A stretch of DNA of 64,000 nt from the IMG/VR virus record IMGVR_UViG_3300002462_000001; one strand, given 5' to 3'. This document shows positions 1-64,000 of this stretch, in pieces. The notes below the pieces were generated by a model. It did no database searches and had not been told where the DNA came from. It saw only the letters and a program-made list of their open reading frames with translations. Each line of letters starts with the position of its first letter. The stretch's first letter is position 1. Source of the stretch: a virus. The translations under genes were made by a program, and so were the position numbers.

Positions 1-2389
1 CATCGCCAGCTTCGACTGTATCGCCCACCTTTACCTTGAGACTATGACTGTGAGGTACAATGTGCTCCTGACCATTAATAGTGACTATCTGATTCCCTAA
101 TTCGTCTGACTTGATCGACGTAACCTTACCGTCATCCTGAGCATGCTCGGCACCCTCCCAATGCTTCGGCGATTGAAGCATGTTGTTGATCGCTTTAAAA
201 CCTAATACGCCTTTTGACGTACCCCCATAAACACCGCCACTGTTATGCGTAATCAAACCGTTAGCCAATACGTAGCAATGTGTGTGATTATCAATTTCGA
301 TATCATACACGCGTAATGCACCCACTGGCTTTGATTCTACAAGCCTATAAATACGCTTATTGCTAGACATTTTAACCGACGCATCCGAAATAAACGTCTT
401 CAACTTTTCACGCTTCACACCATATAAAGGTATCTCATTGTAAAACACTGCAATGTCTTTCTGTTTACGAATATAAATAGAATAAAACGTGCGTTTTCCA
501 CCTGAATTAGTCTCGTAAACTTTACTGCTATGAATACCAAAACGCAACTCTAGCAACTTACGCACCTGTCGGACCATCTGCTCAGATGTCGAACCAAAAG
601 ATAACTCTAAATTCTTTGACTTAGTAACACAGACACAACCATCAGTTACCCACAAACCGCCTATAAGAGCAGCTATGGATCTTTTGTCCCACTCACTAAC
701 ACACTCTGGTATAAATTTTTCATATGACTTCGCACCATATAACCGCAACTCCTTTAACCATGCTCTTATCGGGTTACGCTCGGATGACACAACTTGACCA
801 GTTTGTGGGCACCGATCCGTAATACTGTTAAATAAACGTGAAATGCGATAATACCCGTAATGATCAGTTAGCTCCGTGATTTTCATGCCCAGCGTATACA
901 TATAAGCTTGTAACTGAGGAACCAAAGTATCATCATGGCACGAAAAATATACGCCGTTAACACTTCGAACAAAGCAACCGTCACCCAGCAGTAAACCTAA
1001 CAATAACGCTCTTGGCTCATTAATTCCTACAAAATCCGATACGCCATCAACCGACAATACAGAGTATTCATCGCAAGGCAGGCCGATACACAAAGACTTA
1101 TTACGAACGTAATCTTTATTGGATTTTTTCGAATAACGTGCAATACGGGCATAAAAACGGTGCTGATCTGTACAGACAGCTCTGACAGTTTGCTGCGTCT
1201 TATCTACCTGAAAAATATACTCATTACAATCTTGAACACCGTTATCAAAAACACTCTTTACTAATGCAGGTTTTGCAATACGGTACTGTGTAATACCTAA
1301 AACATAATCACCTGGCTTAATTTGCTCTATAGGTTTTTCAGAGAAATCTGCCATTCTAACTAAAGTACCTTCAGCTAGGCAGTGCTTGGACGAAAGTAAA
1401 GACTGACTAATAGGCTCTGATAACGCCTGTGCTGCTGTCATAGATGGGTTCTCCCCTGACACATACAGCCTACCGCGCTCTCCCATACCTACGTCTTTTG
1501 CATACAGCGAACCATCTCCAGGTCCACCTACCATAGGCGACCGAACAAGAATATCTTTGACTTTCTTTCGCTGTAAATCCTTCAGTACAGAATCCGTTAT
1601 AAGAGTATTCCTCTTATAGCCGCCAACATCATGTGCAAGATAACGACCTATGTTATCGTTGTCGTCTGTTTCAGACGGCAATCCTAAATTAGCCTTTAAT
1701 TTATAGTCGGCAGGATAATCATCACCGGAAATAACACCTCGGTGTGCAACTTGAGCCAGCTGCTTACTCATGAAGCCGCCATCACTTACAGCGAGTTTGA
1801 CATCCACTACACCACGACGCGCACCAAACGAACCAGCCCAATACTCAAATGGATTAAGACCCTCAGAGTAGTTATGTAATACAGGAAACGGTATAGGTCT
1901 ATCATTACCGCCCTCATACAAACCATCAAAACCCACACCCGCTGACAATGCAATAGGATTTCCTTTTGCACCTGACCTAATCATTAACGCAGCCGGATGC
2001 TCATCGTCAGTTAATTTTTCATATAACTCCTCACGCATCTTCTCAGTCGCAGACATCGTAACATCCATCACCATGTCATCCTTCTGCTGCGGAGTCAAAT
2101 CATCATTATCGTAGATCGACTTAAGTTTGGCCTGTAATTTTGCGCGGTGCTTCTTAGTTATTTCAGGTGTTGCCAGTAAATCACTAGCTAAACTATATCC
2201 GCCTGAACGCTGTGCAAACTGTGCGCCCATACGACCCAACTTACCAAGTATCTCCTGATACTTGTCAGGGTCATTGTTTGCAATGTCAGATAATAACTTC
2301 TTCAATCCTTTCTTATCAAGTACCCGGCTGGGGTCACGATAAGCCGGCGGAAGTTCACTGTTTATTAAGATAGATCCTACTGTTGCCAT
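1..2389 (-). CDS. rpoC: RNA polymerase beta' subunit, C-terminal half (RpoC2-like), intein-containing; runs off the window start
   Basis: Hand-translated (absent from ORF track): MATVGSILINSELPP...GLNPFEYWAGSFGARRGVVDVKLAVSDGGFMSKQLAQVAHRG (bridge helix) ...TAAQALSEPISQSLLSSKH|intein|SGGVYGG (trigger loop, cf. [21 protein letters not shown]). Confidence 0.93.
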   Translation of the reverse strand, partial: MATVGSILINSELPPAYRDPSRVLDKKGLKKLLSDIANNDPDKYQEILGKLGRMGAQFAQRSGGYSLASDLLATPEITKKHRAKLQAKLKSIYDNDDLTPQQKDDMVMDVTMSATEKMREELYEKLTDDEHPAALMIRSGAKGNPIALSAGVGFDGLYEGGNDRPIPFPVLHNYSEGLNPFEYWAGSFGARRGVVDVKLAVSDGGFMSKQLAQVAHRGVISGDDYPADYKLKANLGLPSETDDNDNIGRYLAHDVGGYKRNTLITDSVLKDLQRKKVKDILVRSPMVGGPGDGSLYAKDVGMGERGRLYVSGENPSMTAAQALSEPISQSLLSSKHCLAEGTLVRMADFSEKPIEQIKPGDYVLGITQYRIAKPALVKSVFDNGVQDCNEYIFQVDKTQQTVRAVCTDQHRFYARIARYSKKSNKDYVRNKSLCIGLPCDEYSVLSVDGVSDFVGINEPRALLLGLLLGDGCFVRSVNGVYFSCHDDTLVPQLQAYMYTLGMKITELTDHYGYYRISRLFNSITDRCPQTGQVVSSERNPIRAWLKELRLYGAKSYEKFIPECVSEWDKRSIAALIGGLWVTDGCVCVTKSKNLELSFGSTSEQMVRQVRKLLELRFGIHSSKVYETNSGGKRTFYSIYIRKQKDIAVFYNEIPLYGVKREKLKTFISDASVKMSSNKRIYRLVESKPVGALRVYDIEIDNHTHCYVLANGLITHNSGGVYGGTSKGVLGFKAINNMLQSPKHWEGAEHAQDDGKVTSIKSDELGNQIVTINGQEHIVPHSHSLKVKVGDTVEAGD
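242..1381 (-). mobile_element. LAGLIDADG-type intein (380 aa) in the beta' trigger loop
   Basis: Starts CLAEGTLVRMAD, ends CYVLANGLITHN followed by +1 Ser; blocks LLLGLLLGDGC and LIGGLWVTDGC; in frame with ATG 2389. Confidence 0.93.
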
Positions 2390-2396
2390 GAATTTT

Positions 2397-2433
2397 ATTA
2401 TAGCCAGAATCGGTCTGACCATTGTGCTATAAT
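2397..2433. promoter_or_regulatory. Back-to-back -10 promoter pair ATTATAGC-N21-GCTATAAT (copy 1)
   Basis: Each TATAAT lies 7 nt from an ATG (2389 minus, 2441 plus). Confidence 0.75.
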
Positions 2434-2474
2434 TGAGATTATGAATGCATAGCGTAGTTTAATTGAAATTAATC

Positions 2475-3545
2475 ATGAAATTGAGATTTGGAAAATTTGC
2501 CGCCGACAAAAAAGCAAACAGAATGGGCCAGATGTTCAAGGTTCTCTCAAACAGTGGACCAAAAGGCATCGAAAAAGCTCAGCGGATGTACAAACAGCTG
2601 TCAGGCGGTAGAAACGTTCCTGACGTGGACTTCCGCCCAAACCACTTCCGGGACGTTCTCATAAATCAAAACAAAGGGAACATTCCAGCTACCGGGAATG
2701 TGTCAGCGTGGCACTTCATGGATGCTCCGGCAAATCATGCCAGGCATTTAGCGTCCGGTAGAGGACTTCTTGGCGACATTCAATATAACCGCGTACACTC
2801 ACCCGAAGTGCAGAAAGCCTACCAATACGCCAAAAGCAACCCAGAAATCTCTCGATTTATTCCACTACCCAAAAACAAACCAATTACACTAGAAACCGGC
2901 AGTCCACGCAGAGGATTCCCGGAAACGGAAACAACTGTTCAACGAGGTATTTTTCGTAGAACTGACGGCGCAGAACATAATGTTCCCGCGCCCGGCGAAA
3001 TGAGAACAATGCTTGTCGCTAAAAATCAACCCACGCAACAAACGCTACCGCTAATACCGCATGAACTGCCACACACCGGTACAAGAGTTAGAGCACGATT
3101 AGCGAGCGTTGAAGAACCTGATATCGGCACTCACTTACTAGGCCTGAACAAATCAGTTAAAGTCACACATCATCAAGATGACTTACCGCTATTTAACCGA
3201 CTCCAAAATAGAGCAGCAGAGTTAGATGCTAACGCCAAAGCTTACAAATATGCCCCAGAGTGGGGTAAAGCCAAAATACCGGGCATTACACGCAAATCTG
3301 TACAAGATGCGGCGGCTAAATCTATGCTTGACAAAGATACAGGATACTTTGGCGCTGAACAATTAAACATACTATCAGCACAAATTCAACGCGATAGAAT
3401 ATCAAAAGTCGAAGCAAATCAACTGACTAAAATATTCACTGATTTACTGCAGCAATACCCGCACTTGCCAATACAAGATCGAATAGCGGTAAATAAACTG
3501 CTTAAAATGATTGAACAAGCTAAAAAAAGGACTATGTTTACATAG
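2475..3545 (+). CDS. Hypothetical ~355 aa cassette cargo protein A (MKLRFGKFAAD leader; weak HELPH motif)
   Basis: Long ORF against the prevailing strand; ATG 2475 preferred over TTG 2463. Confidence 0.75.
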   Translation: MKLRFGKFAADKKANRMGQMFKVLSNSGPKGIEKAQRMYKQLSGGRNVPDVDFRPNHFRDVLINQNKGNIPATGNVSAWHFMDAPANHARHLASGRGLLGDIQYNRVHSPEVQKAYQYAKSNPEISRFIPLPKNKPITLETGSPRRGFPETETTVQRGIFRRTDGAEHNVPAPGEMRTMLVAKNQPTQQTLPLIPHELPHTGTRVRARLASVEEPDIGTHLLGLNKSVKVTHHQDDLPLFNRLQNRAAELDANAKAYKYAPEWGKAKIPGITRKSVQDAAAKSMLDKDTGYFGAEQLNILSAQIQRDRISKVEANQLTKIFTDLLQQYPHLPIQDRIAVNKLLKMIEQAKKRTMFT

Positions 3546-3580
3546 CCCCATACGTCGTATTAATCGACAAGGCTTAAAGA

Positions 3581-3823
3581 TTAATCAGATTGATTAACGG
3601 CCGTTTTACTGGACAGTTTATATAACTGCTGAAACACCCACTTTGGCCACGGCTCTACTCGCGGACGAAATAAAAAACCATCAGTGAGAACATCCCACAC
3701 AAGCGGGGTATCAGTTCCAGAGATATAACCCTGCGGAGCAGCAGCTTCTACAGCAGCTAGCAATTCGTCCTTATTCTCCAACGTAATCTCCTGCGGCTCA
3801 GGAACAGGCGGTAATTTTTCCAT
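3581..3823 (-). CDS. Small hypothetical protein (80 aa) under repeated sigma70/GGA-hairpin leader
   Basis: ORF with SD AAGGGAG and conserved upstream module. Confidence 0.75.
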   Translation of the reverse strand: MEKLPPVPEPQEITLENKDELLAAVEAAAPQGYISGTDTPLVWDVLTDGFLFRPRVEPWPKWVFQQLYKLSSKTAVNQSD

Positions 3824-3904
3824 TTCACATCTCCCTTGTTAAAAGTTGAAATTCCATTCAACAATATCTACCGCAAATTTAACAGGTTTTTAGAGGTTTG
3901 TCAA
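3821..3904 (-). promoter_or_regulatory. Sigma70 promoter + GGA stem-loop + SD module, copy 1
   Basis: TTGACA(3899-3904)-17 bp-TAAATT(3876-3881); hairpin GTTGAA-TGGAAT-TTCAAC (3845-3862). Confidence 0.85.
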
Positions 3905-4365
3905 CCGCGAAGCCAGTGACCTTTGTGCCGCGCGTAAATCAATGTACCTCTTAGCGGAACACTCACAAACGCTTCCGAGATAATGATCGACACATCATAT
4001 ACGAACGCATTCGTTTTACCTACGCGTGTGATGTTTACACGATTCACTTTCGATTTTGGATGAACCAGCACGTGACATAACTGCTCACGCAATTTATCGG
4101 CATCAGTTACTTCATCTTCAGGAGGACCGCCAAGGTTAATTTTCATAGTCACCTCCATGTCTCCGTTAGACATCTGGAAAAAATCAAGATCTACAATATA
4201 GCCGGTAGATACAGCAGAATTAACAACGTTACACCAACGCACCTGCTCCCAGTCTGTTAACCGGTCCGGTTCGGGCTCAGATAACATTTCTGCTGAATAT
4301 AACAAGGGCGTACTCAGCCCCACAACCGACAATACCGTAGCTTTTAGAAAATCTCTTCGTTTCAT
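3901..4365 (-). CDS. Hypothetical protein with twin-arginine (Tat)-like signal
   Basis: N-terminus MKRRDFLKATVLSVVGL. Confidence 0.7.
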   Translation of the reverse strand: MKRRDFLKATVLSVVGLSTPLLYSAEMLSEPEPDRLTDWEQVRWCNVVNSAVSTGYIVDLDFFQMSNGDMEVTMKINLGGPPEDEVTDADKLREQLCHVLVHPKSKVNRVNITRVGKTNAFVYDVSIIISEAFVSVPLRGTLIYARHKGHWLRG

Positions 4366-4399
4366 AAGGTTTTATTAAAAATGTGCCGATGGCTTATCT

Positions 4400-4612
4400 A
4401 TGACAGCCATTATAGACGATTACTGGGTGTGCGCAAGATGCGGGCACAAAGTCCGAAAAAATAACGCACCGGCTAAATGCCTTGTTACCTATTTGGATGC
4501 GCAAGGAAACGAACACACGGAAATGTTAACGCCTTGCCTGCACAAGGGATGCCATCATGCACTGGAATTGCCAAGAAACTACTTCACCACAACTATCCAG
4601 ATTAACGGCTAA
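4400..4612 (+). CDS. Small Zn-finger-like hypothetical protein
   Basis: CARCG...C...CLHKGC pattern. Confidence 0.5.
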   Translation: MTAIIDDYWVCARCGHKVRKNNAPAKCLVTYLDAQGNEHTEMLTPCLHKGCHHALELPRNYFTTTIQING

Positions 4613-4620
4613 CCGCTAAA

Positions 4621-4863
4621 TCACCGCAGGCCATAATACCGGGATAAATCATTACCAAAAAGCCCAATACTGTTTGGCTTCGATATTGCCGGGTTTGATG
4701 CCGGCTGCTGCGGCATTTGCCTGGTTTGCTGTGCAGCCGCTTGCTGCGCTTGCCGCTGTGCTTGCTGAGTTGCCCGTATATCTGGATTTCCACGCCACGA
4801 TCCAGCCGCTGGAATCTGAGCAAATTTAACCGGAGAGGATTTACTGTTGAATGAAAGCTTCAT
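4621..4863 (-). CDS. Small Gln/Ala-rich protein with MKLxF..KFA leader
   Basis: ORF; N-terminus resembles cargo A; upstream TGGTAAAAT -10. Confidence 0.6.
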   Translation of the reverse strand: MKLSFNSKSSPVKFAQIPAAGSWRGNPDIRATQQAQRQAQQAAAQQTRQMPQQPASNPAISKPNSIGLFGNDLSRYYGLR

Positions 4864-4911
4864 GATTTTTAGTGAAAGTTAACTATGATAGTTATTTTAC
4901 CACACTACGAC

Positions 4912-5129
4912 GTGATACTCTTCAGGCTAAAGCCTGAAGCTTCTCTAAATTAGAGAATTATTCTCGCTTCATCAACTTTGCTACCCACATAATGGACATA
5001 GTCTTACTAAGTCTCCACGAATGTTGGTATCCCAACAACTGTTATTGTACCAAAGGTACTTTAACAATAAAAACCAAAATCGCACCTTATATCCTACGCC
5101 CTAAAGGGCGAGGGTTTACGGTGCTTTTG
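4912..5129 (-). mobile_element. Non-autonomous IS200/IS605 (IS1341-like) mini-element: left end + reRNA scaffold + right end, no ORF
   Basis: Left end CAAAAGCACCGTAAA..CGCCCTTTAGGGCG..GATATAAGGTGCG shared with the tnpB element at ~30228-30276; scaffold-like GGAGACTTAGTAAGAC..GATGAAGCGAGAA; right-end hairpin CTTCAGGC-TTTA-GCCTGAAG ending TATCAC. Confidence 0.8.
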
Positions 5130-5138
5130 CTCATTTTC

Positions 5139-5693
5139 TTAAAAAACAACTTCAGCACAAAGAGGAAACATCAGGGCAATAATCAGTAAAATAACCGTAA
5201 CAATGATTCCTACTATGTTGACGAATCTGGCTGCCTTTTTGTTCGTAAAACTTAACAACAGTGAAGTTATCACATATAGCGGCGCCACAATAACCGCCGT
5301 CACAAACACCCAAGACAGATTACTACGGATGTCTGATGTAATCTCTGCAACAGACTCAACCGCACCTAACCCAAGCAACATTAAAACCATAGCAACAGGA
5401 AATCCAATAAGAGACCTCATCAGCACTTTTGTGACCTTACTCCAACCGGCTCTCTCAGAAATAGGTCTTTCTGTGTGCCCGGCTGTAACCCAACCGTAAC
5501 ACCAAACAACCACAGCAATCAAACCAACGCCTACAATTAGCGCTGATGCCGAAATCAATAAAGGACCATCGCCAGTGATCACCGCCAAAGGAAACACCAC
5601 TGCTACCGTAAATAACAAAGTACCATAACCAATACAGGCAAACAATTCACGGCACAACCACACAATACTCCACGGCTTTATTTTACCGTCCAT
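5139..5693 (-). CDS. Polytopic membrane protein
   Basis: Several hydrophobic segments; sigma70 promoter and SD upstream. Confidence 0.75.
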   Translation of the reverse strand: MDGKIKPWSIVWLCRELFACIGYGTLLFTVAVVFPLAVITGDGPLLISASALIVGVGLIAVVVWCYGWVTAGHTERPISERAGWSKVTKVLMRSLIGFPVAMVLMLLGLGAVESVAEITSDIRSNLSWVFVTAVIVAPLYVITSLLLSFTNKKAARFVNIVGIIVTVILLIIALMFPLCAEVVF

Positions 5694-5789
5694 AATACAC
5701 CCCCATCAGATAGGAACAGAACAATTTCCGTTCACTTTTATGTACCGCAAATCACCGTTAAATTTAACACCTGACTTGAAGGGTGTCAA
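5691..5789 (-). promoter_or_regulatory. Divergent 4th copy of the sigma70 + GGA-hairpin leader
   Basis: TTGACA(5784-5789)-17-TAAATT(5761-5766); shared TTTGCGGTA; hairpin GAAC-GGAAATT-GTTC (5719-5733). Confidence 0.65.
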
Positions 5790-6038
5790 TCACGTCTTGG
5801 ACGAACACTCCAATTTATAGACAAGCGCGTAATCACCAAGAGTAGCCCATCTCTTATGCGTAAGATCCTTATCCGGCAACCAGTCGCAGTAGACATAAAT
5901 GACCGGTTTGTTTCGTAACTCACCCACCTCCGTACGTACAAACCAATCAAAACCCAGCACATCAACTAACTCTTCAAATATCAGAGCTACACGCTGCGGA
6001 CTAACACCTGTCTTTCCTCTCTTTTTTTCCTTCTTCAC
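5790..6038 (-). CDS. Hypothetical protein
   Basis: ORF with upstream GGTATAAT (6070-6077). Confidence 0.55.
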   Translation of the reverse strand: MKKEKKRGKTGVSPQRVALIFEELVDVLGFDWFVRTEVGELRNKPVIYVYCDWLPDKDLTHKRWATLGDYALVYKLECSSKT

Positions 6039-6089
6039 TGTCCACCTTTTGGGCTAAAGTTTTGAAACCATTATACCGAAAAGCACTCA

Positions 6090-6578
6090 ATGGACGAAAA
6101 ATTTATTTTGAACGTTTTGGAGCAAATTCCAACAGGAAAAGAGGTCTCTCTTGAAGATTTGAACATCGAAGGTCTGACATCAAAAAACCTTTACGAACTG
6201 CACCAGGCCGGACTCCTAACATATAGATTTGAGTACCATCACTGCACAACTGCCGATGGCCTGAAAATGAGCGCAGAAGTCTATCGCCGAAACGTCACCG
6301 GTACCAGATGGATTCTGGATTGCAAATTGCAGATGTCTATGGCAGGGTTGACGGATCAGATTGTGCGCCTAACTCGCACTCTAGTCGGGCTAACCTGGCG
6401 TCTAACTGTTCTAACTGTAGCAATACTGATTCTAACAGTACTATCTCTGGCTTTGGCTTATTACACGACCTATCGGGAAAAAGTAAACATACAAGAGCAT
6501 CATCTGAAGGCGCTAGCAGTATCCATAGCGACACACCCAAACACGCACCCATCAAACCTCCAGACAATCTGTCAATAA
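6090..6578 (+). CDS. Hypothetical protein, winged-helix-like N-terminus plus C-terminal TM helix
   Basis: Hydrophobic LTVLTVAILILTVLSLALAYY preceded by coiled coil. Confidence 0.55.
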   Translation: MDEKFILNVLEQIPTGKEVSLEDLNIEGLTSKNLYELHQAGLLTYRFEYHHCTTADGLKMSAEVYRRNVTGTRWILDCKLQMSMAGLTDQIVRLTRTLVGLTWRLTVLTVAILILTVLSLALAYYTTYREKVNIQEHHLKALAVSIATHPNTHPSNLQTICQ

Positions 6579-6633
6579 AATATGACGGCTTATCATATGC
6601 AGTCGAATCCTTACGTTTAAAAAATTTAAACAT
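6337..6633 (-). CDS. Possible small membrane/coiled-coil protein, antisense-overlapping 6090-6578
   Basis: ATG 5 nt after the stop of the endonuclease gene; TM-like and heptad segments. Confidence 0.4.
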   Translation of the reverse strand: MFKFFKRKDSTAYDKPSYFIDRLSGGLMGACLGVSLWILLAPSDDALVCLLFPDRSCNKPKPEIVLLESVLLQLEQLDARLARLECELGAQSDPSTLP

Positions 6634-6637
6634 ACTG

Positions 6638-8686
6638 CTACTTTTTCAAAAGCTCATAACTTATCTTACCCGCATCATAAATACGATACCAACCAAGACA
6701 CTCAGTCATCTCCTTCTCAGTCCAATCTCTGGACTCAGGAGGTAAAAACTCTCCAAAATTTTGACGAATTTTTTTCTTTGTAAAATTAAAACGGTAGTAT
6801 CTACGACCAGTATCAAATCCGACGTGAACCATATCTGTCCAATACCAATAAGCCGGTTCTACAATACCATATGATTGAAAGCCGTGATTTAAATAAATGT
6901 TATTATTTGGGTCAACCCATCTTAAATCAGCATAACTGTATAGCCTGTTGGTCATTGTCAATAAATAATTAACCAGCTTAGTAAACGCACCTGGAACAGA
7001 TTTTGTAATATCTGTTGCGAATCTACTAATCTCCAGCCCTTCTTGCGGACTACTTCCCTCCCTTGATAGCTGAGATTTATTAACAGTGACTACGGCCACT
7101 GGCATATCCGCATAAAACAAACCAATATGCCGCCCGCGACAAAACCCCTGAATATGATTTTTAACCATAAATCCACGAGCTATGCTCGGCTCAACCGACT
7201 GAACTGCACACTTACGCGCGCCAACTACAGGTTTATCCGCCGAACCGCCAAAAATATGGCTCAACTTGTCAACTACAATATCTCTAGTAAACTCCCATTC
7301 GTCTTCAAATATCTGTATTAAACGAATTCCTGATTCCTGACAAGCTAGATACTTATTGTAATGATAATTTTGCTCCAATCGCGGACTACTGTGCCAAAAT
7401 AGCCCGTTAAATTCAATTGCTAATTTTTGTTCAGGATAATACAGATCTAATTCATGACCTTTTACAGCGTTTTTTATATTAGTATAATCTGTCGGAAAAA
7501 GAGAGCATAACTCTATTTCAGGTTGCGAACGAAAACGCTCAACATATTTATAAAAGTCTAACCTTTTGAGTAAAGCGCAAACATACGCATGTGAGTAATT
7601 AAGCATTTTGGCTACCTCAAACGAAGTAGGCTTTCTCTGCATTATCTCTTGAACACTTATTAAAAATCGCTCAAATAAATCTTCATCCTTTGTAACCAAT
7701 ATCTGCTGTTGACTTTTATCCTGCTGTTCATGGTGCTCAGCCCCATAACGCTCTAAACATGTTTGCCGAGCCTTACGGTTTACTGCTGGATTTAGTAATG
7801 AGCAACCAGCACCATAACGCTGCAAATTTGTCTGACGCACCTTTGACTTGATCGCACAACTTTGTGCGACATTCTCAACACCGTACCTTTCCTTGTTTGT
7901 TTGCTTACTTTTATCCTGAAATTCTTTTACTTGAAAAGCATTTTCAACACAGTAACGATGTAAATTTGTCTGCTTTATTTTATCCCTAATATCCGCACAG
8001 CGCATCGGATGATCAACACCATATTTTTTTTGAAATGTTTGTTTGATTTTTCTCTTTATGTGCGCAGACTGACAAATATGATCAACGCCATATCGTATTT
8101 GACACGTTTTTTTAGTCTTCTCTTTCATAATATCGGTTTGACAAAAATTCTCCTTTCCGTATTTTTTTAAACACGTTTTCCTACGTCCGGTCACAACCAA
8201 TTCACCGTCTTTAACTATACCGTGATATTTAGCACTTTTGCATACTGTTGACACTGATGTGTTAAGTATTGTTGCTACCTCACTAACAGATAGATTCTGA
8301 CGAATATAAAGATCATAAAGGTACTCTTTTGAAATAGCCTGGTAAAGTATTTCTTTTTTAATGTTGCGATATTCAAGCGCTCGCTGCACTACACAAGACG
8401 AAACACCCAATCGCTCTGCGATCTGCGCCTGCGATAAGTTTTCAGTAATATACAGATCATAGAGGTAATCCCTAGGTATTGTTTTATAAATAGCTGTATC
8501 CTTCTTCGAAATACCATGATAACAAAGAGCGGTCCTTAACACTTTACTTGAAATACCTAAATGCTTCAGGATTTGATTGCGTGGTAGACGTTGAGTTATG
8601 TACAGATCATACAAAAGATCTTTTGATACTGTCTTATACTTGGCCATAGCGTTTAACATACTGTGAAGTCTTTTTAAATTTTTCAA
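6638..8686 (-). CDS. Free-standing homing endonuclease, Hef/Vsr-like PD-(D/E)XK with repeated DNA-binding modules
   Basis: 3x YDLYI..LG.S..AL.YHGI HTH repeats, ~7x K.KQT..RYGV repeats, SQPEIEL..ELDLYYPEQKLAIEFNGLFWHS nuclease core, GNAT-like C-terminus. Confidence 0.8.
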   Translation of the reverse strand: MKNLKRLHSMLNAMAKYKTVSKDLLYDLYITQRLPRNQILKHLGISSKVLRTALCYHGISKKDTAIYKTIPRDYLYDLYITENLSQAQIAERLGVSSCVVQRALEYRNIKKEILYQAISKEYLYDLYIRQNLSVSEVATILNTSVSTVCKSAKYHGIVKDGELVVTGRRKTCLKKYGKENFCQTDIMKEKTKKTCQIRYGVDHICQSAHIKRKIKQTFQKKYGVDHPMRCADIRDKIKQTNLHRYCVENAFQVKEFQDKSKQTNKERYGVENVAQSCAIKSKVRQTNLQRYGAGCSLLNPAVNRKARQTCLERYGAEHHEQQDKSQQQILVTKDEDLFERFLISVQEIMQRKPTSFEVAKMLNYSHAYVCALLKRLDFYKYVERFRSQPEIELCSLFPTDYTNIKNAVKGHELDLYYPEQKLAIEFNGLFWHSSPRLEQNYHYNKYLACQESGIRLIQIFEDEWEFTRDIVVDKLSHIFGGSADKPVVGARKCAVQSVEPSIARGFMVKNHIQGFCRGRHIGLFYADMPVAVVTVNKSQLSREGSSPQEGLEISRFATDITKSVPGAFTKLVNYLLTMTNRLYSYADLRWVDPNNNIYLNHGFQSYGIVEPAYWYWTDMVHVGFDTGRRYYRFNFTKKKIRQNFGEFLPPESRDWTEKEMTECLGWYRIYDAGKISYELLKK

Positions 8687-8691
8687 AATAA

Positions 8692-8720
8692 ATTATACAG
8701 TACTACACAAGTAATGTCAA
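8692..8720 (-). promoter_or_regulatory. Consensus sigma70 promoter of the endonuclease gene
   Basis: TTGACA(8715-8720)-17 bp-TATAAT(8692-8697) with TG just upstream of -10. Confidence 0.85.
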
Positions 8721-8740
8721 GTAGCATTTTAGACCTTTTT

Positions 8741-11700
8741 TTATTTCTTTAAAATTTCAACCTCGTCTGACAAACTAACCTCGCCAGCCCTGTAAGCACG
8801 CTTCATATCCTCAACCGTCGCAAACACTTTCGCTCTACCTTTCTTCTTGCGAGTTCGCGACCCCTCGTAGAGACCTTGCTGCCAGTCCTCCAGAGCTGTA
8901 AACATCGGCTCCCTGTTCAACGGCGATAACAAATTTTGCGACGGAAGCATTAACCGCTTAGCCTCATCTACCGCCTCATCGCTGATTGGTACTTGAAAAT
9001 TAAGAGCGTCGCCGTCCGTGTCCATCGAGTACCCAGACGAAACATACTGATTCATATGCATAGCGTCCCCTTTTACCAACCTGGGCCATAGTGCCATAAT
9101 GCCGTATTTGTGTAAAACCGGACTACGATCTACGACTACGGGTCGTTCCTTTGTTGCCTGTAGCAACGCTTGTTTTGCACGCCTATCCTTACTATTGTAC
9201 ATGTCCTGCGCCTGCATCAATGGTACACCGCCGCGCACCAACTTACGGATAATAACCGGCTTGTAAATTTCATACGCCGAATTTATCGGAATGCCTACCT
9301 CATCCATATCAAGTTGCGGATTAATGGTAATAACGTTCCTGGCAACATTGTCCACACCGCCGCCCAGCAAACTTCGCTGCACCATTCCGTATTTGCTGCT
9401 CCCATCGCCGAATACATTTTTCAACAAACCGCTCACGCGCTTCTGTACCAACTTTGGATGAGTCGGATCCATTAACCCGGTAATCTGCTTGAAATAGTTA
9501 TACGACTGCAAATACTCCTCGCCAGCATCGCCAATCTGCCGCTCCAACTCCTTAACCGAATCGTTATGATCAATAAACTGCTTGTACAGGTAGTTCACAT
9601 CCGCAACAAGTGCCGTCTTGGAACCCGTCATCTCAGATACCGGCCGGAACTTCGGAGGAATAACAGGCACTCTGTCCAACATCCAATCCGCAGGTGTTAG
9701 CTTGTTGTCTTTAGCGGATTTGAGAAACTGCAGCCGTTTAATAGCTTCGTCGCGCTTAGTACCTCTTCCATCAGCAACAACAGCACGGGCACGCAATATC
9801 TCCTGATCTACGTTCACCGCTAAAAGCGCTTTCTGTATGGCCTGTGGCCCAGTACCGTGAACACCAATACTCTCACGACCAGCAATCACTGACTCCAACT
9901 TTGCTTGCGTAAGACCAAGAATACGCCGTGCAGGTTCCTCCATAACCGGATTTAGAACAGGCTGAGTAGGCTTAATATAACCCCACCGGTCGCCATACTC
10001 ACCAAAGATCTTCGGATCGAACAGCCCATTAGCTATGCCTTTTTTATCGCCTTCCCATTTAATGGTTTCACTATTTTTTACCTCACGATTACCGGCCAGT
10101 TCCTTAACGTCATCATTGGTAAGTGCCATCATTTTAAACTTACCCGCCTTCGGAACCACATGAATCCCTGAACCTTCCAAATGCGCCATGAACTTGTGGA
10201 ACATCTCAGGCTGTTCAGGCTCCGGTGGCGTATAACCTCGCATGAAACTGGCCCAAAAAAGATCATTTTTAGCCCCGCGTATCCTACGAGCGTCGGCAAG
10301 CACGTTATACGCACCGTGAGATACAAGAGCATTTGTGTGCATTAGCGCAACCCTCTTTGCACCATTTTCACCGCCAGATGCAGGTTGTCCATCTGCTGTA
10401 TACCGACCAAATGAACGCGAAGATTCTTTGCCCTCGGCACTATGATGCAATTTCTGGATGAACCCGTAGCCCCAACCTATTCCCTTACCATCAACGCCAG
10501 TAATTTGTTTACCGGTCTCTGGATCTGTAACAGCATCACGAATATTAATCCCGTGTTCCTTTGCCAATTTCATCACGTACTCAGCCGTATCTGGATTCTT
10601 CGGATCAAAAGACTCTATTTTTATAGGACGGCCTAACTTCTTCGCAATTCGACCAAGCACATGTTCATGGAGCATGGCATGGTTAACTCTTCCAATGTTG
10701 GATATTGGCGAAAAACAGATCATAGCCGGACCATCTGGAGTCATAGGCATCTGATCATCAGGCACTATCTCGTTTATAACGCCTTTGTTTCCGTATCTGT
10801 TCGAACATTTATCGCCGACGCGCATCGGCTGTAGCGACTTCACAATAACGTTAACTCCGTTCTTATCCGTATGTATTGCTGTAACTACTCCCGGATCCTC
10901 GTTATCCCACTCAAGCGCACTGTTCATCAGTGAATTAGCGCCCTTGCGGTGTATGCGGTCAACCGGTTTCGTGTTAACATCCGCCTTAAGAACAAGCGGA
11001 TCGCCTTGACTCACCTTTGTACCAACTTTGACAATACCGTTATCATCAATCGTCTCCAACTGATCCTTATCGTAAATACCTGGAAACGCACCAATGAACG
11101 TGTTCTTACCTTGCTTTATATTGTCAGTCCAATCTATGCGGTGCTGATACGCATGCTGACTCTTCATCCTGTCAGCAAACGATTGACTAATCACAATACC
11201 GTCCATCGTGTTAGAGCCGCGCCACGGCATAACAACCGCTCGAGCGTTCAACCCCTGCGCTAACGCACCTGTATCATCAGTAAAATTAGACTTAGCAAGA
11301 ACCTGACCCTTTGTTATACGCTGTCCAGGCTGCACTAATGGAGAGTGCGATACAACCGTCTTACGGTTCGTAGGACTATCCTTAATCATCGGATATGTCT
11401 TTTCACCGTCGGCCGTATCAACCACAATAGAATCATCCGTAACACGTTTAACAACACCATCCGCTTTAGAGTTCACCGTTGCAAATCTGCCCACACGGTC
11501 TTCATAAGACTCATCCTCAGTACCTGGTACTTTCGATTGAACAAGAGGTGCTTCGCCGCCTTCCAAAGGAAGCGACTGAGTAAGCATACGAGCCGCCATT
11601 GCTACACGCTGACCTTTAACACTCCCAATCATAGGTATCAGATTGGACAAAGCGTTATAAGCACCTTGCGCATTAGGCATTATGTAGTCAATCTGATCCC

Positions 11701-13147
11701 GCTTAATGCCCATTCGTGGCTGCCTGTCGCTGTCAAATGCCGCAATTCTAGGCGCATCGCTGTCCCACTCCGACTGAAGCGTAAGACGAGACTTGGCTAA
11801 CTCCACAGGATTCTTGTACTCCTGCTTACCTGTTTTAGCGTTGATTACCGGTACATACAAATCGCCAGTTGAACTCTTAAGAGCACTGCTGCTGATGTAC
11901 GTGTCAACACCGGCACGTAACGATTCAGGTGTCTGCAAAGGATCAATAAACCCAAACATCGTGTTGTTTACTTCCCTCGCTGAATCCGGAATTGCTGACA
12001 CATCGCCGATCGCACCGCTGCCCATTCGAGTAACGCTAAACAGCTTACTGTACATGTCATACGGGTTTATCTCTTCAGCAGGTGAAGCCAGACCGCTCTG
12101 AGTAATAACCGCATTAAGCTGCTTCGTAAGAAGTCCAGGAGGTATCTTACTGAGGTCAGGATTATTCTTAGAGAGAAAAGTTAATTTATTAAGAGCCTGC
12201 CTTCTGACCCTGCCGTCATCTAGCTTGAGACGCTCTGCAAATAAATCCTCAGGTCCCATAAACCGTTGAAACTGCATAGCGTCTCTGTTGTCGCTATCCA
12301 CCTCTCCTCTGGCCAGCCGCATCAATTTAGACGAAGCAGCAATAACATGCCGCTTGTCAAATACATCGTCGTCAATATCTAAATTCGTTCGGCTAACCTC
12401 ACGGGCAAACTTTATCGCCTTAGCCTGCTCCTGTATCCGCTGACGCATTATTTCATCGCTATCCTTGTCGCCAGGCCTATGATATTGCTTCCTGACAAAC
12501 CTGTCGTAAAGCTTCTTCATGTTCATATCCTTTGCCTGCGCTTTGTTTATGTCCAACACACGCTTTCCCCACGCAGCCTCTAACTCCTCGTCAGTAGCGC
12601 CCATCGCGTTGAGAAAGGTGTAAAGCGGGATGTGGTTCTTACTAATCTCCATGCTAAACTTACCAGTCTTCGGGTCAAACTGATAAGCGTGAGTAGGACC
12701 TTCATGCGAAGCCGCATTAACATTGGAAATGAACTCTCCGTTCTCCTTCATTCGAGTGTAAATACCATTCTTCAACCGTTGCTGGCTCTTTATATAGTAC
12801 ATCGTACCGTTATCCATAATACCGCCGTTTGGCAATACATACGGAACATGAGCCAAGAGTTTTTTGGAGCGTTGAATCGGCTTCCCAGTCTGCGTATCAG
12901 ACAGAGTCCATACACCATGCAACTTACGCGTTAAAGACTTCTGCTGAAGACGAGCCTGGTGTATGTCGTGAGCGTTATACTCCGGAGAATCGCCCCAACT
13001 CACGTCAGAAATACTCAAAGTATAACGGTTGTTCTGAGCCGGAGGTAAATTGCTCGCAGTGTCAAAGACCGACGAAAATACGGCTTCACGAAGAGCGTCA
13101 GTGTCGTCGAAAGCCCTAAGCTTTAATTGAGGAGGAGGTGTAGACAT
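8741..13147 (-). CDS. rpoBC: Fused RNA polymerase beta + beta' N-terminal half (catalytic subunit)
   Basis: beta motifs FGFIDPLQTPE, GDKCSNRYGNKGVI, FIQKLHH, PEMFHKFM; beta' motifs GLFDPKIFG, VPVIPPKFRP, DRSPVLHK, YSMDTDGD, MLPSQNLLSP. Confidence 0.96.
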   Translation of the reverse strand: MSTPPPQLKLRAFDDTDALREAVFSSVFDTASNLPPAQNNRYTLSISDVSWGDSPEYNAHDIHQARLQQKSLTRKLHGVWTLSDTQTGKPIQRSKKLLAHVPYVLPNGGIMDNGTMYYIKSQQRLKNGIYTRMKENGEFISNVNAASHEGPTHAYQFDPKTGKFSMEISKNHIPLYTFLNAMGATDEELEAAWGKRVLDINKAQAKDMNMKKLYDRFVRKQYHRPGDKDSDEIMRQRIQEQAKAIKFAREVSRTNLDIDDDVFDKRHVIAASSKLMRLARGEVDSDNRDAMQFQRFMGPEDLFAERLKLDDGRVRRQALNKLTFLSKNNPDLSKIPPGLLTKQLNAVITQSGLASPAEEINPYDMYSKLFSVTRMGSGAIGDVSAIPDSAREVNNTMFGFIDPLQTPESLRAGVDTYISSSALKSSTGDLYVPVINAKTGKQEYKNPVELAKSRLTLQSEWDSDAPRIAAFDSDRQPRMGIKRDQIDYIMPNAQGAYNALSNLIPMIGSVKGQRVAMAARMLTQSLPLEGGEAPLVQSKVPGTEDESYEDRVGRFATVNSKADGVVKRVTDDSIVVDTADGEKTYPMIKDSPTNRKTVVSHSPLVQPGQRITKGQVLAKSNFTDDTGALAQGLNARAVVMPWRGSNTMDGIVISQSFADRMKSQHAYQHRIDWTDNIKQGKNTFIGAFPGIYDKDQLETIDDNGIVKVGTKVSQGDPLVLKADVNTKPVDRIHRKGANSLMNSALEWDNEDPGVVTAIHTDKNGVNVIVKSLQPMRVGDKCSNRYGNKGVINEIVPDDQMPMTPDGPAMICFSPISNIGRVNHAMLHEHVLGRIAKKLGRPIKIESFDPKNPDTAEYVMKLAKEHGINIRDAVTDPETGKQITGVDGKGIGWGYGFIQKLHHSAEGKESSRSFGRYTADGQPASGGENGAKRVALMHTNALVSHGAYNVLADARRIRGAKNDLFWASFMRGYTPPEPEQPEMFHKFMAHLEGSGIHVVPKAGKFKMMALTNDDVKELAGNREVKNSETIKWEGDKKGIANGLFDPKIFGEYGDRWGYIKPTQPVLNPVMEEPARRILGLTQAKLESVIAGRESIGVHGTGPQAIQKALLAVNVDQEILRARAVVADGRGTKRDEAIKRLQFLKSAKDNKLTPADWMLDRVPVIPPKFRPVSEMTGSKTALVADVNYLYKQFIDHNDSVKELERQIGDAGEEYLQSYNYFKQITGLMDPTHPKLVQKRVSGLLKNVFGDGSSKYGMVQRSLLGGGVDNVARNVITINPQLDMDEVGIPINSAYEIYKPVIIRKLVRGGVPLMQAQDMYNSKDRRAKQALLQATKERPVVVDRSPVLHKYGIMALWPRLVKGDAMHMNQYVSSGYSMDTDGDALNFQVPISDEAVDEAKRLMLPSQNLLSPLNREPMFTALEDWQQGLYEGSRTRKKKGRAKVFATVEDMKRAYRAGEVSLSDEVEILKK

Positions 13148-13154
13148 ACCTACA

Positions 13155-13191
13155 ATTATAGCCCGAATCGGTCTAGCACCTGTGCTATAAT
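13155..13191. promoter_or_regulatory. Back-to-back -10 promoter pair, copy 2
   Basis: ATTATAGC-N21-GCTATAAT; ATGs 7 nt (13147 minus) and 6 nt (13198 plus) away; shares GAATCGGTCT with copy 1. Confidence 0.8.
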
Positions 13192-13197
13192 GAAATT

Positions 13198-14265
13198 ATG
13201 AGTTACAAATGTGGTGGTTTTGATCTAGAGTTTCTGTCAAAATGTGTTTTGAAAAATCCAAAGTACCCACCTGGATACGTGCCTGGTGCGGGTATTGCTA
13301 AACTAGCCGGTGGTGTAATTATTCCAGGTATTGGATTTGTGCGATTGAACCCTGATTGCAACGAACGTCTTAAGAAAGCGGGCTATGTTCCTGGTGCGGG
13401 TATTGCTAAATTGGTGGCTGATTCACGTAACAAACAGTTGGAAAAGCTCGGTTTTATGCCGCTTGCTTTACGCGCTGGCGCTAGTCTTAAGACGTTATTG
13501 CCAACTATAAAAAAGAAACTTTTCACCTATAGAGGTCCTCAATTTGTAAAATCTCCGTTGGGACAGGCTGCCTTAGCTGGCGGTCTTGGAGCTGGAACTT
13601 TGGGCGGTAGCCTTTTAGGTGTTGATTATTTAAATCATGGGCCGCCACTTAGAGATTTAGCTGGCAGGCGTGCGGCTAACCCAGATGAAAACAATGCACA
13701 CTGGAGAAATGGAAAACCAATGAATATTAGTGGTTTAACGCCGCAACAGCGTGAAGATGCATATACATTGTTTGACGCGATGCATAACAACAAAAGAACA
13801 CAGCATCTGAGTTACCCGTCTATCCGCGTTAACCCAAAGCTACAGAATCCGCAATATAGCCCGTTATGGAACACAATACAGTTGCCCACAAAATCAAGTC
13901 TAAATGAGATGTTTCACGAAGGGGCGCACCGTACTACATACGGTACTACTTTTTGGAATCCGGTGAATAATATTCGGTTTCGTGGGCCAGGACTAAGGTT
14001 TTCGCAAAACTACCTACAGAATGAGTCTCGCACAGCAAGAGACCATTTCGAACTAAATCAACACGCACCAAAAAATCGCCAACTTACAGAAAAAGAGATT
14101 GCTGATTTTTGGAGAAATAATCTTACAGGGCATGCCAGTAACTACAAAGACTACAATCAGGTATGGAAAAAGTTCATGCGTAATCATAAACCATTCACGC
14201 AGTCAGATATGAATTCGAGCTTATGGTCACTACCGCAAACACTACCTGAGGGCTTTAATAATTAA
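13198..14265 (+). CDS. Cassette cargo protein B, putative zincin metallopeptidase domain
   Basis: Leader LKNPKYPPGYVPGAGIAKLA (partly duplicated), Gly-rich hydrophobic segment, NEMFHEGAH (HExxH) with downstream Glu (NESRT). Confidence 0.7.
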   Translation: MSYKCGGFDLEFLSKCVLKNPKYPPGYVPGAGIAKLAGGVIIPGIGFVRLNPDCNERLKKAGYVPGAGIAKLVADSRNKQLEKLGFMPLALRAGASLKTLLPTIKKKLFTYRGPQFVKSPLGQAALAGGLGAGTLGGSLLGVDYLNHGPPLRDLAGRRAANPDENNAHWRNGKPMNISGLTPQQREDAYTLFDAMHNNKRTQHLSYPSIRVNPKLQNPQYSPLWNTIQLPTKSSLNEMFHEGAHRTTYGTTFWNPVNNIRFRGPGLRFSQNYLQNESRTARDHFELNQHAPKNRQLTEKEIADFWRNNLTGHASNYKDYNQVWKKFMRNHKPFTQSDMNSSLWSLPQTLPEGFNN

Positions 14266-14289
14266 AAAAAAACCGCATTACTGTGCGGT
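14264..14289 (-). terminator. Intrinsic terminator between convergent genes
   Basis: ACCGCA-ttactg-TGCGGT stem preceded by an A run on + (U-tract on -). Confidence 0.7.
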
Positions 14290-14305
14290 AAATTCTTCTG
14301 CAGAA

Positions 14306-14542
14306 TTAGTTGCTACACTCTTCTAAATCTGTTTTCTGCGTAGCAATTTCTATCGATTCTGTACCTTCTTCAGGTTTAGTTGGTTCTTCCTGAAGCAATT
14401 TATGCATCACTTCCATACGTTCACGGTGTCCAGCGTTACGGGACTCCAAGAAACAACTGTGACTATAAGCCAAAACAGCTCCCAGAAGCACTAATGCAAT
14501 AAGCAGCTCAATTAACGTAAAACCGTAATTTGCTCTTTCCAT
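14306..14542 (-). CDS. Small prepilin-like protein (class III signal peptide)
   Basis: MERANYG|FTLIELLIALVLLG: G-1, F+1, E+5, hydrophobic helix. Confidence 0.75.
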   Translation of the reverse strand: MERANYGFTLIELLIALVLLGAVLAYSHSCFLESRNAGHRERMEVMHKLLQEEPTKPEEGTESIEIATQKTDLEECSN

Positions 14543-14624
14543 AACTCACCTCCATTGGTTAAAAGTTGAAATTCCCTTCAACAATATCTACCGCAAATTT
14601 ACCTAAATTTTAGAGGTTTGTCAA
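14540..14624 (-). promoter_or_regulatory. Sigma70 promoter + GGA stem-loop + SD module, copy 2
   Basis: TTGACA(14619-24)-17-TAAATT(14596-601); GTTGAA-GGGAAT-TTCAAC (14565-82); SD GGAGGTG. Confidence 0.85.
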
Positions 14625-14683
14625 GTCAACCACCCCTATAAACAGCCCCTCAAACACCCGCCAATGTCAAGCATGAGCTCCGC

Positions 14684-15007
14684 TCACTCTCCGCCACGCT
14701 CCCGACCTTCTGCAGCATCTTGTGCCCGCCGCTCATCGTAAGCCTTCTTGATTTTTAATTTCTGCAATAGATCAAAACTCGATCCCTCTTTTTTGTGCCC
14801 GGACGTATCTTTATCCCTATGAATAATCGACAGCACCTTCTCAATATCCATTAACAACTTCTGATCAAGTTCAGCTCTCTCTCGTTGTTCGTAAACTTCA
14901 TTCGCAATTTTACGTATAAAGTTAGGCAGACCATCCACAATGTCGTTTACCTTTCCTTCGAGTTTCTCAAGGCGCTCCTCAACATACGTTTTTGTATTTC
15001 TTGGCAT
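14684..15007 (-). CDS. Hypothetical coiled-coil protein
   Basis: ORF; upstream TTGACT-16-TATACT promoter overlapped by a palindrome. Confidence 0.6.
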   Translation of the reverse strand: MPRNTKTYVEERLEKLEGKVNDIVDGLPNFIRKIANEVYEQRERAELDQKLLMDIEKVLSIIHRDKDTSGHKKEGSSFDLLQKLKIKKAYDERRAQDAAEGRERGGE

Positions 15008-15071
15008 GATTTATTTCAGAGTTAAAGTTAAAATTAAGTATATTCAAGTTGACTACAAAGTCAACATAGCT

Positions 15072-15096
15072 AAAAGAAAGAGCAGCCAAAGCTGCT
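15072..15096 (-). terminator. Intrinsic terminator
   Basis: AGCAGC-TTTG-GCTGCT followed by CTTTCTTTT on minus. Confidence 0.7.
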
Positions 15097-15158
15097 GCCC
15101 GTAGCGTGCTTGACCCGTAGGTTCACGGGTGTCTTGTCAGAGACGGGCATTGGGTGTT

Positions 15159-15863
15159 TTATTGTGTATATTTGTTTCGCAGAAGTGCTTCGGAATCCTC
15201 CCACGACATTCCGAGTCCGTATAGCATATATGGCGATCTAAACCGGCAAACTGCTCGCTCATTCCATTTCTTTTGAGCTTCTTTAGCAGTGCGGATTTCG
15301 TATTCCTCTGATGTTTCAATGCGGAATTGTTGTCCATGGAAGGTGTTCCATAGATGTTGTTGGTGTTGCCAGTATTCTTGCTCTTCCCTGAGCAATTTGT
15401 CTGCTGTTCCTTCAATAATGAAGGTCTTATCCCGTTTCCATTCATTCCAGAACATTTGTTCCTGGACTGTTTCGTGGACATCTAAGAGATATATTATCTC
15501 TTCGTCAGTACAGCAGTCAAAATTCATTGACAATTCTTCCAGGGTTTCGGGATCGTCCCATCCCCTTGTCTGGATATAGTCCTCGACTATATCCGATGTT
15601 TGACCTGACCTTAAACCTCTACGGTCCAGGTCTTGGATCCAGGCATAGGCAAACATTATTGCTTGCCTTTTCATCTTTGGCGGTACGCTGTGTACCGCAT
15701 TGTGAAAATTGGACATAAATTCGTATGCCCAAATAGTAAGTTGTGTGTAGTTCGTCATATCTTTTCTTCCGTATAATGACCGCCCACGGGACAGAGCGTA
15801 TCGGAACCTCCCCGATATATTACCGTGCCAGTATAACCACTGGTTTGGGCAGAATTGCCTCAT
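15159..15863 (-). CDS. Hypothetical protein
   Basis: ORF track; true start may be the internal MTNYTQ. Confidence 0.55.
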   Translation of the reverse strand: MRQFCPNQWLYWHGNISGRFRYALSRGRSLYGRKDMTNYTQLTIWAYEFMSNFHNAVHSVPPKMKRQAIMFAYAWIQDLDRRGLRSGQTSDIVEDYIQTRGWDDPETLEELSMNFDCCTDEEIIYLLDVHETVQEQMFWNEWKRDKTFIIEGTADKLLREEQEYWQHQQHLWNTFHGQQFRIETSEEYEIRTAKEAQKKWNERAVCRFRSPYMLYGLGMSWEDSEALLRNKYTQ

Positions 15864-15930
15864 TCACCATAAGACCCTCACTGTGAGAATCTGACAAATC
15901 TGGTGATCCCACCATCTAGCGTTGTGCTAG

Positions 15931-16302
15931 CTAATTGCCGCTGATGTACGGACCGCCGCCTCCAGTATTCGGTACAAAGGTTGTACTCTCATACGGATGG
16001 CGCATGTTCGTTCCAGTTGGCTTGTCAGTTCCGTCAAACATAAGACCTCGCTCGTACTGCCTCTGACGCTCAGCACTGCCTACCCAAGGACTCTCTGTCA
16101 GTTTAGATCGGCCACCCTCGGTAAAATTGTGGAAAAGTGTTCTGTCTTCCAAAGACTCATCAGAGACGGTAACGCTGTAGGTGGACTCCGGCTCTTGCTG
16201 CTCAATCCAAATAAGACCTAAAACAACAAAATAGGCAAGTATCGAACCCACTAATAGGGCAAGCACCCGCTGATACAGCGGTGGTTGTGGTGTAGTTTTC
16301 AT
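15931..16302 (-). CDS. Membrane-anchored hypothetical protein
   Basis: N-terminal TM VLALLVGSILAYFVVLGLIWI. Confidence 0.6.
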   Translation of the reverse strand: MKTTPQPPLYQRVLALLVGSILAYFVVLGLIWIEQQEPESTYSVTVSDESLEDRTLFHNFTEGGRSKLTESPWVGSAERQRQYERGLMFDGTDKPTGTNMRHPYESTTFVPNTGGGGPYISGN

Positions 16303-16406
16303 GATACGTTCCTTTCAAATTGTTAAAACAGTAAGGAAAGTTCAAAACGATAATACTTTCCTCACTATTTCTTACCATAAAAAGAATGGTTTTTTAAGGC
16401 ACGCGC

Positions 16407-18416
16407 CTACAGCACCAGCGGAGCCTTCACAATAGGTTCAAAACTATCCCACTGCACCACCGGTGTTTCCGGTATGATGATTGCCGGATGTTTATATCTA
16501 GCAGCCGTAGATAAAAACTGCGTAAGAATCTGCTTATTCATCCACACACCATCCGACGGCGCATTGTACTTATCAGCGCCTTTGTATCTGGGACCATGAG
16601 AGTTAAGGAAAAACACATAGTCTTCGCCGCCGTCAAATACATACCCGCCAATCGAAGTTGAGTGATTCCACTTACCGGATAAAGTCGCTATACGCATACC
16701 GTTCTTACCGGCACATTTATCTGCAACCTTTGTTGTGTTACCGAGAAATAACGCAAGACCGGATTTACACACCTCAACCACTCTATCTACCATGTTATCC
16801 AAAGGCATAAAGCAAATACCGGACTGATGCTTTGCCGCCTCTTCATGGTAATCCATGTAGTCCTTCGGTACAGTTATGTTGTTCTCGCCGATAACGGACA
16901 TCGGGAAGTTGCCGATAACGTTTACTGCGTTGGAGACCGCCATTATTGAATTAGCAACTAAAACACCGTTCATAAAATAGCTATCAACACCCTCCGGAAC
17001 GATAGCGTAATTGTGCTCACTCCACTGTCGCTTATCGTCCGGCTCAGGATCAAGCACGGAGATCATATAAACTGGTTTTATACCTACAGGCTCAACTGAT
17101 ACAACTCTATGATTATTTTCAGCCAACTCTGACACAAAATTATCGTACGAACCAAAATTCTTGCATATGCGCTTTAATCTCGCAGCAAAACTATCAGTTT
17201 TTGACGACTTACCAGTTACTTTGGCAATAGCTGCTCTATACTTGCCTTCAGTAGAAATATCATAACCTAAATTTATTATTTTATACGCAGCATCCAATTG
17301 TTTTTGTTTAGATCGTAACAATCTATTTTGCCTATACGTCTCGGCAAAATCTGAATCAGTTGCTACGCGATGCCACATTTTTAAAACCGTGGAAGAACGT
17401 TTAGTACTACCTACATGACCTAAAAAATGCTCAGCTCTCGATACAATTTCTAAATTTTCCTCCAAGTTATTTAATCTATTCTCATCTTTATGATGTACTA
17501 CACCATCAGACAAATCAAAACCCATAACGTCTCCAAGCACTAATTGATGCATGTAGGCCTTACCTTTCTTTCTGTCATGCAATCCAACCCTGATATACCC
17601 GTCAGTATGTTTTGATGTTGACACCTGGAACAGACTCTGACCAACCTTTAAATTAACAGCATGAACAAATTCACCTGTTTTTAACATCATTGGATGATCG
17701 CACGAAAGCTCGAATACGCCTTTGTCTGTCGTTACCCGAACACACTCCTTCACGCCAGAATATGTGGCATACGCTTTTTTAGCCGCAACGCGCCCTAATC
17801 GCCTGGAATACGATAAAATAACAAACTCTTCTCCACTTAAAGCTAACTCGCCGGCTTTTTTAGCCCCAACTGAAGTATAAACCCGCTGATCAAACGTTAA
17901 ACACTGCCCGCCCTTATAACTCCCTTTCTTTGACCAGAGCCACGCAGCGGTAGGGTTGGCGGGGTTATATAGATGCGCCTGACCCAATGCAAGATTTATT
18001 AGCGTGGACATGTTGCTTGCGAATGCGGCCGAATGTCCTGAACACGTGGGACGACCCCCTTGCGAGAAAGCAAACTTATTACTCTTCTTAAACTGAATCG
18101 GCAAATGCGCTAACACATCCCAAGGAAGCCAACTATACCCCGCAGCATTAACACGAGCAAGTAATTCCTGCCTCTGTTTCAAGTATTTTTCAAACTCAGC
18201 ATCCCAAGCAAAGATCGGCATATCGCCGCCGCGCTCCCAGCCGGACATAGAGATTGTATCAGCACCCATAGACTCACAGAGCGCCTCGTCGTAGTCGTCG
18301 AACTCTACACACCCGTTAACGATGAGACCGTCCTCTATAAGATCATTCTGACTTCGGCGGCGAAGCGCCGCCTCGGACATCTCAATTTGCTGCCGCCGTC
18401 TTCTGAAAAGTGCCAT
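16407..18416 (-). CDS. Papain-like (C1-type) cysteine peptidase interrupted by an HNH intein
   Basis: SQGGRPTCSGHS (Gln/Cys), WNHSTSIGGY (His), FLNSHG (Asn). Confidence 0.8.
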   Translation of the reverse strand: MALFRRRRQQIEMSEAALRRRSQNDLIEDGLIVNGCVEFDDYDEALCESMGADTISMSGWERGGDMPIFAWDAEFEKYLKQRQELLARVNAAGYSWLPWDVLAHLPIQFKKSNKFAFSQGGRPTCSGHSAAFASNMSTLINLALGQAHLYNPANPTAAWLWSKKGSYKGGQCLTFDQRVYTSVGAKKAGELALSGEEFVILSYSRRLGRVAAKKAYATYSGVKECVRVTTDKGVFELSCDHPMMLKTGEFVHAVNLKVGQSLFQVSTSKHTDGYIRVGLHDRKKGKAYMHQLVLGDVMGFDLSDGVVHHKDENRLNNLEENLEIVSRAEHFLGHVGSTKRSSTVLKMWHRVATDSDFAETYRQNRLLRSKQKQLDAAYKIINLGYDISTEGKYRAAIAKVTGKSSKTDSFAARLKRICKNFGSYDNFVSELAENNHRVVSVEPVGIKPVYMISVLDPEPDDKRQWSEHNYAIVPEGVDSYFMNGVLVANSIMAVSNAVNVIGNFPMSVIGENNITVPKDYMDYHEEAAKHQSGICFMPLDNMVDRVVEVCKSGLALFLGNTTKVADKCAGKNGMRIATLSGKWNHSTSIGGYVFDGGEDYVFFLNSHGPRYKGADKYNAPSDGVWMNKQILTQFLSTAARYKHPAIIIPETPVVQWDSFEPIVKAPLVL
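16950..17903 (-). mobile_element. Intein (318 aa) with HNH endonuclease
   Basis: GGQ|CLTFDQRVYT...CDHPM...VHHKDENRLNNLEENL...NGVLVAN|S. Confidence 0.88.
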
Positions 18417-18524
18417 GGTTCGTGAAAGATTAGTGTGAGTTTCCTATATCTATTATAACCGACATAATCGACGGTCAAAAACCATAACTCAATATAAGAG
18501 CAAAAAGAGCCGATTAATTGAAAC

Positions 18525-18845
18525 ATGATGCAATTTAACGAGGAAATTATGCTGGCGATCTTTGACCATTTTCTCAATCATCCAGAAAATATATCCAAGA
18601 TTTTCAAACCAAACGCATACAGCCCACTAACAGTCGAACAGATAAACGATCTAGGCCCAAAACACTTGCAATGTGATCAAAATTTACTTTGGTGGCATAA
18701 ACTGCTTTTTGCAAACGAGTTCATACTGCGCCCAGAACTTGTACAAAATGCCACAAGCGGCTGGTTACGACTTAACGAACCTGCCGACTTTCTTAGTTAC
18801 AGAGGTCAACAAATGCTTCGAAGACTTAAAAAGATATACGAATAA
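18525..18845 (+). CDS. Hypothetical winged-helix-like protein
   Basis: ORF; LRLNEPADFL wing-like segment. Confidence 0.5.
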   Translation: MMQFNEEIMLAIFDHFLNHPENISKIFKPNAYSPLTVEQINDLGPKHLQCDQNLLWWHKLLFANEFILRPELVQNATSGWLRLNEPADFLSYRGQQMLRRLKKIYE

Positions 18846-19223
18846 AAATAGGTATGGATGATATAGCGCGAACTCATCCCAACCACACAAATCACCCGGT
18901 AAAACACCAGAACTACGGCCGCGATCTTCAGGTATACTTTTTGACCGCTCAGCAAGATGTTTCTGCACATCCAAAAGGTATTTTGCGTCTAAACACCTTG
19001 CAATCAGGTATCTGTAACATAAATAATAAATTATGGGATGCCTGAAACGAAACGCATACATATACCCCACGAAATCGTTAACATACCGCCAATAATAAAA
19101 CTCGAAGTCAATCAGCCCTTCTTCTTTTGCTCGATTCTCCGGTAACCTGTCAGGCTCAACGAATAAATACATGATAATTTCCGTGAAGTTTTCCAGCATT
19201 ATAGCACAAGTCGACGAAAACAT
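18765..19223 (-). CDS. Hypothetical protein
   Basis: ORF downstream of the minus arm of promoter copy 3; true start likely internal. Confidence 0.5.
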   Translation of the reverse strand: MFSSTCAIMLENFTEIIMYLFVEPDRLPENRAKEEGLIDFEFYYWRYVNDFVGYMYAFRFRHPIIYYLCYRYLIARCLDAKYLLDVQKHLAERSKSIPEDRGRSSGVLPGDLCGWDEFALYHPYLFLFVYLFKSSKHLLTSVTKKVGRFVKS

Positions 19224-19233
19224 AAGTTATAAT
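19198..19233. promoter_or_regulatory. Back-to-back -10 promoter pair, copy 3
   Basis: ATTATAGC-N20-GTTATAAT, then TGAGATT-ATG identical to copy 1. Confidence 0.75.
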
Positions 19234-19240
19234 TGAGATT

Positions 19241-20317
19241 ATGACAATGAAAATTGAATACAGCGGTTTTGGTACAATACCTCTGACAAGCTGGATTTTG
19301 AAAAATCCAAAGTACCCACCGGGATATGTGCCTGGCGCCGGACTTGCAAAGATGGCAGCTGACGCTAAATTAGCGCAGTTTAAGCGTGACTATCCTGGTC
19401 TGGCAGCAATGTTCGACGACAGTGAAAAAATGTACGATAGTGAACCAAAACTCTTTAAATCCGCAGCGTACAAACGTCACGCGCACAGATGTAAAACCGG
19501 TCTACGGTTCAAGTCAGCGTCAGGAGACAGCGCGGATCTTGCTTACGCTGCGACACCCGGCGGCGCAGGAGCAAACGCTGCAACACTAATAGATGCAACG
19601 AGTAAAATTGTTCCACCGTTACCTGACCCGAGTACGACCCATCCTGACACATCTATTGCAAAGGCGACAGCACTTAACACACTAGCAACCGGTAAGCAAC
19701 TGCCCGCGAACACACCACATAACATACGCCAAGATATCGAAAATGCAAAAGATACGCTCACAGTCAACCAATTCAATAATGATTTTCTTGGACCAGCGGC
19801 GCACGTTAAAAACACTGATATCCATAGAAACACACAAATGGCAGCATTTACAGCCGCAACAGTTCCGTCTGCTGCAAGCGGGCTAGCTAAACATCCGATG
19901 ATTGCCCCTGTATTTAAGCCGTTTCAAAATCGGATACCGTCAACACTGTTAAATGCGGGAAAATCCGTTGGACTACGATTTATTCCGGGCGTAGGCTGGG
20001 TAACACTTGGAGCAGAAGCAGGAAGTTACATGTTAGATCGAGCAGATAACCATCGATTTAACCAAAACCCAGGACTCTACACCTGGCACAACTACTCTCC
20101 AGAGCGAACATGGTACCAATACTTTACTGCGTCTACAACATCAGATAAGATGCGCACCTGGGTCAACCTGCAACCGGAAGAAACTAAACAACGGATACTA
20201 AATGACCAGCAAAAAAAGCTCGAACAACAGGAGCAACGTAAAAACCGCTCATGGGGACAGACACTTAATGATTCTATGGAAGCATACGGTAACAGTCTCA
20301 GATATCAAAGCCGATAA
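19241..20317 (+). CDS. Cassette cargo protein C
   Basis: Leader LKNPKYPPGYVPGAGLAKMAAD; Ala/Gly-rich, FIPGVGWVTLGA hydrophobic hairpin. Confidence 0.75.
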   Translation: MTMKIEYSGFGTIPLTSWILKNPKYPPGYVPGAGLAKMAADAKLAQFKRDYPGLAAMFDDSEKMYDSEPKLFKSAAYKRHAHRCKTGLRFKSASGDSADLAYAATPGGAGANAATLIDATSKIVPPLPDPSTTHPDTSIAKATALNTLATGKQLPANTPHNIRQDIENAKDTLTVNQFNNDFLGPAAHVKNTDIHRNTQMAAFTAATVPSAASGLAKHPMIAPVFKPFQNRIPSTLLNAGKSVGLRFIPGVGWVTLGAEAGSYMLDRADNHRFNQNPGLYTWHNYSPERTWYQYFTASTTSDKMRTWVNLQPEETKQRILNDQQKKLEQQEQRKNRSWGQTLNDSMEAYGNSLRYQSR

Positions 20318-20327
20318 GTTGACCGCT

Positions 20328-20356
20328 AAAAAAAACTAAGGGAATAATTCCCCTAG
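20328..20356 (-). terminator. Intrinsic terminator between convergent genes
   Basis: A run then CTAAGGGAA-taa-TTCCCCTAG stem. Confidence 0.6.
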
Positions 20357-20366
20357 CATGCGCAAT

Positions 20367-20528
20367 CTAAAGCTTCCCCCACCAATCAAAAAAGATACAC
20401 ATCGCCGTCCAAGTTAAAAGCCCCAGTAAAAACAGCACCCACAAAGCATCAAACGCGGGCTGCCAAGTAGGTTCGGAATCACGCCGACGCTCGGCCTCAC
20501 CCGCCTGTTCTCCAATTTCTTTTTCCAT
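20367..20528 (-). CDS. 53 aa single-pass membrane protein (missed by ORF track)
   Basis: Hand translation MEKEIGEQAGEAERRRDSEPTWQPAFDALWVLFLLGLLTWTAMCIFFDWWGKL*; SD GGAGGTG as in copy 2. Confidence 0.75.
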   Translation of the reverse strand: MEKEIGEQAGEAERRRDSEPTWQPAFDALWVLFLLGLLTWTAMCIFFDWWGKL

Positions 20529-20610
20529 AACTCACCTCCATTGATTAAAAGTTGAAATTCCCTTCAACAATATCTACCGTAAATCTACCTAAATTTTATC
20601 GACTTGTCAA
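20526..20610 (-). promoter_or_regulatory. Sigma70 promoter + GGA stem-loop + SD module, copy 3
   Basis: TTGACA(20605-10)-17-TAGATT(20582-87); GTTGAA-GGGAAT-TTCAAC (20551-68). Confidence 0.85.
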
Positions 20611-20661
20611 CAGCCCGCCGGCGGCTATAATCAGAAAAAACTCAACCAACCAAGCCAAAAA

Positions 20662-21099
20662 ATGCTAAGCCTATACAGACACTGTAGCAAAAAACTAAAG
20701 ATTTTCAATGGAATGACCGATAGTCAACTTATGGTAGACCTGGACAGACTGAAATCAGAATACAAAATTGACAAATGGCTCGATCTGGCTATCGCACTAC
20801 TGCGCATAACCGCTAACTGGAAAAAAGAAGGACAATCGTTCACCGCTGATGAACTATTTGAACAACAACCCGACTTGAAATGGATGGGTAACATTCTCGA
20901 ACTAAATGGTTTTCTACGGCCAACACTAGCATCAGAAGGCGCATTTCCTTACCAAATCACCTTAAAAGGACTTATCCTTTACGATCTCATCTCCGATGTT
21001 ATAATGGTTGCCACGGTGAACAACCAAAATCAACCGTGCGAACGAGCAATGCTGCCAAAAGAGGAAACTTATAAAATGATATTTCAACTGTTACAGTGA
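20662..21099 (+). CDS. Hypothetical winged-helix-like protein
   Basis: YQITLKG wing motif; upstream TTGTCA-16-TATAAT. Confidence 0.55.
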   Translation: MLSLYRHCSKKLKIFNGMTDSQLMVDLDRLKSEYKIDKWLDLAIALLRITANWKKEGQSFTADELFEQQPDLKWMGNILELNGFLRPTLASEGAFPYQITLKGLILYDLISDVIMVATVNNQNQPCERAMLPKEETYKMIFQLLQ

Positions 21100-21103
21100 T
21101 AGA

Positions 21104-21568
21104 TCAACTGTACTTTTCAGCCATAACTTTGAAGTCCGCTTGAATCGAATCAGCGGACATCACAGGGAGCCACGCATTAGAACAGTGCGCCTCCCGCCAA
21201 GAACTATAACGTTTTGTTATCTCTCTTAACTTGTCCTCAGTAATGTGAGCATAGCCACGCCAAACATCGTTCAAAATCTTTTCTACGCTATCATCAAAAC
21301 TTTTCCTGATAACCTCGCCCACAATAGAATCACGGTCAAAAGACTCAAAACGATCATAGATCTCCTTCACCGCAGGACCGTGTCGAAACGCATAAACTGT
21401 TTCGGGAAAAAGAGGTTCATCATAATAAGCAAGATACCATCCATACGCGTAGTACACGAGCTTTTGCAGTTTCATGTGCCTTAAACTTTTATCATTGTCT
21501 TTTGCCTTCGCTAAAAACCAATAAGCTATATCCAACGCTGTGATAGTTGATTCACTCATGATTATCAC
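21104..21568 (-). CDS. Panacea/SocA (DUF4065) antitoxin-family protein
   Basis: IAYWFL..MKLQKLVYYAYGW..LF..AFRHGP. Confidence 0.85.
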   Translation of the reverse strand: MIIMSESTITALDIAYWFLAKAKDNDKSLRHMKLQKLVYYAYGWYLAYYDEPLFPETVYAFRHGPAVKEIYDRFESFDRDSIVGEVIRKSFDDSVEKILNDVWRGYAHITEDKLREITKRYSSWREAHCSNAWLPVMSADSIQADFKVMAEKYS

Positions 21569-22215
21569 CTCAAACCGTCAATAATTCCTTTGACAAGCGC
21601 CGATGGTGTTGCACCTGCACTATACTCCATACGAAACTTTTCACCAACGGCATCACGCCATTTAGCCTCTTCAAACTGTATAACAGACCTCAATTCACTC
21701 ATTGGATTAGCCGAAGTGTCAATCATTACCGATAAACTCTCAAGCCGGCTTATCAAACCGCTGGGATGACCGGTCAAACTACTGGAATACCTCTTACTCA
21801 CGTCGGTAATGCTGCCATATAAACCAGCAGCACTATTACCGTCCTTGTCAATTACCGGCGGTCTATCAAACCACTTTTGAACAATATCTGAATTAATAAT
21901 ACAGTAGGCACCGTACAACAATATGATGGCCATCATCAACCAATATAGATGGTTAGCTAGAAAGAACTTGAAATCTTCTGCTGTAGGAAGATTTAACCGC
22001 TTTCTAGGCGTGACATTAGCCGCCTGCTCTAAATGCTGTACCCGCTCCTCAAGATCAAAGATACTACCATCTAACTCAGCCTTTATACGTGCAAGAGACA
22101 GCCGCTGTTTCACGGTTTTTGACTCTTTTGCATCTTTAATATCCTCAACTTCACTCATGACCGTTTTGCTTTTTATAGACCCAGATTGTCTGGGCTTCCG
22201 TGTTACTTGACTCAT
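21565..22215 (-). CDS. Membrane-anchored hypothetical protein
   Basis: Coiled coil plus TM LYWLMMAIILLYGAYCII. Confidence 0.65.
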   Translation of the reverse strand: MSQVTRKPRQSGSIKSKTVMSEVEDIKDAKESKTVKQRLSLARIKAELDGSIFDLEERVQHLEQAANVTPRKRLNLPTAEDFKFFLANHLYWLMMAIILLYGAYCIINSDIVQKWFDRPPVIDKDGNSAAGLYGSITDVSKRYSSSLTGHPSGLISRLESLSVMIDTSANPMSELRSVIQFEEAKWRDAVGEKFRMEYSAGATPSALVKGIIDGLR

Positions 22216-22696
22216 TTAATATAACCTCCAATAAATGCTCACCGCGCTCCAGTGTAAAACTGCCAAACTGATCATCGGTAGTTATGCCCGGCTGCCTTAG
22301 CTGTCCGACATAGTTACCGTTTGCAAAAAATACAGCCGAACTAACAGGCGCACAACCAGTATTAAAAAACCCAGCCAATCTAATCGGTTCCGTAGAACTA
22401 ATCATTATAGCAGAAGGAGCATGAGCGCTAATAAAATTCCAACCCTTAACAGAATCCGGCGGCACAACCAAACCTTTATAGCCCGTCACCCCGCCTAACC
22501 CCAAACTACCACGCCCCACCTTGTACCATAATACCTGAACCGTCGCATCGGGTACGACCGCTACTCGCTGACTAGGTATAAATATTCCACGTTTAGCAGA
22601 ATTTCGTACCTGCATGCGTCGCTGCTGACACTCAACACAGCCTTTTCTGCGCTTTGGCAAGGCAATCGGTTGTGGAATTTTGAGATCAGGCATCAA
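22151..22696 (-). CDS. Hypothetical beta-rich protein
   Basis: ORF in coupled run. Confidence 0.6.
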   Translation of the reverse strand: MMPDLKIPQPIALPKRRKGCVECQQRRMQVRNSAKRGIFIPSQRVAVVPDATVQVLWYKVGRGSLGLGGVTGYKGLVVPPDSVKGWNFISAHAPSAIMISSTEPIRLAGFFNTGCAPVSSAVFFANGNYVGQLRQPGITTDDQFGSFTLERGEHLLEVILNESSNTEAQTIWVYKKQNGHE

Positions 22697-22699
22697 TAG

Positions 22700-23548
22700 C
22701 TAGTAGTTAGTTTGCTCATCCTCAACATTTTCTGCGCCTGTAATAACGAAAGGAGTTAACTCAAGTACACCTACCTCAAATTTACCGGCAGTCCAGAGTA
22801 CGCCTGTGAACTGATCCGAGCCAATAGTTATAGTAACTGCACCCGCACCCATCTTGGGAACGAACCTGCCAAACTTGCAACGCCGATCAAACGCCAAATA
22901 TAAAATAGCCTCACTCTCAAAAATGCGGTGGTAGTATGTCTCAAAATCACCAAGATCCGATGAAAACTGCACTAAAATGTGCGGTTCAACCGGCTTAGCT
23001 TGTAACCACTCCATTTGAATAGGTTTAAAATCAGGTACTCGTTTTTCCTTAACAGATTTTTTCTGGACAGCGGTTAACGAAGGCGAATACGATGCAGAAA
23101 GCTCCGATGAAGGCGCAAGAGTTGGAGTGTCCAACATTTTAGACGGATGCGCCAATACCGCATCTAACTCCTGTTCAAACGGATCCGGCTGATAAGGTGA
23201 TTTAGCTGGAACAGGCGTAGCGGTGGCTATGTTGATGTCTGTAGACGACTGTCCTACGCCGCCAAACAACTTGTCACGATACTCCCTTGAATTGACATCA
23301 TCCTTAATCATGCCGTTCAAAAACATAAATCGAATGATGTCATCATTCGACCTTAATTCAACAGGCGCAACCTTAACACTGCCGTCACCGGCTAATCGAC
23401 CAACACTAACACCGCGTTTCCTCTCTGGAAGGTAACTGTTATACCACTCTTCAGGAGTAATATCATACGTCACCTCTGGTTCAACCTCTTTTTCGGACTG
23501 CTGCTGCCCAACCAAAGAAATATCGGTTTTTATCGCTCTTTTTGCCAT
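22700..23548 (-). CDS. Hypothetical protein
   Basis: ORF in coupled run. Confidence 0.65.
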   Translation of the reverse strand: MAKRAIKTDISLVGQQQSEKEVEPEVTYDITPEEWYNSYLPERKRGVSVGRLAGDGSVKVAPVELRSNDDIIRFMFLNGMIKDDVNSREYRDKLFGGVGQSSTDINIATATPVPAKSPYQPDPFEQELDAVLAHPSKMLDTPTLAPSSELSASYSPSLTAVQKKSVKEKRVPDFKPIQMEWLQAKPVEPHILVQFSSDLGDFETYYHRIFESEAILYLAFDRRCKFGRFVPKMGAGAVTITIGSDQFTGVLWTAGKFEVGVLELTPFVITGAENVEDEQTNY

Positions 23549-23952
23549 TAGATCAGATCATCAAGATTAACTTTTTCCGCAGATACACCAAACGCTCCAT
23601 TATTAACCGGCCTGCGCTCATTCCAGCCCTCCGTAATCGCCACTTCGTTACCGTCCACATCAACCACAAACAAATTGTGACCGCTTGCATCAGATGTTAC
23701 AGGTAATTCATAGCCGTAATATACGTAAATACTGCCAAGCGTCAACCTTCCTAACTTAGTCAACTCCCTGCGCAAGGAATTAAAATCATCAAATGAAAAA
23801 TTCCTCTGACCAATAAGAGGAGAAGACACACAAACGTGCCACCGCATGACCAACTGCGGCCTCTCCGTGAACATTTTCGCATGCGAAAATAAACTGCCAA
23901 CTGTATCCCTGCTTAAATTTTGCAGGAGTTCTAATTTATCGCTATCACTCAT
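23548..23952 (-). CDS. Hypothetical protein
   Basis: ORF with overlapping stop/start. Confidence 0.65.
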   Translation of the reverse strand: MSDSDKLELLQNLSRDTVGSLFSHAKMFTERPQLVMRWHVCVSSPLIGQRNFSFDDFNSLRRELTKLGRLTLGSIYVYYGYELPVTSDASGHNLFVVDVDGNEVAITEGWNERRPVNNGAFGVSAEKVNLDDLI

Positions 23953-24728
23953 GATGCTGAAGGAGTAGCCTCTCGACCGTCAAATACCTGTGCATAATAC
24001 TCCTTTAACTCTATAAATTTTTTCTTTTGTGCCCGGCTCAAATCGGATAACGTACATATCTCAGTTTCTGCTATCTTCCGCTCTCCTCTGTATTTAAAAG
24101 CCAGATCATTAACCGCCGCACTATCAGATGCAAAAAACTTCTCAGCAAAATTTTGCAACTGTCTGTCCGGCGGTGTCCGCGCAAGAGATAGCGTCGCCGT
24201 ATTCACCGATTCCGACATCACAATAGAATACTCATTTGTATGAATATCAATATGAGCAACAGGAATAAAACCAGATTGCCTGCCTTTTACTTTGGCAAGT
24301 ACATCCTCCACATTACACAGCCCCATACCAAACAAAACAACTAATCTACGCTTAGTATCAAAATACCCCTTACCGCCTACAAGCTTACAAAACGACTCCC
24401 ATAAGTCTGCGTGTATAGTCCATAATGTTTTATTCCAATATAGTTGATTGCCGTAGAAACCGTCGACTATGTCCAACGGCAGTAAAGATAATTTGCGTAT
24501 GTACTTCGTGTACTTATCCGGTAAGTCTGAAAATAACGGATCATAGGTCATATGATTTTCGTAAAACCAGACATAAGGAAGAGCAGGTGTAAAAAAAACT
24601 TGCTGATGCTTATCCTGAAACTCTTTTAGAGTCGATAATTGACCAATAGCAACAGTTTGGAGACTGATGTTCTCCCTAACCTCAAAATCGGCATTGGTTA
24701 TACCTGGCTGTAAAAATTCCTTCACCAT
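23949..24728 (-). CDS. Hypothetical protein
   Basis: ORF with ATGA overlap. Confidence 0.65.
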   Translation of the reverse strand: MVKEFLQPGITNADFEVRENISLQTVAIGQLSTLKEFQDKHQQVFFTPALPYVWFYENHMTYDPLFSDLPDKYTKYIRKLSLLPLDIVDGFYGNQLYWNKTLWTIHADLWESFCKLVGGKGYFDTKRRLVVLFGMGLCNVEDVLAKVKGRQSGFIPVAHIDIHTNEYSIVMSESVNTATLSLARTPPDRQLQNFAEKFFASDSAAVNDLAFKYRGERKIAETEICTLSDLSRAQKKKFIELKEYYAQVFDGREATPSAS

Positions 24729-24759
24729 GAAACTCAGTTTATTCCAGATTGCTTACATG

Positions 24760-25467
24760 TCAATCCGGACAACACTTCGTCTCAGGACAATTGGTTACAT
24801 AACCTGCATCACTTATGTGCTGATCCTCGATCAACAAATCGCCATAAAGAACGGCGTCACCGTCAAGTATGCTGTTTTTTAGTATTATGCAACCAGACAC
24901 ACGAGCCTTATCTAAAACCTGAGATTGATCATCAGTCTCAACACACCCAGAAACACTCGGCGAATACAGAATATTAGTGCAGGTCACTAAACAATACACC
25001 GACGCATGGCCAAAAATCCTGGCGCTAGCGGATATACGTGCCTGCGCGCCGGAAACAAGCGAATTACCATACACACGCGCTTTTTCAAATACATAAGCAC
25101 CATCCGACACCGTAGCATTACCATACACTACAGCATCACCGTATATCTTAGTATTAACGCCGGTAATATAAGCCTCATCCGCCACTCTAGCATTGCCGTA
25201 AACCTCACCAGATTCAACACACGCCTTACCCTGTATACGCGCGTCACCGGATATAATAGCAGAACCGCCTATAAGTGCATCGCCTGATACATACGCGTTA
25301 CCAGTAACATAACCGCCAGGTAACACCCAGGCTGTACCAAACTGAGACAGATTCTTGGAAGATTCAATGTAACCGCCGGCAGTACCCGCCGGAATCACAG
25401 TTCCGTCGCTAAGAGTAAAATTCTCAAGCGCTACAATAGTGCCATCACCGCGCCGTGCAAACCTCAT
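24760..25467 (-). CDS. Left-handed beta-helix (hexapeptide repeat) protein
   Basis: GGYIESSKNLSQFGTAWV followed by [V/I]xG[D/N]Ax repeats; TATAAT-6-ATG start. Confidence 0.8.
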   Translation of the reverse strand: MRFARRGDGTIVALENFTLSDGTVIPAGTAGGYIESSKNLSQFGTAWVLPGGYVTGNAYVSGDALIGGSAIISGDARIQGKACVESGEVYGNARVADEAYITGVNTKIYGDAVVYGNATVSDGAYVFEKARVYGNSLVSGAQARISASARIFGHASVYCLVTCTNILYSPSVSGCVETDDQSQVLDKARVSGCIILKNSILDGDAVLYGDLLIEDQHISDAGYVTNCPETKCCPD

Positions 25468-25494
25468 CACGCTATTATAATCGAAAATTCCAGA

Positions 25495-26529
25495 CTATTG
25501 TGACTGTTTTCTCTCTTCGTTGAATTGATTAACCAAAAGTTTAGTCTCAGGGGACATTTCCAACCCCAAACTCAACTTTGTCTGCTCCTGATGTCTGAGT
25601 TCAGCGGCTCCAACCAACAAATCCACAGTTTCCGCCTCCAACTGCAACTTCGATAATTCTTCCTTCACATCCTCACCAACCAACGGAATCACACCGGCCA
25701 GTGCCCGCTGTACGTTCTGAATAACGTCCATGTTACCCGTCTGCCTGGCAGTGGCCGCTAAATCCAAAGCAAGTTTGATGAACTCGCCCTCTGTCTTATT
25801 GAGGGCTCTACGTGAATGCCCCATAAGAGCACCCTCGTTAGATACGCTAATCTCCAAAGCCTTCTGAATAAACGTTTCTGCGAGGTCACGGTGGTTCGGT
25901 TTCGCATCCGTCGTCAGAAACCCGGTACTAAATAACTCAAGCGCAATAATGCCGCCGTGATACCCAAACATACGATACGCACAAGCACGGTTCCATATAG
26001 CTGATTGTTTGAAATCGCTGTGTCCGGGATAGTGCTTAGTGCGTATAACCTCAGTCTCTATCCAATTATTTGCGGTTCGTCTGGACCACACATCAAAATA
26101 AAGCTGCTCATACCAAGCCACAGTAGCGGGGGAAAGACTAAACTTGTCTGCAAGCCAGGCTATGTTAATATCCGTAAGCATATAACCCTCAAGAAGACCC
26201 AAAGTATCCAGAGCCGTATATTTTCTCAGATATACAGCATCATAGATACCCGGAAACCTTCTCTTAAGTTCGTATTTTTCCTCCGGAGTTTTAACCGCAT
26301 TTAACGACTGACAGAACAAGTAGAAATACCGTAACGCAACATCGTCATCGTCAATAAAGACCTGACTGTCACTGCTCTTGCCCAAAACATACTTCACCCT
26401 GTCATACCGCCAATAAGGAGGGCGGTGAGGATCGGCTAGTGTGTACAGCACATAAGGACTAGGTTTGGCTTTCGGCTTCTCCTGGTCAGGCTGCACTGCA
26501 GGTTGACTATGTTGCACGGGAAACGGCAT
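25495..26529 (-). CDS. Hypothetical helical protein
   Basis: ORF with TATAAT-7-ATG start. Confidence 0.7.
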   Translation of the reverse strand: MPFPVQHSQPAVQPDQEKPKAKPSPYVLYTLADPHRPPYWRYDRVKYVLGKSSDSQVFIDDDDVALRYFYLFCQSLNAVKTPEEKYELKRRFPGIYDAVYLRKYTALDTLGLLEGYMLTDINIAWLADKFSLSPATVAWYEQLYFDVWSRRTANNWIETEVIRTKHYPGHSDFKQSAIWNRACAYRMFGYHGGIIALELFSTGFLTTDAKPNHRDLAETFIQKALEISVSNEGALMGHSRRALNKTEGEFIKLALDLAATARQTGNMDVIQNVQRALAGVIPLVGEDVKEELSKLQLEAETVDLLVGAAELRHQEQTKLSLGLEMSPETKLLVNQFNEERKQSQ

Positions 26530-26703
26530 ATGACCTATTATATCATCGGAAAGTTCGCAAGCTATCGTTTACAGCTTTGAGGCGTTTTGACTCCCTTGTG
26601 CGGTTGCGTTTTGTTCGTGAATCAGAGTGCGCACCGGCACCAGTCCGGGGAGAACATGGCCCGGTGCGCTTCTTCGTCTTAATCACAATCACAAAACATC
26701 GTC

Positions 26704-27165
26704 TCACGACCACTCCTCAAAAGGCAGCAACGGCGTTTCAGGAATAACAACTTTTATGTAAAGCCCCTGCTCAACCTTTTTGTCCAACCGCGCTTTCACT
26801 CGTGCAACACGCTCATTAGACCAATAGTCGGGCGGCATCCTGATCTCCTGCCCAGTGATAAGCAGCTCCTCAAACTCGTCAATCAGGTCATCTTTGAGTT
26901 TAATGCCCTCCGCCATTTTAGCAACACAGTCATCACTTACGCGTATTATCGCCACTAAACATTTATACTGTAACAGCAAATAATTTACACTGCACACTAC
27001 GTACCCCAACATAATAGCTGAAAGCACAAATAAAAGAATCGCTCTCCATGAGAATAGCTCATCACAGTAAACGTAACCAGCGTAAAAACTAACTACCACT
27101 AATACCGTAACGTGAAATACAGCCAAAACCGTGGCAAAATCAATCTTATCCTTAAATATTTGCAT
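26704..27165 (-). CDS. Membrane protein (2 TM)
   Basis: Two hydrophobic helices. Confidence 0.65.
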   Translation of the reverse strand: MQIFKDKIDFATVLAVFHVTVLVVVSFYAGYVYCDELFSWRAILLFVLSAIMLGYVVCSVNYLLLQYKCLVAIIRVSDDCVAKMAEGIKLKDDLIDEFEELLITGQEIRMPPDYWSNERVARVKARLDKKVEQGLYIKVVIPETPLLPFEEWS

Positions 27166-27170
27166 GTGAT

Positions 27171-27728
27171 TTACGCAGTTTTAGTGACTCGGAACAGAAG
27201 TTTATCCGCAACTTCTGACCTAGCGTACTTGTCCAGTACCTTGTCATTTACCAACTTCTTCAAAAGACGATTGATCGCTGCATAACGGCCAACACCTTTA
27301 TCGTGTCTACCGTCACAGGCATCGGGCCTACTGATAGAGCTAAACGCCTCAGCACTGTACACAATTTCACCATCAGCAAGTAACTTAAAGGTCACATTAG
27401 TCTTAATAGGGCAGTTTTTGATGCAGGAGATGCTACCCTTAACATGCCTCAGCTTTTCCGTCCAATAGTCAATGAGCCCGATAGCTCTAGCACCCTCAGA
27501 TAGCTCGCCAAGCACACGCAATGACGTAATAGTCTTTTCTATAGATTGTTTAATAAGATACAGTTCCTGAAGACTTTTTTGATTCGTCCCAGAGTATTGA
27601 TGTCGGACATCGAACTGTACCTGTTGGTTATTTGATAGTGTGAATTTCATAAGATTTACAAGAATAAAAGGTGAATAGTAACACGAGCTAACAGCAAGCC
27701 AATAATGACTGACAAACAGAGCAACCAC
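27171..27728 (-). CDS. Hypothetical phage protein
   Basis: ORF; likely start MKFTLS. Confidence 0.55.
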   Translation of the reverse strand: MVALFVSHYWLAVSSCYYSPFILVNLMKFTLSNNQQVQFDVRHQYSGTNQKSLQELYLIKQSIEKTITSLRVLGELSEGARAIGLIDYWTEKLRHVKGSISCIKNCPIKTNVTFKLLADGEIVYSAEAFSSISRPDACDGRHDKGVGRYAAINRLLKKLVNDKVLDKYARSEVADKLLFRVTKTA

Positions 27729-28027
27729 GTTGCTCGTACTAAATCAAAAAGCAACATAATCGATGGATAAAAAGCGTAATAAAGGCGCATACACTGTAAA
27801 TGAACCAGATACAACCAGGTCTTATTATTACGCTTCCATTCTGAGTCACATTCCTCACAGCTGTATTCTTCGGAAAAACGAGACGGATCGCCTCGCAACC
27901 GCTTGAAGGTGTCTACACCAAACCTAGCCTCAAAACAGCGATAGTAGTATTTATCTGTGCAGGCGTACTTGATGTCAGTCCAAACCTGTACAAAACCACC
28001 AATAAAAGCCTGAACAAAGTTTTTCAC
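27656..28027 (-). CDS. Hypothetical membrane protein
   Basis: ORF with hydrophobic C-terminus. Confidence 0.5.
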   Translation of the reverse strand: MKNFVQAFIGGFVQVWTDIKYACTDKYYYRCFEARFGVDTFKRLRGDPSRFSEEYSCEECDSEWKRNNKTWLYLVHLQCMRLYYAFYPSIMLLFDLVRATWLLCLSVIIGLLLARVTIHLLFL

Positions 28028-28782
28028 GCTATGAGCTTCTTAGGTATGTGCAGACCACGCGCTCTGTGAATATCCGAGTAATAACTCTCATACCATACCG
28101 CATCCCGACACGTACATGGGGTATTGAAATAGTCATACACACTTTCCACACAGGGTAAATCAACATCAGGAAATCCGCGCCAATCTGAAATCATGTCGGC
28201 AGCTTTAGTCCCTGACAATCTGTATACAACGCGCACCTCAACTCCTTTCTGCCGCATTTCACACTGAAAATGAGTGCTCAACAGATAGCAATCAGCACAG
28301 ATATTCGGAAGCACATTTCCTAAACCATCAGCAGTATACGTTACATTTTTTGCACCACTGTTCTGCCTGATCTTTAAAATAACCTCATACGGATTGGCTG
28401 TTAGAAACGCCAACCCTGTAACCGGGTGATAAAAATCATCGCCAACAACGTGAGTCATATACTCGAAAGCCTGCAAGTCGCGTTGACAAGGTTCGAGATA
28501 AGCAGTAAATAACCTAAACTCCTCCGGACCAATGCTGCGACAAAAACTGTCACACCATGCTCTATGCGGACTGCCCTCAGGCAAGTAGCAGTAAACGTTA
28601 AACTCATCTCCGCAACGATCATAATTCAGAATATTTCGCATCGTTTCAGTAACCCGAAAGGGCGACTCAACTATCTCAGACTTGTTGTCGCGAACCGAGC
28701 TAATCGATAATCCGTTTTTACCGGCTAGAAATGCACCTGCAACCAAAGCAACTGACTTGATAAAATTTCTACGTGAATTCAT
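28024..28782 (-). CDS. Hypothetical protein with Tat-like signal
   Basis: MNSRRNFIKSVALVAGAFLAG. Confidence 0.7.
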   Translation of the reverse strand: MNSRRNFIKSVALVAGAFLAGKNGLSISSVRDNKSEIVESPFRVTETMRNILNYDRCGDEFNVYCYLPEGSPHRAWCDSFCRSIGPEEFRLFTAYLEPCQRDLQAFEYMTHVVGDDFYHPVTGLAFLTANPYEVILKIRQNSGAKNVTYTADGLGNVLPNICADCYLLSTHFQCEMRQKGVEVRVVYRLSGTKAADMISDWRGFPDVDLPCVESVYDYFNTPCTCRDAVWYESYYSDIHRARGLHIPKKLIA

Positions 28783-29026
28783 TATGTTTTTAAAAGTTAG
28801 AGTGAATTACTAATATGCATCAAATTAACCTACGCCACGCCACAATAAAAAATTGTGCTACCCTACGCGTTTGCGGAATTGACATCCGCCGGTACTACCC
28901 GTGTAGGGTCGGGGCTGGCTAACACCAGACTTTGCCACTAGCACAAAAACAACCGGAGCCTCCTGACCGCTGCGGAGAGCCGAAATCAACTGCGGCGGCT
29001 CGTTTGAACGCAAAGCCCAACCTGTG

Positions 29027-30276
29027 TTGACATACTCCACACCCTAAATGGCGGGGATTCCTTGTGCTTCCACAGACCGCCTTGCTTTACGCAAGGTCTT
29101 ACGTTGTGTATGTTTTACATCGCACAGAGAGGCAATGCCCTGCCTCTTTATGTTGATTGCGGCATTTACATCACGGTCATGGTTGACTCCGCAACACGGA
29201 CAAGTCCATGACCTTTCACTTTTGAGTAGTTTTCTGTCCAACTTCTTCTCGCATGCAGAGCAAATATGACTAGACGCATAAAATCTAACTACTTTGACAA
29301 CTCTAGTATCGTACTTCGTTGCGATATACTGCAACTTCTGGATGAATGAACCAAGTGCCAAATCAGAGACCTTACGACCCCAAAGTCTTATCCATCCTTT
29401 CAAACACAAATCTTCAATACAGATGACATCGTAGGATTTGCACAACTCGTGGGCTAACTTCCACTGCCAATCCTCTCTCTGGCAAGAGATATGATAATGA
29501 AAATTATTGAGGTGTTTCCTCGCTCTGCGCCTATTATTACTACCTTTCTGCTTTTTGGAAAGTCTCTTCGATAAACTTCTATATTTATCGACCTGTTGGA
29601 ATAAAAATCGTGGTGATGCGATAGTCTCACCTGTATCTTTCGTTGCAAAGGTTATCAATCCAAAGTCTAAACCAACCGTCCCATTACAGGCTCGTGAAAG
29701 TTTCTTTGGCTGAATATCGCAACTCATACAGATGAAGTATCTATCACCACTTTTCTTAACTACTATTTGTTTGACATTATAATATTCACAGGATTTGTGA
29801 AACCTGAATGTACCCACTTTGTTTATCTGGAATTTATTATCTTCCAGTTTGAAACCTGATTGGGTAAACCGGATTGAACCACCTTGTCTAATCTTCTTGA
29901 ACTTTGGGGGTGCTTTCTGTAACTTATTGAAGAATCTTTGGTAAGATTCGTCAAGTTTCTGTACTACACCTTGCACAGTTTGACTGTTGAGCTTCATCCA
30001 ATAAGAATTGCGTTTCCTTTTCTTAGCGATAAACTTCTGCAGCTGACTAACACTCAGATATTTACCGTAGATTCGATAGGATAGTTTCTGAATGGTCAAA
30101 GCATAATTCCAAATATAGTTAGACGTAACAATTAACTCACCGAGCCGGCTGTTACGCTTATTCTTATGATAGAGTTTATACTTGAAATTTTGCATACAAC
30201 GATTATACCTTAAATTGATTTCGGCAACGCACCTTATATCTAGTAGTCTAAAGTCTATAAATTTACGGTGCTTTTG
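29027..30276 (-). mobile_element. IS200/IS605-family (IS1341-like) tnpB-only element
   Basis: Left-end motif upstream of tnpB; right end GAATCCCCGCCATTTAGGGTGTGGAGTATGTCAA. Left boundary approximate. Confidence 0.85.
29044..30195 (-). CDS. tnpB: RNA-guided endonuclease TnpB
   Basis: HTH N-terminus, VGLDFG, ICIEDL, CSAC/CPCC Zn ribbon, HDRDVNAAINI: RuvC D-E-D intact. Confidence 0.95.
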   Translation of the reverse strand: MQNFKYKLYHKNKRNSRLGELIVTSNYIWNYALTIQKLSYRIYGKYLSVSQLQKFIAKKRKRNSYWMKLNSQTVQGVVQKLDESYQRFFNKLQKAPPKFKKIRQGGSIRFTQSGFKLEDNKFQINKVGTFRFHKSCEYYNVKQIVVKKSGDRYFICMSCDIQPKKLSRACNGTVGLDFGLITFATKDTGETIASPRFLFQQVDKYRSLSKRLSKKQKGSNNRRRARKHLNNFHYHISCQREDWQWKLAHELCKSYDVICIEDLCLKGWIRLWGRKVSDLALGSFIQKLQYIATKYDTRVVKVVRFYASSHICSACEKKLDRKLLKSERSWTCPCCGVNHDRDVNAAINIKRQGIASLCDVKHTQRKTLRKARRSVEAQGIPAI

Positions 30277-30294
30277 TTAAGCCCTCCGCACCGA

Positions 30295-30831
30295 TCACAA
30301 ATTATGAACATTTACGGTATGCCGTAAATATACATCAAGTTCAATAGACTCCGCAGATGTATTAGAAAACACGGCTGCCAAATGCCCCTTTTTCAACGTC
30401 CCCGCACGGTAAGGTACTCCGCCCATAATAGGCGGCAAACTGAACATTACACGACCAGGAATCGACTGCGAAAACTCTTCTGCAAGATTATCATAACTTC
30501 CCCGCCTAAGAACACCGACACCATAAGTCAACAAGTCTTCTATACCAAAATAAGGCTCCAAACACTCCGTATTATCAAGCATAAAAATAAACTTCGTGTT
30601 TAACATCGGATTTACATCAGCGTCAGCAGACTTATCCGATAAAATGTTCCACTGATAAAGCAGCCCGTTTACAGGCGAATATGCGTTAATGTGACTTTCC
30701 AAATCACCCATAACAGATAAAGGAAGAGTCACCAAGTGATACTTGAATGCCTTATCTTCACCGCAGAAAACTTCAACAACTTTGGATTTAACGTTCCAGT
30801 GATCTAATCTGGCTTGCGAAAAAGAATACAT
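30295..30831 (-). CDS. Hypothetical protein
   Basis: ORF track. Confidence 0.65.
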   Translation of the reverse strand: MYSFSQARLDHWNVKSKVVEVFCGEDKAFKYHLVTLPLSVMGDLESHINAYSPVNGLLYQWNILSDKSADADVNPMLNTKFIFMLDNTECLEPYFGIEDLLTYGVGVLRRGSYDNLAEEFSQSIPGRVMFSLPPIMGGVPYRAGTLKKGHLAAVFSNTSAESIELDVYLRHTVNVHNL

Positions 30832-30843
30832 AGAATATACAAT

Positions 30844-31161
30844 TTAAAGGGTTGTGTTATTATCTGCCGATTTAGCAAATGGATTTACAATCGGCTGCGT
30901 ACTATCCAGCACCACAGTTCGTAAGTGTAACCACTGACCAAACTCGACACGGCTCCAACAGATGTGCTTTCGACCTAAACTTGTATCAGTTTCGGCCTCC
31001 CAATCGTGACCACTCTCAGACATAATCTGATTAATAAAGGATATGGCATCGCCCCTAGAAGAAAATAATCTGAACTCATCGTGACTTCCGGTGTCGAAAT
31101 GTATAAGGTAAAATTTTTGCTTTTTTGACATAAGTTGATTAACGTATTTACGGCTAAACAA
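30844..31161 (-). CDS. Hypothetical protein
   Basis: ORF track. Confidence 0.55.
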   Translation of the reverse strand: MFSRKYVNQLMSKKQKFYLIHFDTGSHDEFRLFSSRGDAISFINQIMSESGHDWEAETDTSLGRKHICWSRVEFGQWLHLRTVVLDSTQPIVNPFAKSADNNTTL

Positions 31162-31780
31162 CAGCCTTCAACGTTTTTGTTTTTGATTTCTTAGGAACAG
31201 ATTTAGCAACAACTTCAGTCTTAGGAACCGGCAATTCAACCGGACCCACTAAATCAACTGAAAGCCGTTCGTTTACAAGATTAAGTTTATCCGCCAACTC
31301 CACCATGTACGCAAGGTCCTGTTTAGGATCCTTATGCGGTAAATAAACCGGTAACGCAGGTATTTTAAGAGACCGCAACAACTCGCTCGGTTCCAACATC
31401 TCACCAGCACACAAATACCTTGTAACATCGTAACAACGACTCTGTGAGCCTGACCACCACACAGCAGGAATAAATTTAAAACCCCTGCGAACACAATTTC
31501 CGGCGATACGCCGGATCAAGAATAAACCGTCAAACCCCAAAATAATAGGGGCTTGACGGCTCTGGAAACACCAACTATTCAAGGTTGCACAGAGATCCTC
31601 ATAATCTCCGCTATCAACTAATACCCAATGTTTCACGGTAAGAAACTCATCCCTGGAAACACCAGGTCTGAGAAGGCAAGCACTTACAGAGCGCAAATCA
31701 TCCACCATCAGCGGACCTTCCGTGTCCATAGGATGTTCTCCGTAAGATGCTGCCAAAAATAAAATCGATGTTGCTGACAT
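31154..31780 (-). CDS. Hypothetical protein, possibly degenerate 3'-5' exonuclease fold
   Basis: IILGFDGLFLIRR..YDV resembles PolB-type exonuclease segments; weak. Confidence 0.4.
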   Translation of the reverse strand: MSATSILFLAASYGEHPMDTEGPLMVDDLRSVSACLLRPGVSRDEFLTVKHWVLVDSGDYEDLCATLNSWCFQSRQAPIILGFDGLFLIRRIAGNCVRRGFKFIPAVWWSGSQSRCYDVTRYLCAGEMLEPSELLRSLKIPALPVYLPHKDPKQDLAYMVELADKLNLVNERLSVDLVGPVELPVPKTEVVAKSVPKKSKTKTLKAVV

Positions 31781-31832
31781 AGTGCAATATATTATATCAA
31801 CAATTGTTCTGATTCTGACGAAAATTGAATAT

Positions 31833-32504
31833 TCACGCAGTTTGACGGACTTTTAACTTGTAGATGTGACTGTTTGTTGCTTTGGGTTTTTGTACGGTTT
31901 CGACTAAAGTTCGTATTGCGTCTGGTTTAGTTTTTTCTAGGAATTCGTCTAACAGGAAGCATATAACACTGGTTGACTCTTCGATTGGGTTTTCGGCCAT
32001 GTACGCTACGTCTAAAATGTTGCCTATTTCTATGTGAATGTTTGCTTCATCCGGTTCTATATTCGTCCAATCATACATCATGCAAAACTCGACATAAGGT
32101 AAGATTACCAATGTCTTAGATCTATTTTTCTTGGCAATTATCATCCAAGACCAAGCGTTAGCATCCTCCTGTGATTTAGCCGCCTGCTGTATCCACTGCT
32201 CAAGAAGTGACAGCTTCGTGCCGTCCTCTCTGTCTAATATCCGCTGTATCTCAAAATCAGGGTAACCGCGCTTAATCTCTACAGCAAAGTAATCTATAAA
32301 CGGCTTACCATCAGCATCCAAATAACACAAATCACCGGCAGAATTAGCCGTTGCCTTGTTCAATTTTGCCCTGCCAGTAGCTCTGGCACCAGAACTGGAA
32401 CTCCTATAAAATATATCATCCCGCTCTCCTTTCGACCACCACTTCGATAACGTAGCAGCAATCTCTCTCTCAAATGCACTTCCTTTCGACTTACTATTAT
32501 TCAT
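31833..32504 (-). CDS. Holliday junction resolvase (PD-(D/E)XK, Hjc-like)
   Basis: NSKSKGSAFEREIA..GDL..AVEIKR. Confidence 0.8.
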   Translation of the reverse strand: MNNSKSKGSAFEREIAATLSKWWSKGERDDIFYRSSSSGARATGRAKLNKATANSAGDLCYLDADGKPFIDYFAVEIKRGYPDFEIQRILDREDGTKLSLLEQWIQQAAKSQEDANAWSWMIIAKKNRSKTLVILPYVEFCMMYDWTNIEPDEANIHIEIGNILDVAYMAENPIEESTSVICFLLDEFLEKTKPDAIRTLVETVQKPKATNSHIYKLKVRQTA

Positions 32505-32514
32505 ATTGATCTCC

Positions 32515-32757
32515 TTACAAACGAATACGCATACTTGCTGGACATTCCCGATAGTCTAAATTTCTGATTTTAATTGGCATATGCGTATCGAACGCATAAA
32601 TTAAATGACCTGTATCCCCTGACACACGGTATAAACCGCTGTACCAGTAGTACCTGTCGAAACCGTAACCAATATCACGGTATGTAATACCGTACTTTTT
32701 TAGCAAAACTAACGCCTTTAAATAATTTCTTGAATCTAAAATTCCTCCTCGACGCAT
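32515..32757 (-). CDS. Hypothetical protein
   Basis: ORF in coupled run. Confidence 0.45.
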   Translation of the reverse strand: MRRGGILDSRNYLKALVLLKKYGITYRDIGYGFDRYYWYSGLYRVSGDTGHLIYAFDTHMPIKIRNLDYRECPASMRIRL

Positions 32758-32758
32758 G

Positions 32759-33199
32759 TTACATGATGGGTCTAGGTTTTGTGTTTGTTTTCATCATTTC
32801 ATAAATGGAGTCATACTCACTCTGAGGTTTAATAACCCTATATCTATTAAGCACTTCAATATAAACATGCATACTCTTAGTCTTATCGTCCCAATGCCGC
32901 TCTACAAAAACAGTTTTATGCCATCCGCAAGCAGTCGCATTTACCAACGTCTGATACTTTTTAAGATGTTCCTCTTTCGATAAATCAAAAGTAAATACTG
33001 ATGCCAGTTGAGTAACAGGTATTTTCAATACTTCCTCGGGCCGAACCGCGGCATCAGCACCCGGTTCAACAAGATATGGAAGAGTATCTTCAACTCTAGA
33101 CCCAAAAACATACCTACCCACGCTAGGATCGTGTAAAATCCCGGGAGGCATATTGTCGGCAAACTCTTTTAACGAAATAGGGCGCTTGAGATCGGCCAT
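32759..33199 (-). CDS. Hypothetical protein
   Basis: ORF in coupled run. Confidence 0.65.
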   Translation of the reverse strand: MADLKRPISLKEFADNMPPGILHDPSVGRYVFGSRVEDTLPYLVEPGADAAVRPEEVLKIPVTQLASVFTFDLSKEEHLKKYQTLVNATACGWHKTVFVERHWDDKTKSMHVYIEVLNRYRVIKPQSEYDSIYEMMKTNTKPRPIM

Positions 33200-33783
33200 T
33201 AAATAACTTTCAACTTAGTGAAATCCGGATGATTGCCCTTCTGCCACGCTGCGTGCATATAGGCAACTGAATCGGTTTTATTATCCGCGGTAAACGATAA
33301 ACGTTTACTATAAACAAAAGCATACACTGGGCGAAATTTATCAAAAAATGCTTTACGAGCAGCACTCTCAAAAAAGTTCAACCGCAACAACATGACCACC
33401 CAACCATTATCCTTCACGTCCGATAAAGCCTTTTCCACGATAGGTTGCGATAGGGCAAAGGGTGGGTTGGTAATAATTAGGTCAGGTTCGTAATCTACCT
33501 CATGCTCCAAATAATCCTCGATTATAGCGGCTTTACTGTCATCTCGTATGTCAACGGTTGTTATACACGGTGTTAAACCGTTACCAAAATGACGTTGAAG
33601 TGCTTCTGGATAAGACATAGGATTATTATCGTCGCCGCCAGCACACGGATCAAGAATACAAATCGTACTCCAGTCCAGTAAAACTACTTTTTCAAATTCT
33701 TTCAAAAAATTAACCACGCTTACAACTGGGGTACAATAGTACCCGTAACTATTCTGTTCTCTTCCTCTGTTCGTACTGGACAT
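33199..33783 (-). CDS. Orphan N6-adenine DNA methyltransferase
   Basis: ILDPCAG (motif I), IITNPPF (motif IV), MLLRLNFFE. Confidence 0.85.
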   Translation of the reverse strand: MSSTNRGREQNSYGYYCTPVVSVVNFLKEFEKVVLLDWSTICILDPCAGGDDNNPMSYPEALQRHFGNGLTPCITTVDIRDDSKAAIIEDYLEHEVDYEPDLIITNPPFALSQPIVEKALSDVKDNGWVVMLLRLNFFESAARKAFFDKFRPVYAFVYSKRLSFTADNKTDSVAYMHAAWQKGNHPDFTKLKVI

Positions 33784-33790
33784 TTAACTG

Positions 33791-34951
33791 CTATTCAAAA
33801 CCAAAAAATCTAGCCAAGGAACTCTTAATCGTCGGCTCCTCTACCTTCATATCAACATTACCGACTCTGGACAACTTGTCAAACACCGCTTTATTGGGCT
33901 TCAACCCACCAAGAGCAACATACACACGCATCGAATCAGGCTTTGCCTCGTTCACATACACAGCAGGATGCAAAAGCATGTCCTTCTGTTTGCTGCTGTT
34001 ACGCAACAAATCCAACCCGCCCATCAACTCCTCAGTACTAAATGTGTTGAGCACGTTCTCACCAGCAACCACAATACATACTCCCTGCGTTGCCTTGCTA
34101 ATGTCTACGTCCGCCAAAGTTGCCGATTGGAAGGTGTCCATAATCGCCCTAGCAACTACATCACTTCCTTCTTCCCAGTTAGAAACGCCGGAAACACCGA
34201 AAGTAATCATGCCGCTATCCAACAACTGACTCAAATCAGAACTGTCGAATGTCTGCTCAGACGGCATTGCAGCCATCGTATTAAACGCATGAAGCAGATT
34301 AGCCACACCTTTATTAGCATCAGAATTACGCTTTGCGTAACTGGAGTTATGAATCTTGGCGACACGGGCGTTATCGATAATAACCATCGGAGTAGGATTA
34401 AGCACCAAAAACTCAGCATACGCATAAATAGCATTTTTCGCTACACGGCTCCCTTCTTGCTCCATCGGCAAGGATAGAATACATCCTATCTTGGCGTTCA
34501 TGCCCTTAGACTCGATGTACTCCTGCAAATACTTGAAAATAACCGGACCCATTCCAGAACCAGTACCGCCTCCAAGACCAGCACAGATGAATACATACTC
34601 AAAGTCAGTACCCAAAATCTCCTCAATATATCTGAGCAGCTGTACCCTAGTTGAGGGCTTCAAAACACATTCTCGTGCCTTGGACGGGTCTTTACCAGCT
34701 CCGCCAATACTAAGATCTACAAAATCAAGATCAGCAGAAAGACCTTTGCGATCCTGCTCGCAGGTGTTGGCCGCCATAGCTCGGCGGTAGCCCTTCTTGA
34801 AGAACTCATCGACTATCCTGCCGCCGGCAGCCCCACACCCTATAAACGCAAACTTCTTCGCAACAGGCTCCGAAAACTCGTCTGCCAGATTTAGCTCCTT
34901 TGAATCCTCTACCGGATGTACCTCTAAAACTTCTTCGTCAAAAATGGACAT
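33791..34951 (-). CDS. Tubulin/FtsZ-family GTPase (PhuZ/TubZ/CetZ-like)
   Basis: FIGCGAAGGRI, AGLGGGTGSG signature, T7-like FDSSDL. Confidence 0.92.
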   Translation of the reverse strand: MSIFDEEVLEVHPVEDSKELNLADEFSEPVAKKFAFIGCGAAGGRIVDEFFKKGYRRAMAANTCEQDRKGLSADLDFVDLSIGGAGKDPSKARECVLKPSTRVQLLRYIEEILGTDFEYVFICAGLGGGTGSGMGPVIFKYLQEYIESKGMNAKIGCILSLPMEQEGSRVAKNAIYAYAEFLVLNPTPMVIIDNARVAKIHNSSYAKRNSDANKGVANLLHAFNTMAAMPSEQTFDSSDLSQLLDSGMITFGVSGVSNWEEGSDVVARAIMDTFQSATLADVDISKATQGVCIVVAGENVLNTFSTEELMGGLDLLRNSSKQKDMLLHPAVYVNEAKPDSMRVYVALGGLKPNKAVFDKLSRVGNVDMKVEEPTIKSSLARFFGFE

Positions 34952-34967
34952 AGTGTACTTGTGAAAT

Positions 34968-34984
34968 TGCTCTCGCGCGAGAGT
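34968..34984. promoter_or_regulatory. 17 bp element TGCTCTCGCGCGAGAGT with perfect 14 bp palindrome (copy 1)
   Basis: Between a CCTATAAT -10 and the tubulin start; identical copy at 59356-59372. Confidence 0.6.
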
Positions 34985-35308
34985 GTCTTTTCGTGTGATT
35001 ATAGGGCTTAGCCGCCGTAGCGCAAGCCTATTTTCAAGAAAAATCAGGCTATCTGTACAACCTCAACGAACCATCCACATCCGCAATACATGTATTGCCC
35101 CTATAATTCTTAGTCAAAGTAGGTGTCCAAGGCCGCTCATCAAGCAGTGATGTCCGCCAGACGTACCAATCATCATAAAGACTGTTGCTATAGGGCAGAT
35201 ACGCCCATTTAAGGTTATCACGCCTGCTCTGACATTTAGCGTAGCCGACCGATAATAACGCAAACTCCAAATCACTGGACACACCGTACAGGTCGAACAT
35301 TGTCGGAT

Positions 35309-35677
35309 TTACAGACATCGTTTTATAGGCTGCAATGCAGAAATGTCGCCCTGTAACTCGTCGTAATCGTCCTTGTCGTAGCCCGACCACACATTATCAC
35401 TGCCCTTGACCCAAACCAAGATACTGCCGCCATAATGCTCAAGTTCAACACCGCATTCAATCATGCCGTGATACGGCCACTCGGGATCCGGCATGCCGGC
35501 CTCCCCATTGTCAAACCGTGTGTAAAATTTTTCAGCCATCGGACGAATATCTAACCATCGCACAAAACAATTACCCTGAACATTCAACAACGCATCAGCT
35601 AAACGCTCAAAAACAACTAGATCAAAATCATACTCGTCCTTATCAGTTTGATGAATTAAAGCAAAGATATGTTCCAT
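35309..35677 (-). CDS. Hypothetical acidic protein
   Basis: ORF track. Confidence 0.55.
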   Translation of the reverse strand: MEHIFALIHQTDKDEYDFDLVVFERLADALLNVQGNCFVRWLDIRPMAEKFYTRFDNGEAGMPDPEWPYHGMIECGVELEHYGGSILVWVKGSDNVWSGYDKDDYDELQGDISALQPIKRCL

Positions 35678-35683
35678 AGTGTT

Positions 35684-36382
35684 TTACAGGGCTGCAACAT
35701 GCTCATCTTGTAACTGTTTTAGCTGCTCTGCTTTTTTGCAAATGCCCTCTATCATCCGGTCAGTTGCTGCACATTCATTCTCAAAGTCCTCACGATACGC
35801 AATGTACTGTGTTACATCGGTATGTATCTCATCGACAATTTTAAGCTTCTCCTCAGCCCAATTACGTTTTTCAACTGTATCTATGCTCGGCTTGACGATA
35901 TCCCAATCGTTAGCATATACATCAGCGCACGGAAAATTAACATGCTTGTTTATGTCATCTTCGTCGTGCCACATTACTATACATCCGCTCTCATCTATTT
36001 TATGCTTCCAGCTACCATTTTTACGTTTAACAGTGTGCCCTCTCTCCAAAGCATTCATAGCCTCTAAGAAGGACATATCTGTTTCTTTCGTCATTGCATC
36101 GCCGGATAGAGAACTCCGCGGCGGTACATATTCAGACGACAGTTTTGCTCCAAGACTACGCTCCAGTAGATACACTGACGACTTTAACTCACCGACCTGA
36201 TGTTGCAGACTGCATACCATATCGCGCCTCTCCTCCGAAACATAAGCAAGTCTGTTTATAACAGCTGCCGCATCAGGGCAAATACGCTTAATCATCTCAA
36301 TATTCAGGTCGGTGTGCCCGCCAAAACATTCTTTTATTGCAAACGATATAGCATTATCAACTCTCTCTTTAATCATCCTCAA
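35684..36382 (-). CDS. Protein with internal DUF2829/Tad2-like domain
   Basis: MSFLEAMNALERGHTVKRKNGSW...ADVYANDWDIV. Confidence 0.6.
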   Translation of the reverse strand: MRMIKERVDNAISFAIKECFGGHTDLNIEMIKRICPDAAAVINRLAYVSEERRDMVCSLQHQVGELKSSVYLLERSLGAKLSSEYVPPRSSLSGDAMTKETDMSFLEAMNALERGHTVKRKNGSWKHKIDESGCIVMWHDEDDINKHVNFPCADVYANDWDIVKPSIDTVEKRNWAEEKLKIVDEIHTDVTQYIAYREDFENECAATDRMIEGICKKAEQLKQLQDEHVAAL

Positions 36383-36501
36383 GATCTCCTTTTTGTTTTT
36401 CTTCTACTTGGTTATCCTCGCACACTTCACATGCCTCGATAACCAACACACCCTCTTCTTCGTGCGACTTTTTAGGTGCGCCGCAACACTCACAAACATG
36501 T

Positions 36502-36954
36502 TCAGCCATCATGATCCTCGATTGTTCTGCTTTCAAAAAAATCTAAACAATTCTTAATACAAGTATCACTATAGTCAGCCACCTCACCTACCAAATCTAC
36601 CACAATGTCATGATATAAAGACATAACTGAAGCCGCTACAACACTCTGAAAAGCAATAAATGATGGATCATCAGGCTTAAGGTCAGCATCTTGAAACGCT
36701 TCATAAGGATCGCGTTTAACGTCATTACTCAAAAGATCAGTAAAATACCTATCATAAAACCTAACCGCCTCAAGCAGCCCTTCTTTGGTAGCACCGCGGT
36801 CGTACAGAAATTGGCGCATCTCTTCACCCTCCGGGTCAGTGACCCAGCCAGCAGCGAGTTTAACTGCTTGAGGAAATAACGTAATTACAGAATCTGTAAT
36901 CGTAGTAAATTGTGCACTGGAATTTTTATCTCTTACTCTTACCTTTTTTGTCAT
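36502..36954 (-). CDS. Hypothetical protein
   Basis: ORF coupled to csrA. Confidence 0.6.
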   Translation of the reverse strand: MTKKVRVRDKNSSAQFTTITDSVITLFPQAVKLAAGWVTDPEGEEMRQFLYDRGATKEGLLEAVRFYDRYFTDLLSNDVKRDPYEAFQDADLKPDDPSFIAFQSVVAASVMSLYHDIVVDLVGEVADYSDTCIKNCLDFFESRTIEDHDG

Positions 36955-37145
36955 AATTTTGCCTTAGTTAAGTGTTTAGCGTCGTCTCGCACAATAGATA
37001 CATTCGCCGGAGCAGATATACCTATTCGTACATTTTTCTCCGTAATTTTACATACAACGATCTCTATATCGTCGCCAATCAATATTTTTTGATCTTCTGC
37101 TCTGGATAACACCAAATATGATTTATCTTTGTTTTGTTTTCCCAT
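36951..37145 (-). CDS. csrA: Carbon storage regulator CsrA/RsmA
   Basis: LVLSRAEDQKILIGDDIEIVV..NVRIGISAPANVSIVRDD. Confidence 0.95.
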   Translation of the reverse strand: MGKQNKDKSYLVLSRAEDQKILIGDDIEIVVCKITEKNVRIGISAPANVSIVRDDAKHLTKAKL

Positions 37146-37217
37146 CTCGGAAATTGTTAGAGTTTTTAAAGAAATTCGCAGCCAGACAGCCGTGCCTAAC
37201 TGCGAAAAAAGTGAAAT

Positions 37218-38183
37218 TTAGACTTCTACGGCAGCTGCCGTAGCAACCTGCATAGCATCGTCAAGTATCAGCCCAATATCCGTAATCCTGTGCGTGAACT
37301 CCCTGACAGTCGAACTGGCCGCGTCTAGCGAATCCATGCACATATCCTGAAGCGTCTCAAACGCTACATTCTCACGCCAGTTCCGTATATTCTCCTCAAT
37401 ACGGTCAAACTTCTTGTCCACCTGCTGAATGAGGTCAACCAATTGCACACACAACTTGTCAATGTCAGTGTCAGACGGTAAATCACCGAGCGCATCACCT
37501 TTAACCGGAGCAGTTGAAGATGCTTTCTTCTCTGCCTTGGATGTAATTTGCGGTTCTTCAACGTCCTCACTGTCGTAATACACCGCCTCAACTCGCCTTA
37601 CCACACCAAGAAGTTTATCGACCTCCTCCGTAACCTGACGATGCGTAACAATATCACCGCTGAATATGCGGTCAATAATGCCCTGCCGATGCTCAGCAAA
37701 ATCGTCAGTGGGCATACGGTTAAGTTCCCGTATGTGACTGTAAGTGAGTTTGATACCTTGTTTCTGAGCCGCCTGAGCCAACTGCCTCAAGTAATCACCG
37801 CCCATAATTTCTACGGAACGGGTAACATGAGAAATTGTTGACTCTGGAATACCCAGAACAGCCGAGAAGGTCGAAGTAATCTTAGAGCCGTACGGCATAC
37901 GGTGCGGATCGGTAACGTCCAAGTCCTTCTGCGCGATCTCCTGCCTCCGTGCAGCTACGTCGATACCCAGTTCCACCAGATTAATCAACTCCCGGTGCGA
38001 ATTGTGGTTCGGCAAGTGCTTTAACAACAACATCACGTCGATGTCGTCCAGCTCGTGTACGAGCTTCTTGTACTGCAATGGCAGCTTGTCCAGCAATGCC
38101 ATCTTCTGTTTTGACATAAAATTGCTCCTTTTTGTTTGTTGAATATTCAGAGCATATTTTATCAACAACCCAAAAAGGCGCAA
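37218..38183 (-). CDS. Hypothetical helical DNA-binding-like protein
   Basis: LTYSHIREL motif reminiscent of DUF1016-N/ParB-like HTH; probable start MSKQK. Confidence 0.5.
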   Translation of the reverse strand: MRLFGLLIKYALNIQQTKRSNFMSKQKMALLDKLPLQYKKLVHELDDIDVMLLLKHLPNHNSHRELINLVELGIDVAARRQEIAQKDLDVTDPHRMPYGSKITSTFSAVLGIPESTISHVTRSVEIMGGDYLRQLAQAAQKQGIKLTYSHIRELNRMPTDDFAEHRQGIIDRIFSGDIVTHRQVTEEVDKLLGVVRRVEAVYYDSEDVEEPQITSKAEKKASSTAPVKGDALGDLPSDTDIDKLCVQLVDLIQQVDKKFDRIEENIRNWRENVAFETLQDMCMDSLDAASSTVREFTHRITDIGLILDDAMQVATAAAVEV

Positions 38184-38190
38184 GGGGGAG

Positions 38191-38907
38191 CTAGCACTCT
38201 ACGATAACTTCCTGTATTGCCTCCGGCACAAAATCATACTTGTCGTTATGGCACGCAACGTTCATAAGCACAGTGTCGCCGATACGACCACTATACCTAC
38301 CATCAGCATGATTGTGCCCAAACACCACTAATTTCAAATTCGGGCGTGCCTGTATAGCCTGTGTCAGAGCTTCAGAGCCCGTGCGACCCTCTTCACGTAA
38401 GTGATCACCGTAACCAAACGGCGGACTGTGGCAAATCAGAATATCTGTGTCAGACGGAATCAACGCAAAACGCTCTGCAAGCTCATCCTCTGTACTTTTC
38501 ATCCACGCCCACTCACCATACCGGCGGCACCACGGAGTTCCATGCACCTTCAATCTTTTATCTGACGTTTTTGATTGTATGACCGCTGAACCGTCTATCA
38601 GGCAGTTCACGCCGTCATATTTGTTCTGATTTACATAACACTCGCCGCCATTTTCATCTAAAAACTGAAACGTAAAGTGCTTTTGAGGTTTCCAAAAGTC
38701 ATGATTACCGGGCGTTAGAAAAATTGGTGCTTTAGCGTATGTAGAAACATCCACCAAACAATCCACAAAGGAATTTAGTACAGAATGAACTACAATATCC
38801 CCTGCCAGTAAAATCGCGTCAGCCTTACATTCACGGGCTATACCGCCTATTTTCATAAGCGCAAGACCGGAACCATGCACATCTGCCGCACATACTAAAC
38901 GAAACAT
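38191..38907 (-). CDS. Calcineurin-like metallophosphoesterase
   Basis: ADVHG, AGD, PGNHD, CHSPP, FGHNH. Confidence 0.92.
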   Translation of the reverse strand: MFRLVCAADVHGSGLALMKIGGIARECKADAILLAGDIVVHSVLNSFVDCLVDVSTYAKAPIFLTPGNHDFWKPQKHFTFQFLDENGGECYVNQNKYDGVNCLIDGSAVIQSKTSDKRLKVHGTPWCRRYGEWAWMKSTEDELAERFALIPSDTDILICHSPPFGYGDHLREEGRTGSEALTQAIQARPNLKLVVFGHNHADGRYSGRIGDTVLMNVACHNDKYDFVPEAIQEVIVEC

Positions 38908-38909
38908 AA

Positions 38910-40343
38910 CTATCTATCGGCTACTGTTTTACTTGTTTCCTTAAACCACGCCGCAATCTCGTCCGACATTTCATTGTCATAATTTCTAGTTGCTTTGATT
39001 GGCGTTACTTCCCCACAATAAGAGCTTTCTGCCATAGTACCATTCACGGCATCAATGTACATACTGTACTGCCCCTCTTTCTCAGTGTACAACAACTTAG
39101 ATATACCAGCACGTTCAATTTCATCGCGGTGATCCTCAAGATACTTCGTATCAACACCAATGTCATACGATCTAATCTTGGCTATCTTATCAAAGGTATT
39201 CTCCTTCCACCGCGTTTTATCGTACTCGCTAAATCGATACGAACCGGCTCTGCCGCATTCTTTGAATCCCAACAGAGTAATTGGCAAACCACGTGCCTCT
39301 TTGACCAAATAAGATACATCACACACCTTATCAACGATTTGCAAACAATACCGCCAATAATCAAATTCGTGATAATCACATAAAGTTTTTACCTTGTGAA
39401 TGTCAGAAGAGTGATCAACTGAAAACGCCACCCGACCACAGCACTCGTTAAAAACAGCGACATTTTTGTCATCCTTAAACCAATCATAATTCCTAGTTGT
39501 AAAATTGGGGACAATTCCTAGCAATTTTGCTTCTCTAAGTATGTCATGAAAGTTTGGATGCAGTGTTGCCTCACCGCCGCCCAACGCCACCTCAGGTACT
39601 TGCAAATCAGCCAATGCCGCCAAAACCGTACTAATACGCCTATAATCAGCGTGCTCGCCGTCAACAGAAGAATTCTGATAACAGTAACGACACCCTTTCG
39701 TACAATAGTCGGTGATTTTAATGTCCACCAATTCAGGCAACGAGGAATACCGCATATCTTGATCACCAAACGTAAAACGGCACTTCGTACCAGATTTACG
39801 ATTGAACAAGAGCCAATACCCATAAATAGGATCTTTGCGAGCGGTTTCCCAGCCAACATCCATTAGTTCAGACACATTGCTCTCTTGGCCGTCAGATCCC
39901 AAGTCCGTAACCCGAAAGCCACCCTCTGAATTGTCATTCCCGCCGAAAATGGCTACGTTATCCCCCAACAGGTGCGCCTTCAATTCATCAAAGAACTCCT
40001 TATTGACGTAATCTGAACCGAGATACTTCGGAAGCGGCAACCTGCTTTGATGATCAATATAACAACCATTCTCAACTTTAACGCTGTCCAGCCAACTCTG
40101 AACATAATAGTCCCAGATATAAAGCGGTACTTTATTCTGCCAAACAGCGTGGTGCAATAAGGTGCCAATGTAGCCAAGTTTCGCTTCTTTAGAGGCCAGA
40201 ACAAAATCTTGCCAACCATATTCGTTAAATTCCGGTACATCTTCATCTGTGAATGTGACTTTGTCCGGAAAAACAATAATTGAATGGGTACTGCTGCTAT
40301 TACAAGCAAAACCAAAACGAATGTTTGAGATATTTACGGGCAT
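38910..40343 (-). CDS. Radical SAM protein with N-terminal NSSSTHS domain
   Basis: CTKGCRYC (CxxxCxxC), GGGEATLHP. Confidence 0.92.
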   Translation of the reverse strand: MPVNISNIRFGFACNSSSTHSIIVFPDKVTFTDEDVPEFNEYGWQDFVLASKEAKLGYIGTLLHHAVWQNKVPLYIWDYYVQSWLDSVKVENGCYIDHQSRLPLPKYLGSDYVNKEFFDELKAHLLGDNVAIFGGNDNSEGGFRVTDLGSDGQESNVSELMDVGWETARKDPIYGYWLLFNRKSGTKCRFTFGDQDMRYSSLPELVDIKITDYCTKGCRYCYQNSSVDGEHADYRRISTVLAALADLQVPEVALGGGEATLHPNFHDILREAKLLGIVPNFTTRNYDWFKDDKNVAVFNECCGRVAFSVDHSSDIHKVKTLCDYHEFDYWRYCLQIVDKVCDVSYLVKEARGLPITLLGFKECGRAGSYRFSEYDKTRWKENTFDKIAKIRSYDIGVDTKYLEDHRDEIERAGISKLLYTEKEGQYSMYIDAVNGTMAESSYCGEVTPIKATRNYDNEMSDEIAAWFKETSKTVADR

Positions 40344-40834
40344 AACTTTAACACGGTTGGTAAAAAATCTTTAAAAGGTATAATATTACTGATAATATCG
40401 GCATAACATAGCTTCTCAACTATCTCCCCAATCGTAATTTCACACCATTTGTCCCAATTGCGGCAGCTAATGCCGCCCGGATTGGCAGTGGTCAATGTAG
40501 CATGCGCCGATCTATACTCAGGCGTATTAACCATGGGCTTTGTATATACGTACAAATTATGCGACGTAGTAAAGGCTGCCAACATAAAGTAAGCCTGCGC
40601 ACTCGGCACATCACAAGGGAGCACTAACGTCTTTTTAATACGCCTGAAAACTACATTTGAAACACCGTAATAACATCTTGATGGCTGCTTACAAGAATTA
40701 TTAAATCGTACACTGCTAATGTTACCCGTCAAAGGCGGAGGTTCATTATCGGGTACGCATAAATAGTTTTGGTTTTCTGGCCTGTAAAACACAGGAATTA
40801 AAAATTCCAACTGTTCAAATTTTTGTCGTGACAT
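40334..40834 (-). CDS. Hypothetical protein
   Basis: ORF track. Confidence 0.55.
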   Translation of the reverse strand: MSRQKFEQLEFLIPVFYRPENQNYLCVPDNEPPPLTGNISSVRFNNSCKQPSRCYYGVSNVVFRRIKKTLVLPCDVPSAQAYFMLAAFTTSHNLYVYTKPMVNTPEYRSAHATLTTANPGGISCRNWDKWCEITIGEIVEKLCYADIISNIIPFKDFLPTVLKLCP

Positions 40835-40844
40835 GGCTCTTTTG

Positions 40845-41453
40845 TTAGTTTTCTACCGGCACTCGGACTGCCACCTTTCGCTCAAAGATGCCAAGCGGTC
40901 CGCTCACACGCCTGTACACCACCTTATATTCAGGCTGCACTGTCTCTTGATCCTCTGCCTTGATAAGGTCGGATTCAGGGTTTCTGCCGGGAACATAAGC
41001 GTCCATTGATGAAAGTGCTCTGTATGTCCACCACACACCCTCAGCACCAACCCCCATAAATCTATCGTTCGCGTTAAGTAATTTGGCGTTATGACCAGGA
41101 GAACTGCGCCACATACGAAAAACTCCATCGCCGTCATCTCTACCGCGAGCACAATTCTCAAAAGAAGCGCCATGATAAAGTCTCTTAACCCGGCTCATAT
41201 GCTGCGACCATCTTCGACTATCAGTCACCAACTGATCAACCAACGTCAGAAACGGTAAGTTCCTACTAGCTCGAAGTTCATCAAGTTTATCAACAAACGC
41301 CTGTTCTTCAGGAGATAGACTCATGTACACTGCACAATTTCTCGGTCCATCCATCGAACACTCAGCTTCGTCACACTGCGGATATGATAATTGTGCTTCA
41401 GCAACACTGCAAATAAAGAACACGGCAATAAATAAGATATGAATTTTTTTCAT
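40845..41453 (-). CDS. Secreted CAP/SCP-domain protein
   Basis: Signal peptide MKKIHILF..AEA; HMS, ENCARG, WRSSPGHNAKLL, MGVG. Confidence 0.8.
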   Translation of the reverse strand: MKKIHILFIAVFFICSVAEAQLSYPQCDEAECSMDGPRNCAVYMSLSPEEQAFVDKLDELRASRNLPFLTLVDQLVTDSRRWSQHMSRVKRLYHGASFENCARGRDDGDGVFRMWRSSPGHNAKLLNANDRFMGVGAEGVWWTYRALSSMDAYVPGRNPESDLIKAEDQETVQPEYKVVYRRVSGPLGIFERKVAVRVPVEN

Positions 41454-41534
41454 AGATTTAATATCGTTAGAGGGGTTTAAGAGCTGACCGGAACAGCCCC
41501 GCAAATGCGGGACATGCTCCGGCACCAATAATTT

Positions 41535-41909
41535 CTATTCAGAGACAACGCTCAATGTTTTTCCTCTCGGAACACGGACTCTATCAGTAAAAAGCCCGCG
41601 AATCACAAACGGCTCCCGAGGCTCCTCTACGACTCTGTATTGCGGCGCAGGACGCGATTCAAACGTCATAACAGCCTGCGAAGGCTGAGCAACCACCGTA
41701 GATTGCACAACTGTACGCGGTACAATTACGCGGGGGCGCCATATTCTCGTCTGCGTAAGCGTAACCGGCTGACCAACGCTAGCCACAGACTGAATCGACG
41801 GAGCAACAATAATCTGCTGCCCGTGAGCTTTGCTCAAGCCCAAGGCGCATACGAGTCCAACAACGAACGCAACCGCCAACCAACAATAGTGTTTTCTCTC
41901 AAGTTTCAT
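41535..41909 (-). CDS. Secreted Val/Pro-rich hypothetical protein
   Basis: Signal peptide ending AHG. Confidence 0.65.
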   Translation of the reverse strand: MKLERKHYCWLAVAFVVGLVCALGLSKAHGQQIIVAPSIQSVASVGQPVTLTQTRIWRPRVIVPRTVVQSTVVAQPSQAVMTFESRPAPQYRVVEEPREPFVIRGLFTDRVRVPRGKTLSVVSE

Positions 41910-42036
41910 AACGTAACCTTTCTTCTGTTTTTTGCGGAGTTGATTTTATAACCGCAGATAGTCCCGCAATACCTACTATCTACGGCTTGAACGGTTCTCA
42001 AATGTAATCACTGCTTCGGTTCAAAACATGAACAGG

Positions 42037-42729
42037 TCAGTAAGTAGCTCTGCCAACATAAATCACTGCCGAATCAGCGCCGTAGATAAATTGCGTAAAC
42101 TCAGTCAGATACGCATTAACCAGCGCAAAATCATTTCGCGAAAAATAGTCAAACACCCCTGAAGACTTAATAGCAGAATAACGCATGCACTCCTGCGCAA
42201 CACTCTTAGATAAAGCAAGCAAATATGTGTTAATGCGTTCAGCACTAGCATTCACTAAAATCGGCTTTCCCGATGCTTTCTTCCGCAACGCAATCAAAAG
42301 TTTAGATATTGGACCGCCGACACGCGATACACTCATTTTAACATAATGCTCTGCGCCGTCCAAATAATTTTGATACGCCTGCCGGCATGCCTCAGATGCC
42401 AGATGGCTAAACTTGAAGTAATTCAACTCAGAATACGTGTGCCTCACACCCATAAGCATAGAAGCACGAACGTATAACTCGATATCAGAAACACTGTAGT
42501 CCTGGGCCAGTTTCCTAAGAACATTGATACTGGTCTTACCCTTGGGATGACCACGCCATTTGCACTCCTGACACCATGTTTTCCAGGCAATATCAGCAAA
42601 ATCGTCAGGCACCTGAACAACCGGCTTACGTCTGCGAGGCAAAACTGCGTCAAACTCCGGAATATCTTTAGGCGTAACACCTAATTTCTGCTTAATGAAA
42701 TCGTTGGGGGTTATTTTGGTTTTTGCCAT
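42037..42729 (-). CDS. Hypothetical protein coupled to the Rep-like gene
   Basis: Stop/start overlap with 42729-43754. Confidence 0.65.
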   Translation of the reverse strand: MAKTKITPNDFIKQKLGVTPKDIPEFDAVLPRRRKPVVQVPDDFADIAWKTWCQECKWRGHPKGKTSINVLRKLAQDYSVSDIELYVRASMLMGVRHTYSELNYFKFSHLASEACRQAYQNYLDGAEHYVKMSVSRVGGPISKLLIALRKKASGKPILVNASAERINTYLLALSKSVAQECMRYSAIKSSGVFDYFSRNDFALVNAYLTEFTQFIYGADSAVIYVGRATY

Positions 42730-43754
42730 CAGACATCAATGATTTTATTTCCTGCAAATTCCAATGCTTTCGTCTTTTTTATCAGGCTACCGAGACGATT
42801 GTTGTCGTAATCATAACCGACTAACTCAAACAAAATTTCAGATTTTTTCCACTTCTCAAAAAGCATTTTCTTTTTGTTTTTATAACACCATCTAATAAGC
42901 GGCGGTACACGCTCGCCGGATTTAGTGACTCTATCCTCCCTGGATAAGGCGTTCATCGCTGCCTCAAACTGCCTTTTTAAATTGTCATTACGTGAGGAAC
43001 GCATTTCCGGGCATACAGCAAGTAAATCCCCAACTACGACAGATCTTGGTCCTTGATGACTAGCTCGATACGAATAATTCAATAACAAGTAACGCGCAAT
43101 ACTATATGCGTTTTCATTTCTTTCAACCAGTTTAAATAGTCCAACATAGTAAGGCATCAGCCGTCTATTCATGCTATCTAGATGCTCCAGCACGCACTTA
43201 TCAAACCGCACACCAAAACACGCTTTCCCCTCTATAATAGCGTCTCTAGCTTCTGCCCGCTTCTCAGCAACAGTTAAATCGACAGACGACGGTGCAAACC
43301 CAACAACTCCACGCCTAGACACAAGAGTAGTAATTTCACTTACGCCGTCAGTTAAACTAATTTTGCTCCACTTCTTCAAACCGTCAATTATTAGGTCAAA
43401 ATAATATGACCTATTTTCATGGCTCAGTGTCAGACCCATAACGGTCAAATACTCGTCTAACATGAACAAAATACTGTCATTGAGGTCATCATTATGCCGC
43501 TGACTGTTAAACCGACATAACCAACACATGATGAAATCAAATAATTTTCTATCTGCCAAACTAAACTCCAAGTCTTTACCTGACTCGTTGGTAAGCATAA
43601 TCTGCTCGCCCATTATCTCTACAGAGACTGAATTGTCACTTGCCAGATTAGGGACGGCTGAAACGGCAGTCAGAAGTGACGACTGATACGAAGGAACCCA
43701 GGTTTTAGCGACTGGTCTGGCCTCCAGTGAAACTAATGAAAAGTCCATACTCAT
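42729..43754 (-). CDS. Replication initiator (Rep)-like protein
   Basis: Directly downstream of iteron arrays; winged-helix-like C-terminus LKRQFEAAMNAL..IRWCY..W..SEILFE. Confidence 0.6.
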   Translation of the reverse strand: MSMDFSLVSLEARPVAKTWVPSYQSSLLTAVSAVPNLASDNSVSVEIMGEQIMLTNESGKDLEFSLADRKLFDFIMCWLCRFNSQRHNDDLNDSILFMLDEYLTVMGLTLSHENRSYYFDLIIDGLKKWSKISLTDGVSEITTLVSRRGVVGFAPSSVDLTVAEKRAEARDAIIEGKACFGVRFDKCVLEHLDSMNRRLMPYYVGLFKLVERNENAYSIARYLLLNYSYRASHQGPRSVVVGDLLAVCPEMRSSRNDNLKRQFEAAMNALSREDRVTKSGERVPPLIRWCYKNKKKMLFEKWKKSEILFELVGYDYDNNRLGSLIKKTKALEFAGNKIIDV

Positions 43755-43784
43755 AATTTTACTAAAAGACGGTTAAAAACCGCT

Positions 43785-44134
43785 GGAAGGGTGTAGTAAA
43801 CAGTCGGAAGGGTATAGTAAATCGTCGGAAGGGTGTAGTAAATCGTCGGAAGGGTGTGGTAAATCATTTCGTCTGAGCCTAGAAAACAATGGAATTGTTC
43901 CGTAAACCAGACACACCCCCGACGACTAAAAATCGAAAAGCTATATGTAGTAAATCGGGGGTATTTTAAAAGGCTACGTGTAGTAAACGTAAAAGCTATA
44001 TGTAGTAAATGCGCAGGCTATGTATAGTAAACCGAAGGCTATGTATAGTAATGCGTTTCGTTTGAGCCCAGAAAACATGGGGATTTTTTTCCCTTAAACT
44101 AGATATATAACTAGATATACTACTAGATAGTTAG
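43785..44134. repeat. Putative replication origin: two iteron-like arrays plus AT-rich repeats
   Basis: 4x GGAAGGGTRTRGTAAA at 21 bp period (43785-43863); 5x GCTAYRTRTAGTAAA (43940-44052); each array is followed by TTTCGTYTGAGCCYAGAAAACA; 3x ACTAGATA (44097-44134). Confidence 0.8.
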
Positions 44135-44431
44135 AAAACGGGAAAAACGTGAATGGAAAACGATTTTTCGTCAGCCCTGTCGGGCTGCCTCCAAAATCGT
44201 TTTCAGAAATTGTTTTTTCTATACTTCAGGAACTCCATAGCTCAATTCTCAGACACGTTTAGGTCATCAGATAACAAAAGTACCCAGAAACTACTAAAAC
44301 TCAGTAGCGTCGTTCCTAGGTGCCTTAAAATCGATTTCCTCAAAAGTAACACTTTCCTCTTGTTCATCTGATGACTCAGATTCCTCAGTTTACATAAACA
44401 CCTTATCTTACTCAGATTCTCTAGGTTCCAC

Positions 44432-45994
44432 TCATGTATCTGCTACCAGAGGTTCCTCTTTTTTCTTTCTATATCTTCTGGTACCAGTGTATGTATCTTC
44501 AGATGTTTTAGTTTTTCTGTTTTTCTTTTCATCAGAGTTATCTACCAACACCGCATTTCCTTGTTCTACCAGAGTTCCAACATCTCCTATCAATTTCAGA
44601 TAAGTAGGGGGGAGTTTCTTATTTTCTCTGGCTTTTGTACATGTCAGAATTGCCATTGAGGTTGCTTCGTCTATGTGGGATATGTTGAAGGCGCTAGTGA
44701 AGTGCATTGCCCAGCTTCCACTTCCCATAGCGTTTGTGTGGTCTAGCGTCTGATGTGATTTCTTTCTGTTACCGTCTCCATTCGCCTGATGGATAACCCA
44801 AACCGGGCAGTTGAACGCAAAGGCAAGTGTATCTCTGACCTGGGAGGGTACATTCTGAGTTGCCAGCCACAAATTACTGTTTTTACTCTTATCTCTACTT
44901 AATTTATCAAAAATAATATCCGCTGTGTGGTCTATTACTATCAGAGCACAGTAGGTATTTCTTCCTTCTTGTTTATCTGTTTCCAGAATTTTATTGACCA
45001 CAAGCCTCACTACATCTACGGGATCTTCGGCAATACCTCTGATTTTAGGGTTGGTTAGGTCGATAATGCGGATAGTTTGTCTTATTAACTTCTGAGCATT
45101 GTGTTCGCGTTCCGCCTCACCTGACATTACCCCGCCGAACCACTCGTTACAGATGTCAACGTCTCTTTCAGACATTGCCACAGCTGTTGTCTTAGGTGTA
45201 GGGTCTTTTCCGCTCAGTTTTGCGAGCGGAACCTTAGCCAGGCAGGATACCATCCGGTCAGTGATTTTCACCATTCCGTCTTCAGTGGTAACGTAAAATA
45301 CCTTTCCCAGCGGCTTTTTTCTAAGGCTTTCTCTGTAACGAATGGACATTTTTTTAGCGTAGGATACTGCAATCTGCACTCCCATTGCACTTTTTCCGGC
45401 ACCGGAAGGTCCGATATAGGAGTACATTTCCCTGCCGGAAAAGCCGCCAATGTACTTGTCAATAAAGGAAACGCCTGTTCTTGTGAAGTTTACGACTTTA
45501 GAACGAAGACTTATTTGTTCGTCAGAGAACGGGTCAAAATCATCTTCTGTAAACTGCGTAGACCCCTCAGCTTTCGCTAAATCTGCCGTGTACTCTGCCA
45601 ACCGTGACCGCAATTCCTCCGGCGGTAAATCCGCTACTTCGTCAATTAACTGCGAATGTTTGAGGTTGATAATGTAGTCACCGCTCCATTTAGCCACCTC
45701 TGCTTCTGTTAATTGAATTGACGGGCTGCTGACTATCAGGTTGTACAGGTACTGCCACTCAGCGTTATCTAGTTCCTGGGTCTGACATATGCGCTCATAC
45801 AGTGCGGTGATGAGCCCCTCTGTACTTGGTACATCGTTGAGTTTCGCAACCTGTTCGGCAACCACCAAATACAATGTGATTAAATCACGCCCACCTAGAA
45901 AATATGGACTTGAGATCTGACTGGTAAAGAGTTGCCAGTTTTTAAGACTTTGAATCGCTGCCTGAATGAGTTTTATTAGTTTTTCATGTGACAT
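44432..45994 (-). CDS. dnaB: SF4 (DnaB-like) replicative helicase
   Basis: GPSGAGKS, IVIDH, VIHQ, GSGS..; start moved to MSHEK with SD AGGA. Confidence 0.85.
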   Translation of the reverse strand: MSHEKLIKLIQAAIQSLKNWQLFTSQISSPYFLGGRDLITLYLVVAEQVAKLNDVPSTEGLITALYERICQTQELDNAEWQYLYNLIVSSPSIQLTEAEVAKWSGDYIINLKHSQLIDEVADLPPEELRSRLAEYTADLAKAEGSTQFTEDDFDPFSDEQISLRSKVVNFTRTGVSFIDKYIGGFSGREMYSYIGPSGAGKSAMGVQIAVSYAKKMSIRYRESLRKKPLGKVFYVTTEDGMVKITDRMVSCLAKVPLAKLSGKDPTPKTTAVAMSERDVDICNEWFGGVMSGEAEREHNAQKLIRQTIRIIDLTNPKIRGIAEDPVDVVRLVVNKILETDKQEGRNTYCALIVIDHTADIIFDKLSRDKSKNSNLWLATQNVPSQVRDTLAFAFNCPVWVIHQANGDGNRKKSHQTLDHTNAMGSGSWAMHFTSAFNISHIDEATSMAILTCTKARENKKLPPTYLKLIGDVGTLVEQGNAVLVDNSDEKKNRKTKTSEDTYTGTRRYRKKKEEPLVADT

Positions 45995-46027
45995 CGCTGA
46001 ACATCCTTGAAATTGATTGCCGTTAAG

Positions 46028-46062
46028 GAATGACCCGGCAGGTTCCCCGTACCGGGTCATTC
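46028..46062. terminator. Strong 11 bp hairpin between the HTH gene and the helicase
   Basis: GAATGACCCGG / CCGGGTCATTC; no clear U-tract. Confidence 0.45.
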
Positions 46063-46070
46063 ATAGCATT

Positions 46071-46730
46071 TTACCTACCGTGGTCCAGCAATAAATTACG
46101 CAGCATATTTGCTAATCTATAGGCTGTGTCGCGGTGCATGCCGATTGTTGCCATGTGATTGACCCATGATTCGAAAACTTGCTGAGGCAGCTCATAGACG
46201 ACCATACGTCCGCTGCACTTCTTCGGCTGCTTCTTCGGTCCGGAGCCGACTTGCGTCTTCAACTTCTTGACCGCCTTCTTAACGGCCTTCTTGTTACCGC
46301 ACGCGGTAACGCAGACGGACTTGACCGCTTTTGGTGCTTTGGGAAGTTTCTTGCGAAGGTCTTTCTTCGTCACCTTCTTGCTGCACTTGTTTTTACAGCA
46401 CTTCGCCGTCTTCTTAACCGGCTTTTTCGGTTTTGGAAAGTCGTCTTTGGCTCCCATTTTGATAATTGCAGCAGGTGTCATGGTGCGGTTAAACACCTGT
46501 TTTATGCGGCGTTTAATTGCTTTAGCTCCGTGGCCGGCCTGAGCCAAAGCCATAATAAATTTCTTTACCGCAGTGTCCTCCACTGATGCAGGGTATTTGG
46601 CTCGCTGCTCTCGGAGTGCGCGCTGCACCCACAAACTAGTACGTTCAAGCTCGACAGCAATTTGCTGAGTATCCCTGCCGTATAAATGTAGTTCCCATGC
46701 TCTTTGAGCGTCTGTTTTTATTTCTTGCAT
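46071..46730 (-). CDS. HTH protein with Lys/Ala-rich histone H1-like segment
   Basis: TQQIAVELERTSLWVQRAL HTH; KKAVKKAVKKLK-type repeats. Confidence 0.65.
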   Translation of the reverse strand: MQEIKTDAQRAWELHLYGRDTQQIAVELERTSLWVQRALREQRAKYPASVEDTAVKKFIMALAQAGHGAKAIKRRIKQVFNRTMTPAAIIKMGAKDDFPKPKKPVKKTAKCCKNKCSKKVTKKDLRKKLPKAPKAVKSVCVTACGNKKAVKKAVKKLKTQVGSGPKKQPKKCSGRMVVYELPQQVFESWVNHMATIGMHRDTAYRLANMLRNLLLDHGR

Positions 46731-46885
46731 TGTGTGTTCTCCTATATTTGCAAGTTAATTTTGCGGCTTAGTGATTACCACTTTTGCGTACAACCATGCA
46801 CAACAGGACTAACAGCCGCAGTCCCTTCAAAACAAGATGAAAACCGGCAATATAGGCCGGTTCCATCGATAGCCAGATTCCAACA

Positions 46886-48526
46886 CTACACCCAAGGCGG
46901 CTGATCCATCGCCGCAGCAAGTTCAGTTGCGAGCTGCGGTCGACCATACTGGTCCAGAATCAGATTACCCTCGTAGTCAGTAGCATAACCATCATCATTT
47001 TCATAGATCTCGGAAATCGGCTCACTAACTGCCGCTGCTTTCGCATCAGCCATGTTAGGGAACGGATTCGTATAGGCCGGCGGTGCAGGCGCTTGCTGTA
47101 CTGGCGGCTGAACTGGCATCTGCTGAGGCGGTGTATAACCCTGCGTAGCGTGCGGTGGCTGGTACGGGTGCGGGGGCGGCATTGTTGCGCCATGATGTAC
47201 TATTTGCTGCACGGCATGACCGTGTTGCTGAGCCTGCTGACCGTAATCGAACTGTTGTTGCTGCGATACAGGCGGCGGCTGTACAACCTGATGATGGGTC
47301 GGCGCACCGGTAAAGATGCTGGAATCATAAATAAACTTCTGCGGAGTTGCTCCAAAAATGGATTTAATCTCCGGTTCATCGAGGTACTGCTCGTAGTCAG
47401 TCTGCTTGAACGCCAAATCAAAGATGGCTTTTGCGTCTGAAAACGCGGCTGCCAGTTCTTTAATCATGGTGAAATCATCCATACGGCGTACCGTCTCGCC
47501 TACGTGCATCGGCACCTTATCAAAATACTCTTTAGTAGGTGTCTTCTGCGGAGTCAACATATACGGTGGCAGTTTGAACTGCCCGCCGATTATATTGCCG
47601 CTGCCGTTCACATCAAAGAGTTGACCGGCAACAGTACCGCTCATACCGTCGATTTTCGTAGTCGACACAACACCCGGAACCGGACTATTCGGATTGGTTT
47701 TATGCGCCCATGCGTAGAATACTGCCAGTTGGTCAGGATTACACACATCGGGATATAGCCAATTACCATCAGGTGTTCGGGTGTTCATAACCTTCACAAG
47801 ATCAGACCATACCTGGGTACTTATAGCAAGAACGGTCAGTTTTTCATTTGCGGCTATACCCTTACCAATTGTTGCTGGATTATAATAAATCTCCTGAACA
47901 TTAGTCGGGGTTTTGGTTTCCCTATTGTAGGTATTCTTTACCGCCGCCAACATAATACTTATCATTAAGAAGTACGTCTTAATCGGAGGAAGATACATAC
48001 CGCGAAATTTACCGCCCTTCTTATCGCCTTCAAGCAAATACCACCAAGGACTGGCTTCAGAGAATTTTCTGTCTCTGTTCATACTCGCCACAAAGTGGTA
48101 CAGCGTAGCATAGGGACTGCTGATGAACTCTTCTGAAGTATCGGCGTCCTCTTTATAGGGGCAGAAAGTAATAACCTTCTGCATATCGGTTCCGGCACGC
48201 CTTACCAGCGAAATGCCGTAACTCCACTCATCAAATTGCGTATTATCGCTAAAATATCTCGTGTCACAGAATTTTGCCGGTTCTTGTGATGAAAACATCG
48301 GCATGGGGATCCAGGCAAAAACTCCCGGTACAGTAGTGAGCAGCAAAGGATCATATACTTCAAGAGCTTTGGGATCTATCCACTTATTGGCTCGATCCTG
48401 AAAATTACTATTGGTCTTAGGAGCGGGCGGAACATAGCGCCTAATACTGGGTTTTGGAAGGTTCATCGGCAAAGTTGCCTGAGGTGTTGGTTGTACTTTT
48501 CTAACCGGTGTTTTTGTAATTGCCAT
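46886..48526 (-). CDS. Hypothetical replication protein, SSB-like layout
   Basis: Between polA and helicase; Pro/Gln linker and acidic tail ending DQPPWV. Confidence 0.5.
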   Translation of the reverse strand: MAITKTPVRKVQPTPQATLPMNLPKPSIRRYVPPAPKTNSNFQDRANKWIDPKALEVYDPLLLTTVPGVFAWIPMPMFSSQEPAKFCDTRYFSDNTQFDEWSYGISLVRRAGTDMQKVITFCPYKEDADTSEEFISSPYATLYHFVASMNRDRKFSEASPWWYLLEGDKKGGKFRGMYLPPIKTYFLMISIMLAAVKNTYNRETKTPTNVQEIYYNPATIGKGIAANEKLTVLAISTQVWSDLVKVMNTRTPDGNWLYPDVCNPDQLAVFYAWAHKTNPNSPVPGVVSTTKIDGMSGTVAGQLFDVNGSGNIIGGQFKLPPYMLTPQKTPTKEYFDKVPMHVGETVRRMDDFTMIKELAAAFSDAKAIFDLAFKQTDYEQYLDEPEIKSIFGATPQKFIYDSSIFTGAPTHHQVVQPPPVSQQQQFDYGQQAQQHGHAVQQIVHHGATMPPPHPYQPPHATQGYTPPQQMPVQPPVQQAPAPPAYTNPFPNMADAKAAAVSEPISEIYENDDGYATDYEGNLILDQYGRPQLATELAAAMDQPPWV

Positions 48527-48678
48527 AGTTTATTAAGGTTTGTTAGTGGTTACTGGTTCTTCTATCAAAATTTCTTGCGGTATAACTCTACCAATTTTCA
48601 GAGGTATTGCTGCCGAGTCAATATAGCCTTCTACAAGCTGACCTATTTTATCAGGATATGCCAGCGACATGAAATCAT

Positions 48679-50184
48679 CAGAAATAGTAGCTGCGGAAAC
48701 CTGTATCTTTAGATTCAGGAGGAGCAGCGTTCTGTTAAAATTGTTGTACTTTTCTTAATCAGTTTTAGTTTCTTATACGAAATGCCGGCACTAACTTTTG
48801 TCCCGTCTAATAATCGCACATCAAAACTACCGGAAGACCGTCTTCCGAATATAAAACATTCTTGTCCTTGATATTTAACCATATCAAACAACCGAAAACC
48901 AAAGACATATTTCTCCGCCTTGTTAGATTTTCTGTAACCGCCCTTGGCTATTGTACATTTGTGCAACTGTCTATTATTAGCCCTGACAAACTTAATCAGG
49001 TAAGGCTTTGTCAAAACAGTCGGCATATTACCTTCAATACACCGAGCATCATTGACATGAGATTTCTCTAAACCAGCCTGTTGCCTGTGAAATTTCGTAA
49101 TATACCCAAAGGTTTCTTGAGCATAAGGATATATTTCTTTCAATTCCCTCAACAGTGTGGGTCTCATCACGGTCATTTGTGTTGCATCACGGAACGATTG
49201 CCCTCTTTTCTTTTTGAGTTGTTTCGTTCCATTATGAACACCATCATGACATTCCAAGCATAGAGTAACAAGGTTGTTCGGTGCATTTCCGCCTGTCTTA
49301 CGACTTTCGATATGATGTACATGAAGTTTTATCTTGCCCTTGCCGCACACCTGACACTTGTGCCCGTCTCTCACTAAAACATACTCCTTGACGTTTTGAT
49401 AGCCTAACTGGTCTCCCATCTGATAGTCAATGCCGGATATTTCAGGATTGTTAATTTTCTGGCTGTCAAACTGTGCTGTTTCAACGATGATTTTACTAAT
49501 GGGTAAAATCTTATGTAACTTTGCAATTACCCTCTTATGGGCTTCGACCTTCCATCTAACAGACGGAGGAAGCCAACCTTCTGGTTTTTTACGGTTTTGC
49601 CACCGTGCCTTCCGGTAACGAGTTTTTCTGTTCCTGCGTGAACGACGAAGTTCCCGCCTTGTTGACAACAAATCTACAATATCCGCCCTCAACTGAACTG
49701 TAGCTGCATAAACTTCTTTCTCTCCTGTGGTTACCGATAATCCAACAAACTTACTCCCTGCATCTACCGAGCAGGTACATTCCTGTACATACTCGGTAGA
49801 ATCGTAACATAACCGGATTGTGAACGGTGAGCGGGAAATAACTTTCGCCCTGCCGTCTCGTAACGCCCTTCGCACCCAACCATTTCTAGCGGTGGGCATC
49901 AAAGATGTTCCAGATTTGCTCAAAACATAAACTAACATAATTGTAAATCTCCTTACGGAGTTAGGTGTTCTTCGATAATGTTGAAAAGGGTTTAATGTTT
50001 ATGGCACCGTTCTTACCCATTGGAACTTTTAACCGTAAACCGTAGTGTTCAGGACTAGAACAAGCATCCTGAAGTACCTATTTATTCCTAATCAACGTAG
50101 TTGTCTCCCGGACAAACCGGGCGTTAAACTTAATCTAGTAAACAAGGGCTAAAAGCCCCACGCTTTAGCGTGTGGGTTGTTTAC
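48679..50184 (-). mobile_element. IS200/IS605-superfamily IscB element (1506 bp)
   Basis: 5' end GTAAACAACCCACACGCTAAAGCGTGGGGC; 3' hairpin CCTGAATC-TAAA-GATACAGG-TTTCCGCAGC; flanked by ATGA. Confidence 0.9.
48715..49938 (-). CDS. iscB: RNA-guided endonuclease IscB
   Basis: PLMP-like LMPT, VDAG, Arg-rich bridge helix, ETAQFD, HNH (HVHHI..NLVTLC..CH), SHVNDA. Confidence 0.96.
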   Translation of the reverse strand: MLVYVLSKSGTSLMPTARNGWVRRALRDGRAKVISRSPFTIRLCYDSTEYVQECTCSVDAGSKFVGLSVTTGEKEVYAATVQLRADIVDLLSTRRELRRSRRNRKTRYRKARWQNRKKPEGWLPPSVRWKVEAHKRVIAKLHKILPISKIIVETAQFDSQKINNPEISGIDYQMGDQLGYQNVKEYVLVRDGHKCQVCGKGKIKLHVHHIESRKTGGNAPNNLVTLCLECHDGVHNGTKQLKKKRGQSFRDATQMTVMRPTLLRELKEIYPYAQETFGYITKFHRQQAGLEKSHVNDARCIEGNMPTVLTKPYLIKFVRANNRQLHKCTIAKGGYRKSNKAEKYVFGFRLFDMVKYQGQECFIFGRRSSGSFDVRLLDGTKVSAGISYKKLKLIKKSTTILTERCSS

Positions 50185-50200
50185 TTTCTACTGTGTAGTT
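49939..50200 (-). ncRNA. omegaRNA (scaffold 50184-49939 plus ~16 nt 5' guide from the flank)
   Basis: Typical motifs ACTACGTT, ATAGGTAC..GGATGC..CTAGTCC, GGTTAAA, AAACC, AACATTATCGAAG. Confidence 0.85.
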
Positions 50201-53200
50201 GAAGTGCATAGTTCTCGCCAATTTTTCAATCCTTCGCTGTATTTGAAACCTACCGATACATCGATACCCATAGAGTACGGGCCTCTGTTTGTAATAACGT
50301 TACCGCGCAGGTCACGGGCATACACCTGCGCCCCCTGTACCATACATGCCGGTAATACTGTATCTACAATATGCGGTACATGCTTGTACGGAGCGCACAA
50401 AAGCACTTCGTCATGCACTTGCAAGCAGAGTTCATATTCGTCTTCGTGTTCAAATCGCCACTTGTACAGGTTTGTAAGCGCCATACGCATGGCCTCGGCT
50501 ACAAAGTTCTGTTCTGGAAAATTCTTAAATATACGCTCAAGGTCAGCATATTTATCGTCAGGCATATGACCGCACCTGGGTATTCTCCTAGGCCTGCCGC
50601 ATACGCCGATAATGTATCCCGGATTTCTCACAGAAACTGCGGCCTCAGACAGAAACTTCATAGCCCTTGGGTAAGTTAAAGCAACCGATTCAATGATTTT
50701 CCTTGCCTCTTCAACCGAAATAAACACATGTTCTTCACGTACCGCTTCTGCAATTGCTGCAGCACCGCGGCCATACATCATGCCGAATATCACAGACTTG
50801 GCGACTATTCTAAGATGCTCCTTACCGATACTTTCAAGACCGGTTTTTGTAGGCTCGCAGTCCAATCTAAACGCAGAAACCGCTATCTGACTGTGAATGT
50901 CGTAGAAGTTCGGATCATCCTCCGGCAACTGATTACGCTGAACATGTTCAAGCATTTTCTCGTCACCGGATAGTACGGCACAGGCAAATAACTCAGCACC
51001 AAGGAAGTCAGCGGCAATTAGCATATGCCCTTCCGGTGCAGTAAGAATACTCCGCAGCGGAGCGATGTATTTATCGCCTACAATTTTTTTGTAATCTTTT
51101 TCACGCCGTTTACTGATGTTCTGCATAGCAGGACGGGCTGAAGCAGCCCGCCCAGTATCCAAAGTACAGTATAAGTGCGTTCTTAGTTTACCGTCGTCAC
51201 AAATATATGATGACAATCCTCGCTCTATTTCAGTACCATCGTCACTCGTGACACTGCCTTTAAGCACGTAACTCAAAGCCTTATTCAGGAGTTTGAGACT
51301 GCGAAGGTTGGTTAATATGTTAGCCCGAAATTTTGCAAGTTCATCACCTTTTTCTTCATATATCTGATTGTACTTGTATGCCAGCATTGACAGTGAACGT
51401 GACCCACACGAAGGAGTTGGCGTATTATTTGGGTCCGCTGTGGCTTTATCCCAAGGTTTATCGTCTGTTGTGTACAGCGGCGTAAGTTTAAGAGTAACGG
51501 CACCCTCAGGACGCAAACAATCACTTTTCTTGACTTTCTTGTTATCCGTCGTTTTAGGTACTGTCTTTTTGGCTCCGTTATACTTCTCTCCAAAAAGCAA
51601 TTCACGTAACTGATACGACGAGTTGACGTTCAGCCCTTTCCACAGCGTATCACGCTCCAACTGCCCATGTAAACGCTTAGCTTCTTTAGAGTATAAGTTC
51701 ATTAGGTCGTCTAAGCGTCCTCGGTCCACCAGTAATCCAGTACAGTTCATTTCCAGAAACGCAGGCCACTGCTGCATACTGTTGCTGAACGCTTCCCAGC
51801 AGTCTAGCCCGTACGGATCCTTGTACAAATGCTCCATATAGAATAGGGCTAGTCTGCGGGTCACGTCAGCGTCATAACAGCCGTAATAGATAATCGTTTC
51901 ATCAGGGCATGCTCCAAATCCGCTAAGTTCTTTCTCTTTTATCTTGTGTAACTTACAGTAGTCTTTCTTCCATTGCGTAATTACGCTGTCGTAACGCGGT
52001 ACACTGGGAAGTCTGAGCATATACTGCCCAGTTAAACTATGGTCATCCGTTTCACAGTATGCATGTGCTGCAATAGCCGTATCGAATAAACACGGCTGAC
52101 CTTCTTTGATATACTGTTTGTACTCGGCAGCACTTGTAGGAATATACGGAAGGTCGTGTATCTGCGGTATAAATCCTTCACCGACGAGTGCTTCCACGTC
52201 GGAGTCCAGATAGTGTCCGCAAATAGTGTGATTCATCCAAATGTCATAAAAGTCATACTTGATTTCCGCCAGTTCCTCTTCAGTGAATAGCGGCGTACCA
52301 AAAGCATTTCTGACAACTAGAGCTGCTGCTGTATTAGGTTTCCAACTGAACTGTATTGTTCGTATCCAGAAGTCCGCATTTTGAGGGTGCTGACCGCTCC
52401 ATTCAGCGTCTATTGCCAGAATACCGTCTACACACTCTTCCTTTAACGTTTCCTTAAACTGCCGCCACTCGTCAATTGTCCTAATTTCTAAATGATTATA
52501 AGTCTCTGTAAGAGTGATGTCATTTAGTAGATTTACGAACATTTGAAAGGCGGTTTTGTATCTCGCCATTTCAGAAGCGTCGGATGATCTTACCACTGCC
52601 TGCGGTGCTGTACACGCCACACATTTTGCAATGCGGTCATGTCCGTTAGCATCAACATAAGGATATTCTAATACAGTGCCGGTTAAATTAGTAATTTTGG
52701 CTTTATGCCCAAATAAGGATTTCACAGCCTCAGCACCAAAGACCAAAATATACGACGGACCGACTAAAGACACCTCGTGTTTCAGAAGTGGAAACGCCTC
52801 TGTAAGCCAAGTCGCCTTTAAGCGTGAACCTTTGGTCTCATCTTCCGGGTGTAACGTCTTGAATAAATACGTTACATACCAGGTAGCCGGATCTGCGCCC
52901 AACTCTATTGCTGTATCGTAGAAAAACCTACCAGCAGGGGTATCAGGACTGAAACACCGTGTTACAGAGTTTGGGCGGTCCTTCGTCTCATAGTCCCAGG
53001 GACGCGGTAGTTTACCTACTACCATCACAGGAGCCGGTGTCGGTCCTCTGAGTTGAGGCGCGGCATAGATATGCCCGGCGCAGATTGGCATGTCGATAAG
53101 ATCGTTCGGCTGAACGCCTATCTGCCAAGGAAGATATTCTACCGCACCAGTTAAGATTGCCTTGACACATTGCTGCTCGTCGGCATAGTTCGGAAGAACG

Positions 53201-53247
53201 TGTGTAGCAAATACTGGACCAAGAATATCGGTTTCATTTTTTATCAT
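50188..53247 (-). CDS. polA: Family A DNA polymerase with N-terminal uracil-DNA-glycosylase-like and 3'-5' exonuclease domains
   Basis: IDAE exonuclease, YDAD, ADFLGAE (motif A), RIVAKSVIFGMMYG (B), VHDE (C); UDG-like YVTYLFK..ILVFGAEAVK. Confidence 0.93.
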   Translation of the reverse strand: MIKNETDILGPVFATHVLPNYADEQQCVKAILTGAVEYLPWQIGVQPNDLIDMPICAGHIYAAPQLRGPTPAPVMVVGKLPRPWDYETKDRPNSVTRCFSPDTPAGRFFYDTAIELGADPATWYVTYLFKTLHPEDETKGSRLKATWLTEAFPLLKHEVSLVGPSYILVFGAEAVKSLFGHKAKITNLTGTVLEYPYVDANGHDRIAKCVACTAPQAVVRSSDASEMARYKTAFQMFVNLLNDITLTETYNHLEIRTIDEWRQFKETLKEECVDGILAIDAEWSGQHPQNADFWIRTIQFSWKPNTAAALVVRNAFGTPLFTEEELAEIKYDFYDIWMNHTICGHYLDSDVEALVGEGFIPQIHDLPYIPTSAAEYKQYIKEGQPCLFDTAIAAHAYCETDDHSLTGQYMLRLPSVPRYDSVITQWKKDYCKLHKIKEKELSGFGACPDETIIYYGCYDADVTRRLALFYMEHLYKDPYGLDCWEAFSNSMQQWPAFLEMNCTGLLVDRGRLDDLMNLYSKEAKRLHGQLERDTLWKGLNVNSSYQLRELLFGEKYNGAKKTVPKTTDNKKVKKSDCLRPEGAVTLKLTPLYTTDDKPWDKATADPNNTPTPSCGSRSLSMLAYKYNQIYEEKGDELAKFRANILTNLRSLKLLNKALSYVLKGSVTSDDGTEIERGLSSYICDDGKLRTHLYCTLDTGRAASARPAMQNISKRREKDYKKIVGDKYIAPLRSILTAPEGHMLIAADFLGAELFACAVLSGDEKMLEHVQRNQLPEDDPNFYDIHSQIAVSAFRLDCEPTKTGLESIGKEHLRIVAKSVIFGMMYGRGAAAIAEAVREEHVFISVEEARKIIESVALTYPRAMKFLSEAAVSVRNPGYIIGVCGRPRRIPRCGHMPDDKYADLERIFKNFPEQNFVAEAMRMALTNLYKWRFEHEDEYELCLQVHDEVLLCAPYKHVPHIVDTVLPACMVQGAQVYARDLRGNVITNRGPYSMGIDVSVGFKYSEGLKNWRELCTSTTQ

Positions 53248-53830
53248 TTTTATTATTAGGATAAACTCTCTTCATAATTTTACGTAGAGACTCCCCATTA
53301 TACGCCCATAATTCACACGCTAGGGCCGTCTTGCGATGCGGAAGGTATACTGGGATCAATATCTTTGACAAACATGTCAGTGTAGTGATCTGTCGGCGAT
53401 ACATTACCTTTCGTTTATCACATACCTTCACAGTGATAGTCGGGTCAGGGCGAAATTGCAGTTCGGCACCGAGAGGTATCCCTAACTCCTCAAATATAAA
53501 GAATTTACGCATACGTCGGGGTTTAGTCAGAGTACCTCTTTTACCGCGGTCAGCCTGCGGACGCATAGTATATCCGCTAATTTTACTGTGCACTGGAGCA
53601 GCAACTGGTGCCGTTTTCTGTACTTTATTTTTAGCACTCCATACAAGACGTAGGTCTTTTGGCGATTTCACATACTCAATTACTCGATCTATAGCGGCAT
53701 CATGCCCATTCACGTAAGCTTGATTTACACTATTATGCACCAAACTTAGAAATTCCTTAGTGACACTATCAATCTTGGCTAAAATTTCACTTTGTGTAGT
53801 ATTAGTAGTATTTGTGTTTTCTTTTTTCAT
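53234..53830 (-). CDS. Protein with C-terminal RAMA/DUF4357-like domain
   Basis: FEELGIPLGAELQF..KVMY..TLTCLS..WAYNGESL. Confidence 0.6.
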   Translation of the reverse strand: MKKENTNTTNTTQSEILAKIDSVTKEFLSLVHNSVNQAYVNGHDAAIDRVIEYVKSPKDLRLVWSAKNKVQKTAPVAAPVHSKISGYTMRPQADRGKRGTLTKPRRMRKFFIFEELGIPLGAELQFRPDPTITVKVCDKRKVMYRRQITTLTCLSKILIPVYLPHRKTALACELWAYNGESLRKIMKRVYPNNKNDKK

Positions 53831-54273
53831 ATCAGCAAATTTTTATTAAAAGTTTCTGTTAGCGATTCGCAAATTTGAGATTTTCCATCACAGTAATAGC
53901 GTCTGAATTTTACGCCGGTTTCTAAATGCTCAACGTCGAGCTGATACACAAACCGCCTGATATTGCTAGAAACGGTTAACAGGTCTGCGTGATAATTTAA
54001 CCATGCCTCGGTTGTGCGGGTGTAATCAGGCGGTTCAGAAACTTTATTCGCTGCATCATCGTTATCGTCATCAGAGCTGCCATTAGTCACTTGCTGCTCA
54101 AACAGCTTGGTGGATAAGTAGCTTGAACATAATTTTTCCCAGAAGTTCGTCAAATCCTTTTCGATTTTATGTATTCGACGTGCAGTTACTTTATCGGGCT
54201 TAGTATTAAAATCAGGTAAATCACTTTTTGGAATCAATGTTAGCGTTACTTTTTCAGTTACGTATGTTTGCAT
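53827..54273 (-). CDS. Hypothetical protein
   Basis: ATGA-coupled ORF. Confidence 0.6.
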   Translation of the reverse strand: MQTYVTEKVTLTLIPKSDLPDFNTKPDKVTARRIHKIEKDLTNFWEKLCSSYLSTKLFEQQVTNGSSDDDNDDAANKVSEPPDYTRTTEAWLNYHADLLTVSSNIRRFVYQLDVEHLETGVKFRRYYCDGKSQICESLTETFNKNLLI

Positions 54274-54278
54274 GCTTT

Positions 54279-54710
54279 TTAATTGTTTGAAGTTGCTGGT
54301 TCGGGCACTAGACGGCCGTGTTTTTGTACTGCAAAATAGGCAGTAGAATATAGCCCCTGAACAGCTTCTTTACGAAGCTGCGATTCATAGGTTGATAAAT
54401 CTGCTTGCCCGATATCCAGTACGTGCAAATAAGTACATATAATTTGCGGAATTACCGCTAAAGTTTCTGCAATATCGCTATCACGCGTAGAGCATATAGC
54501 CTGTCCGTCTTTATTAGCAATAACGTAAACTTTTGTAGTAGCCGTGCCGCTTTCTTTAATTGACCACGGACCGCCTACCTTTTCAAACTGAGACCGCAAG
54601 TAACTGTCAAATGCGTCATCTTTTTTAGAGGTTTTCTCTTTTGTATGAGCAATTTTAAGTTTGTTACCTGGTACTTGCGGTTTCGCTTTCTTAGTGCGTT
54701 TGCGTTTCAT
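54279..54710 (-). CDS. Hypothetical protein with basic N-terminus
   Basis: ORF track. Confidence 0.6.
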   Translation of the reverse strand: MKRKRTKKAKPQVPGNKLKIAHTKEKTSKKDDAFDSYLRSQFEKVGGPWSIKESGTATTKVYVIANKDGQAICSTRDSDIAETLAVIPQIICTYLHVLDIGQADLSTYESQLRKEAVQGLYSTAYFAVQKHGRLVPEPATSNN

Positions 54711-55218
54711 TTAAAGCGGCAGCAGCCATGTTCACAACGAACATAATAGCGTCGTTGGTATAGGGCTCTCCTGCCAAATGAATACCTGTTACATCCAGAT
54801 CAAGTTCAGCTGGGCACACAGTGCAGTCCGTTAGTCCTGATTTACGGATTACCATGACGATGGTTTTATCCAGATCAATGTCCGTTAATCTTATATTGCC
54901 TTCGTCGCGGACTAAACTCCTGTAAGCCTGCTCAACTAAGTGAGAATTGGCATCATTATATCGAACCTCTAATCTACCGCGGTGATCAAGATAAACCGGC
55001 AGCAATTTATAGCCGGGCGGCAAATACCAGCCCCAAACAAAGTTATCTTTTAGAACAACAACTGCGCTTGTTTTTTCGTTAAACCGCGTGTTGATTGTCA
55101 CGTTTTTACGATATACGTAATAGTCAGATCGTCTTACCGTCTTAGCTGTTTTCTTCACCGCTTTCTTCACTGTTTTCTTCGTAGTCTTCTTGACTGCTTT
55201 CTTCGTTTGTTTTTTCAT
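54691..55218 (-). CDS. Hypothetical protein with histone-like KKxVKK N-terminal tail
   Basis: SD AAGGAG; MKKQTKKAVKKTTKKTVKKAVKK. Confidence 0.65.
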   Translation of the reverse strand: MKKQTKKAVKKTTKKTVKKAVKKTAKTVRRSDYYVYRKNVTINTRFNEKTSAVVVLKDNFVWGWYLPPGYKLLPVYLDHRGRLEVRYNDANSHLVEQAYRSLVRDEGNIRLTDIDLDKTIVMVIRKSGLTDCTVCPAELDLDVTGIHLAGEPYTNDAIMFVVNMAAAALNETQTH

Positions 55219-56482
55219 GGGATCTCCTTGAAAGAATGAGGGCTCTTTGTTTTTCCTTTAATTTATCGAAGTTTTCTCCTGCTTTGAACTCTTGCCCAAC
55301 ACGAATACTAAGTACCGCACGAACCATGTCCAAGACTTTCTTATTGTCTGGGTGATAAAGCGCTTTACATAGTTCCGCAGGCGGAGCAGCAACCGTAAGT
55401 CCCAAAGGCTTACAAATCACTTTTTTATTATTGGCGTTCATTGGGCCAAGAACGTCTTTGAGTCCTGCAATTTTACGTTTTGCCAGATACTTATTTTCAT
55501 GTGTTGTCAGAAGGTCAAATGCCGACTGTTCCCAGTCGAACCAGATGTGCCGAAGTGATTCAGCTTCCGGTGTGATTTCCTCTTTCCACCACATTGTTAC
55601 CGGCACTTTAGTGCCGGGATCTGTACCCTTCTTTAAGTGAATGAGCAGTTGTCGACCAGCACGACCGGCAAGGTCATGATCGGTGACTTTTGTAAGGCTA
55701 AATGTAGCAAACGCAGCAAAGCCTAACTCACCTGCACCTTTAGCTTCTCTGGTCTTGCCGTACTGACCTTCAACTATCCGCTCATGGCGTACACCGACCA
55801 ATATAATCGGATAGTCAGAGATTTTACTTGTAGCGTAGTTAATATATCGTGCTGCGAGTAGCGCATTTTCAGCATAACCTCGAGCAGCGGTTCCTTCTTT
55901 ATCGATCTTTTTAACTTCGGCGGCTGTAGGAGCGCCGCCGATAGAATCTATACCAATCAGCAGCGGCGTTGTTTTACCGTGCGGTGATTTCCTAAGTAAA
56001 TTCACCATTCCAGTTACTACCATCATCGCTTCCTCAAATGTTTCAGGTGAGGCAAAATTGATCTTAGGCCACATGTCGTAACCGACAATACCTTGTCCAA
56101 GATTCTCAGTAGCCTTATGTTCGGTATCAATAACACACGAAGCTCCGCCGGACTGATCGATCACTTTACACAGGTGCCACATTATACTGGATTTGCAAGT
56201 GCCAGAAAGACCATCCAAACACAAGAAGCGGCCCAGCCCTAACACCGATTCACTGAAACATACTTCCAGTGCAAGATTGTTGAACGGAACCCCTACTAGC
56301 GCCGACCGAAGTCCTGCATCAAACTTAGTAACATCATTACTGCCGCCTTTTTTAGCGGCGTTTTCTACAGCCTTACCGAAAATGTCAGCATAGTTTAGCT
56401 TGCTGCTGGTAAAGTCTATATCTGTATCTACTTTTTTCCTGGTTAATTTTTTAACTGTTTTCTTTGTCGCCTTCTTCGGCAT
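55142..56482 (-). CDS. recA: RecA/UvsX-like recombinase
   Basis: GLSGTCKSS variant Walker A, IDTEH, IGIDSIG, AKGAGELGF. Confidence 0.85.
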   Translation of the reverse strand: MPKKATKKTVKKLTRKKVDTDIDFTSSKLNYADIFGKAVENAAKKGGSNDVTKFDAGLRSALVGVPFNNLALEVCFSESVLGLGRFLCLDGLSGTCKSSIMWHLCKVIDQSGGASCVIDTEHKATENLGQGIVGYDMWPKINFASPETFEEAMMVVTGMVNLLRKSPHGKTTPLLIGIDSIGGAPTAAEVKKIDKEGTAARGYAENALLAARYINYATSKISDYPIILVGVRHERIVEGQYGKTREAKGAGELGFAAFATFSLTKVTDHDLAGRAGRQLLIHLKKGTDPGTKVPVTMWWKEEITPEAESLRHIWFDWEQSAFDLLTTHENKYLAKRKIAGLKDVLGPMNANNKKVICKPLGLTVAAPPAELCKALYHPDNKKVLDMVRAVLSIRVGQEFKAGENFDKLKEKQRALILSRRSHEKTNEESSQEDYEENSEESGEENS

Positions 56483-57056
56483 CTAGTCCCCCTTTCGCTT
56501 TAGCAATAAGATAATTACACCGCTTTACTATATCGCACGCTGCATTACACGGATGCTTACACGTCATACACATTACCTCGACTATTTCGTCCAACATCTC
56601 TAAAAGTTCAGGAGCGCAAGAAATCAATCGAGCATTAGCATAAGCTTCGTCAACTGACATGTTCTGCCTTGGACTGGTCCACGCTATCGATTTAATTGGT
56701 TGTCCCTTGTCATTCGCGATAATAATGTCAAAGCTGCCGTAGTTACGTTTATACAACGTCCACTCACCAGGTGTGTACTTCGGTTTGCCTGCTGTATAGC
56801 TGAGCAGGCCAGGCTCTTCTACCTTCGCATCTGATATAGCCGTCGTAGCGTACAGCGTAAACATAGGCTCGTCGTCTCGTATTTTTACCGCAACAATTTC
56901 ACCGGCGTTAATGTCTTGCGGCACAATATGCACGGTAAGAATACCATCAAATCCGGTATTATCCCGGATAAACTCTTCAGTCGATTCGGGTGCCGCTCCA
57001 GCGGCTAACAAACGTTTTCTTATATCAGGTGATGCAACTGATATTGCTATTTCCAT
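56451..57056 (-). CDS. Hypothetical phage protein (TPGxW...ANARLIxxAPELLE family)
   Basis: Motif shared with 60917-61264. Confidence 0.65.
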   Translation of the reverse strand: MEIAISVASPDIRKRLLAAGAAPESTEEFIRDNTGFDGILTVHIVPQDINAGEIVAVKIRDDEPMFTLYATTAISDAKVEEPGLLSYTAGKPKYTPGEWTLYKRNYGSFDIIIANDKGQPIKSIAWTSPRQNMSVDEAYANARLISCAPELLEMLDEIVEVMCMTCKHPCNAACDIVKRCNYLIAKAKGGLDAEEGDKENS

Positions 57057-57059
57057 TTT

Positions 57060-57662
57060 TTACTCCACGTAAACATAAGTTCCCTCTGCGTCATCAAACC
57101 GCATACAGTGATCTTCTGCGGACAAGCCCGTCATCTCGAAAATCAACTCATACGCCGCCTTGGAAAAGTTATCAGGACGCTGCTTGTCTAACAGCACGCC
57201 ATTTCGCCATTGTGTTTTTGCCACCTGCGCCCCAAAATCTTCATCGTAATAACTGTACTCAAATGTAGCATTGGGGAATTTTTGCGACAGCTTTTCGATC
57301 AAGCCTTCCACATTCGACCACGCCGTACGAAACACCAGTCGATTTTCGTCGTCCTTGGCGCACCAATACGCATTCCATTTTGTGCCCCAATTAGCACAGT
57401 TCCACGTAAACCAATCTCTCCCTTTTAACCCCTCTTTCTCCTCAAGAGAAAGATCACCATCATAAATGTCGTCAGGTGTGGGAACGATAGAGTTAAAATC
57501 AATAGTGTATCGCCCCCATGTCAACTTATTGCTGCCAGGCGCACTTGTCGAATTGCCATATGCCCAATCATCCGGCACGGGTATCGCTATAGCATCCAGA
57601 ATGTCATTTAGACTGGTTTCTTCAGTGTATATCGTTAAATAGTTTGTGATGTGATTTGGCAT
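57060..57662 (-). CDS. DUF1281/YubB ferredoxin-like phage protein
   Basis: MPNHITN..NWGTKWNA..FRTAWS. Confidence 0.8.
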   Translation of the reverse strand: MPNHITNYLTIYTEETSLNDILDAIAIPVPDDWAYGNSTSAPGSNKLTWGRYTIDFNSIVPTPDDIYDGDLSLEEKEGLKGRDWFTWNCANWGTKWNAYWCAKDDENRLVFRTAWSNVEGLIEKLSQKFPNATFEYSYYDEDFGAQVAKTQWRNGVLLDKQRPDNFSKAAYELIFEMTGLSAEDHCMRFDDAEGTYVYVE

Positions 57663-59355
57663 ATGTATATGTCTCCTTATTTCTGTATGACAATTACGGC
57701 TTCACGTTGAGTCTCTTGTAGCTTGTCACACATACGTTCACATTGTCTCGCTAAATAATCACGACAATGCAGTATTTGCTGCACTTCATCATATTGATTG
57801 GCTGTTAGACGAAGATGCGTTTGATATGATTCCTCGGCGGATTGAAGCCAGTATTGTCTATCGAACTTTGTCATTTTGTTTTCCTTTTAGGTAAATGTAG
57901 TTTCAAATCTGGATGCAGAGCGATAAACTCTTCCCATTGATCCAATTCCTTGTCTTCATCGTCACGATACCATTGCATAATTTCATCGAAGATAGCCTCG
58001 AAAGCTTCTTGTGCTGTCTCAAATCCATCTCCTTGTTTACCAACACCTTCAGGACCGTCAGTACAGTAGCCATATTCGAGGTGTTGGCATTTTTTACATG
58101 TGTGAGACACGCCCACCCATAACCAATCTTTTACTCTCATTTTTTCGTTGATGTTTTTATTCAACTATTAGGTAGCACTTGATCCTTCTTGCGGCAGACC
58201 CGGCGGCTCACATGGCATCCAGTATAGTTGTTTTAAGTTATCTCCGGGAAACTGACTAAACCGATAGTAGCCGCATCCTTTATTTGCATTCTTTTCTGAA
58301 GTATATAGCTTATCGCCATCCACGATAACGACCTTTCGTTCGTGTCCGTTGTACAGCCAGTACCAACCCTTCTCAGTTGGTACTTCGCGACTCCAAGTAC
58401 GCTCACTCATCGTCTGATCTGCTTCACGCATGTTAGTCCGGTAACTTTCTTCGATTCACGCCACTCTTTGTAATTATACGCCTTGCCGTTTATCCACACC
58501 AAAACCTCAAATGGACAATCTTCGCCGACTTCCCACTCTTGCTCGGTTTCAAATAGCTTCAGCTTACTACTAATTGGAAGTTCATCGATACCTTTATGGA
58601 AAACAGTAAAGAACTTTTTACAGGTACAACTCAGACTCTCCAATTTAACGTATAGTCCGGGGTCTCTGTAACGTACGGTACGCTCTAAATTATTAACGCA
58701 TTGCAATTCAAAATCATATCTTTTATTACATTCAGACACGCCGTCAGAACAGTCGAACACGCATGAGTACAACCACATATCGCTCTGAGTATTACTTTTC
58801 GTGTCATCTTGCGGCCACGTTGTCCGCACAAAATCTATCATGTCGTTAGCAATTTTATCACGCTCAGCTTGATCTTCGGTTCCATCTAATTTCTCCAGAT
58901 ATCCGTGAAGCAGAATCTGGTCAACTTTGGTGAAGTTTGTAATCTGTGTCATGAGTATTTTTGTTTGAGTTCCGGTATGTTTTCGTAGTAGCCGTCAGTG
59001 AGACAGGCGAATTTGCTATTCCAGAAAATGCACTTATGCTCTTCGCAATAAGCGTCCCACGCTTCATCTGTATCTTCGGATAAATTACATAATTCCAATT
59101 CTTCCTGGCGATCAAAGAATTCGCCTTCGCAACTGTAACAGCTTGATAAATCAGAGGCAGCAGGTACTTCTTGTCCGTCGTAGTTTTTACTTGCCCACTC
59201 AACATAATCGTCTATTAGCTGTCCCTCAGGTGAATCCGGCAGATATTCCCCGTCATTAGGATCATAGTCGCAGCTCAAATAATTGTCGAGTTCGCGGATC
59301 CAGTCCTTCTTCGCTAGTTTTACGTAGGGTTCCATAGTTTTTTTGTAGTTAAAGA

Positions 59356-59372
59356 TGCTCTCGCGCGAGAGT
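59356..59372. promoter_or_regulatory. 17 bp element TGCTCTCGCGCGAGAGT (copy 2)
   Basis: Intergenic, 20 nt before ATG 59335. Confidence 0.6.
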
Positions 59373-61886
59373 AAATTAAGTAGTTACCGCCAGGCGATCA
59401 GTGTTGTGGCAGTCTTGAAGTTTCATTTTGACACTTTCAGGAAGCTCTTCCTCAGATTTGGGGTAATGGTGTATCTTCAGGTCCCGTAAAATCAGAACAC
59501 CGCGTATATCACGCGCCGACTGCTCAAGACAGTTTCGCACCAAAAATTCACCCCAAGGCGAGCAGTCAGCAAATAAGCCCATACCTCAATTATACCGTCG
59601 GTGCGGTTTGTGAGTGTGTCAATTTGTTTTGTTGTATTCGTTGATAATCTTTAATTCCAACTCAAGTCTGGCGAGCACGCGTTCTTCCGTGAACTCTTCA
59701 TCCGCGTCAAATCTGCCGTACCGATCCCACTCCCAGTCTTTGACTGTAGCGCAGCCAACAAGATCTTTCCGTTTCTTGTCCCATTTACCGGCAACGAATC
59801 CATCGTCTGATGCGTAGATGCCTACCAGTATCTTTCGCATCGGCGGACCATGCTGATCGGGCGTGCTCATATCCCACGCAATTTCGCCGTCCTCCGTTCT
59901 GATACGGATGTCGGCTTCTTCGGGAGAGTCGTACTCCGAACGATCAAATGGTGTCTTAAATCGAGGGTCAAAGGATGACCATTGGAAAGCGGTGTCTTCC
60001 ATAATTTCTAAAAGTTTTGCTCGTTCATGCCATTATAACTGCTTAAGTGGTTAGCGGAAGGGGTTAGTCTTCATCATCTGACCCCTTCAACTCTTCTTTT
60101 TCATAATCTCGCAACGCTCGTGTCGTGAACGTCAGCTTACATTCACAATAAAACTCGTTCTGACAATTTTCGCATCGTTCTCTGCCTTGGTGTGATTCTC
60201 GCACCAACAAAAACGGGTGTTTATGCGAGCAGTAAGGGCAAGTCATCGCCTTACCCTTAATGGTTGTACACCGTTTAGTCATGTCGAATTACCTTTGATT
60301 TTCTTTATGAGTTTATGTCCCTTTTTTACAAAGCAAGGGAAACAGTGGTTTTTGCAATTCAGCCCGTCAAAACAATCGTCTGACACATGACAAACATTCT
60401 CCACCACATATTCGCAGAACTCTAATAGTTTTTCGATTTGTTTAGCCTGTTTCTTTTCCAGTTTTGTCATTTTGTTCCTTAATTGATACCTTTCTAAATA
60501 TAACTGAAGCACAGAATTCATTAACATACTTGATATCTACCAAGCGTTTTTCCATATTAGGAATATCATCCAACACTAATTGAATAAGTTCCTGTAACCT
60601 CGCAAAATTCGGTGCTTGTACGTGTATTACATTCATGTGATCACCTCATAGTCAATACGGAATACTGTTGCGGGAGTCGACACCCATTGCTCATTGTCGC
60701 AGTCCCAAAACACGTATGAATCAGTCCGAACAAATAATTCAATGTGGTCAGGTGTTCCGGTTGGCGACATAGCTGGAAAATTTAGCACTGCGCTGCCATG
60801 TTGCATAACCTTAGAAGACACCGCCTTCGTAAAACGTCGGAGCCCGACAACATCCTTTGCACTCTTGTAATAAAACGCCTCAAATTCAACGCCTTTCGGT
60901 ATAACTTTTACAATCATTATGTTTCTCCCTTCACCTCGGCAATAACTCGTTCACACATAGGTAAAATCTCCCCATCAATCCATTCCAATAATTCGTTCAA
61001 CCGTTCTTCTGGCGACCGACAGGCAGATGGAGGGTTGGATAATCGATCAGCGATGTACTCTATCGTTTCTAATAACTCAGGGGACTGGGCTATCAGGAGA
61101 GCATCGGCTTTACTTGGGCTATTTGCCATGCCGTCGCACGATAAAATACCATAACTATGCGATCCAACTAACGAAAGAGTTGGTTCGTTATAAGTAGTGC
61201 GATAGACATCGCTCCAGAACCACAGTCCCGGTGTGTGTTTATTCGTTGTCATTGGATTCTCCATTCAATTCTTCTAGGAACACTCCGCTAGCTATCACCG
61301 TGATCCCCCATTTCTGCAACATTTAATCCAAAAAGGATTAAAACAGCGGTTATTCCTACAGCCGCATTTATCTGCGGAGTCGCTAAACCTAAAACACCCA
61401 ATGAAACAAGTACAATACCCGCCGCTGCAACCACAGAACAGCATTTCAAACCGTGTCTACTCATGGCGAATCTCCTGTTCACGTAACTCCCTCGCTTGTT
61501 TTTTGTACTCCAGTATCTCAGCTATGTCGCTCTGAATACGTTGTTGTAGTCGGTCGATAACACTTTCCAAAGCAGCTGCTTTAGTGAGGAAAATTCCACT
61601 TTTGCCTGCCAGCATATCCTCTGTGCAGTCTTTCCAGAAATCACTTTTGCCGTCAGAGTCAAGAAATTTGATACGAAGGTATTCTTTGTTCTCGACCCAT
61701 GTTATGGTGAGGCACTTAACGGTTTTAATCTGTATGTCACTCTTACCTATACAAACCTGATAATAATCTTTTCCTACTTCAAACATTTGTCTCTCCTTTA
61801 TTCTATTCCTTCTAATTCAACCGAGTCCGCCACCCACGAGGAACAACGGACTCTGGTACTCACTTGTACACATGGCACATGAGCAA

Positions 61887-62322
61887 CTATCCGCAATGAC
61901 CGCCACCGCCACCGCCTGTGTCTCCACAGTGTCCGCCATCCACTGATGACAGCTTGGACGCTCTATAAATCCGCAAACACATTGCCGTCCACCAATTCGA
62001 TATTCTTTTCATCAAAATATTAGCTGCGGAAACCGTACCTTTAGGTTCAGTGGGAGCAGCGTTAAAGGTTACAAAATACCCTACTACCGCATAAACGGTA
62101 GAGGGTGTAAAGCAGGATTACTCCTGTTAGGTGTTCTTCGATAATGTTATGGATAGGTTTTGTATATCAACCACACTGTTCGTTTCCAATCTGTTTTACC
62201 AGAATTAGCTGTGATTGAATTCCTATCTACACAATGAGCACATTTATTATCACAAAACTTTGTGAAGTGCACGTCATACGAACAATATATTCCGTCACAG
62301 CAGTTCTTTTTAAATATACTCA
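61887..62322 (-). pseudogene. Disrupted radical SAM gene remnant
   Basis: MSIFKKNCCDGIYCSYDVHFTKFCDNKCAHCVD (CxxxCxxC) runs into IS-derived sequence; downstream 41-codon piece ends GGHCGDTGGGGGGHCG*. Confidence 0.6.
62013..62215 (-). mobile_element. IscB-element remnant: 3' half of omegaRNA plus right end, no iscB
   Basis: AACATTATCGAAGAACACCTAAC identical to the omegaRNA at 49961-49983; right end AACGCTGCTCCCACTGAACCTAAAGGTACGGTTTCCGCAGCTA near-identical to the IscB element end; same ATGA flank. Upstream boundary approximate. Confidence 0.8.
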
Positions 62323-62809
62323 TTATTTTTAGCGGGATCAAAAAACTTAATCTCTCCTTCCTCCTCTGCAAAACCTTCTGAGCTGAGTATCTTCATGCTC
62401 ATCCCGTGCTTCAGATCAAATCCGACGTCCTCCCATACTAATTCAGGAACAACGTCTGAGTAGTCGTCCCACTCATCCTCATCAAATGTAAACTCTATTA
62501 TTAATTTTTTAGACATATCTCTCCTTCCTCCGGCGGCGCCGGGGCAATAAGCTTTTTCCAAAGCGGAGTGTGCTTGAAGTAATCTTTTGCTCAGTCATAA
62601 AGTCCTTAAAAACCTTCCCGTGGTTATTATACTCCTCATAAAAGAGAATTTCTCTCGTACGATCATCACGTCCTCTGATTCTCACTAACTTAAGTGTTAG
62701 TATAGGATATGCCGATACGCTTCCCTGACCTTCCATGAGCAGAAGCCAATACAATCCATTTTTTGGTGCTTCAGTAGTCCACTTTGTCTGATCTGCAATT
62801 TTCGTCATG

Positions 62810-63022
62810 TCAATTTTCCTTTCTTTGGCGGTTCCAAGCGGCACTGGCTTCGGTGTAGGTACTATAAGCGCTGGTGTGAATCCCGCATTGACAGCATTCT
62901 ATGAAATACCGTGCTCGACCATGACCCCTGTGACGTCTATGCGTTATGTCGGACGAACCACAGTGGTCACACAGCAACAGTTTCTCTATTTCGGTCGTGG
63001 TTTTGCTCACGTATAACCCCAC
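62810..63022 (-). CDS. Lar-family restriction alleviation-like Zn-finger protein
   Basis: CDHCG..IECCQCG..EASAAWNR. Confidence 0.7.
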   Translation of the reverse strand: MGLYVSKTTTEIEKLLLCDHCGSSDITHRRHRGHGRARYFIECCQCGIHTSAYSTYTEASAAWNRQRKEN

Positions 63023-64000
63023 TCTTTGTTTTGTGCTCTGACTATATCTGTATCAACTATTGTTTCTATATCGTGAAGTATTCGGCAAAATGCCTCTTTG
63101 TCCGTGAATTCTTTGGTCAGAATATTTTCTGCGGTTCTGTCAGAAAGGTGCACAGACCATTCCTTGTCGTATCTTTTGAGGCATATCCTGTATATGTTCA
63201 GAATTTCTACCTTGGATGGCTTTGACGCTTCATTTGTAACGATAAACTCAAACTCAAAACCTGATTTGGCGTTATTGTTACTGGTTAAACGATGGAAGTA
63301 CCTTTTTGTGGCCAGCCTAAGTAATTCTATCATTTCTGGTATGTTATCGTATTCTATTTTTGTTTTCGTCATTGTTCGTCTCCTTTATTGTGGCGGTTCA
63401 GGCACATCGCAAGGCATAAACCAAAGTTCACATGCGTCTTCGTATAGCGATAGAGGATACCCTAACGGTGGCGCGTCATTTTCACGAAGGAATAACTTAC
63501 CTCCTTTAACGACTACTACCAGCCGTTCTGATCCGCTGTAAACCCAATACCACCCATCGGCTTCAGGCATACCTTTTATCCATTTCTGTTTTGGTTCCAT
63601 TTCGTTTCTCCAATCGTCGCATTGATTGTCCGGTATCATTTCCCATAAAAAGTTCTCAACACCACCATATGTGTCATCGTATGACGTGCTGTCATCCCAG
63701 TTTTGCTCGGCACACACGACCTTATCACAACATGTTCTGACTCCAAAATGGGTGCACGTATGACAAATGTGTTCTGGTCTTTTACTCATTGTTCGTTCTC
63801 CTGTTCCAAATTGACCTTAATTTCTATCGCTTGACACATCGCTAACTGCTCCGATATTGAATTGAGTTGTTGTTGCAAGTCGTCAATTTCCTTTTGTTTT
63901 TCGTTTTGTGCGGCCTCAATAGCCGCCTCTAACGTAGACTCGTATCGGTCTTTGTAACCATAGTATTCATCTTTATGGACTGCACAATAATATTTCTTGT

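Follow-up and report, generated by a model that had tools for sequence, protein, structure and literature searches.

A modular N-terminal leader on divergent phage proteins ends in a motif concentrated among head-assembly genes

The window analysed here, a stretch of 64,000 nucleotides, belongs to an uncultured phage of ~187 kb known from metagenome contigs; 163 kb (87%) of its 186,885 bp were covered. Three plus-strand genes, A (P0003, 356 aa; 2475–3545), B (P0001, 355 aa; 13198–14265) and C (P0002, 358 aa; 19241–20317), are surrounded by transcription and replication genes, of which those for RNAP and replication run in the opposite direction. B is divergent from the gene for an RNAP beta/beta'-N fusion (1468 aa; 8741–13147, minus strand; Pfam Rpb2_6, Rpb1_1 and Rpb1_2), and A is divergent from that for a second RNAP subunit (1043 aa in full; 2–2422, minus strand), which carries Rpb1_5 and a LAGLIDADG intein. 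A bidirectional promoter-like region separates B from the fusion gene (13148–13197), with TATAAT 6 nt before the B ATG and an inverted TATAAT 7 nt before the polymerase ATG. The same element lies between the second subunit and A (2390–2474), together with a 3-codon mini-ORF (2441–2452) and three ATTGAGATT-like strings, and a degenerate copy (TATAAT, 7 nt, ATG) precedes C (19196–19240, plus strand). All three are of the extended -10 type (TGnTATAAT).

Each gene belongs to a cassette of constant size (~1.3–1.36 kb) with conserved ends, in which the cargo gene faces a small convergent gene driven by a strong promoter. The closing end is a minus-strand promoter and 5'UTR element of ~95 nt, present in seven copies. 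In cassettes A, B and C it lies at 3810–3904, 14530–14624 and 20516–20610 and drives, respectively, an 80-aa gene (3581–3823), a 78-aa prepilin-like gene (14306–14542) and a 53-aa gene (20367–20528), all on the minus strand. With repeated elements at the cassette ends, sites for modular shuffling are therefore on offer. The promoter-early stem-loop (PeSL) cassettes of T4 have repeated regulatory elements flanking hypervariable genes, and the bidirectional TATAAT region at one end and 95-nt element at the other may be a comparable arrangement, although here the conserved 5' end reaches into coding sequence and is constrained as protein.

That constrained sequence is an N-terminal leader. B and C share 25 bp without mismatch (13247–13271 = 19296–19320; chance expectation ~2e-6 such pairs per 64 kb), inside a longer repeat of 74% identity (13216–13312 and 19265–19361). 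The sequence-only reading had pointed to these 25 bp, to the LKNPKYPPGYVPGAG(I/L)AK(L/M)A block that they begin, and to a partial duplicate inside B, and each is as it described. The block spans residues 18–37 of B (13249–13308, LKNPKYPPG-YVPGAGIAKLA, ending in K-L-A-G) and 20–39 of C (19298–19357, LKNPKYPPG-YVPGAGLAKMA), and the second copy, GYVPGAGIAKLVAD, residues 62–75 of B (13381–13422), all on the plus strand. Only the first ~38–40 residues are common to B and C: the BLASTP alignment is limited to residues 1–38 (58% identity, E 3e-11). Full-length homology between them, which had been named beforehand as evidence against a swappable leader, was thus looked for by BLASTP and not found. 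B and P0004 align only over residues 25–78 (85% identity).

Within the 163 kb the YVPGxG core (consensus Y-[VI]-P-G-x-G-[IL]-x-K-[LMI]-A) is confined to B, C, P0004 and P0010, the last having four copies, two of them internal. In general, Y-[VI]-P-G-x-G-[IL]-x leads into K-[LMFYI]-A-[S/G/A], with 1–4 core copies per protein and K-φ-A-[S/G/A] at the leader end in every case. Short exchangeable modules precede the core (MSYKCGGFDLEFL or MKIEYSGFGTIP; KNPKYPPG or KKLAFNSKASGLPG). Gene A, which starts with MKLRFGKFAADKK (2475–2513) and has K-F-A-A at residues 7–10, lacks the YVPGxG core. Its start was rightly said to resemble that of an 80-aa ORF on the minus strand (4621–4863), MKLSFNSKSSPVKFAQ; this ORF has a degenerate leader, MKLSFNSKSSPVKFAQIPAAG, and P0004 (KKLAFNSKASGLPGYIPGAG) forms the bridge from it to the YVPGAG leader. 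The leader is narrowly distributed: the profile search proposed in the sequence-only reading, run against 1.84 billion proteins, gave only seven matches, of which five are true relatives, all from this phage group. Viral contigs gave no leader match, and a metagenome scan gave five loci, four true relatives and one chance match (L008).

Purifying selection on the leader core acts on the protein and not on the nucleotide sequence. B and C show pS 0.53 and pN 0.07 over 21 codons, the two copies in B 0.58 and 0.04, and B and P0004 0.42 and 0.09 over 53 codons; in the 11-codon core the peptide is kept at a pS of 0.4–0.8. That synonymous sites differ so heavily while the peptide is kept implies a function for the core.

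Past the leader, most cargoes carry HExxH and are putative zinc proteases. The zincin motif reported for B is HEGAH at residues 240–244 (13915–13929), with a candidate third ligand, ELNQH, at 14050–14064; A has HELPH (3060–3074) and ELDAN (3219–3233), and P0004 has HEAGH. In these three an acidic [ED]-x-x-[AQ]-x motif lies 26–70 residues downstream. Since HExxH with a downstream acidic motif is found in A, B, P0004 and three relatives, all six are probably divergent zincins. Zincin-like HExxH cargoes also occur in a 299-aa protein (z299) and a 549-aa protein with HEMGH encoded elsewhere on the contig (z549) and, in relatives, in P0005, P0007, P0008 and a 404-aa protein. A second cargo type is Gly-rich and hydrophobic and comprises C, where the stretch noticed earlier is residues 247–265 (19979–20035), P0010 and an 801-aa protein. 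HExxH was not found in C or P0010, and a search for homologues of the C cargo found none; C also has K-S-A-S at residues 91–94. Two AF2 models had a pLDDT of ~31.

Across ~8 proteins, N-terminal modules are found in varying combinations with cargo domains. The B cargo (residues 177–314) resembles z549 (E 5e-9), which has no leader. The P0004 cargo matches z299, whose N-terminus differs from that of P0004 and resembles the post-leader residues 34–64 of C, and residues 9–47 of C resemble residues 243–279 of P0010. P0005 and P0007, from related contigs, are homologous to B over its full length under the same leader, and have one cargo in common with different first modules. A 123-aa ORF (15931–16302, minus strand) and the head-module protein P0010 have a SPW-x-GSAERQRQ stretch in common. 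Hence, of the earlier proposal that one leader serves arbitrary, unrelated cargoes, modularity stands, as B shares only the leader with C and with P0004, and the C and P0010 cargoes do differ. Arbitrariness does not stand: cargoes are mostly divergent HExxH proteins, A, B and P0004 all have HExxH with the acidic motif, and B has full-length homologues under its own leader.

The motif that ends the leader is unevenly distributed. K-φ-A-S occurs at 13 sites against 3.8 ± 2.0 expected from shuffles (maximum 9 in 500), with 12 of these in the head region beside the major capsid gene, a region that accounts for 19% of residues (binomial P 3e-8). An unbiased scan covering 1726 x-φ-y-z patterns ranks K-φ-A-S first in that region (12 vs 0.92 expected, P 3e-10), where KTAS, KQAS and KLAS are the top tetrapeptides once low-complexity ones are set aside; the K-x-A-S motif was chosen post hoc from the data, a bias that such scans lessen, though not to zero. 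In Salmonella phage Arash, a distant cultured relative, the 100 kb examined contain 18 K-x-A-S sites, 10 of which fall in head-module gp220, gp222 and gp223. The motif is thus linked statistically to head-module genes in two distant phages, beside the modularity of the leader and its constraint as protein.

Within the head region these K-φ-A-S-type sites sit at positions that would be expected of cleavage. The capsid gene product, similar to the major capsid protein of Arash (E 4e-12), has KLAT at residues 23–26, and the homology begins at ~residue 41. In an acidic scaffold-like protein the sites are at 21, 140 and 286. A 481-aa protease-like protein, similar to Arash gp222 (E 7e-21), carries them at 250, 293, 357 and 394, in its C-terminal half; the part conserved with gp222, residues 36–244, lies just before them. 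Sites are also found in P0010, the gene of which immediately precedes that of the 481-aa protein, with the capsid gene four genes away. Leader likeness extends further in YGAIAKYAS (protease-like protein) and VPGIVTKLAS (a 139-aa head protein), compared with PGAGIAKLAS in the leader. The prohead-protease leads for the 481-aa protein (S78/S77/S80) are weak (Atlas 0.89–0.90, TM 0.33–0.43), and Pfam and PHROGs gave no match for it. The leaders of B, C and P0004 end in K-L-A-G, K-M-A-A or K-L-A-A, not canonical K-x-A-S; KLAS stands at the leader end only in the relatives P0005 and P0008.

Because its end motif otherwise concentrates in head-assembly proteins, the leader is most likely a T4-style head tag, and with moderate confidence we read the shared N-terminus as a modular leader that, like the T4 CTS, would serve capsid targeting and cleavage. 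For IPIII of T4, the first 10 residues are enough for head incorporation; the CTS undergoes processing as the head matures, and foreign proteins have been packaged as CTS fusions (PMC9026906). The T4 system (IPI, IPII, IPIII and Alt; protease gp21) likewise places a short N-terminal peptide on dissimilar proteins, has its processing motif also in scaffold, capsid and protease proteins, and combines separable targeting and processing determinants in the peptide with a variable set of internal proteins (PMC9026906). The phage leader has no sequence similarity to the T4 CTS; K-x-A-S is found here and the T4 rule, L/I-x-E, is absent. It is also longer (~40–80 aa), modular, internally repeated and present inside P0010; most of its cargoes are HExxH proteins, the candidate protease is only weakly like S77/S78/S80, and the packaging is a predicted one. 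Leader sequence and cargo are new relative to the T4 CTS.

It is unlikely that the leader serves to dock effectors expressed early onto a different partner (a host hub protein, a membrane or a phage machine) and resembles the head motif by coincidence. The location of A, B and C among opposite-strand RNAP and replication genes would suit such a role, their sigma-70-like -10 elements are equally compatible with early expression, and the small convergent genes of the cassettes point the same way. The same promoter type (TATAAT-5..8 nt-ATG), however, precedes a portal-like gene, another structural homologue, P0004 and z299. A weakly hydrophobic insert after the first core copy in B and P0004, GGVIIPGIGFV, would also suit this reading but is absent from C, P0005, P0007 and P0008. 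P0004 and P0010, moreover, lie in the structural half of the genome, P0004 among large structural genes, and the leader end matches a motif enriched in the head module.

We consider it rather improbable that the leader is only a propeptide or cleavage signal, keeping zincins inactive or directing processing by a phage or host protease (e.g. Prp-type, between F and A-S), with no capsid targeting. HExxH is present in most cargoes, but C and P0010 bear the leader without it, and the motif clusters in head-module proteins instead of genome-wide. The motif does resemble the site of Prp, a C108 cysteine protease, MLxx(D/N)LQ(F/L)F'A(S/H)KK, which is common to L27, the 80alpha capsid and scaffold proteins and some non-homologous phage proteins. 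Both are N-terminal peptides with a hydrophobic residue before A-S at the scissile position; the start of A, MKLRFGKF-AADKK, is like MLKLNLQFF-ASKK, and the 404-aa zincin of a relative opens with three tandem K-F-S-[AT] units. The NLQ-F/L-F upstream consensus is nevertheless absent here, K at P2 is foreign to Prp, and sites also occur internally and more than once. No homologue of Prp was detected, a Prp family match being on record for none of the genes of the fetched loci.

Plain paralogy, in which one duplicated family kept its N-terminus and drifted past recognition elsewhere, would need no transferable function and seems quite improbable. A, B, P0004 and several others do keep HExxH and a length of 300–360 aa, the cassettes are constant in size, and B, P0005 and P0007 are homologous throughout, but the relationships described above are mosaic, not tree-like: z299 joins the P0004 cargo to a C-like N-terminus, the B cargo recurs without leader, P0005 and P0007 differ in first modules, and P0010 has the leader internally. 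The peptide held at such high pS also implies function. Conserved N-termini with variable C-terminal domains are typical of phage fibres and spikes, and P0004 lies among large structural genes, yet a tail or baseplate anchor for exchangeable enzymatic heads, like tailspike adaptor domains, is very improbable, given that the motif partners are the capsid N-terminus and scaffold-like and protease-like proteins, not large tail-like ones, that the leader is short, Gly/Pro-rich and repeated where adaptor domains are folded, and that B and C lie outside the tail region.

Under the capsid-targeting reading, the leader would dock the cargo protein onto the assembling prohead core, and its K-x-A-S-type end would be the recognition site for the phage prohead protease. 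The candidate is the 481-aa gp222 homologue encoded immediately downstream of P0010; alternatively, a host Prp-like protease may act. Cleavage would free the mature cargo within the head, from which it would exit with the DNA. MuF-type polymorphic toxins and polyvalent proteins, in which a constant N-terminal head-incorporation part carries variable C-terminal effectors (including zincin-like metallopeptidases) delivered with DNA, follow the same logic. Here, however, the constant part is a short linear motif and each cargo is a small protein of its own instead of part of one giant polyprotein. Atlas leads include LPD23/25 and Tox-MPTase4 at low scores, and neither a MuF domain nor any other Pfam match was found.

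Head proteolysis in phiKZ and SPN3US (ejection and inner body proteins, virion RNAP) offers a further parallel, that of a large phage with its own multisubunit RNAP in which several head-internal paralogue families would undergo prohead-protease processing. The RNAP here differs in being a beta/beta'-N fusion plus one more subunit, the phiKZ/SPN3US cleavage rule is S/A/G-x-E, unlike K-x-A-S, and the searches run detected no homology to phiKZ proteins. The fusion is 28.6% identical to Arash Gp206, and the second subunit resembles Arash Gp216. Mass spectrometry of Arash virion preparations detected the RNAP subunits, a sigma factor and gp222, with Gp206 the protein giving the most spectra, although the authors caution that abundant enzymes may travel along with particles (PMC10585845). 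By analogy, the multisubunit RNAP of the source phage is probably virion-borne. That A and B have bidirectional promoter-like regions in common with its two subunit genes also speaks for the capsid-targeting reading. Both the leader and K-φ-A-[SAGT] are absent from its subunits; if packaged, they would need a route other than the leader.

Genes B (13198-14265, protein P0001) and C (19241-20317, P0002), both on the plus strand, have 25 identical base pairs in common (13247-13271 = 19296-19320), which lie inside a 97-nt repeat with 74% identity and code for the start of the leader LKNPKYPPGYVPGAG(I/L)AK(L/M)A in both proteins; within B, GYVPGAGIAKL is repeated at residues 62-73. These and the other sequence details listed in the sequence-only reading, which had proposed a packaging and cleavage tag of the T4 internal-protein kind, were all found again on re-check. 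Plain paralogy of B and C was considered and there is evidence against it, full-length homology being absent (BLASTP aligns residues 1-38 only). Across the 21-codon core of the leader, B and C have a pS of 0.53 and a pN of 0.07, that is, half of the synonymous sites differ and the protein is nearly unchanged. B against P0004, a further leader protein of the same phage, gives 0.42 and 0.09 over 53 codons, and the two core copies within B give 0.58 and 0.04. Since the peptide is preserved and its synonymous sites vary freely, the conservation cannot be put down to an RNA or DNA element in the 5' coding region, such as one for leaderless translation. In B, C, P0004 and P0010, a leader protein described below, the core strings VPGAG, IPGIG, VPGLG and VPGFG, which an A/K-rich stretch follows, resemble elastin-like VPGxG turns; homology is a less likely reason for this than a beta-turn or disorder.

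The window is a segment of ENA metagenome contig k141_2622399 (window position + 107,674 = record position), of which a contig walk recovered 162,798 bp, or 87% of 186,885 bp (record 1-6675, 89585-101574 and 181464-186885 fall outside it). When a leader profile was run against 1.84 billion proteins, seven matches were returned: B, C, P0004, P0007 and P0008, which are true relatives and belong without exception to this phage group, and two weak ones. One of the latter, P0010 (E 7e-4), is encoded on the same contig, and its repeated core and BLAST matches place it in the family; the other, the repetitive ORF P0009, was judged spurious. In a metagenome scan, an L008 match, a G-patch-like ORF with KFPPGYVPGAG, was put down to chance. 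P0005 was found by a separate homology search. P0004 and P0010 lie outside the window on the same contig; the genes for P0005, P0007 and P0008 come from related contigs, assembled either from the same samples or from JGI metagenomes. Contigs k141_1039105 and JGI24702J35022_10000029 are among the related ones. No relatives appeared in a scan of IMG/VR with the leader alignment, and B and C had no tblastn match among 50,697 phage records. Within the 162,798 bp covered, copies of the Y-[VI]-P-G-x-G core occur in B (two), C (one), P0004 (two) and P0010 (four), and in no other protein. A Sec, Tat or SAR hydrophobic core is not found in all members, a weakly hydrophobic insert being present in B and P0004 only; since C, P0005, P0007 and P0008 have no such insert, we rejected the idea that the family as a whole has a signal-peptide, transmembrane or SAR role.

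The leader is built of modules. The first is MSYKCGGFDLEFL in B and P0005 or MKIEYSGFGTIP in C, P0004, P0007 and P0008-like proteins; the second is KNPKYPPG in B, C, P0005 and P0007 or KKLAFNSKASGLPG in P0004, the last being comparable to MKLSFNSKSS of an 80-aa ORF at 4621-4863. The core follows and, in some proteins, an insert and a second core copy as well. The leader is all that B, C and P0004 have in common. P0005 and P0007 have the same cargo (66% identity) and different first modules. The B cargo matches a leaderless 549-aa protein (z549, E 5e-9), and the P0004 cargo a 299-aa protein (z299, E 1e-5), whose N-terminus in turn matches residues 34-64 of C (E 4e-4). In P0010, the internal YSGF...YxPGxG...YVPGFG copy matches residues 9-47 of C, and the Gly-rich domain matches the adjoining 801-aa protein (E 2e-9). 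Searches with the cargo alone found nothing beyond their own cluster for C and P0004. These mosaic matches of leader, module and cargo bear out the earlier proposal that the leader is swappable.

That proposal had also called the cargoes unrelated, which holds in part. C and P0010 are without HExxH and have Gly-rich hydrophobic segments in its place; A (2475-3545, plus strand), B, P0004, z299, z549, P0005, P0007 and P0008 all carry HExxH (HELPH in A, HEGAH in B, HEAGH in P0004). An acidic [ED]-x-x-[AQ]-x string follows 26-70 residues after HExxH in all six proteins checked (A, B, P0004, P0005, P0007 and P0008), and in A, B and P0004 the cargo thus has, as sequence motifs, both HExxH and, downstream, a candidate third ligand. 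There are seven HExxH proteins in the covered genome, against about one by chance on a rough estimate from typical residue frequencies. An Atlas model of P0004 aligns with Zn_peptidase_2 (TM 0.53/0.57); B aligns weakly, with TM below 0.5, to the M1, M48 and M78 catalytic domains. Pfam and PHROGs searches gave no match for any leader protein, and AF2 pLDDT is about 31 both for B (5-sequence alignment) and for the P0004 cargo (2 sequences). We read the HExxH cargoes, from their motifs, as putative and very divergent zincins. HExxH also occurs in a 404-aa HEVGH protein on a related contig (k141_1039105; L003 5806-7020, plus strand), whose N-terminus consists of three tandem K-F-S-[AT] units, MMHLKFSASKPVKFSTRKPLKFSANK, a different leader made of the same kind of site.

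B and the RNAP beta/beta'-N fusion gene (8741-13147, minus strand; 1468 aa, one of the two genes of a multisubunit RNAP) are transcribed divergently from a ~40-bp element in which two TATAAT boxes, inverted relative to each other, lie 6-7 nt from their respective ATGs. An element of the same kind separates A from the divergent gene of the second RNAP subunit (2-2422, minus strand; 1043 aa with a LAGLIDADG intein), and C is preceded by a degenerate copy. TATAAT 5-8 nt before ATG is also found at the portal-like gene, another structural homologue, P0004, z299 and z295. This arrangement, with the Arash virion data given below, fits co-expression with virion components and leaves the timing unfixed. 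A tandem ATTGAGATT-like string is present in three copies upstream of and into A (2428-2488); a 3-codon mini-ORF, ATG AAT GCA TAG (2441-2452), begins with the first copy, which comes after the TATAAT box, and since the third forms codons 1-4 of A, duplication of promoter-proximal sequence seems to have shifted the start of A. A second element, a promoter and 5'UTR of ~95 nt (TTGACA, hairpin-like core, GGAGG, ATG), has seven copies in the covered genome (window 3810-3904, 14530-14624 and 20516-20610; record ~44769, 63218, 71640 and 102556), five of which close a cassette (A, B, C, P0004 and z299), in which a zincin or leader gene of ~300-360 aa faces a small, unrelated convergent gene.

Several neighbouring genes deserve mention. 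Downstream of B lies the gene for a 78-aa protein whose N-terminus carries the type IV prepilin motif (14306-14542, minus strand; Pfam N_methyl); on the related contig beside P0005, an unrelated 78-aa gene takes the same position with the same promoter element. Between B and C are a 123-aa membrane-anchored ORF (15931-16302, minus strand), which has SPW-x-GSAERQRQ in common with P0010, and a 669-aa protein with a HINT/HNH intein (16407-18416, minus strand; Pfam HNH_3, PT-HINT), whose Cys/His peptidase-like extein makes it a candidate for another processing enzyme. A 154-aa protein (3901-4365, minus strand) begins MKRRDFLKATVLSVVGLS, which looks like a twin-arginine signal, an unusual feature for phage genes there. 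TnpB/IS605-type genes (29044-30195, minus strand, and L018 15193-16365; PHROG transposase, OrfB_IS605, Cas12f1-like_TNB) are preceded by TATAAT and ATG in the arrangement seen at the phage genes.

No cultured phage is at all close to this one; the best match of its RNAP fusion is Gp206 of the Salmonella phage Arash, at 28.6% identity. Gp206, the Arash RNAP beta subunit, has MPKSAS as its N-terminus. All recovered ORFs were compared with Arash by tblastn, and matches were found for a 323-aa protein (record 30993-31964) to the major capsid protein (E 4e-12), a 481-aa protein (record 34697-36142) to gp222 (E 7e-21) and an 856-aa protein to gp218. The P0010 gene (record 36146-37771) is directly upstream of the 481-aa gene, and between the latter and the capsid gene are genes for a very acidic, scaffold-like 500-aa protein and for proteins of 139 and 218 aa. 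Most head-module proteins have no match in Pfam or PHROGs. For the 481-aa protein, Atlas points to prohead protease clusters S78, S77 and S80 (0.89-0.90, TM 0.33-0.43), which are leads only; Pfam, PHROG and PDB sequence searches returned no protease family, their sole match being phrog_2774, of unknown function, and D-H and S-M-G strings were picked out by eye. Viral Atlas clusters score 0.95-0.96 for this protein and for the P0004 cargo. In Arash virion preparations, RNAP beta gave the most spectra, and beta', sigma and gp222 were detected too, with the authors' caution that abundant enzymes may travel along with particles (PMC10585845). Since Arash homologues of its RNAP are among the most abundant proteins in those preparations, a virion-borne RNAP is plausible for the present phage.

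All leaders end in K-[LMI]-A-[S/G/A], with G or A rather than S in B, C and P0004, and related sites recur in the head module. K-hydrophobic-A-S is found at residues 21, 140 and 286 of the scaffold-like protein, at 10, 26 and 248 of P0010, and at 250, 293, 357 and 394 of the 481-aa protein, where the sites begin directly after the gp222-conserved residues 36-244. The 139-aa protein contains VPGIVTKLAS; residues 23-26 of the capsid protein are KLAT and precede its homology with the Arash capsid (from about residue 41). As the K-x-A-S motif was defined post hoc, from reading head-module proteins, it was tested in three ways. K-φ-A-S occurs 13 times, against 3.8±2.0 in per-protein shuffles (maximum 9 in 500), a 3-4 fold enrichment. 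Of these, 12 lie in the head region (record 28-59 kb), where 19% of all residues are found (binomial P 3e-8). Among all 1726 x-φ-y-z patterns it ranks first in that region, with 12 against 0.92 expected (P 3e-10). Low-complexity strings aside, the top exact tetrapeptides there are KTAS, KQAS and KLAS, and 30 of the 39 general K-x-A-S sites in the covered genome fall in it. In the 100 kb of Arash examined (OQ632216), 10 of 18 K-x-A-S sites are in the head-module proteins gp220 (145213-146136, five sites), gp222 and gp223 (148209-148976, four sites). The motif thus tracks the head module in two phages whose head-module proteins are 23-34% identical, which is best explained by its being the putative recognition site of a common maturation protease.

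An alternative is that a host Prp-type protease makes the cut. The hydrophobic-A-S found here resembles the F'A-S site that Prp cleaves in L27 and in the capsid and scaffold proteins of 80alpha, and the N-terminus of A resembles the L27 extension, but of the consensus MLxx(D/N)LQ(F/L)F'A(S/H)KK the NLQ part is missing and just hydrophobic-A-S/A agrees; moreover, no Prp family match is on record among the genes of the examined loci. We also considered that the leader has a propeptide role only, that it docks the cargo to another partner, and that it is a tail anchor; there is some evidence against each, and we judge them the less likely readings. A MuF/SPP1 gp7 N-terminal domain gave no Pfam match in any leader protein.

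We regard a targeting-and-cleavage role of the leader as somewhat better than an even bet. In the proposed mechanism, the protein would attach to the prohead core through the YxPGxG part and the modules before it. The prohead protease would then cut at the K-x-A-S-type end, and the mature cargo would remain inside the head until it departs with the DNA. This mechanism mirrors that of the T4 capsid targeting sequence (CTS), in which a 10-residue peptide contains separable determinants for targeting and for processing, and whose fusions bring foreign proteins into heads (PMC9026906). It differs from T4 in that neither the gp21 cleavage rule, L/I-x-E, nor a CTS-like sequence is found at the leader ends. 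The principle is already known from the T4 CTS, phiKZ-type ejection proteins, the Prp motif and MuF toxins; new are the elastin-like VPGxG turn with the K-x-A-S sequence, the modular and repeated build, the lineage, and a zincin-dominated cargo set in promoter-bounded cassettes.

A wider joint reading, which we offer tentatively and think rather doubtful as a whole, is that a little-known lineage with Arash among its relatives loads its capsid with seven or more small zincins and with membrane-active Gly-rich proteins, an arsenal open to expansion. In that same doubtful reading, a plug-and-play leader of VPGxG turn and K-x-A-S would be read by a prohead protease of undescribed specificity, promoter-bounded cassettes would let leader modules and cargoes recombine freely, and the protease cocktail, injected with virion RNAP, would serve to disarm the host or take it over. 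As for the targeting-and-cleavage reading itself, the motif statistics would mark a head-module signature that needs explaining even if that reading were wrong. If it is confirmed, there would be a second, sequence-independent case of the T4 capsid targeting principle, in a distant and barely studied lineage, and a new maturation-protease specificity, K-x-A-S, which could predict the processed and packaged proteins of Arash-like phages. A short transferable tag of this kind would also be a useful means of bringing foreign proteins into the heads of phages. The injected zincin proteases would be a family of candidate host-takeover or anti-defence effectors, and the mosaic cassettes show how phages diversify their repertoire of injected proteins.

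Follow-up and report, generated by a model that had tools for sequence, protein, structure and literature searches.

Between the polA gene of a jumbo phage and a short open reading frame stand a gene for an IscB-like nuclease and a predicted guide RNA, and the question raised by this locus is what has been inserted here, which gene was hit and which DNA the guide would address. The window (the whole stretch of 64,000 nucleotides analysed here) belongs to a 186,885-bp contig, and the features described below lie on its minus strand unless stated otherwise. The polA gene itself (50188..53247) is intact and encodes a UDG-PolA fusion of 1019 aa (Pfam DNA_pol_A and UDG). A sequence-only reading had regarded the insert as an IscB element with legible ends, guide and TAM, which split a native 56-aa gene at the polA 3' end and homes to the empty allele.

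The insert (48679..50184) is an ordinary, intact IscB guide-RNA transposon of a jumbo phage, that is, of a kind already known. More specifically, it is very probably a non-autonomous IS200/IS605-family element with iscB and omegaRNA, co-oriented with the UDG-PolA gene and located 3 nt past its stop codon. The iscB ORF (48715..49938) is preceded by an AAGGAG Shine-Dalgarno sequence and encodes 407 aa, of which residues 3-175 match Pfam RRXRR (E 1.7e-62) and residues 195-236 match HNH (E 4.7e-09). The protein possesses the architecture of IscB, i.e., a PLMP-type N-terminus (...SLMPT), a bridge-helix-split RuvC domain and an HNH insert. The same domain order is found in OgeuIscB and the solved IscB-omegaRNA complexes (PDB 7XHT, 7UTN, 11HR), which match the window protein with E values of 6e-51 (best) to 6e-49 and whose catalytic residues are conserved in it; however, at 407 aa, the window IscB is some 90 residues smaller than these proteins (495-496 aa), and the similarity is confined to the core. 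The TAM reported for OgeuIscB differs from ATGA. Every catalytic residue of RuvC and HNH is kept: the window protein has D59, E153, H294 and D297 of RuvC, H208/H209, N222 and H231/H235 of HNH and two CxxC pairs (zinc; C195/C198/C227/C230), all of them invariant in an alignment of relatives (A3). Searches of genome and viral contigs with this alignment gave matches, while scans with a single protein found none; the closest IscB relatives (70-77% identity) are all in phage-like contexts. A literature search for phage-borne IscB returned nothing specific.

Upstream of iscB, on the same strand, lies the cognate omegaRNA scaffold (49960..50184), which derives from the transposon right end (RE) and ends 21 nt before the ATG. 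It matches the HEARO RNA (Rfam RF02033) from 50184 to 49960 over model positions 1-211 with 125.1 bits (E 1.9e-25), a full-length match far over the gathering score of 83 and directly upstream of an HNH/RRXRR ORF. On the plus strand, the scaffold terminus reads TTTAC (50180-50184), similar to a TEM, and the DNA of the RE region folds with z = -3.3. Between the polA stop and the scaffold, no terminator-like site was found besides the scaffold's own stems. The guide segment AACTACACAGTAGAAA (50185..50200; 16 nt) lies outside the transposon, directly 5' of HEARO position 1, and includes the polA stop codon TAG (50190-50188). In multi-copy relatives, the similarity between copies begins at one and the same scaffold position, and guides are known to lie beyond the RE boundary (Meers et al. 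2023, bioRxiv 10.1101/2023.03.14.532601). Guide and TAM together had no second target in the window with up to 3 mismatches allowed, and zero matches among the related loci retrieved. In GenBank phages, only short HEARO-like matches were detected, in Clostridium phage c-st and pCD1602_4.

The extent of the element follows from the comparison with a 93%-identical phage contig that lacks it (L008). The two contigs align without gaps on both sides, L008 1-3446 corresponding to window 53630-50185 and L008 3546-5216 to window 48679-47009, and their polA genes are of equal length. Homology is lost at 50184/50185, 50184 being also the start of the HEARO model, and returns at 48679/48678. The element measures 1506 nt, or 1505 nt with the G at its end (48679) assigned to the flank; on the minus strand, ...AACTACACAGTAGAAA is joined to GTAAAC... 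at one end and ...TATTTCTG to ATGATTTCATG at the other. Its left-end (LE) terminus (48679..48728) consists of 11 nt and a subterminal hairpin (48690-48728, in both DNA and RNA folds) that overlaps the iscB stop codon, and the same arrangement of a hairpin and ~10 nt is present in more than 100 relatives. With the RE stems, the folds place subterminal hairpins of the IS200/IS605 type at both ends, and the comparison with L008 revealed no repeated bases at the junctions, i.e., no target duplication. Because the homology to L008 stops exactly at both ends, the sequence-only reading is correct in its ends, its guide of 16 nt and its 3' ATGA; the identification as an IscB/omegaRNA IS element is likewise confirmed by the Pfam, HEARO and PDB matches. 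The empty and the occupied allele thereby form a rare natural before/after pair for a phage IscB insertion, which sets both transposon boundaries to the nucleotide.

The predicted TAM (48674..48678), ATGA(T) on the IscB strand and ATCAT on the transposon top strand, comprises the first bases where homology to L008 resumes. A second copy of this flank is provided by a protein-less remnant of a related element (62013..62148), which had been proposed before and proved to be real. It consists of an LE hairpin terminus (62013-62063) and an omegaRNA 3' end (62126-62148); blastn aligns 62009-62063 with 48675-48731 (88% over 57 nt) and 62126-62148 with 49960-49982 (100% over 23 nt). HEARO also matches 62126-62327, though weakly (18 bits), and the decayed scaffold may reach 62327. 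The remnant is flanked by ATGAA (62012-62008), and in both copies TCAT stands directly 5' of LE on the plus strand. Furthermore, ATGA was found 19-26 nt past the hairpin in 90 of 127 unique related loci, compared with ~20-35 loci for the next unrelated 4-mers, and the fourth base was A in 82 loci, G in 10, T in 9 and C in none (0 of 104 flanks), in a tally that is anchored on a heuristic hairpin and partly conditioned on ATG. The closest relative (L172) has the ATGA flank as well, Sporosarcina copies start to diverge just past ATGAA and just before the scaffold, and homologues from Geobacillus and Anoxybacillus (~54-58% identical to the window IscB) possess the same hairpin followed by ATGAA. 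The measured TAM of GstIscB, TTCAT on the top strand (Meers et al. 2023), corresponds to ATGAA on the IscB strand, whereas the fifth base of the main copy in the window is T. The ATGA proposed earlier is thus well founded as a flank, and these data lend independent support to ATGA(A) as the probable TAM of the compact 407-aa IscB clade, which is common in phage contigs.

The window element shares several features with GstIscB of ISGst5 (Geobacillus stearothermophilus): both are non-autonomous IS200/IS605 elements with an RE-derived omegaRNA scaffold and a guide outside the boundary, both need read-through from a co-oriented upstream gene (a prediction for the window), and the protein-less remnant has its counterpart in the PATE-like derivatives of GstIscB (Meers et al. 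2023). However, GstIscB sits in a bacterial chromosome and the window element in a jumbo phage, where no TnpA was found in the window and a loss of 100 nt of the target accompanies the insertion. Current understanding of IscB biology is left as it is by the present findings.

This loss became apparent when the empty site was inspected. In a clean insertion the empty site would equal the joined flanks, but the nearest empty allele has 100 nt more than the window (L008 3447-3546), in whose place the element stands. In L008, these nucleotides begin an 81-aa gene located 3 nt past the polA stop. The window lacks them, i.e., the start codon and 33 codons, and retains the 3' part of the small gene as a residual 45-aa ORF (48533..48670), which corresponds to residues 37-81 of the L008 protein (P0002) with 85% identity. 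The N-terminal 36 residues of P0002, absent from the window, have conserved counterparts in P0131 (55% identity) and P0132 (48%), whose genes are located between polA and a homologue of the 546-aa gene or directly after polA; the small gene has the same neighbours, polA on one side and the 546-aa gene on the other. In IMG/VR, the polA relatives were too distant (41-48% identity) and had no synteny, and the 546-aa protein and P0002 had zero matches. The comparison of the two alleles shows that the insertion goes together with the loss of 100 nt from the 5' end of a conserved small gene, and the true target gene is of this 81-aa type.

According to the sequence-only reading, in contrast, the element had entered a native 56-aa gene overlapping the polA stop without any loss, so that the empty allele would read ...GTAGAAA followed by ATGATTTC..., with ...GTAGAAAATGATTTC... 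as the element-free junction. Deletion of 48679-50184 (1506 nt) is indeed in frame and yields a 56-aa ORF from 50209 that overlaps the polA stop; moreover, IS200/IS605 insertion neither duplicates nor loses target bases. However, the 93%-identical empty allele has the 100 extra nucleotides and an 81-aa gene, whose different N-terminus recurs in distant homologues but is lacking in the window, the MHFNY frame meets a stop in L008 after 12 codons, and an exact search of IMG/VR for the rejoined junction gave 0 matches. In addition, when 300 left breakpoints were chosen arbitrarily in the polA 3' end, 45% of them gave an in-frame ATG extension of at least 11 codons, as did 17% of shuffles. Because such ORFs arise at about half of arbitrary breakpoints, the 56-aa ORF is fortuitous and does not validate the ends; with the insertion tied to the loss of 100 nt, it is therefore a reading-frame accident, and a native gene of this kind is most improbable. 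Generally, little weight should be given to an in-frame ORF that the removal of an insert restores, since here the true target gene had lost 100 nt.

The presence of the 100 nt in L008 and their absence from the window suggest a secondary deletion. We lean slightly towards a history in which the element landed just 5' of the start codon of the small gene, and the 5' part of the gene would have been lost later, through a deletion between two direct repeats, G-ATG(A), of which the first lies at the end of the element and the second 100 nt downstream. G-ATG microhomology is present at both ends of the 100-nt deletion, and the homologous start codon in L174, ATGAAAAAT, reads ATGAA. We deduce this order of events from a single element-free relative, L008, which has ATGC at the proposed site (its start reads ATGCA). 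Alternatively, the element may have inserted at the internal ATGAT of the 81-aa gene (L008 3547), and a deletion reaching precisely to the omegaRNA start may then have removed the 100 nt upstream that separated the polA stop from the right end. TnpA acting at a TAM-like GCAT could have been the cause, and on this view the present guide would be secondary and the original target different. L008 does have ATGAT at the internal site, the fourth base of its start-codon site (ATGC) is the one missing from all 104 flanks, and TnpA is able to use alternative boundary motifs (Meers et al. 2023). Nevertheless, this course is unlikely: the required deletion has no microhomology at its ends, which would have to coincide exactly with the RE boundary on one side and the start codon on the other, the homologous start codon reads ATGAA in relatives, and this clade's elements often adjoin start codons.

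The family model predicts how the element would act. The polA read-through transcript would supply the omegaRNA, its first 16 nt (AACTACACAGTAGAAA) being flank sequence, and IscB with omegaRNA would cut DNA bearing AACTACACAGTAGAAA followed by ATGA. The DNA to be cut would be the joint left by excision through a Y1 transposase (TnpA) acting in trans, and since the cleavage target is the excision joint, recombination would put the element back; such donor-joint targeting is an established model (Meers et al. 2023). Of the proposed homing to the empty allele, the part that holds is that guide and TAM correspond to the excision joint of the present element. They appear to match this hypothetical joint only. 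The natural empty allele differs: in L008, ...GTAGAAA is followed by ATGCAAAAC..., ATGC follows the protospacer, and the protospacer has one mismatch to the guide. Its junction is another one because 100 nt of the 81-aa gene fill the site, and it was on the junction of empty alleles that the earlier interpretation had staked its case. Cleavage of this allele by the window IscB is doubtful, and homing against natural empty alleles is unproven, since the only empty allele found has another junction. A role of the element in RNA-guided homing or marker exclusion among co-infecting jumbo phages, with its guide directed against the polA/small-gene junction of element-free relatives that have an ATGAA small-gene start, is very unlikely. 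If it had this role, the ATGC start-codon context of the L008 lineage (K2Q) and the protospacer mismatch would be escape changes, and the 100-nt deletion would be co-converted during repair from a genome that bears the element.

Among 58 ORFs of at least 120 aa in the 64-kb window, no Y1 TnpA was found (E < 4e-5). Together with the decayed protein-less copy 12 kb away, the phage-like contexts of the closest IscB relatives and the many other selfish nucleases of the same phage, this could mean that the element is stranded and no longer a transposon, its IscB either drifting or kept by the phage as a nuclease against co-infecting relatives. We consider this quite unlikely, as the ORF, the catalytic residues, the omegaRNA and both ends are intact, most IscB elements have no TnpA nearby and are nevertheless counted as mobile (bioRxiv 10.1101/2023.03.14.532601), and the natural empty allele has no good TAM.

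The phage genome also possesses LAGLIDADG and HNH homing endonucleases. Three plus-strand ORFs of ~355-360 aa are not paralogues and belong to no Pfam or PHROG family. The window element resembles the homing endonuclease genes of T-even and jumbo phages in being a selfish nuclease gene between phage replication genes. However, the specificity of homing endonucleases resides in the protein, whereas that of the window element would be given by RNA guide and TAM, and its mobility would, according to the family model, consist of Y1 transposition and donor-joint cleavage rather than protein-specified homing.

On the minus strand, the gene of a UDG-PolA fusion protein (1019 aa, 50188-53247; Pfam DNA_pol_A and UDG) is followed, after 3 bases, by the IscB element, which runs down to 48679. 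The element begins with an omegaRNA scaffold (50184->49960) recognised over the full length of the Rfam model HEARO (positions 1-211; 125.1 bits, gathering threshold 83), an RNA since recognised as the IscB omegaRNA. The 407-aa IscB ORF (49938->48715, minus strand; Pfam RRXRR, E 1.7e-62, and HNH) has an AAGGAG ribosome-binding site upstream and matches solved IscB structures (E 6e-51). In an alignment with eleven relatives (61-75% identity), the RuvC residues D59, E153, H294 and D297, the HNH residues H208/H209, N222 and H231/H235 and both CxxC pairs are invariant and present in the window protein. A subterminal hairpin (48690-48728, minus strand) overlaps the iscB stop codon within the last 50 nt of the element, with 11 nt after it. 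Judged by these features, both the iscB gene and the omegaRNA look intact. Homologues are numerous (>8000 at E < 1e-20; 543 stretches in IMG/VR), PHROGs already includes such proteins under the name 'HNH endonuclease', and the element is typical of its clade, a large group of IscBs from Bacillota and their phages.

The ends of the element (48679-50184), as placed by a sequence-only reading, were confirmed by an element-free relative, L008 (JGI metagenome contig, 5216 bp), which was reached via the small ORF that follows the element. L008 aligns with the window without gaps and with 93% identity on both sides (1-3446 with 53630-50185, 3546-5216 with 48679-47009), and the homology breaks exactly at the proposed ends, a single G (48679) being ambiguous. 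The left break is HEARO position 1. In the multi-copy genome of Sporosarcina sp. FA9, agreement between copies begins exactly at this scaffold site, and at the far end it stops immediately past ATGAA. The boundaries are thus fixed to the nucleotide; these breaks and copy boundaries give AACTACACAGTAGAAA (50200->50185) as the guide, as had been proposed, and ATGAT (48678->48674) as the first bases of the far-end flank.

The proposed TAM, ATGA, gained independent support, as did its recurrence at a protein-less remnant copy (62013-62148, minus strand). What survives in this remnant is the left-end hairpin (62013-62063, 88% identical) together with a perfect 23-base match to the 3' end of the omegaRNA; a decayed scaffold may also be present (HEARO, only 18 bits). 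The remnant adjoins ATGAA in a flank that is unrelated. In the nearest fetched relative, L172 (77% identity), the end reads ...AACAGG/ATGATT (the slash marking the boundary). By a heuristic tally, ATGA stands 19-26 nt past the terminal hairpin in 90 of 127 unique related loci (best unrelated 4-mers, ~20-35 loci); in flanks beginning with ATG the fourth base is A in 82, G in 10, T in 9 and C in none, ATGAA being the dominant 5-mer. The TAM measured for Geobacillus stearothermophilus GstIscB is TTCAT, the reverse complement of ATGAA; its scaffold derives from the right end and its guide from beyond the boundary, and it depends on transcription reading through from an upstream gene in the same orientation (Meers et al., bioRxiv 10.1101/2023.03.14.532601). 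The window element is arranged consistently with this, polA being its upstream gene. Note that a Cys-rich 58-74-aa ORF (62147-62371, minus strand) overlaps the remnant's decayed scaffold; in its 74-aa form it gave no Pfam hit, and it may be a genuine gene or just an open frame surviving in a decayed RNA gene.

The target gene, however, has to be reconstructed differently. Rejoining the flanks had yielded an in-frame 56-aa gene, supposedly split by the element, whereas L008 holds 100 nt between them (3447-3546; ...CAACTACGCAGTAGAAA/ATGCAAAAC...CTCCCAG/ATGATTTCATG, slashes marking the breakpoints). These form the start of an 81-aa ORF (P0002) beginning 3 nt past the polA stop, the last 45 residues of which are 85% identical to a 45-aa ORF of the window. 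Two distant homologues emerged from an exhaustive search without profiles: P0131 (68 aa, 55% identity), directly upstream of a homologue of the 546-aa gene, and P0132 (57 aa, 48% identity), directly after polA. Both align over the N-terminal 36 residues of P0002 that are absent from the window. From these shared residues and gene positions, the long form is ancestral, and its start codon and 33 codons have been lost from the window. The N-terminus of the 56-aa product, MHFNYTVEN, is unlike all three proteins, its frame meets a stop after 12 codons in L008, and 45% of arbitrary breakpoints give an in-frame extension of 11 codons or more. The 56-aa gene is thus fortuitous, and the natural empty allele has a different junction. 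Related phages (L005, L006, MKn9S3B1) carry anywhere from 0 to 9 small genes between polA and the 546-aa gene, a hypervariable interval that has the look of a hotspot for mobile elements and accessory genes.

ATG follows both L008 breakpoints. We lean towards a history in which the element would have landed directly 5' to the start codon of the small gene, the same placement as in the remnant and L172, and a subsequent deletion between G-ATG(A) repeats, one at the end of the element and the other 100 nt further on, would have produced the present sequence. The homologous start reads ATGAAAAAT, with the canonical TAM, in the related locus L174, and ATGCAAAAC in L008. Had the element instead entered at the internal ATGAT, with a flush deletion on its guide side afterwards, no TAM change would be needed, but this course would proceed without microhomology and require two exact coincidences, and we consider it rather unlikely. 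Under either history, the present guide plus ATGA is the joint that excision would leave, as the family model predicts. Phage-borne elements of this clade (L009, L010, L011, L172 and the remnant, 62008-62012) repeatedly end right before the next gene's start codon, the TAM ATGA serving at once as ATG and as the opening base of codon 2; the L009 element has AAGGAG within its last bases. Such elements may supply or displace translation signals.

As for the suggested homing on the empty polA-end allele, the L008 allele differs from the guide at one position and has C as the fourth TAM base, which makes it a doubtful target for the window IscB. The window contains no second guide target, and no Y1 TnpA was found among its 58 ORFs of at least 120 aa (64 kb, about one-third of the contig).

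The source contig (186,885 bp) belongs to a jumbo phage, as indicated by window genes lying nearly all on one strand and encoding tubulin, multisubunit RNA-polymerase pieces, a DnaB-like helicase, a UvsX-like recombinase, LAGLIDADG and HNH homing endonucleases and TnpB. The PhuZ-like tubulin/FtsZ-family protein (33791-34951, minus strand) suggests a spindle- or nucleus-forming type of phage. The TnpB gene (29044-30195, minus strand; Pfam OrfB_IS605 and Cas12f1-like TNB; phrog_506, E 3e-88) represents another element of the OMEGA type in this phage, besides IscB. An RNA-polymerase Rpb1-domain ORF (2-2422, minus strand) contains LAGLIDADG_3 at residues 583-664, which may reflect an intein or the insertion of a homing endonuclease into a phage RNAP subunit. 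The plus strand, nearly empty apart from them, has three ORFs of 355-360 aa (2463-3545, 13198-14265, 19241-20317) with no Pfam or PHROG family and no similarity among themselves; they may be orphan genes or spurious antisense frames.
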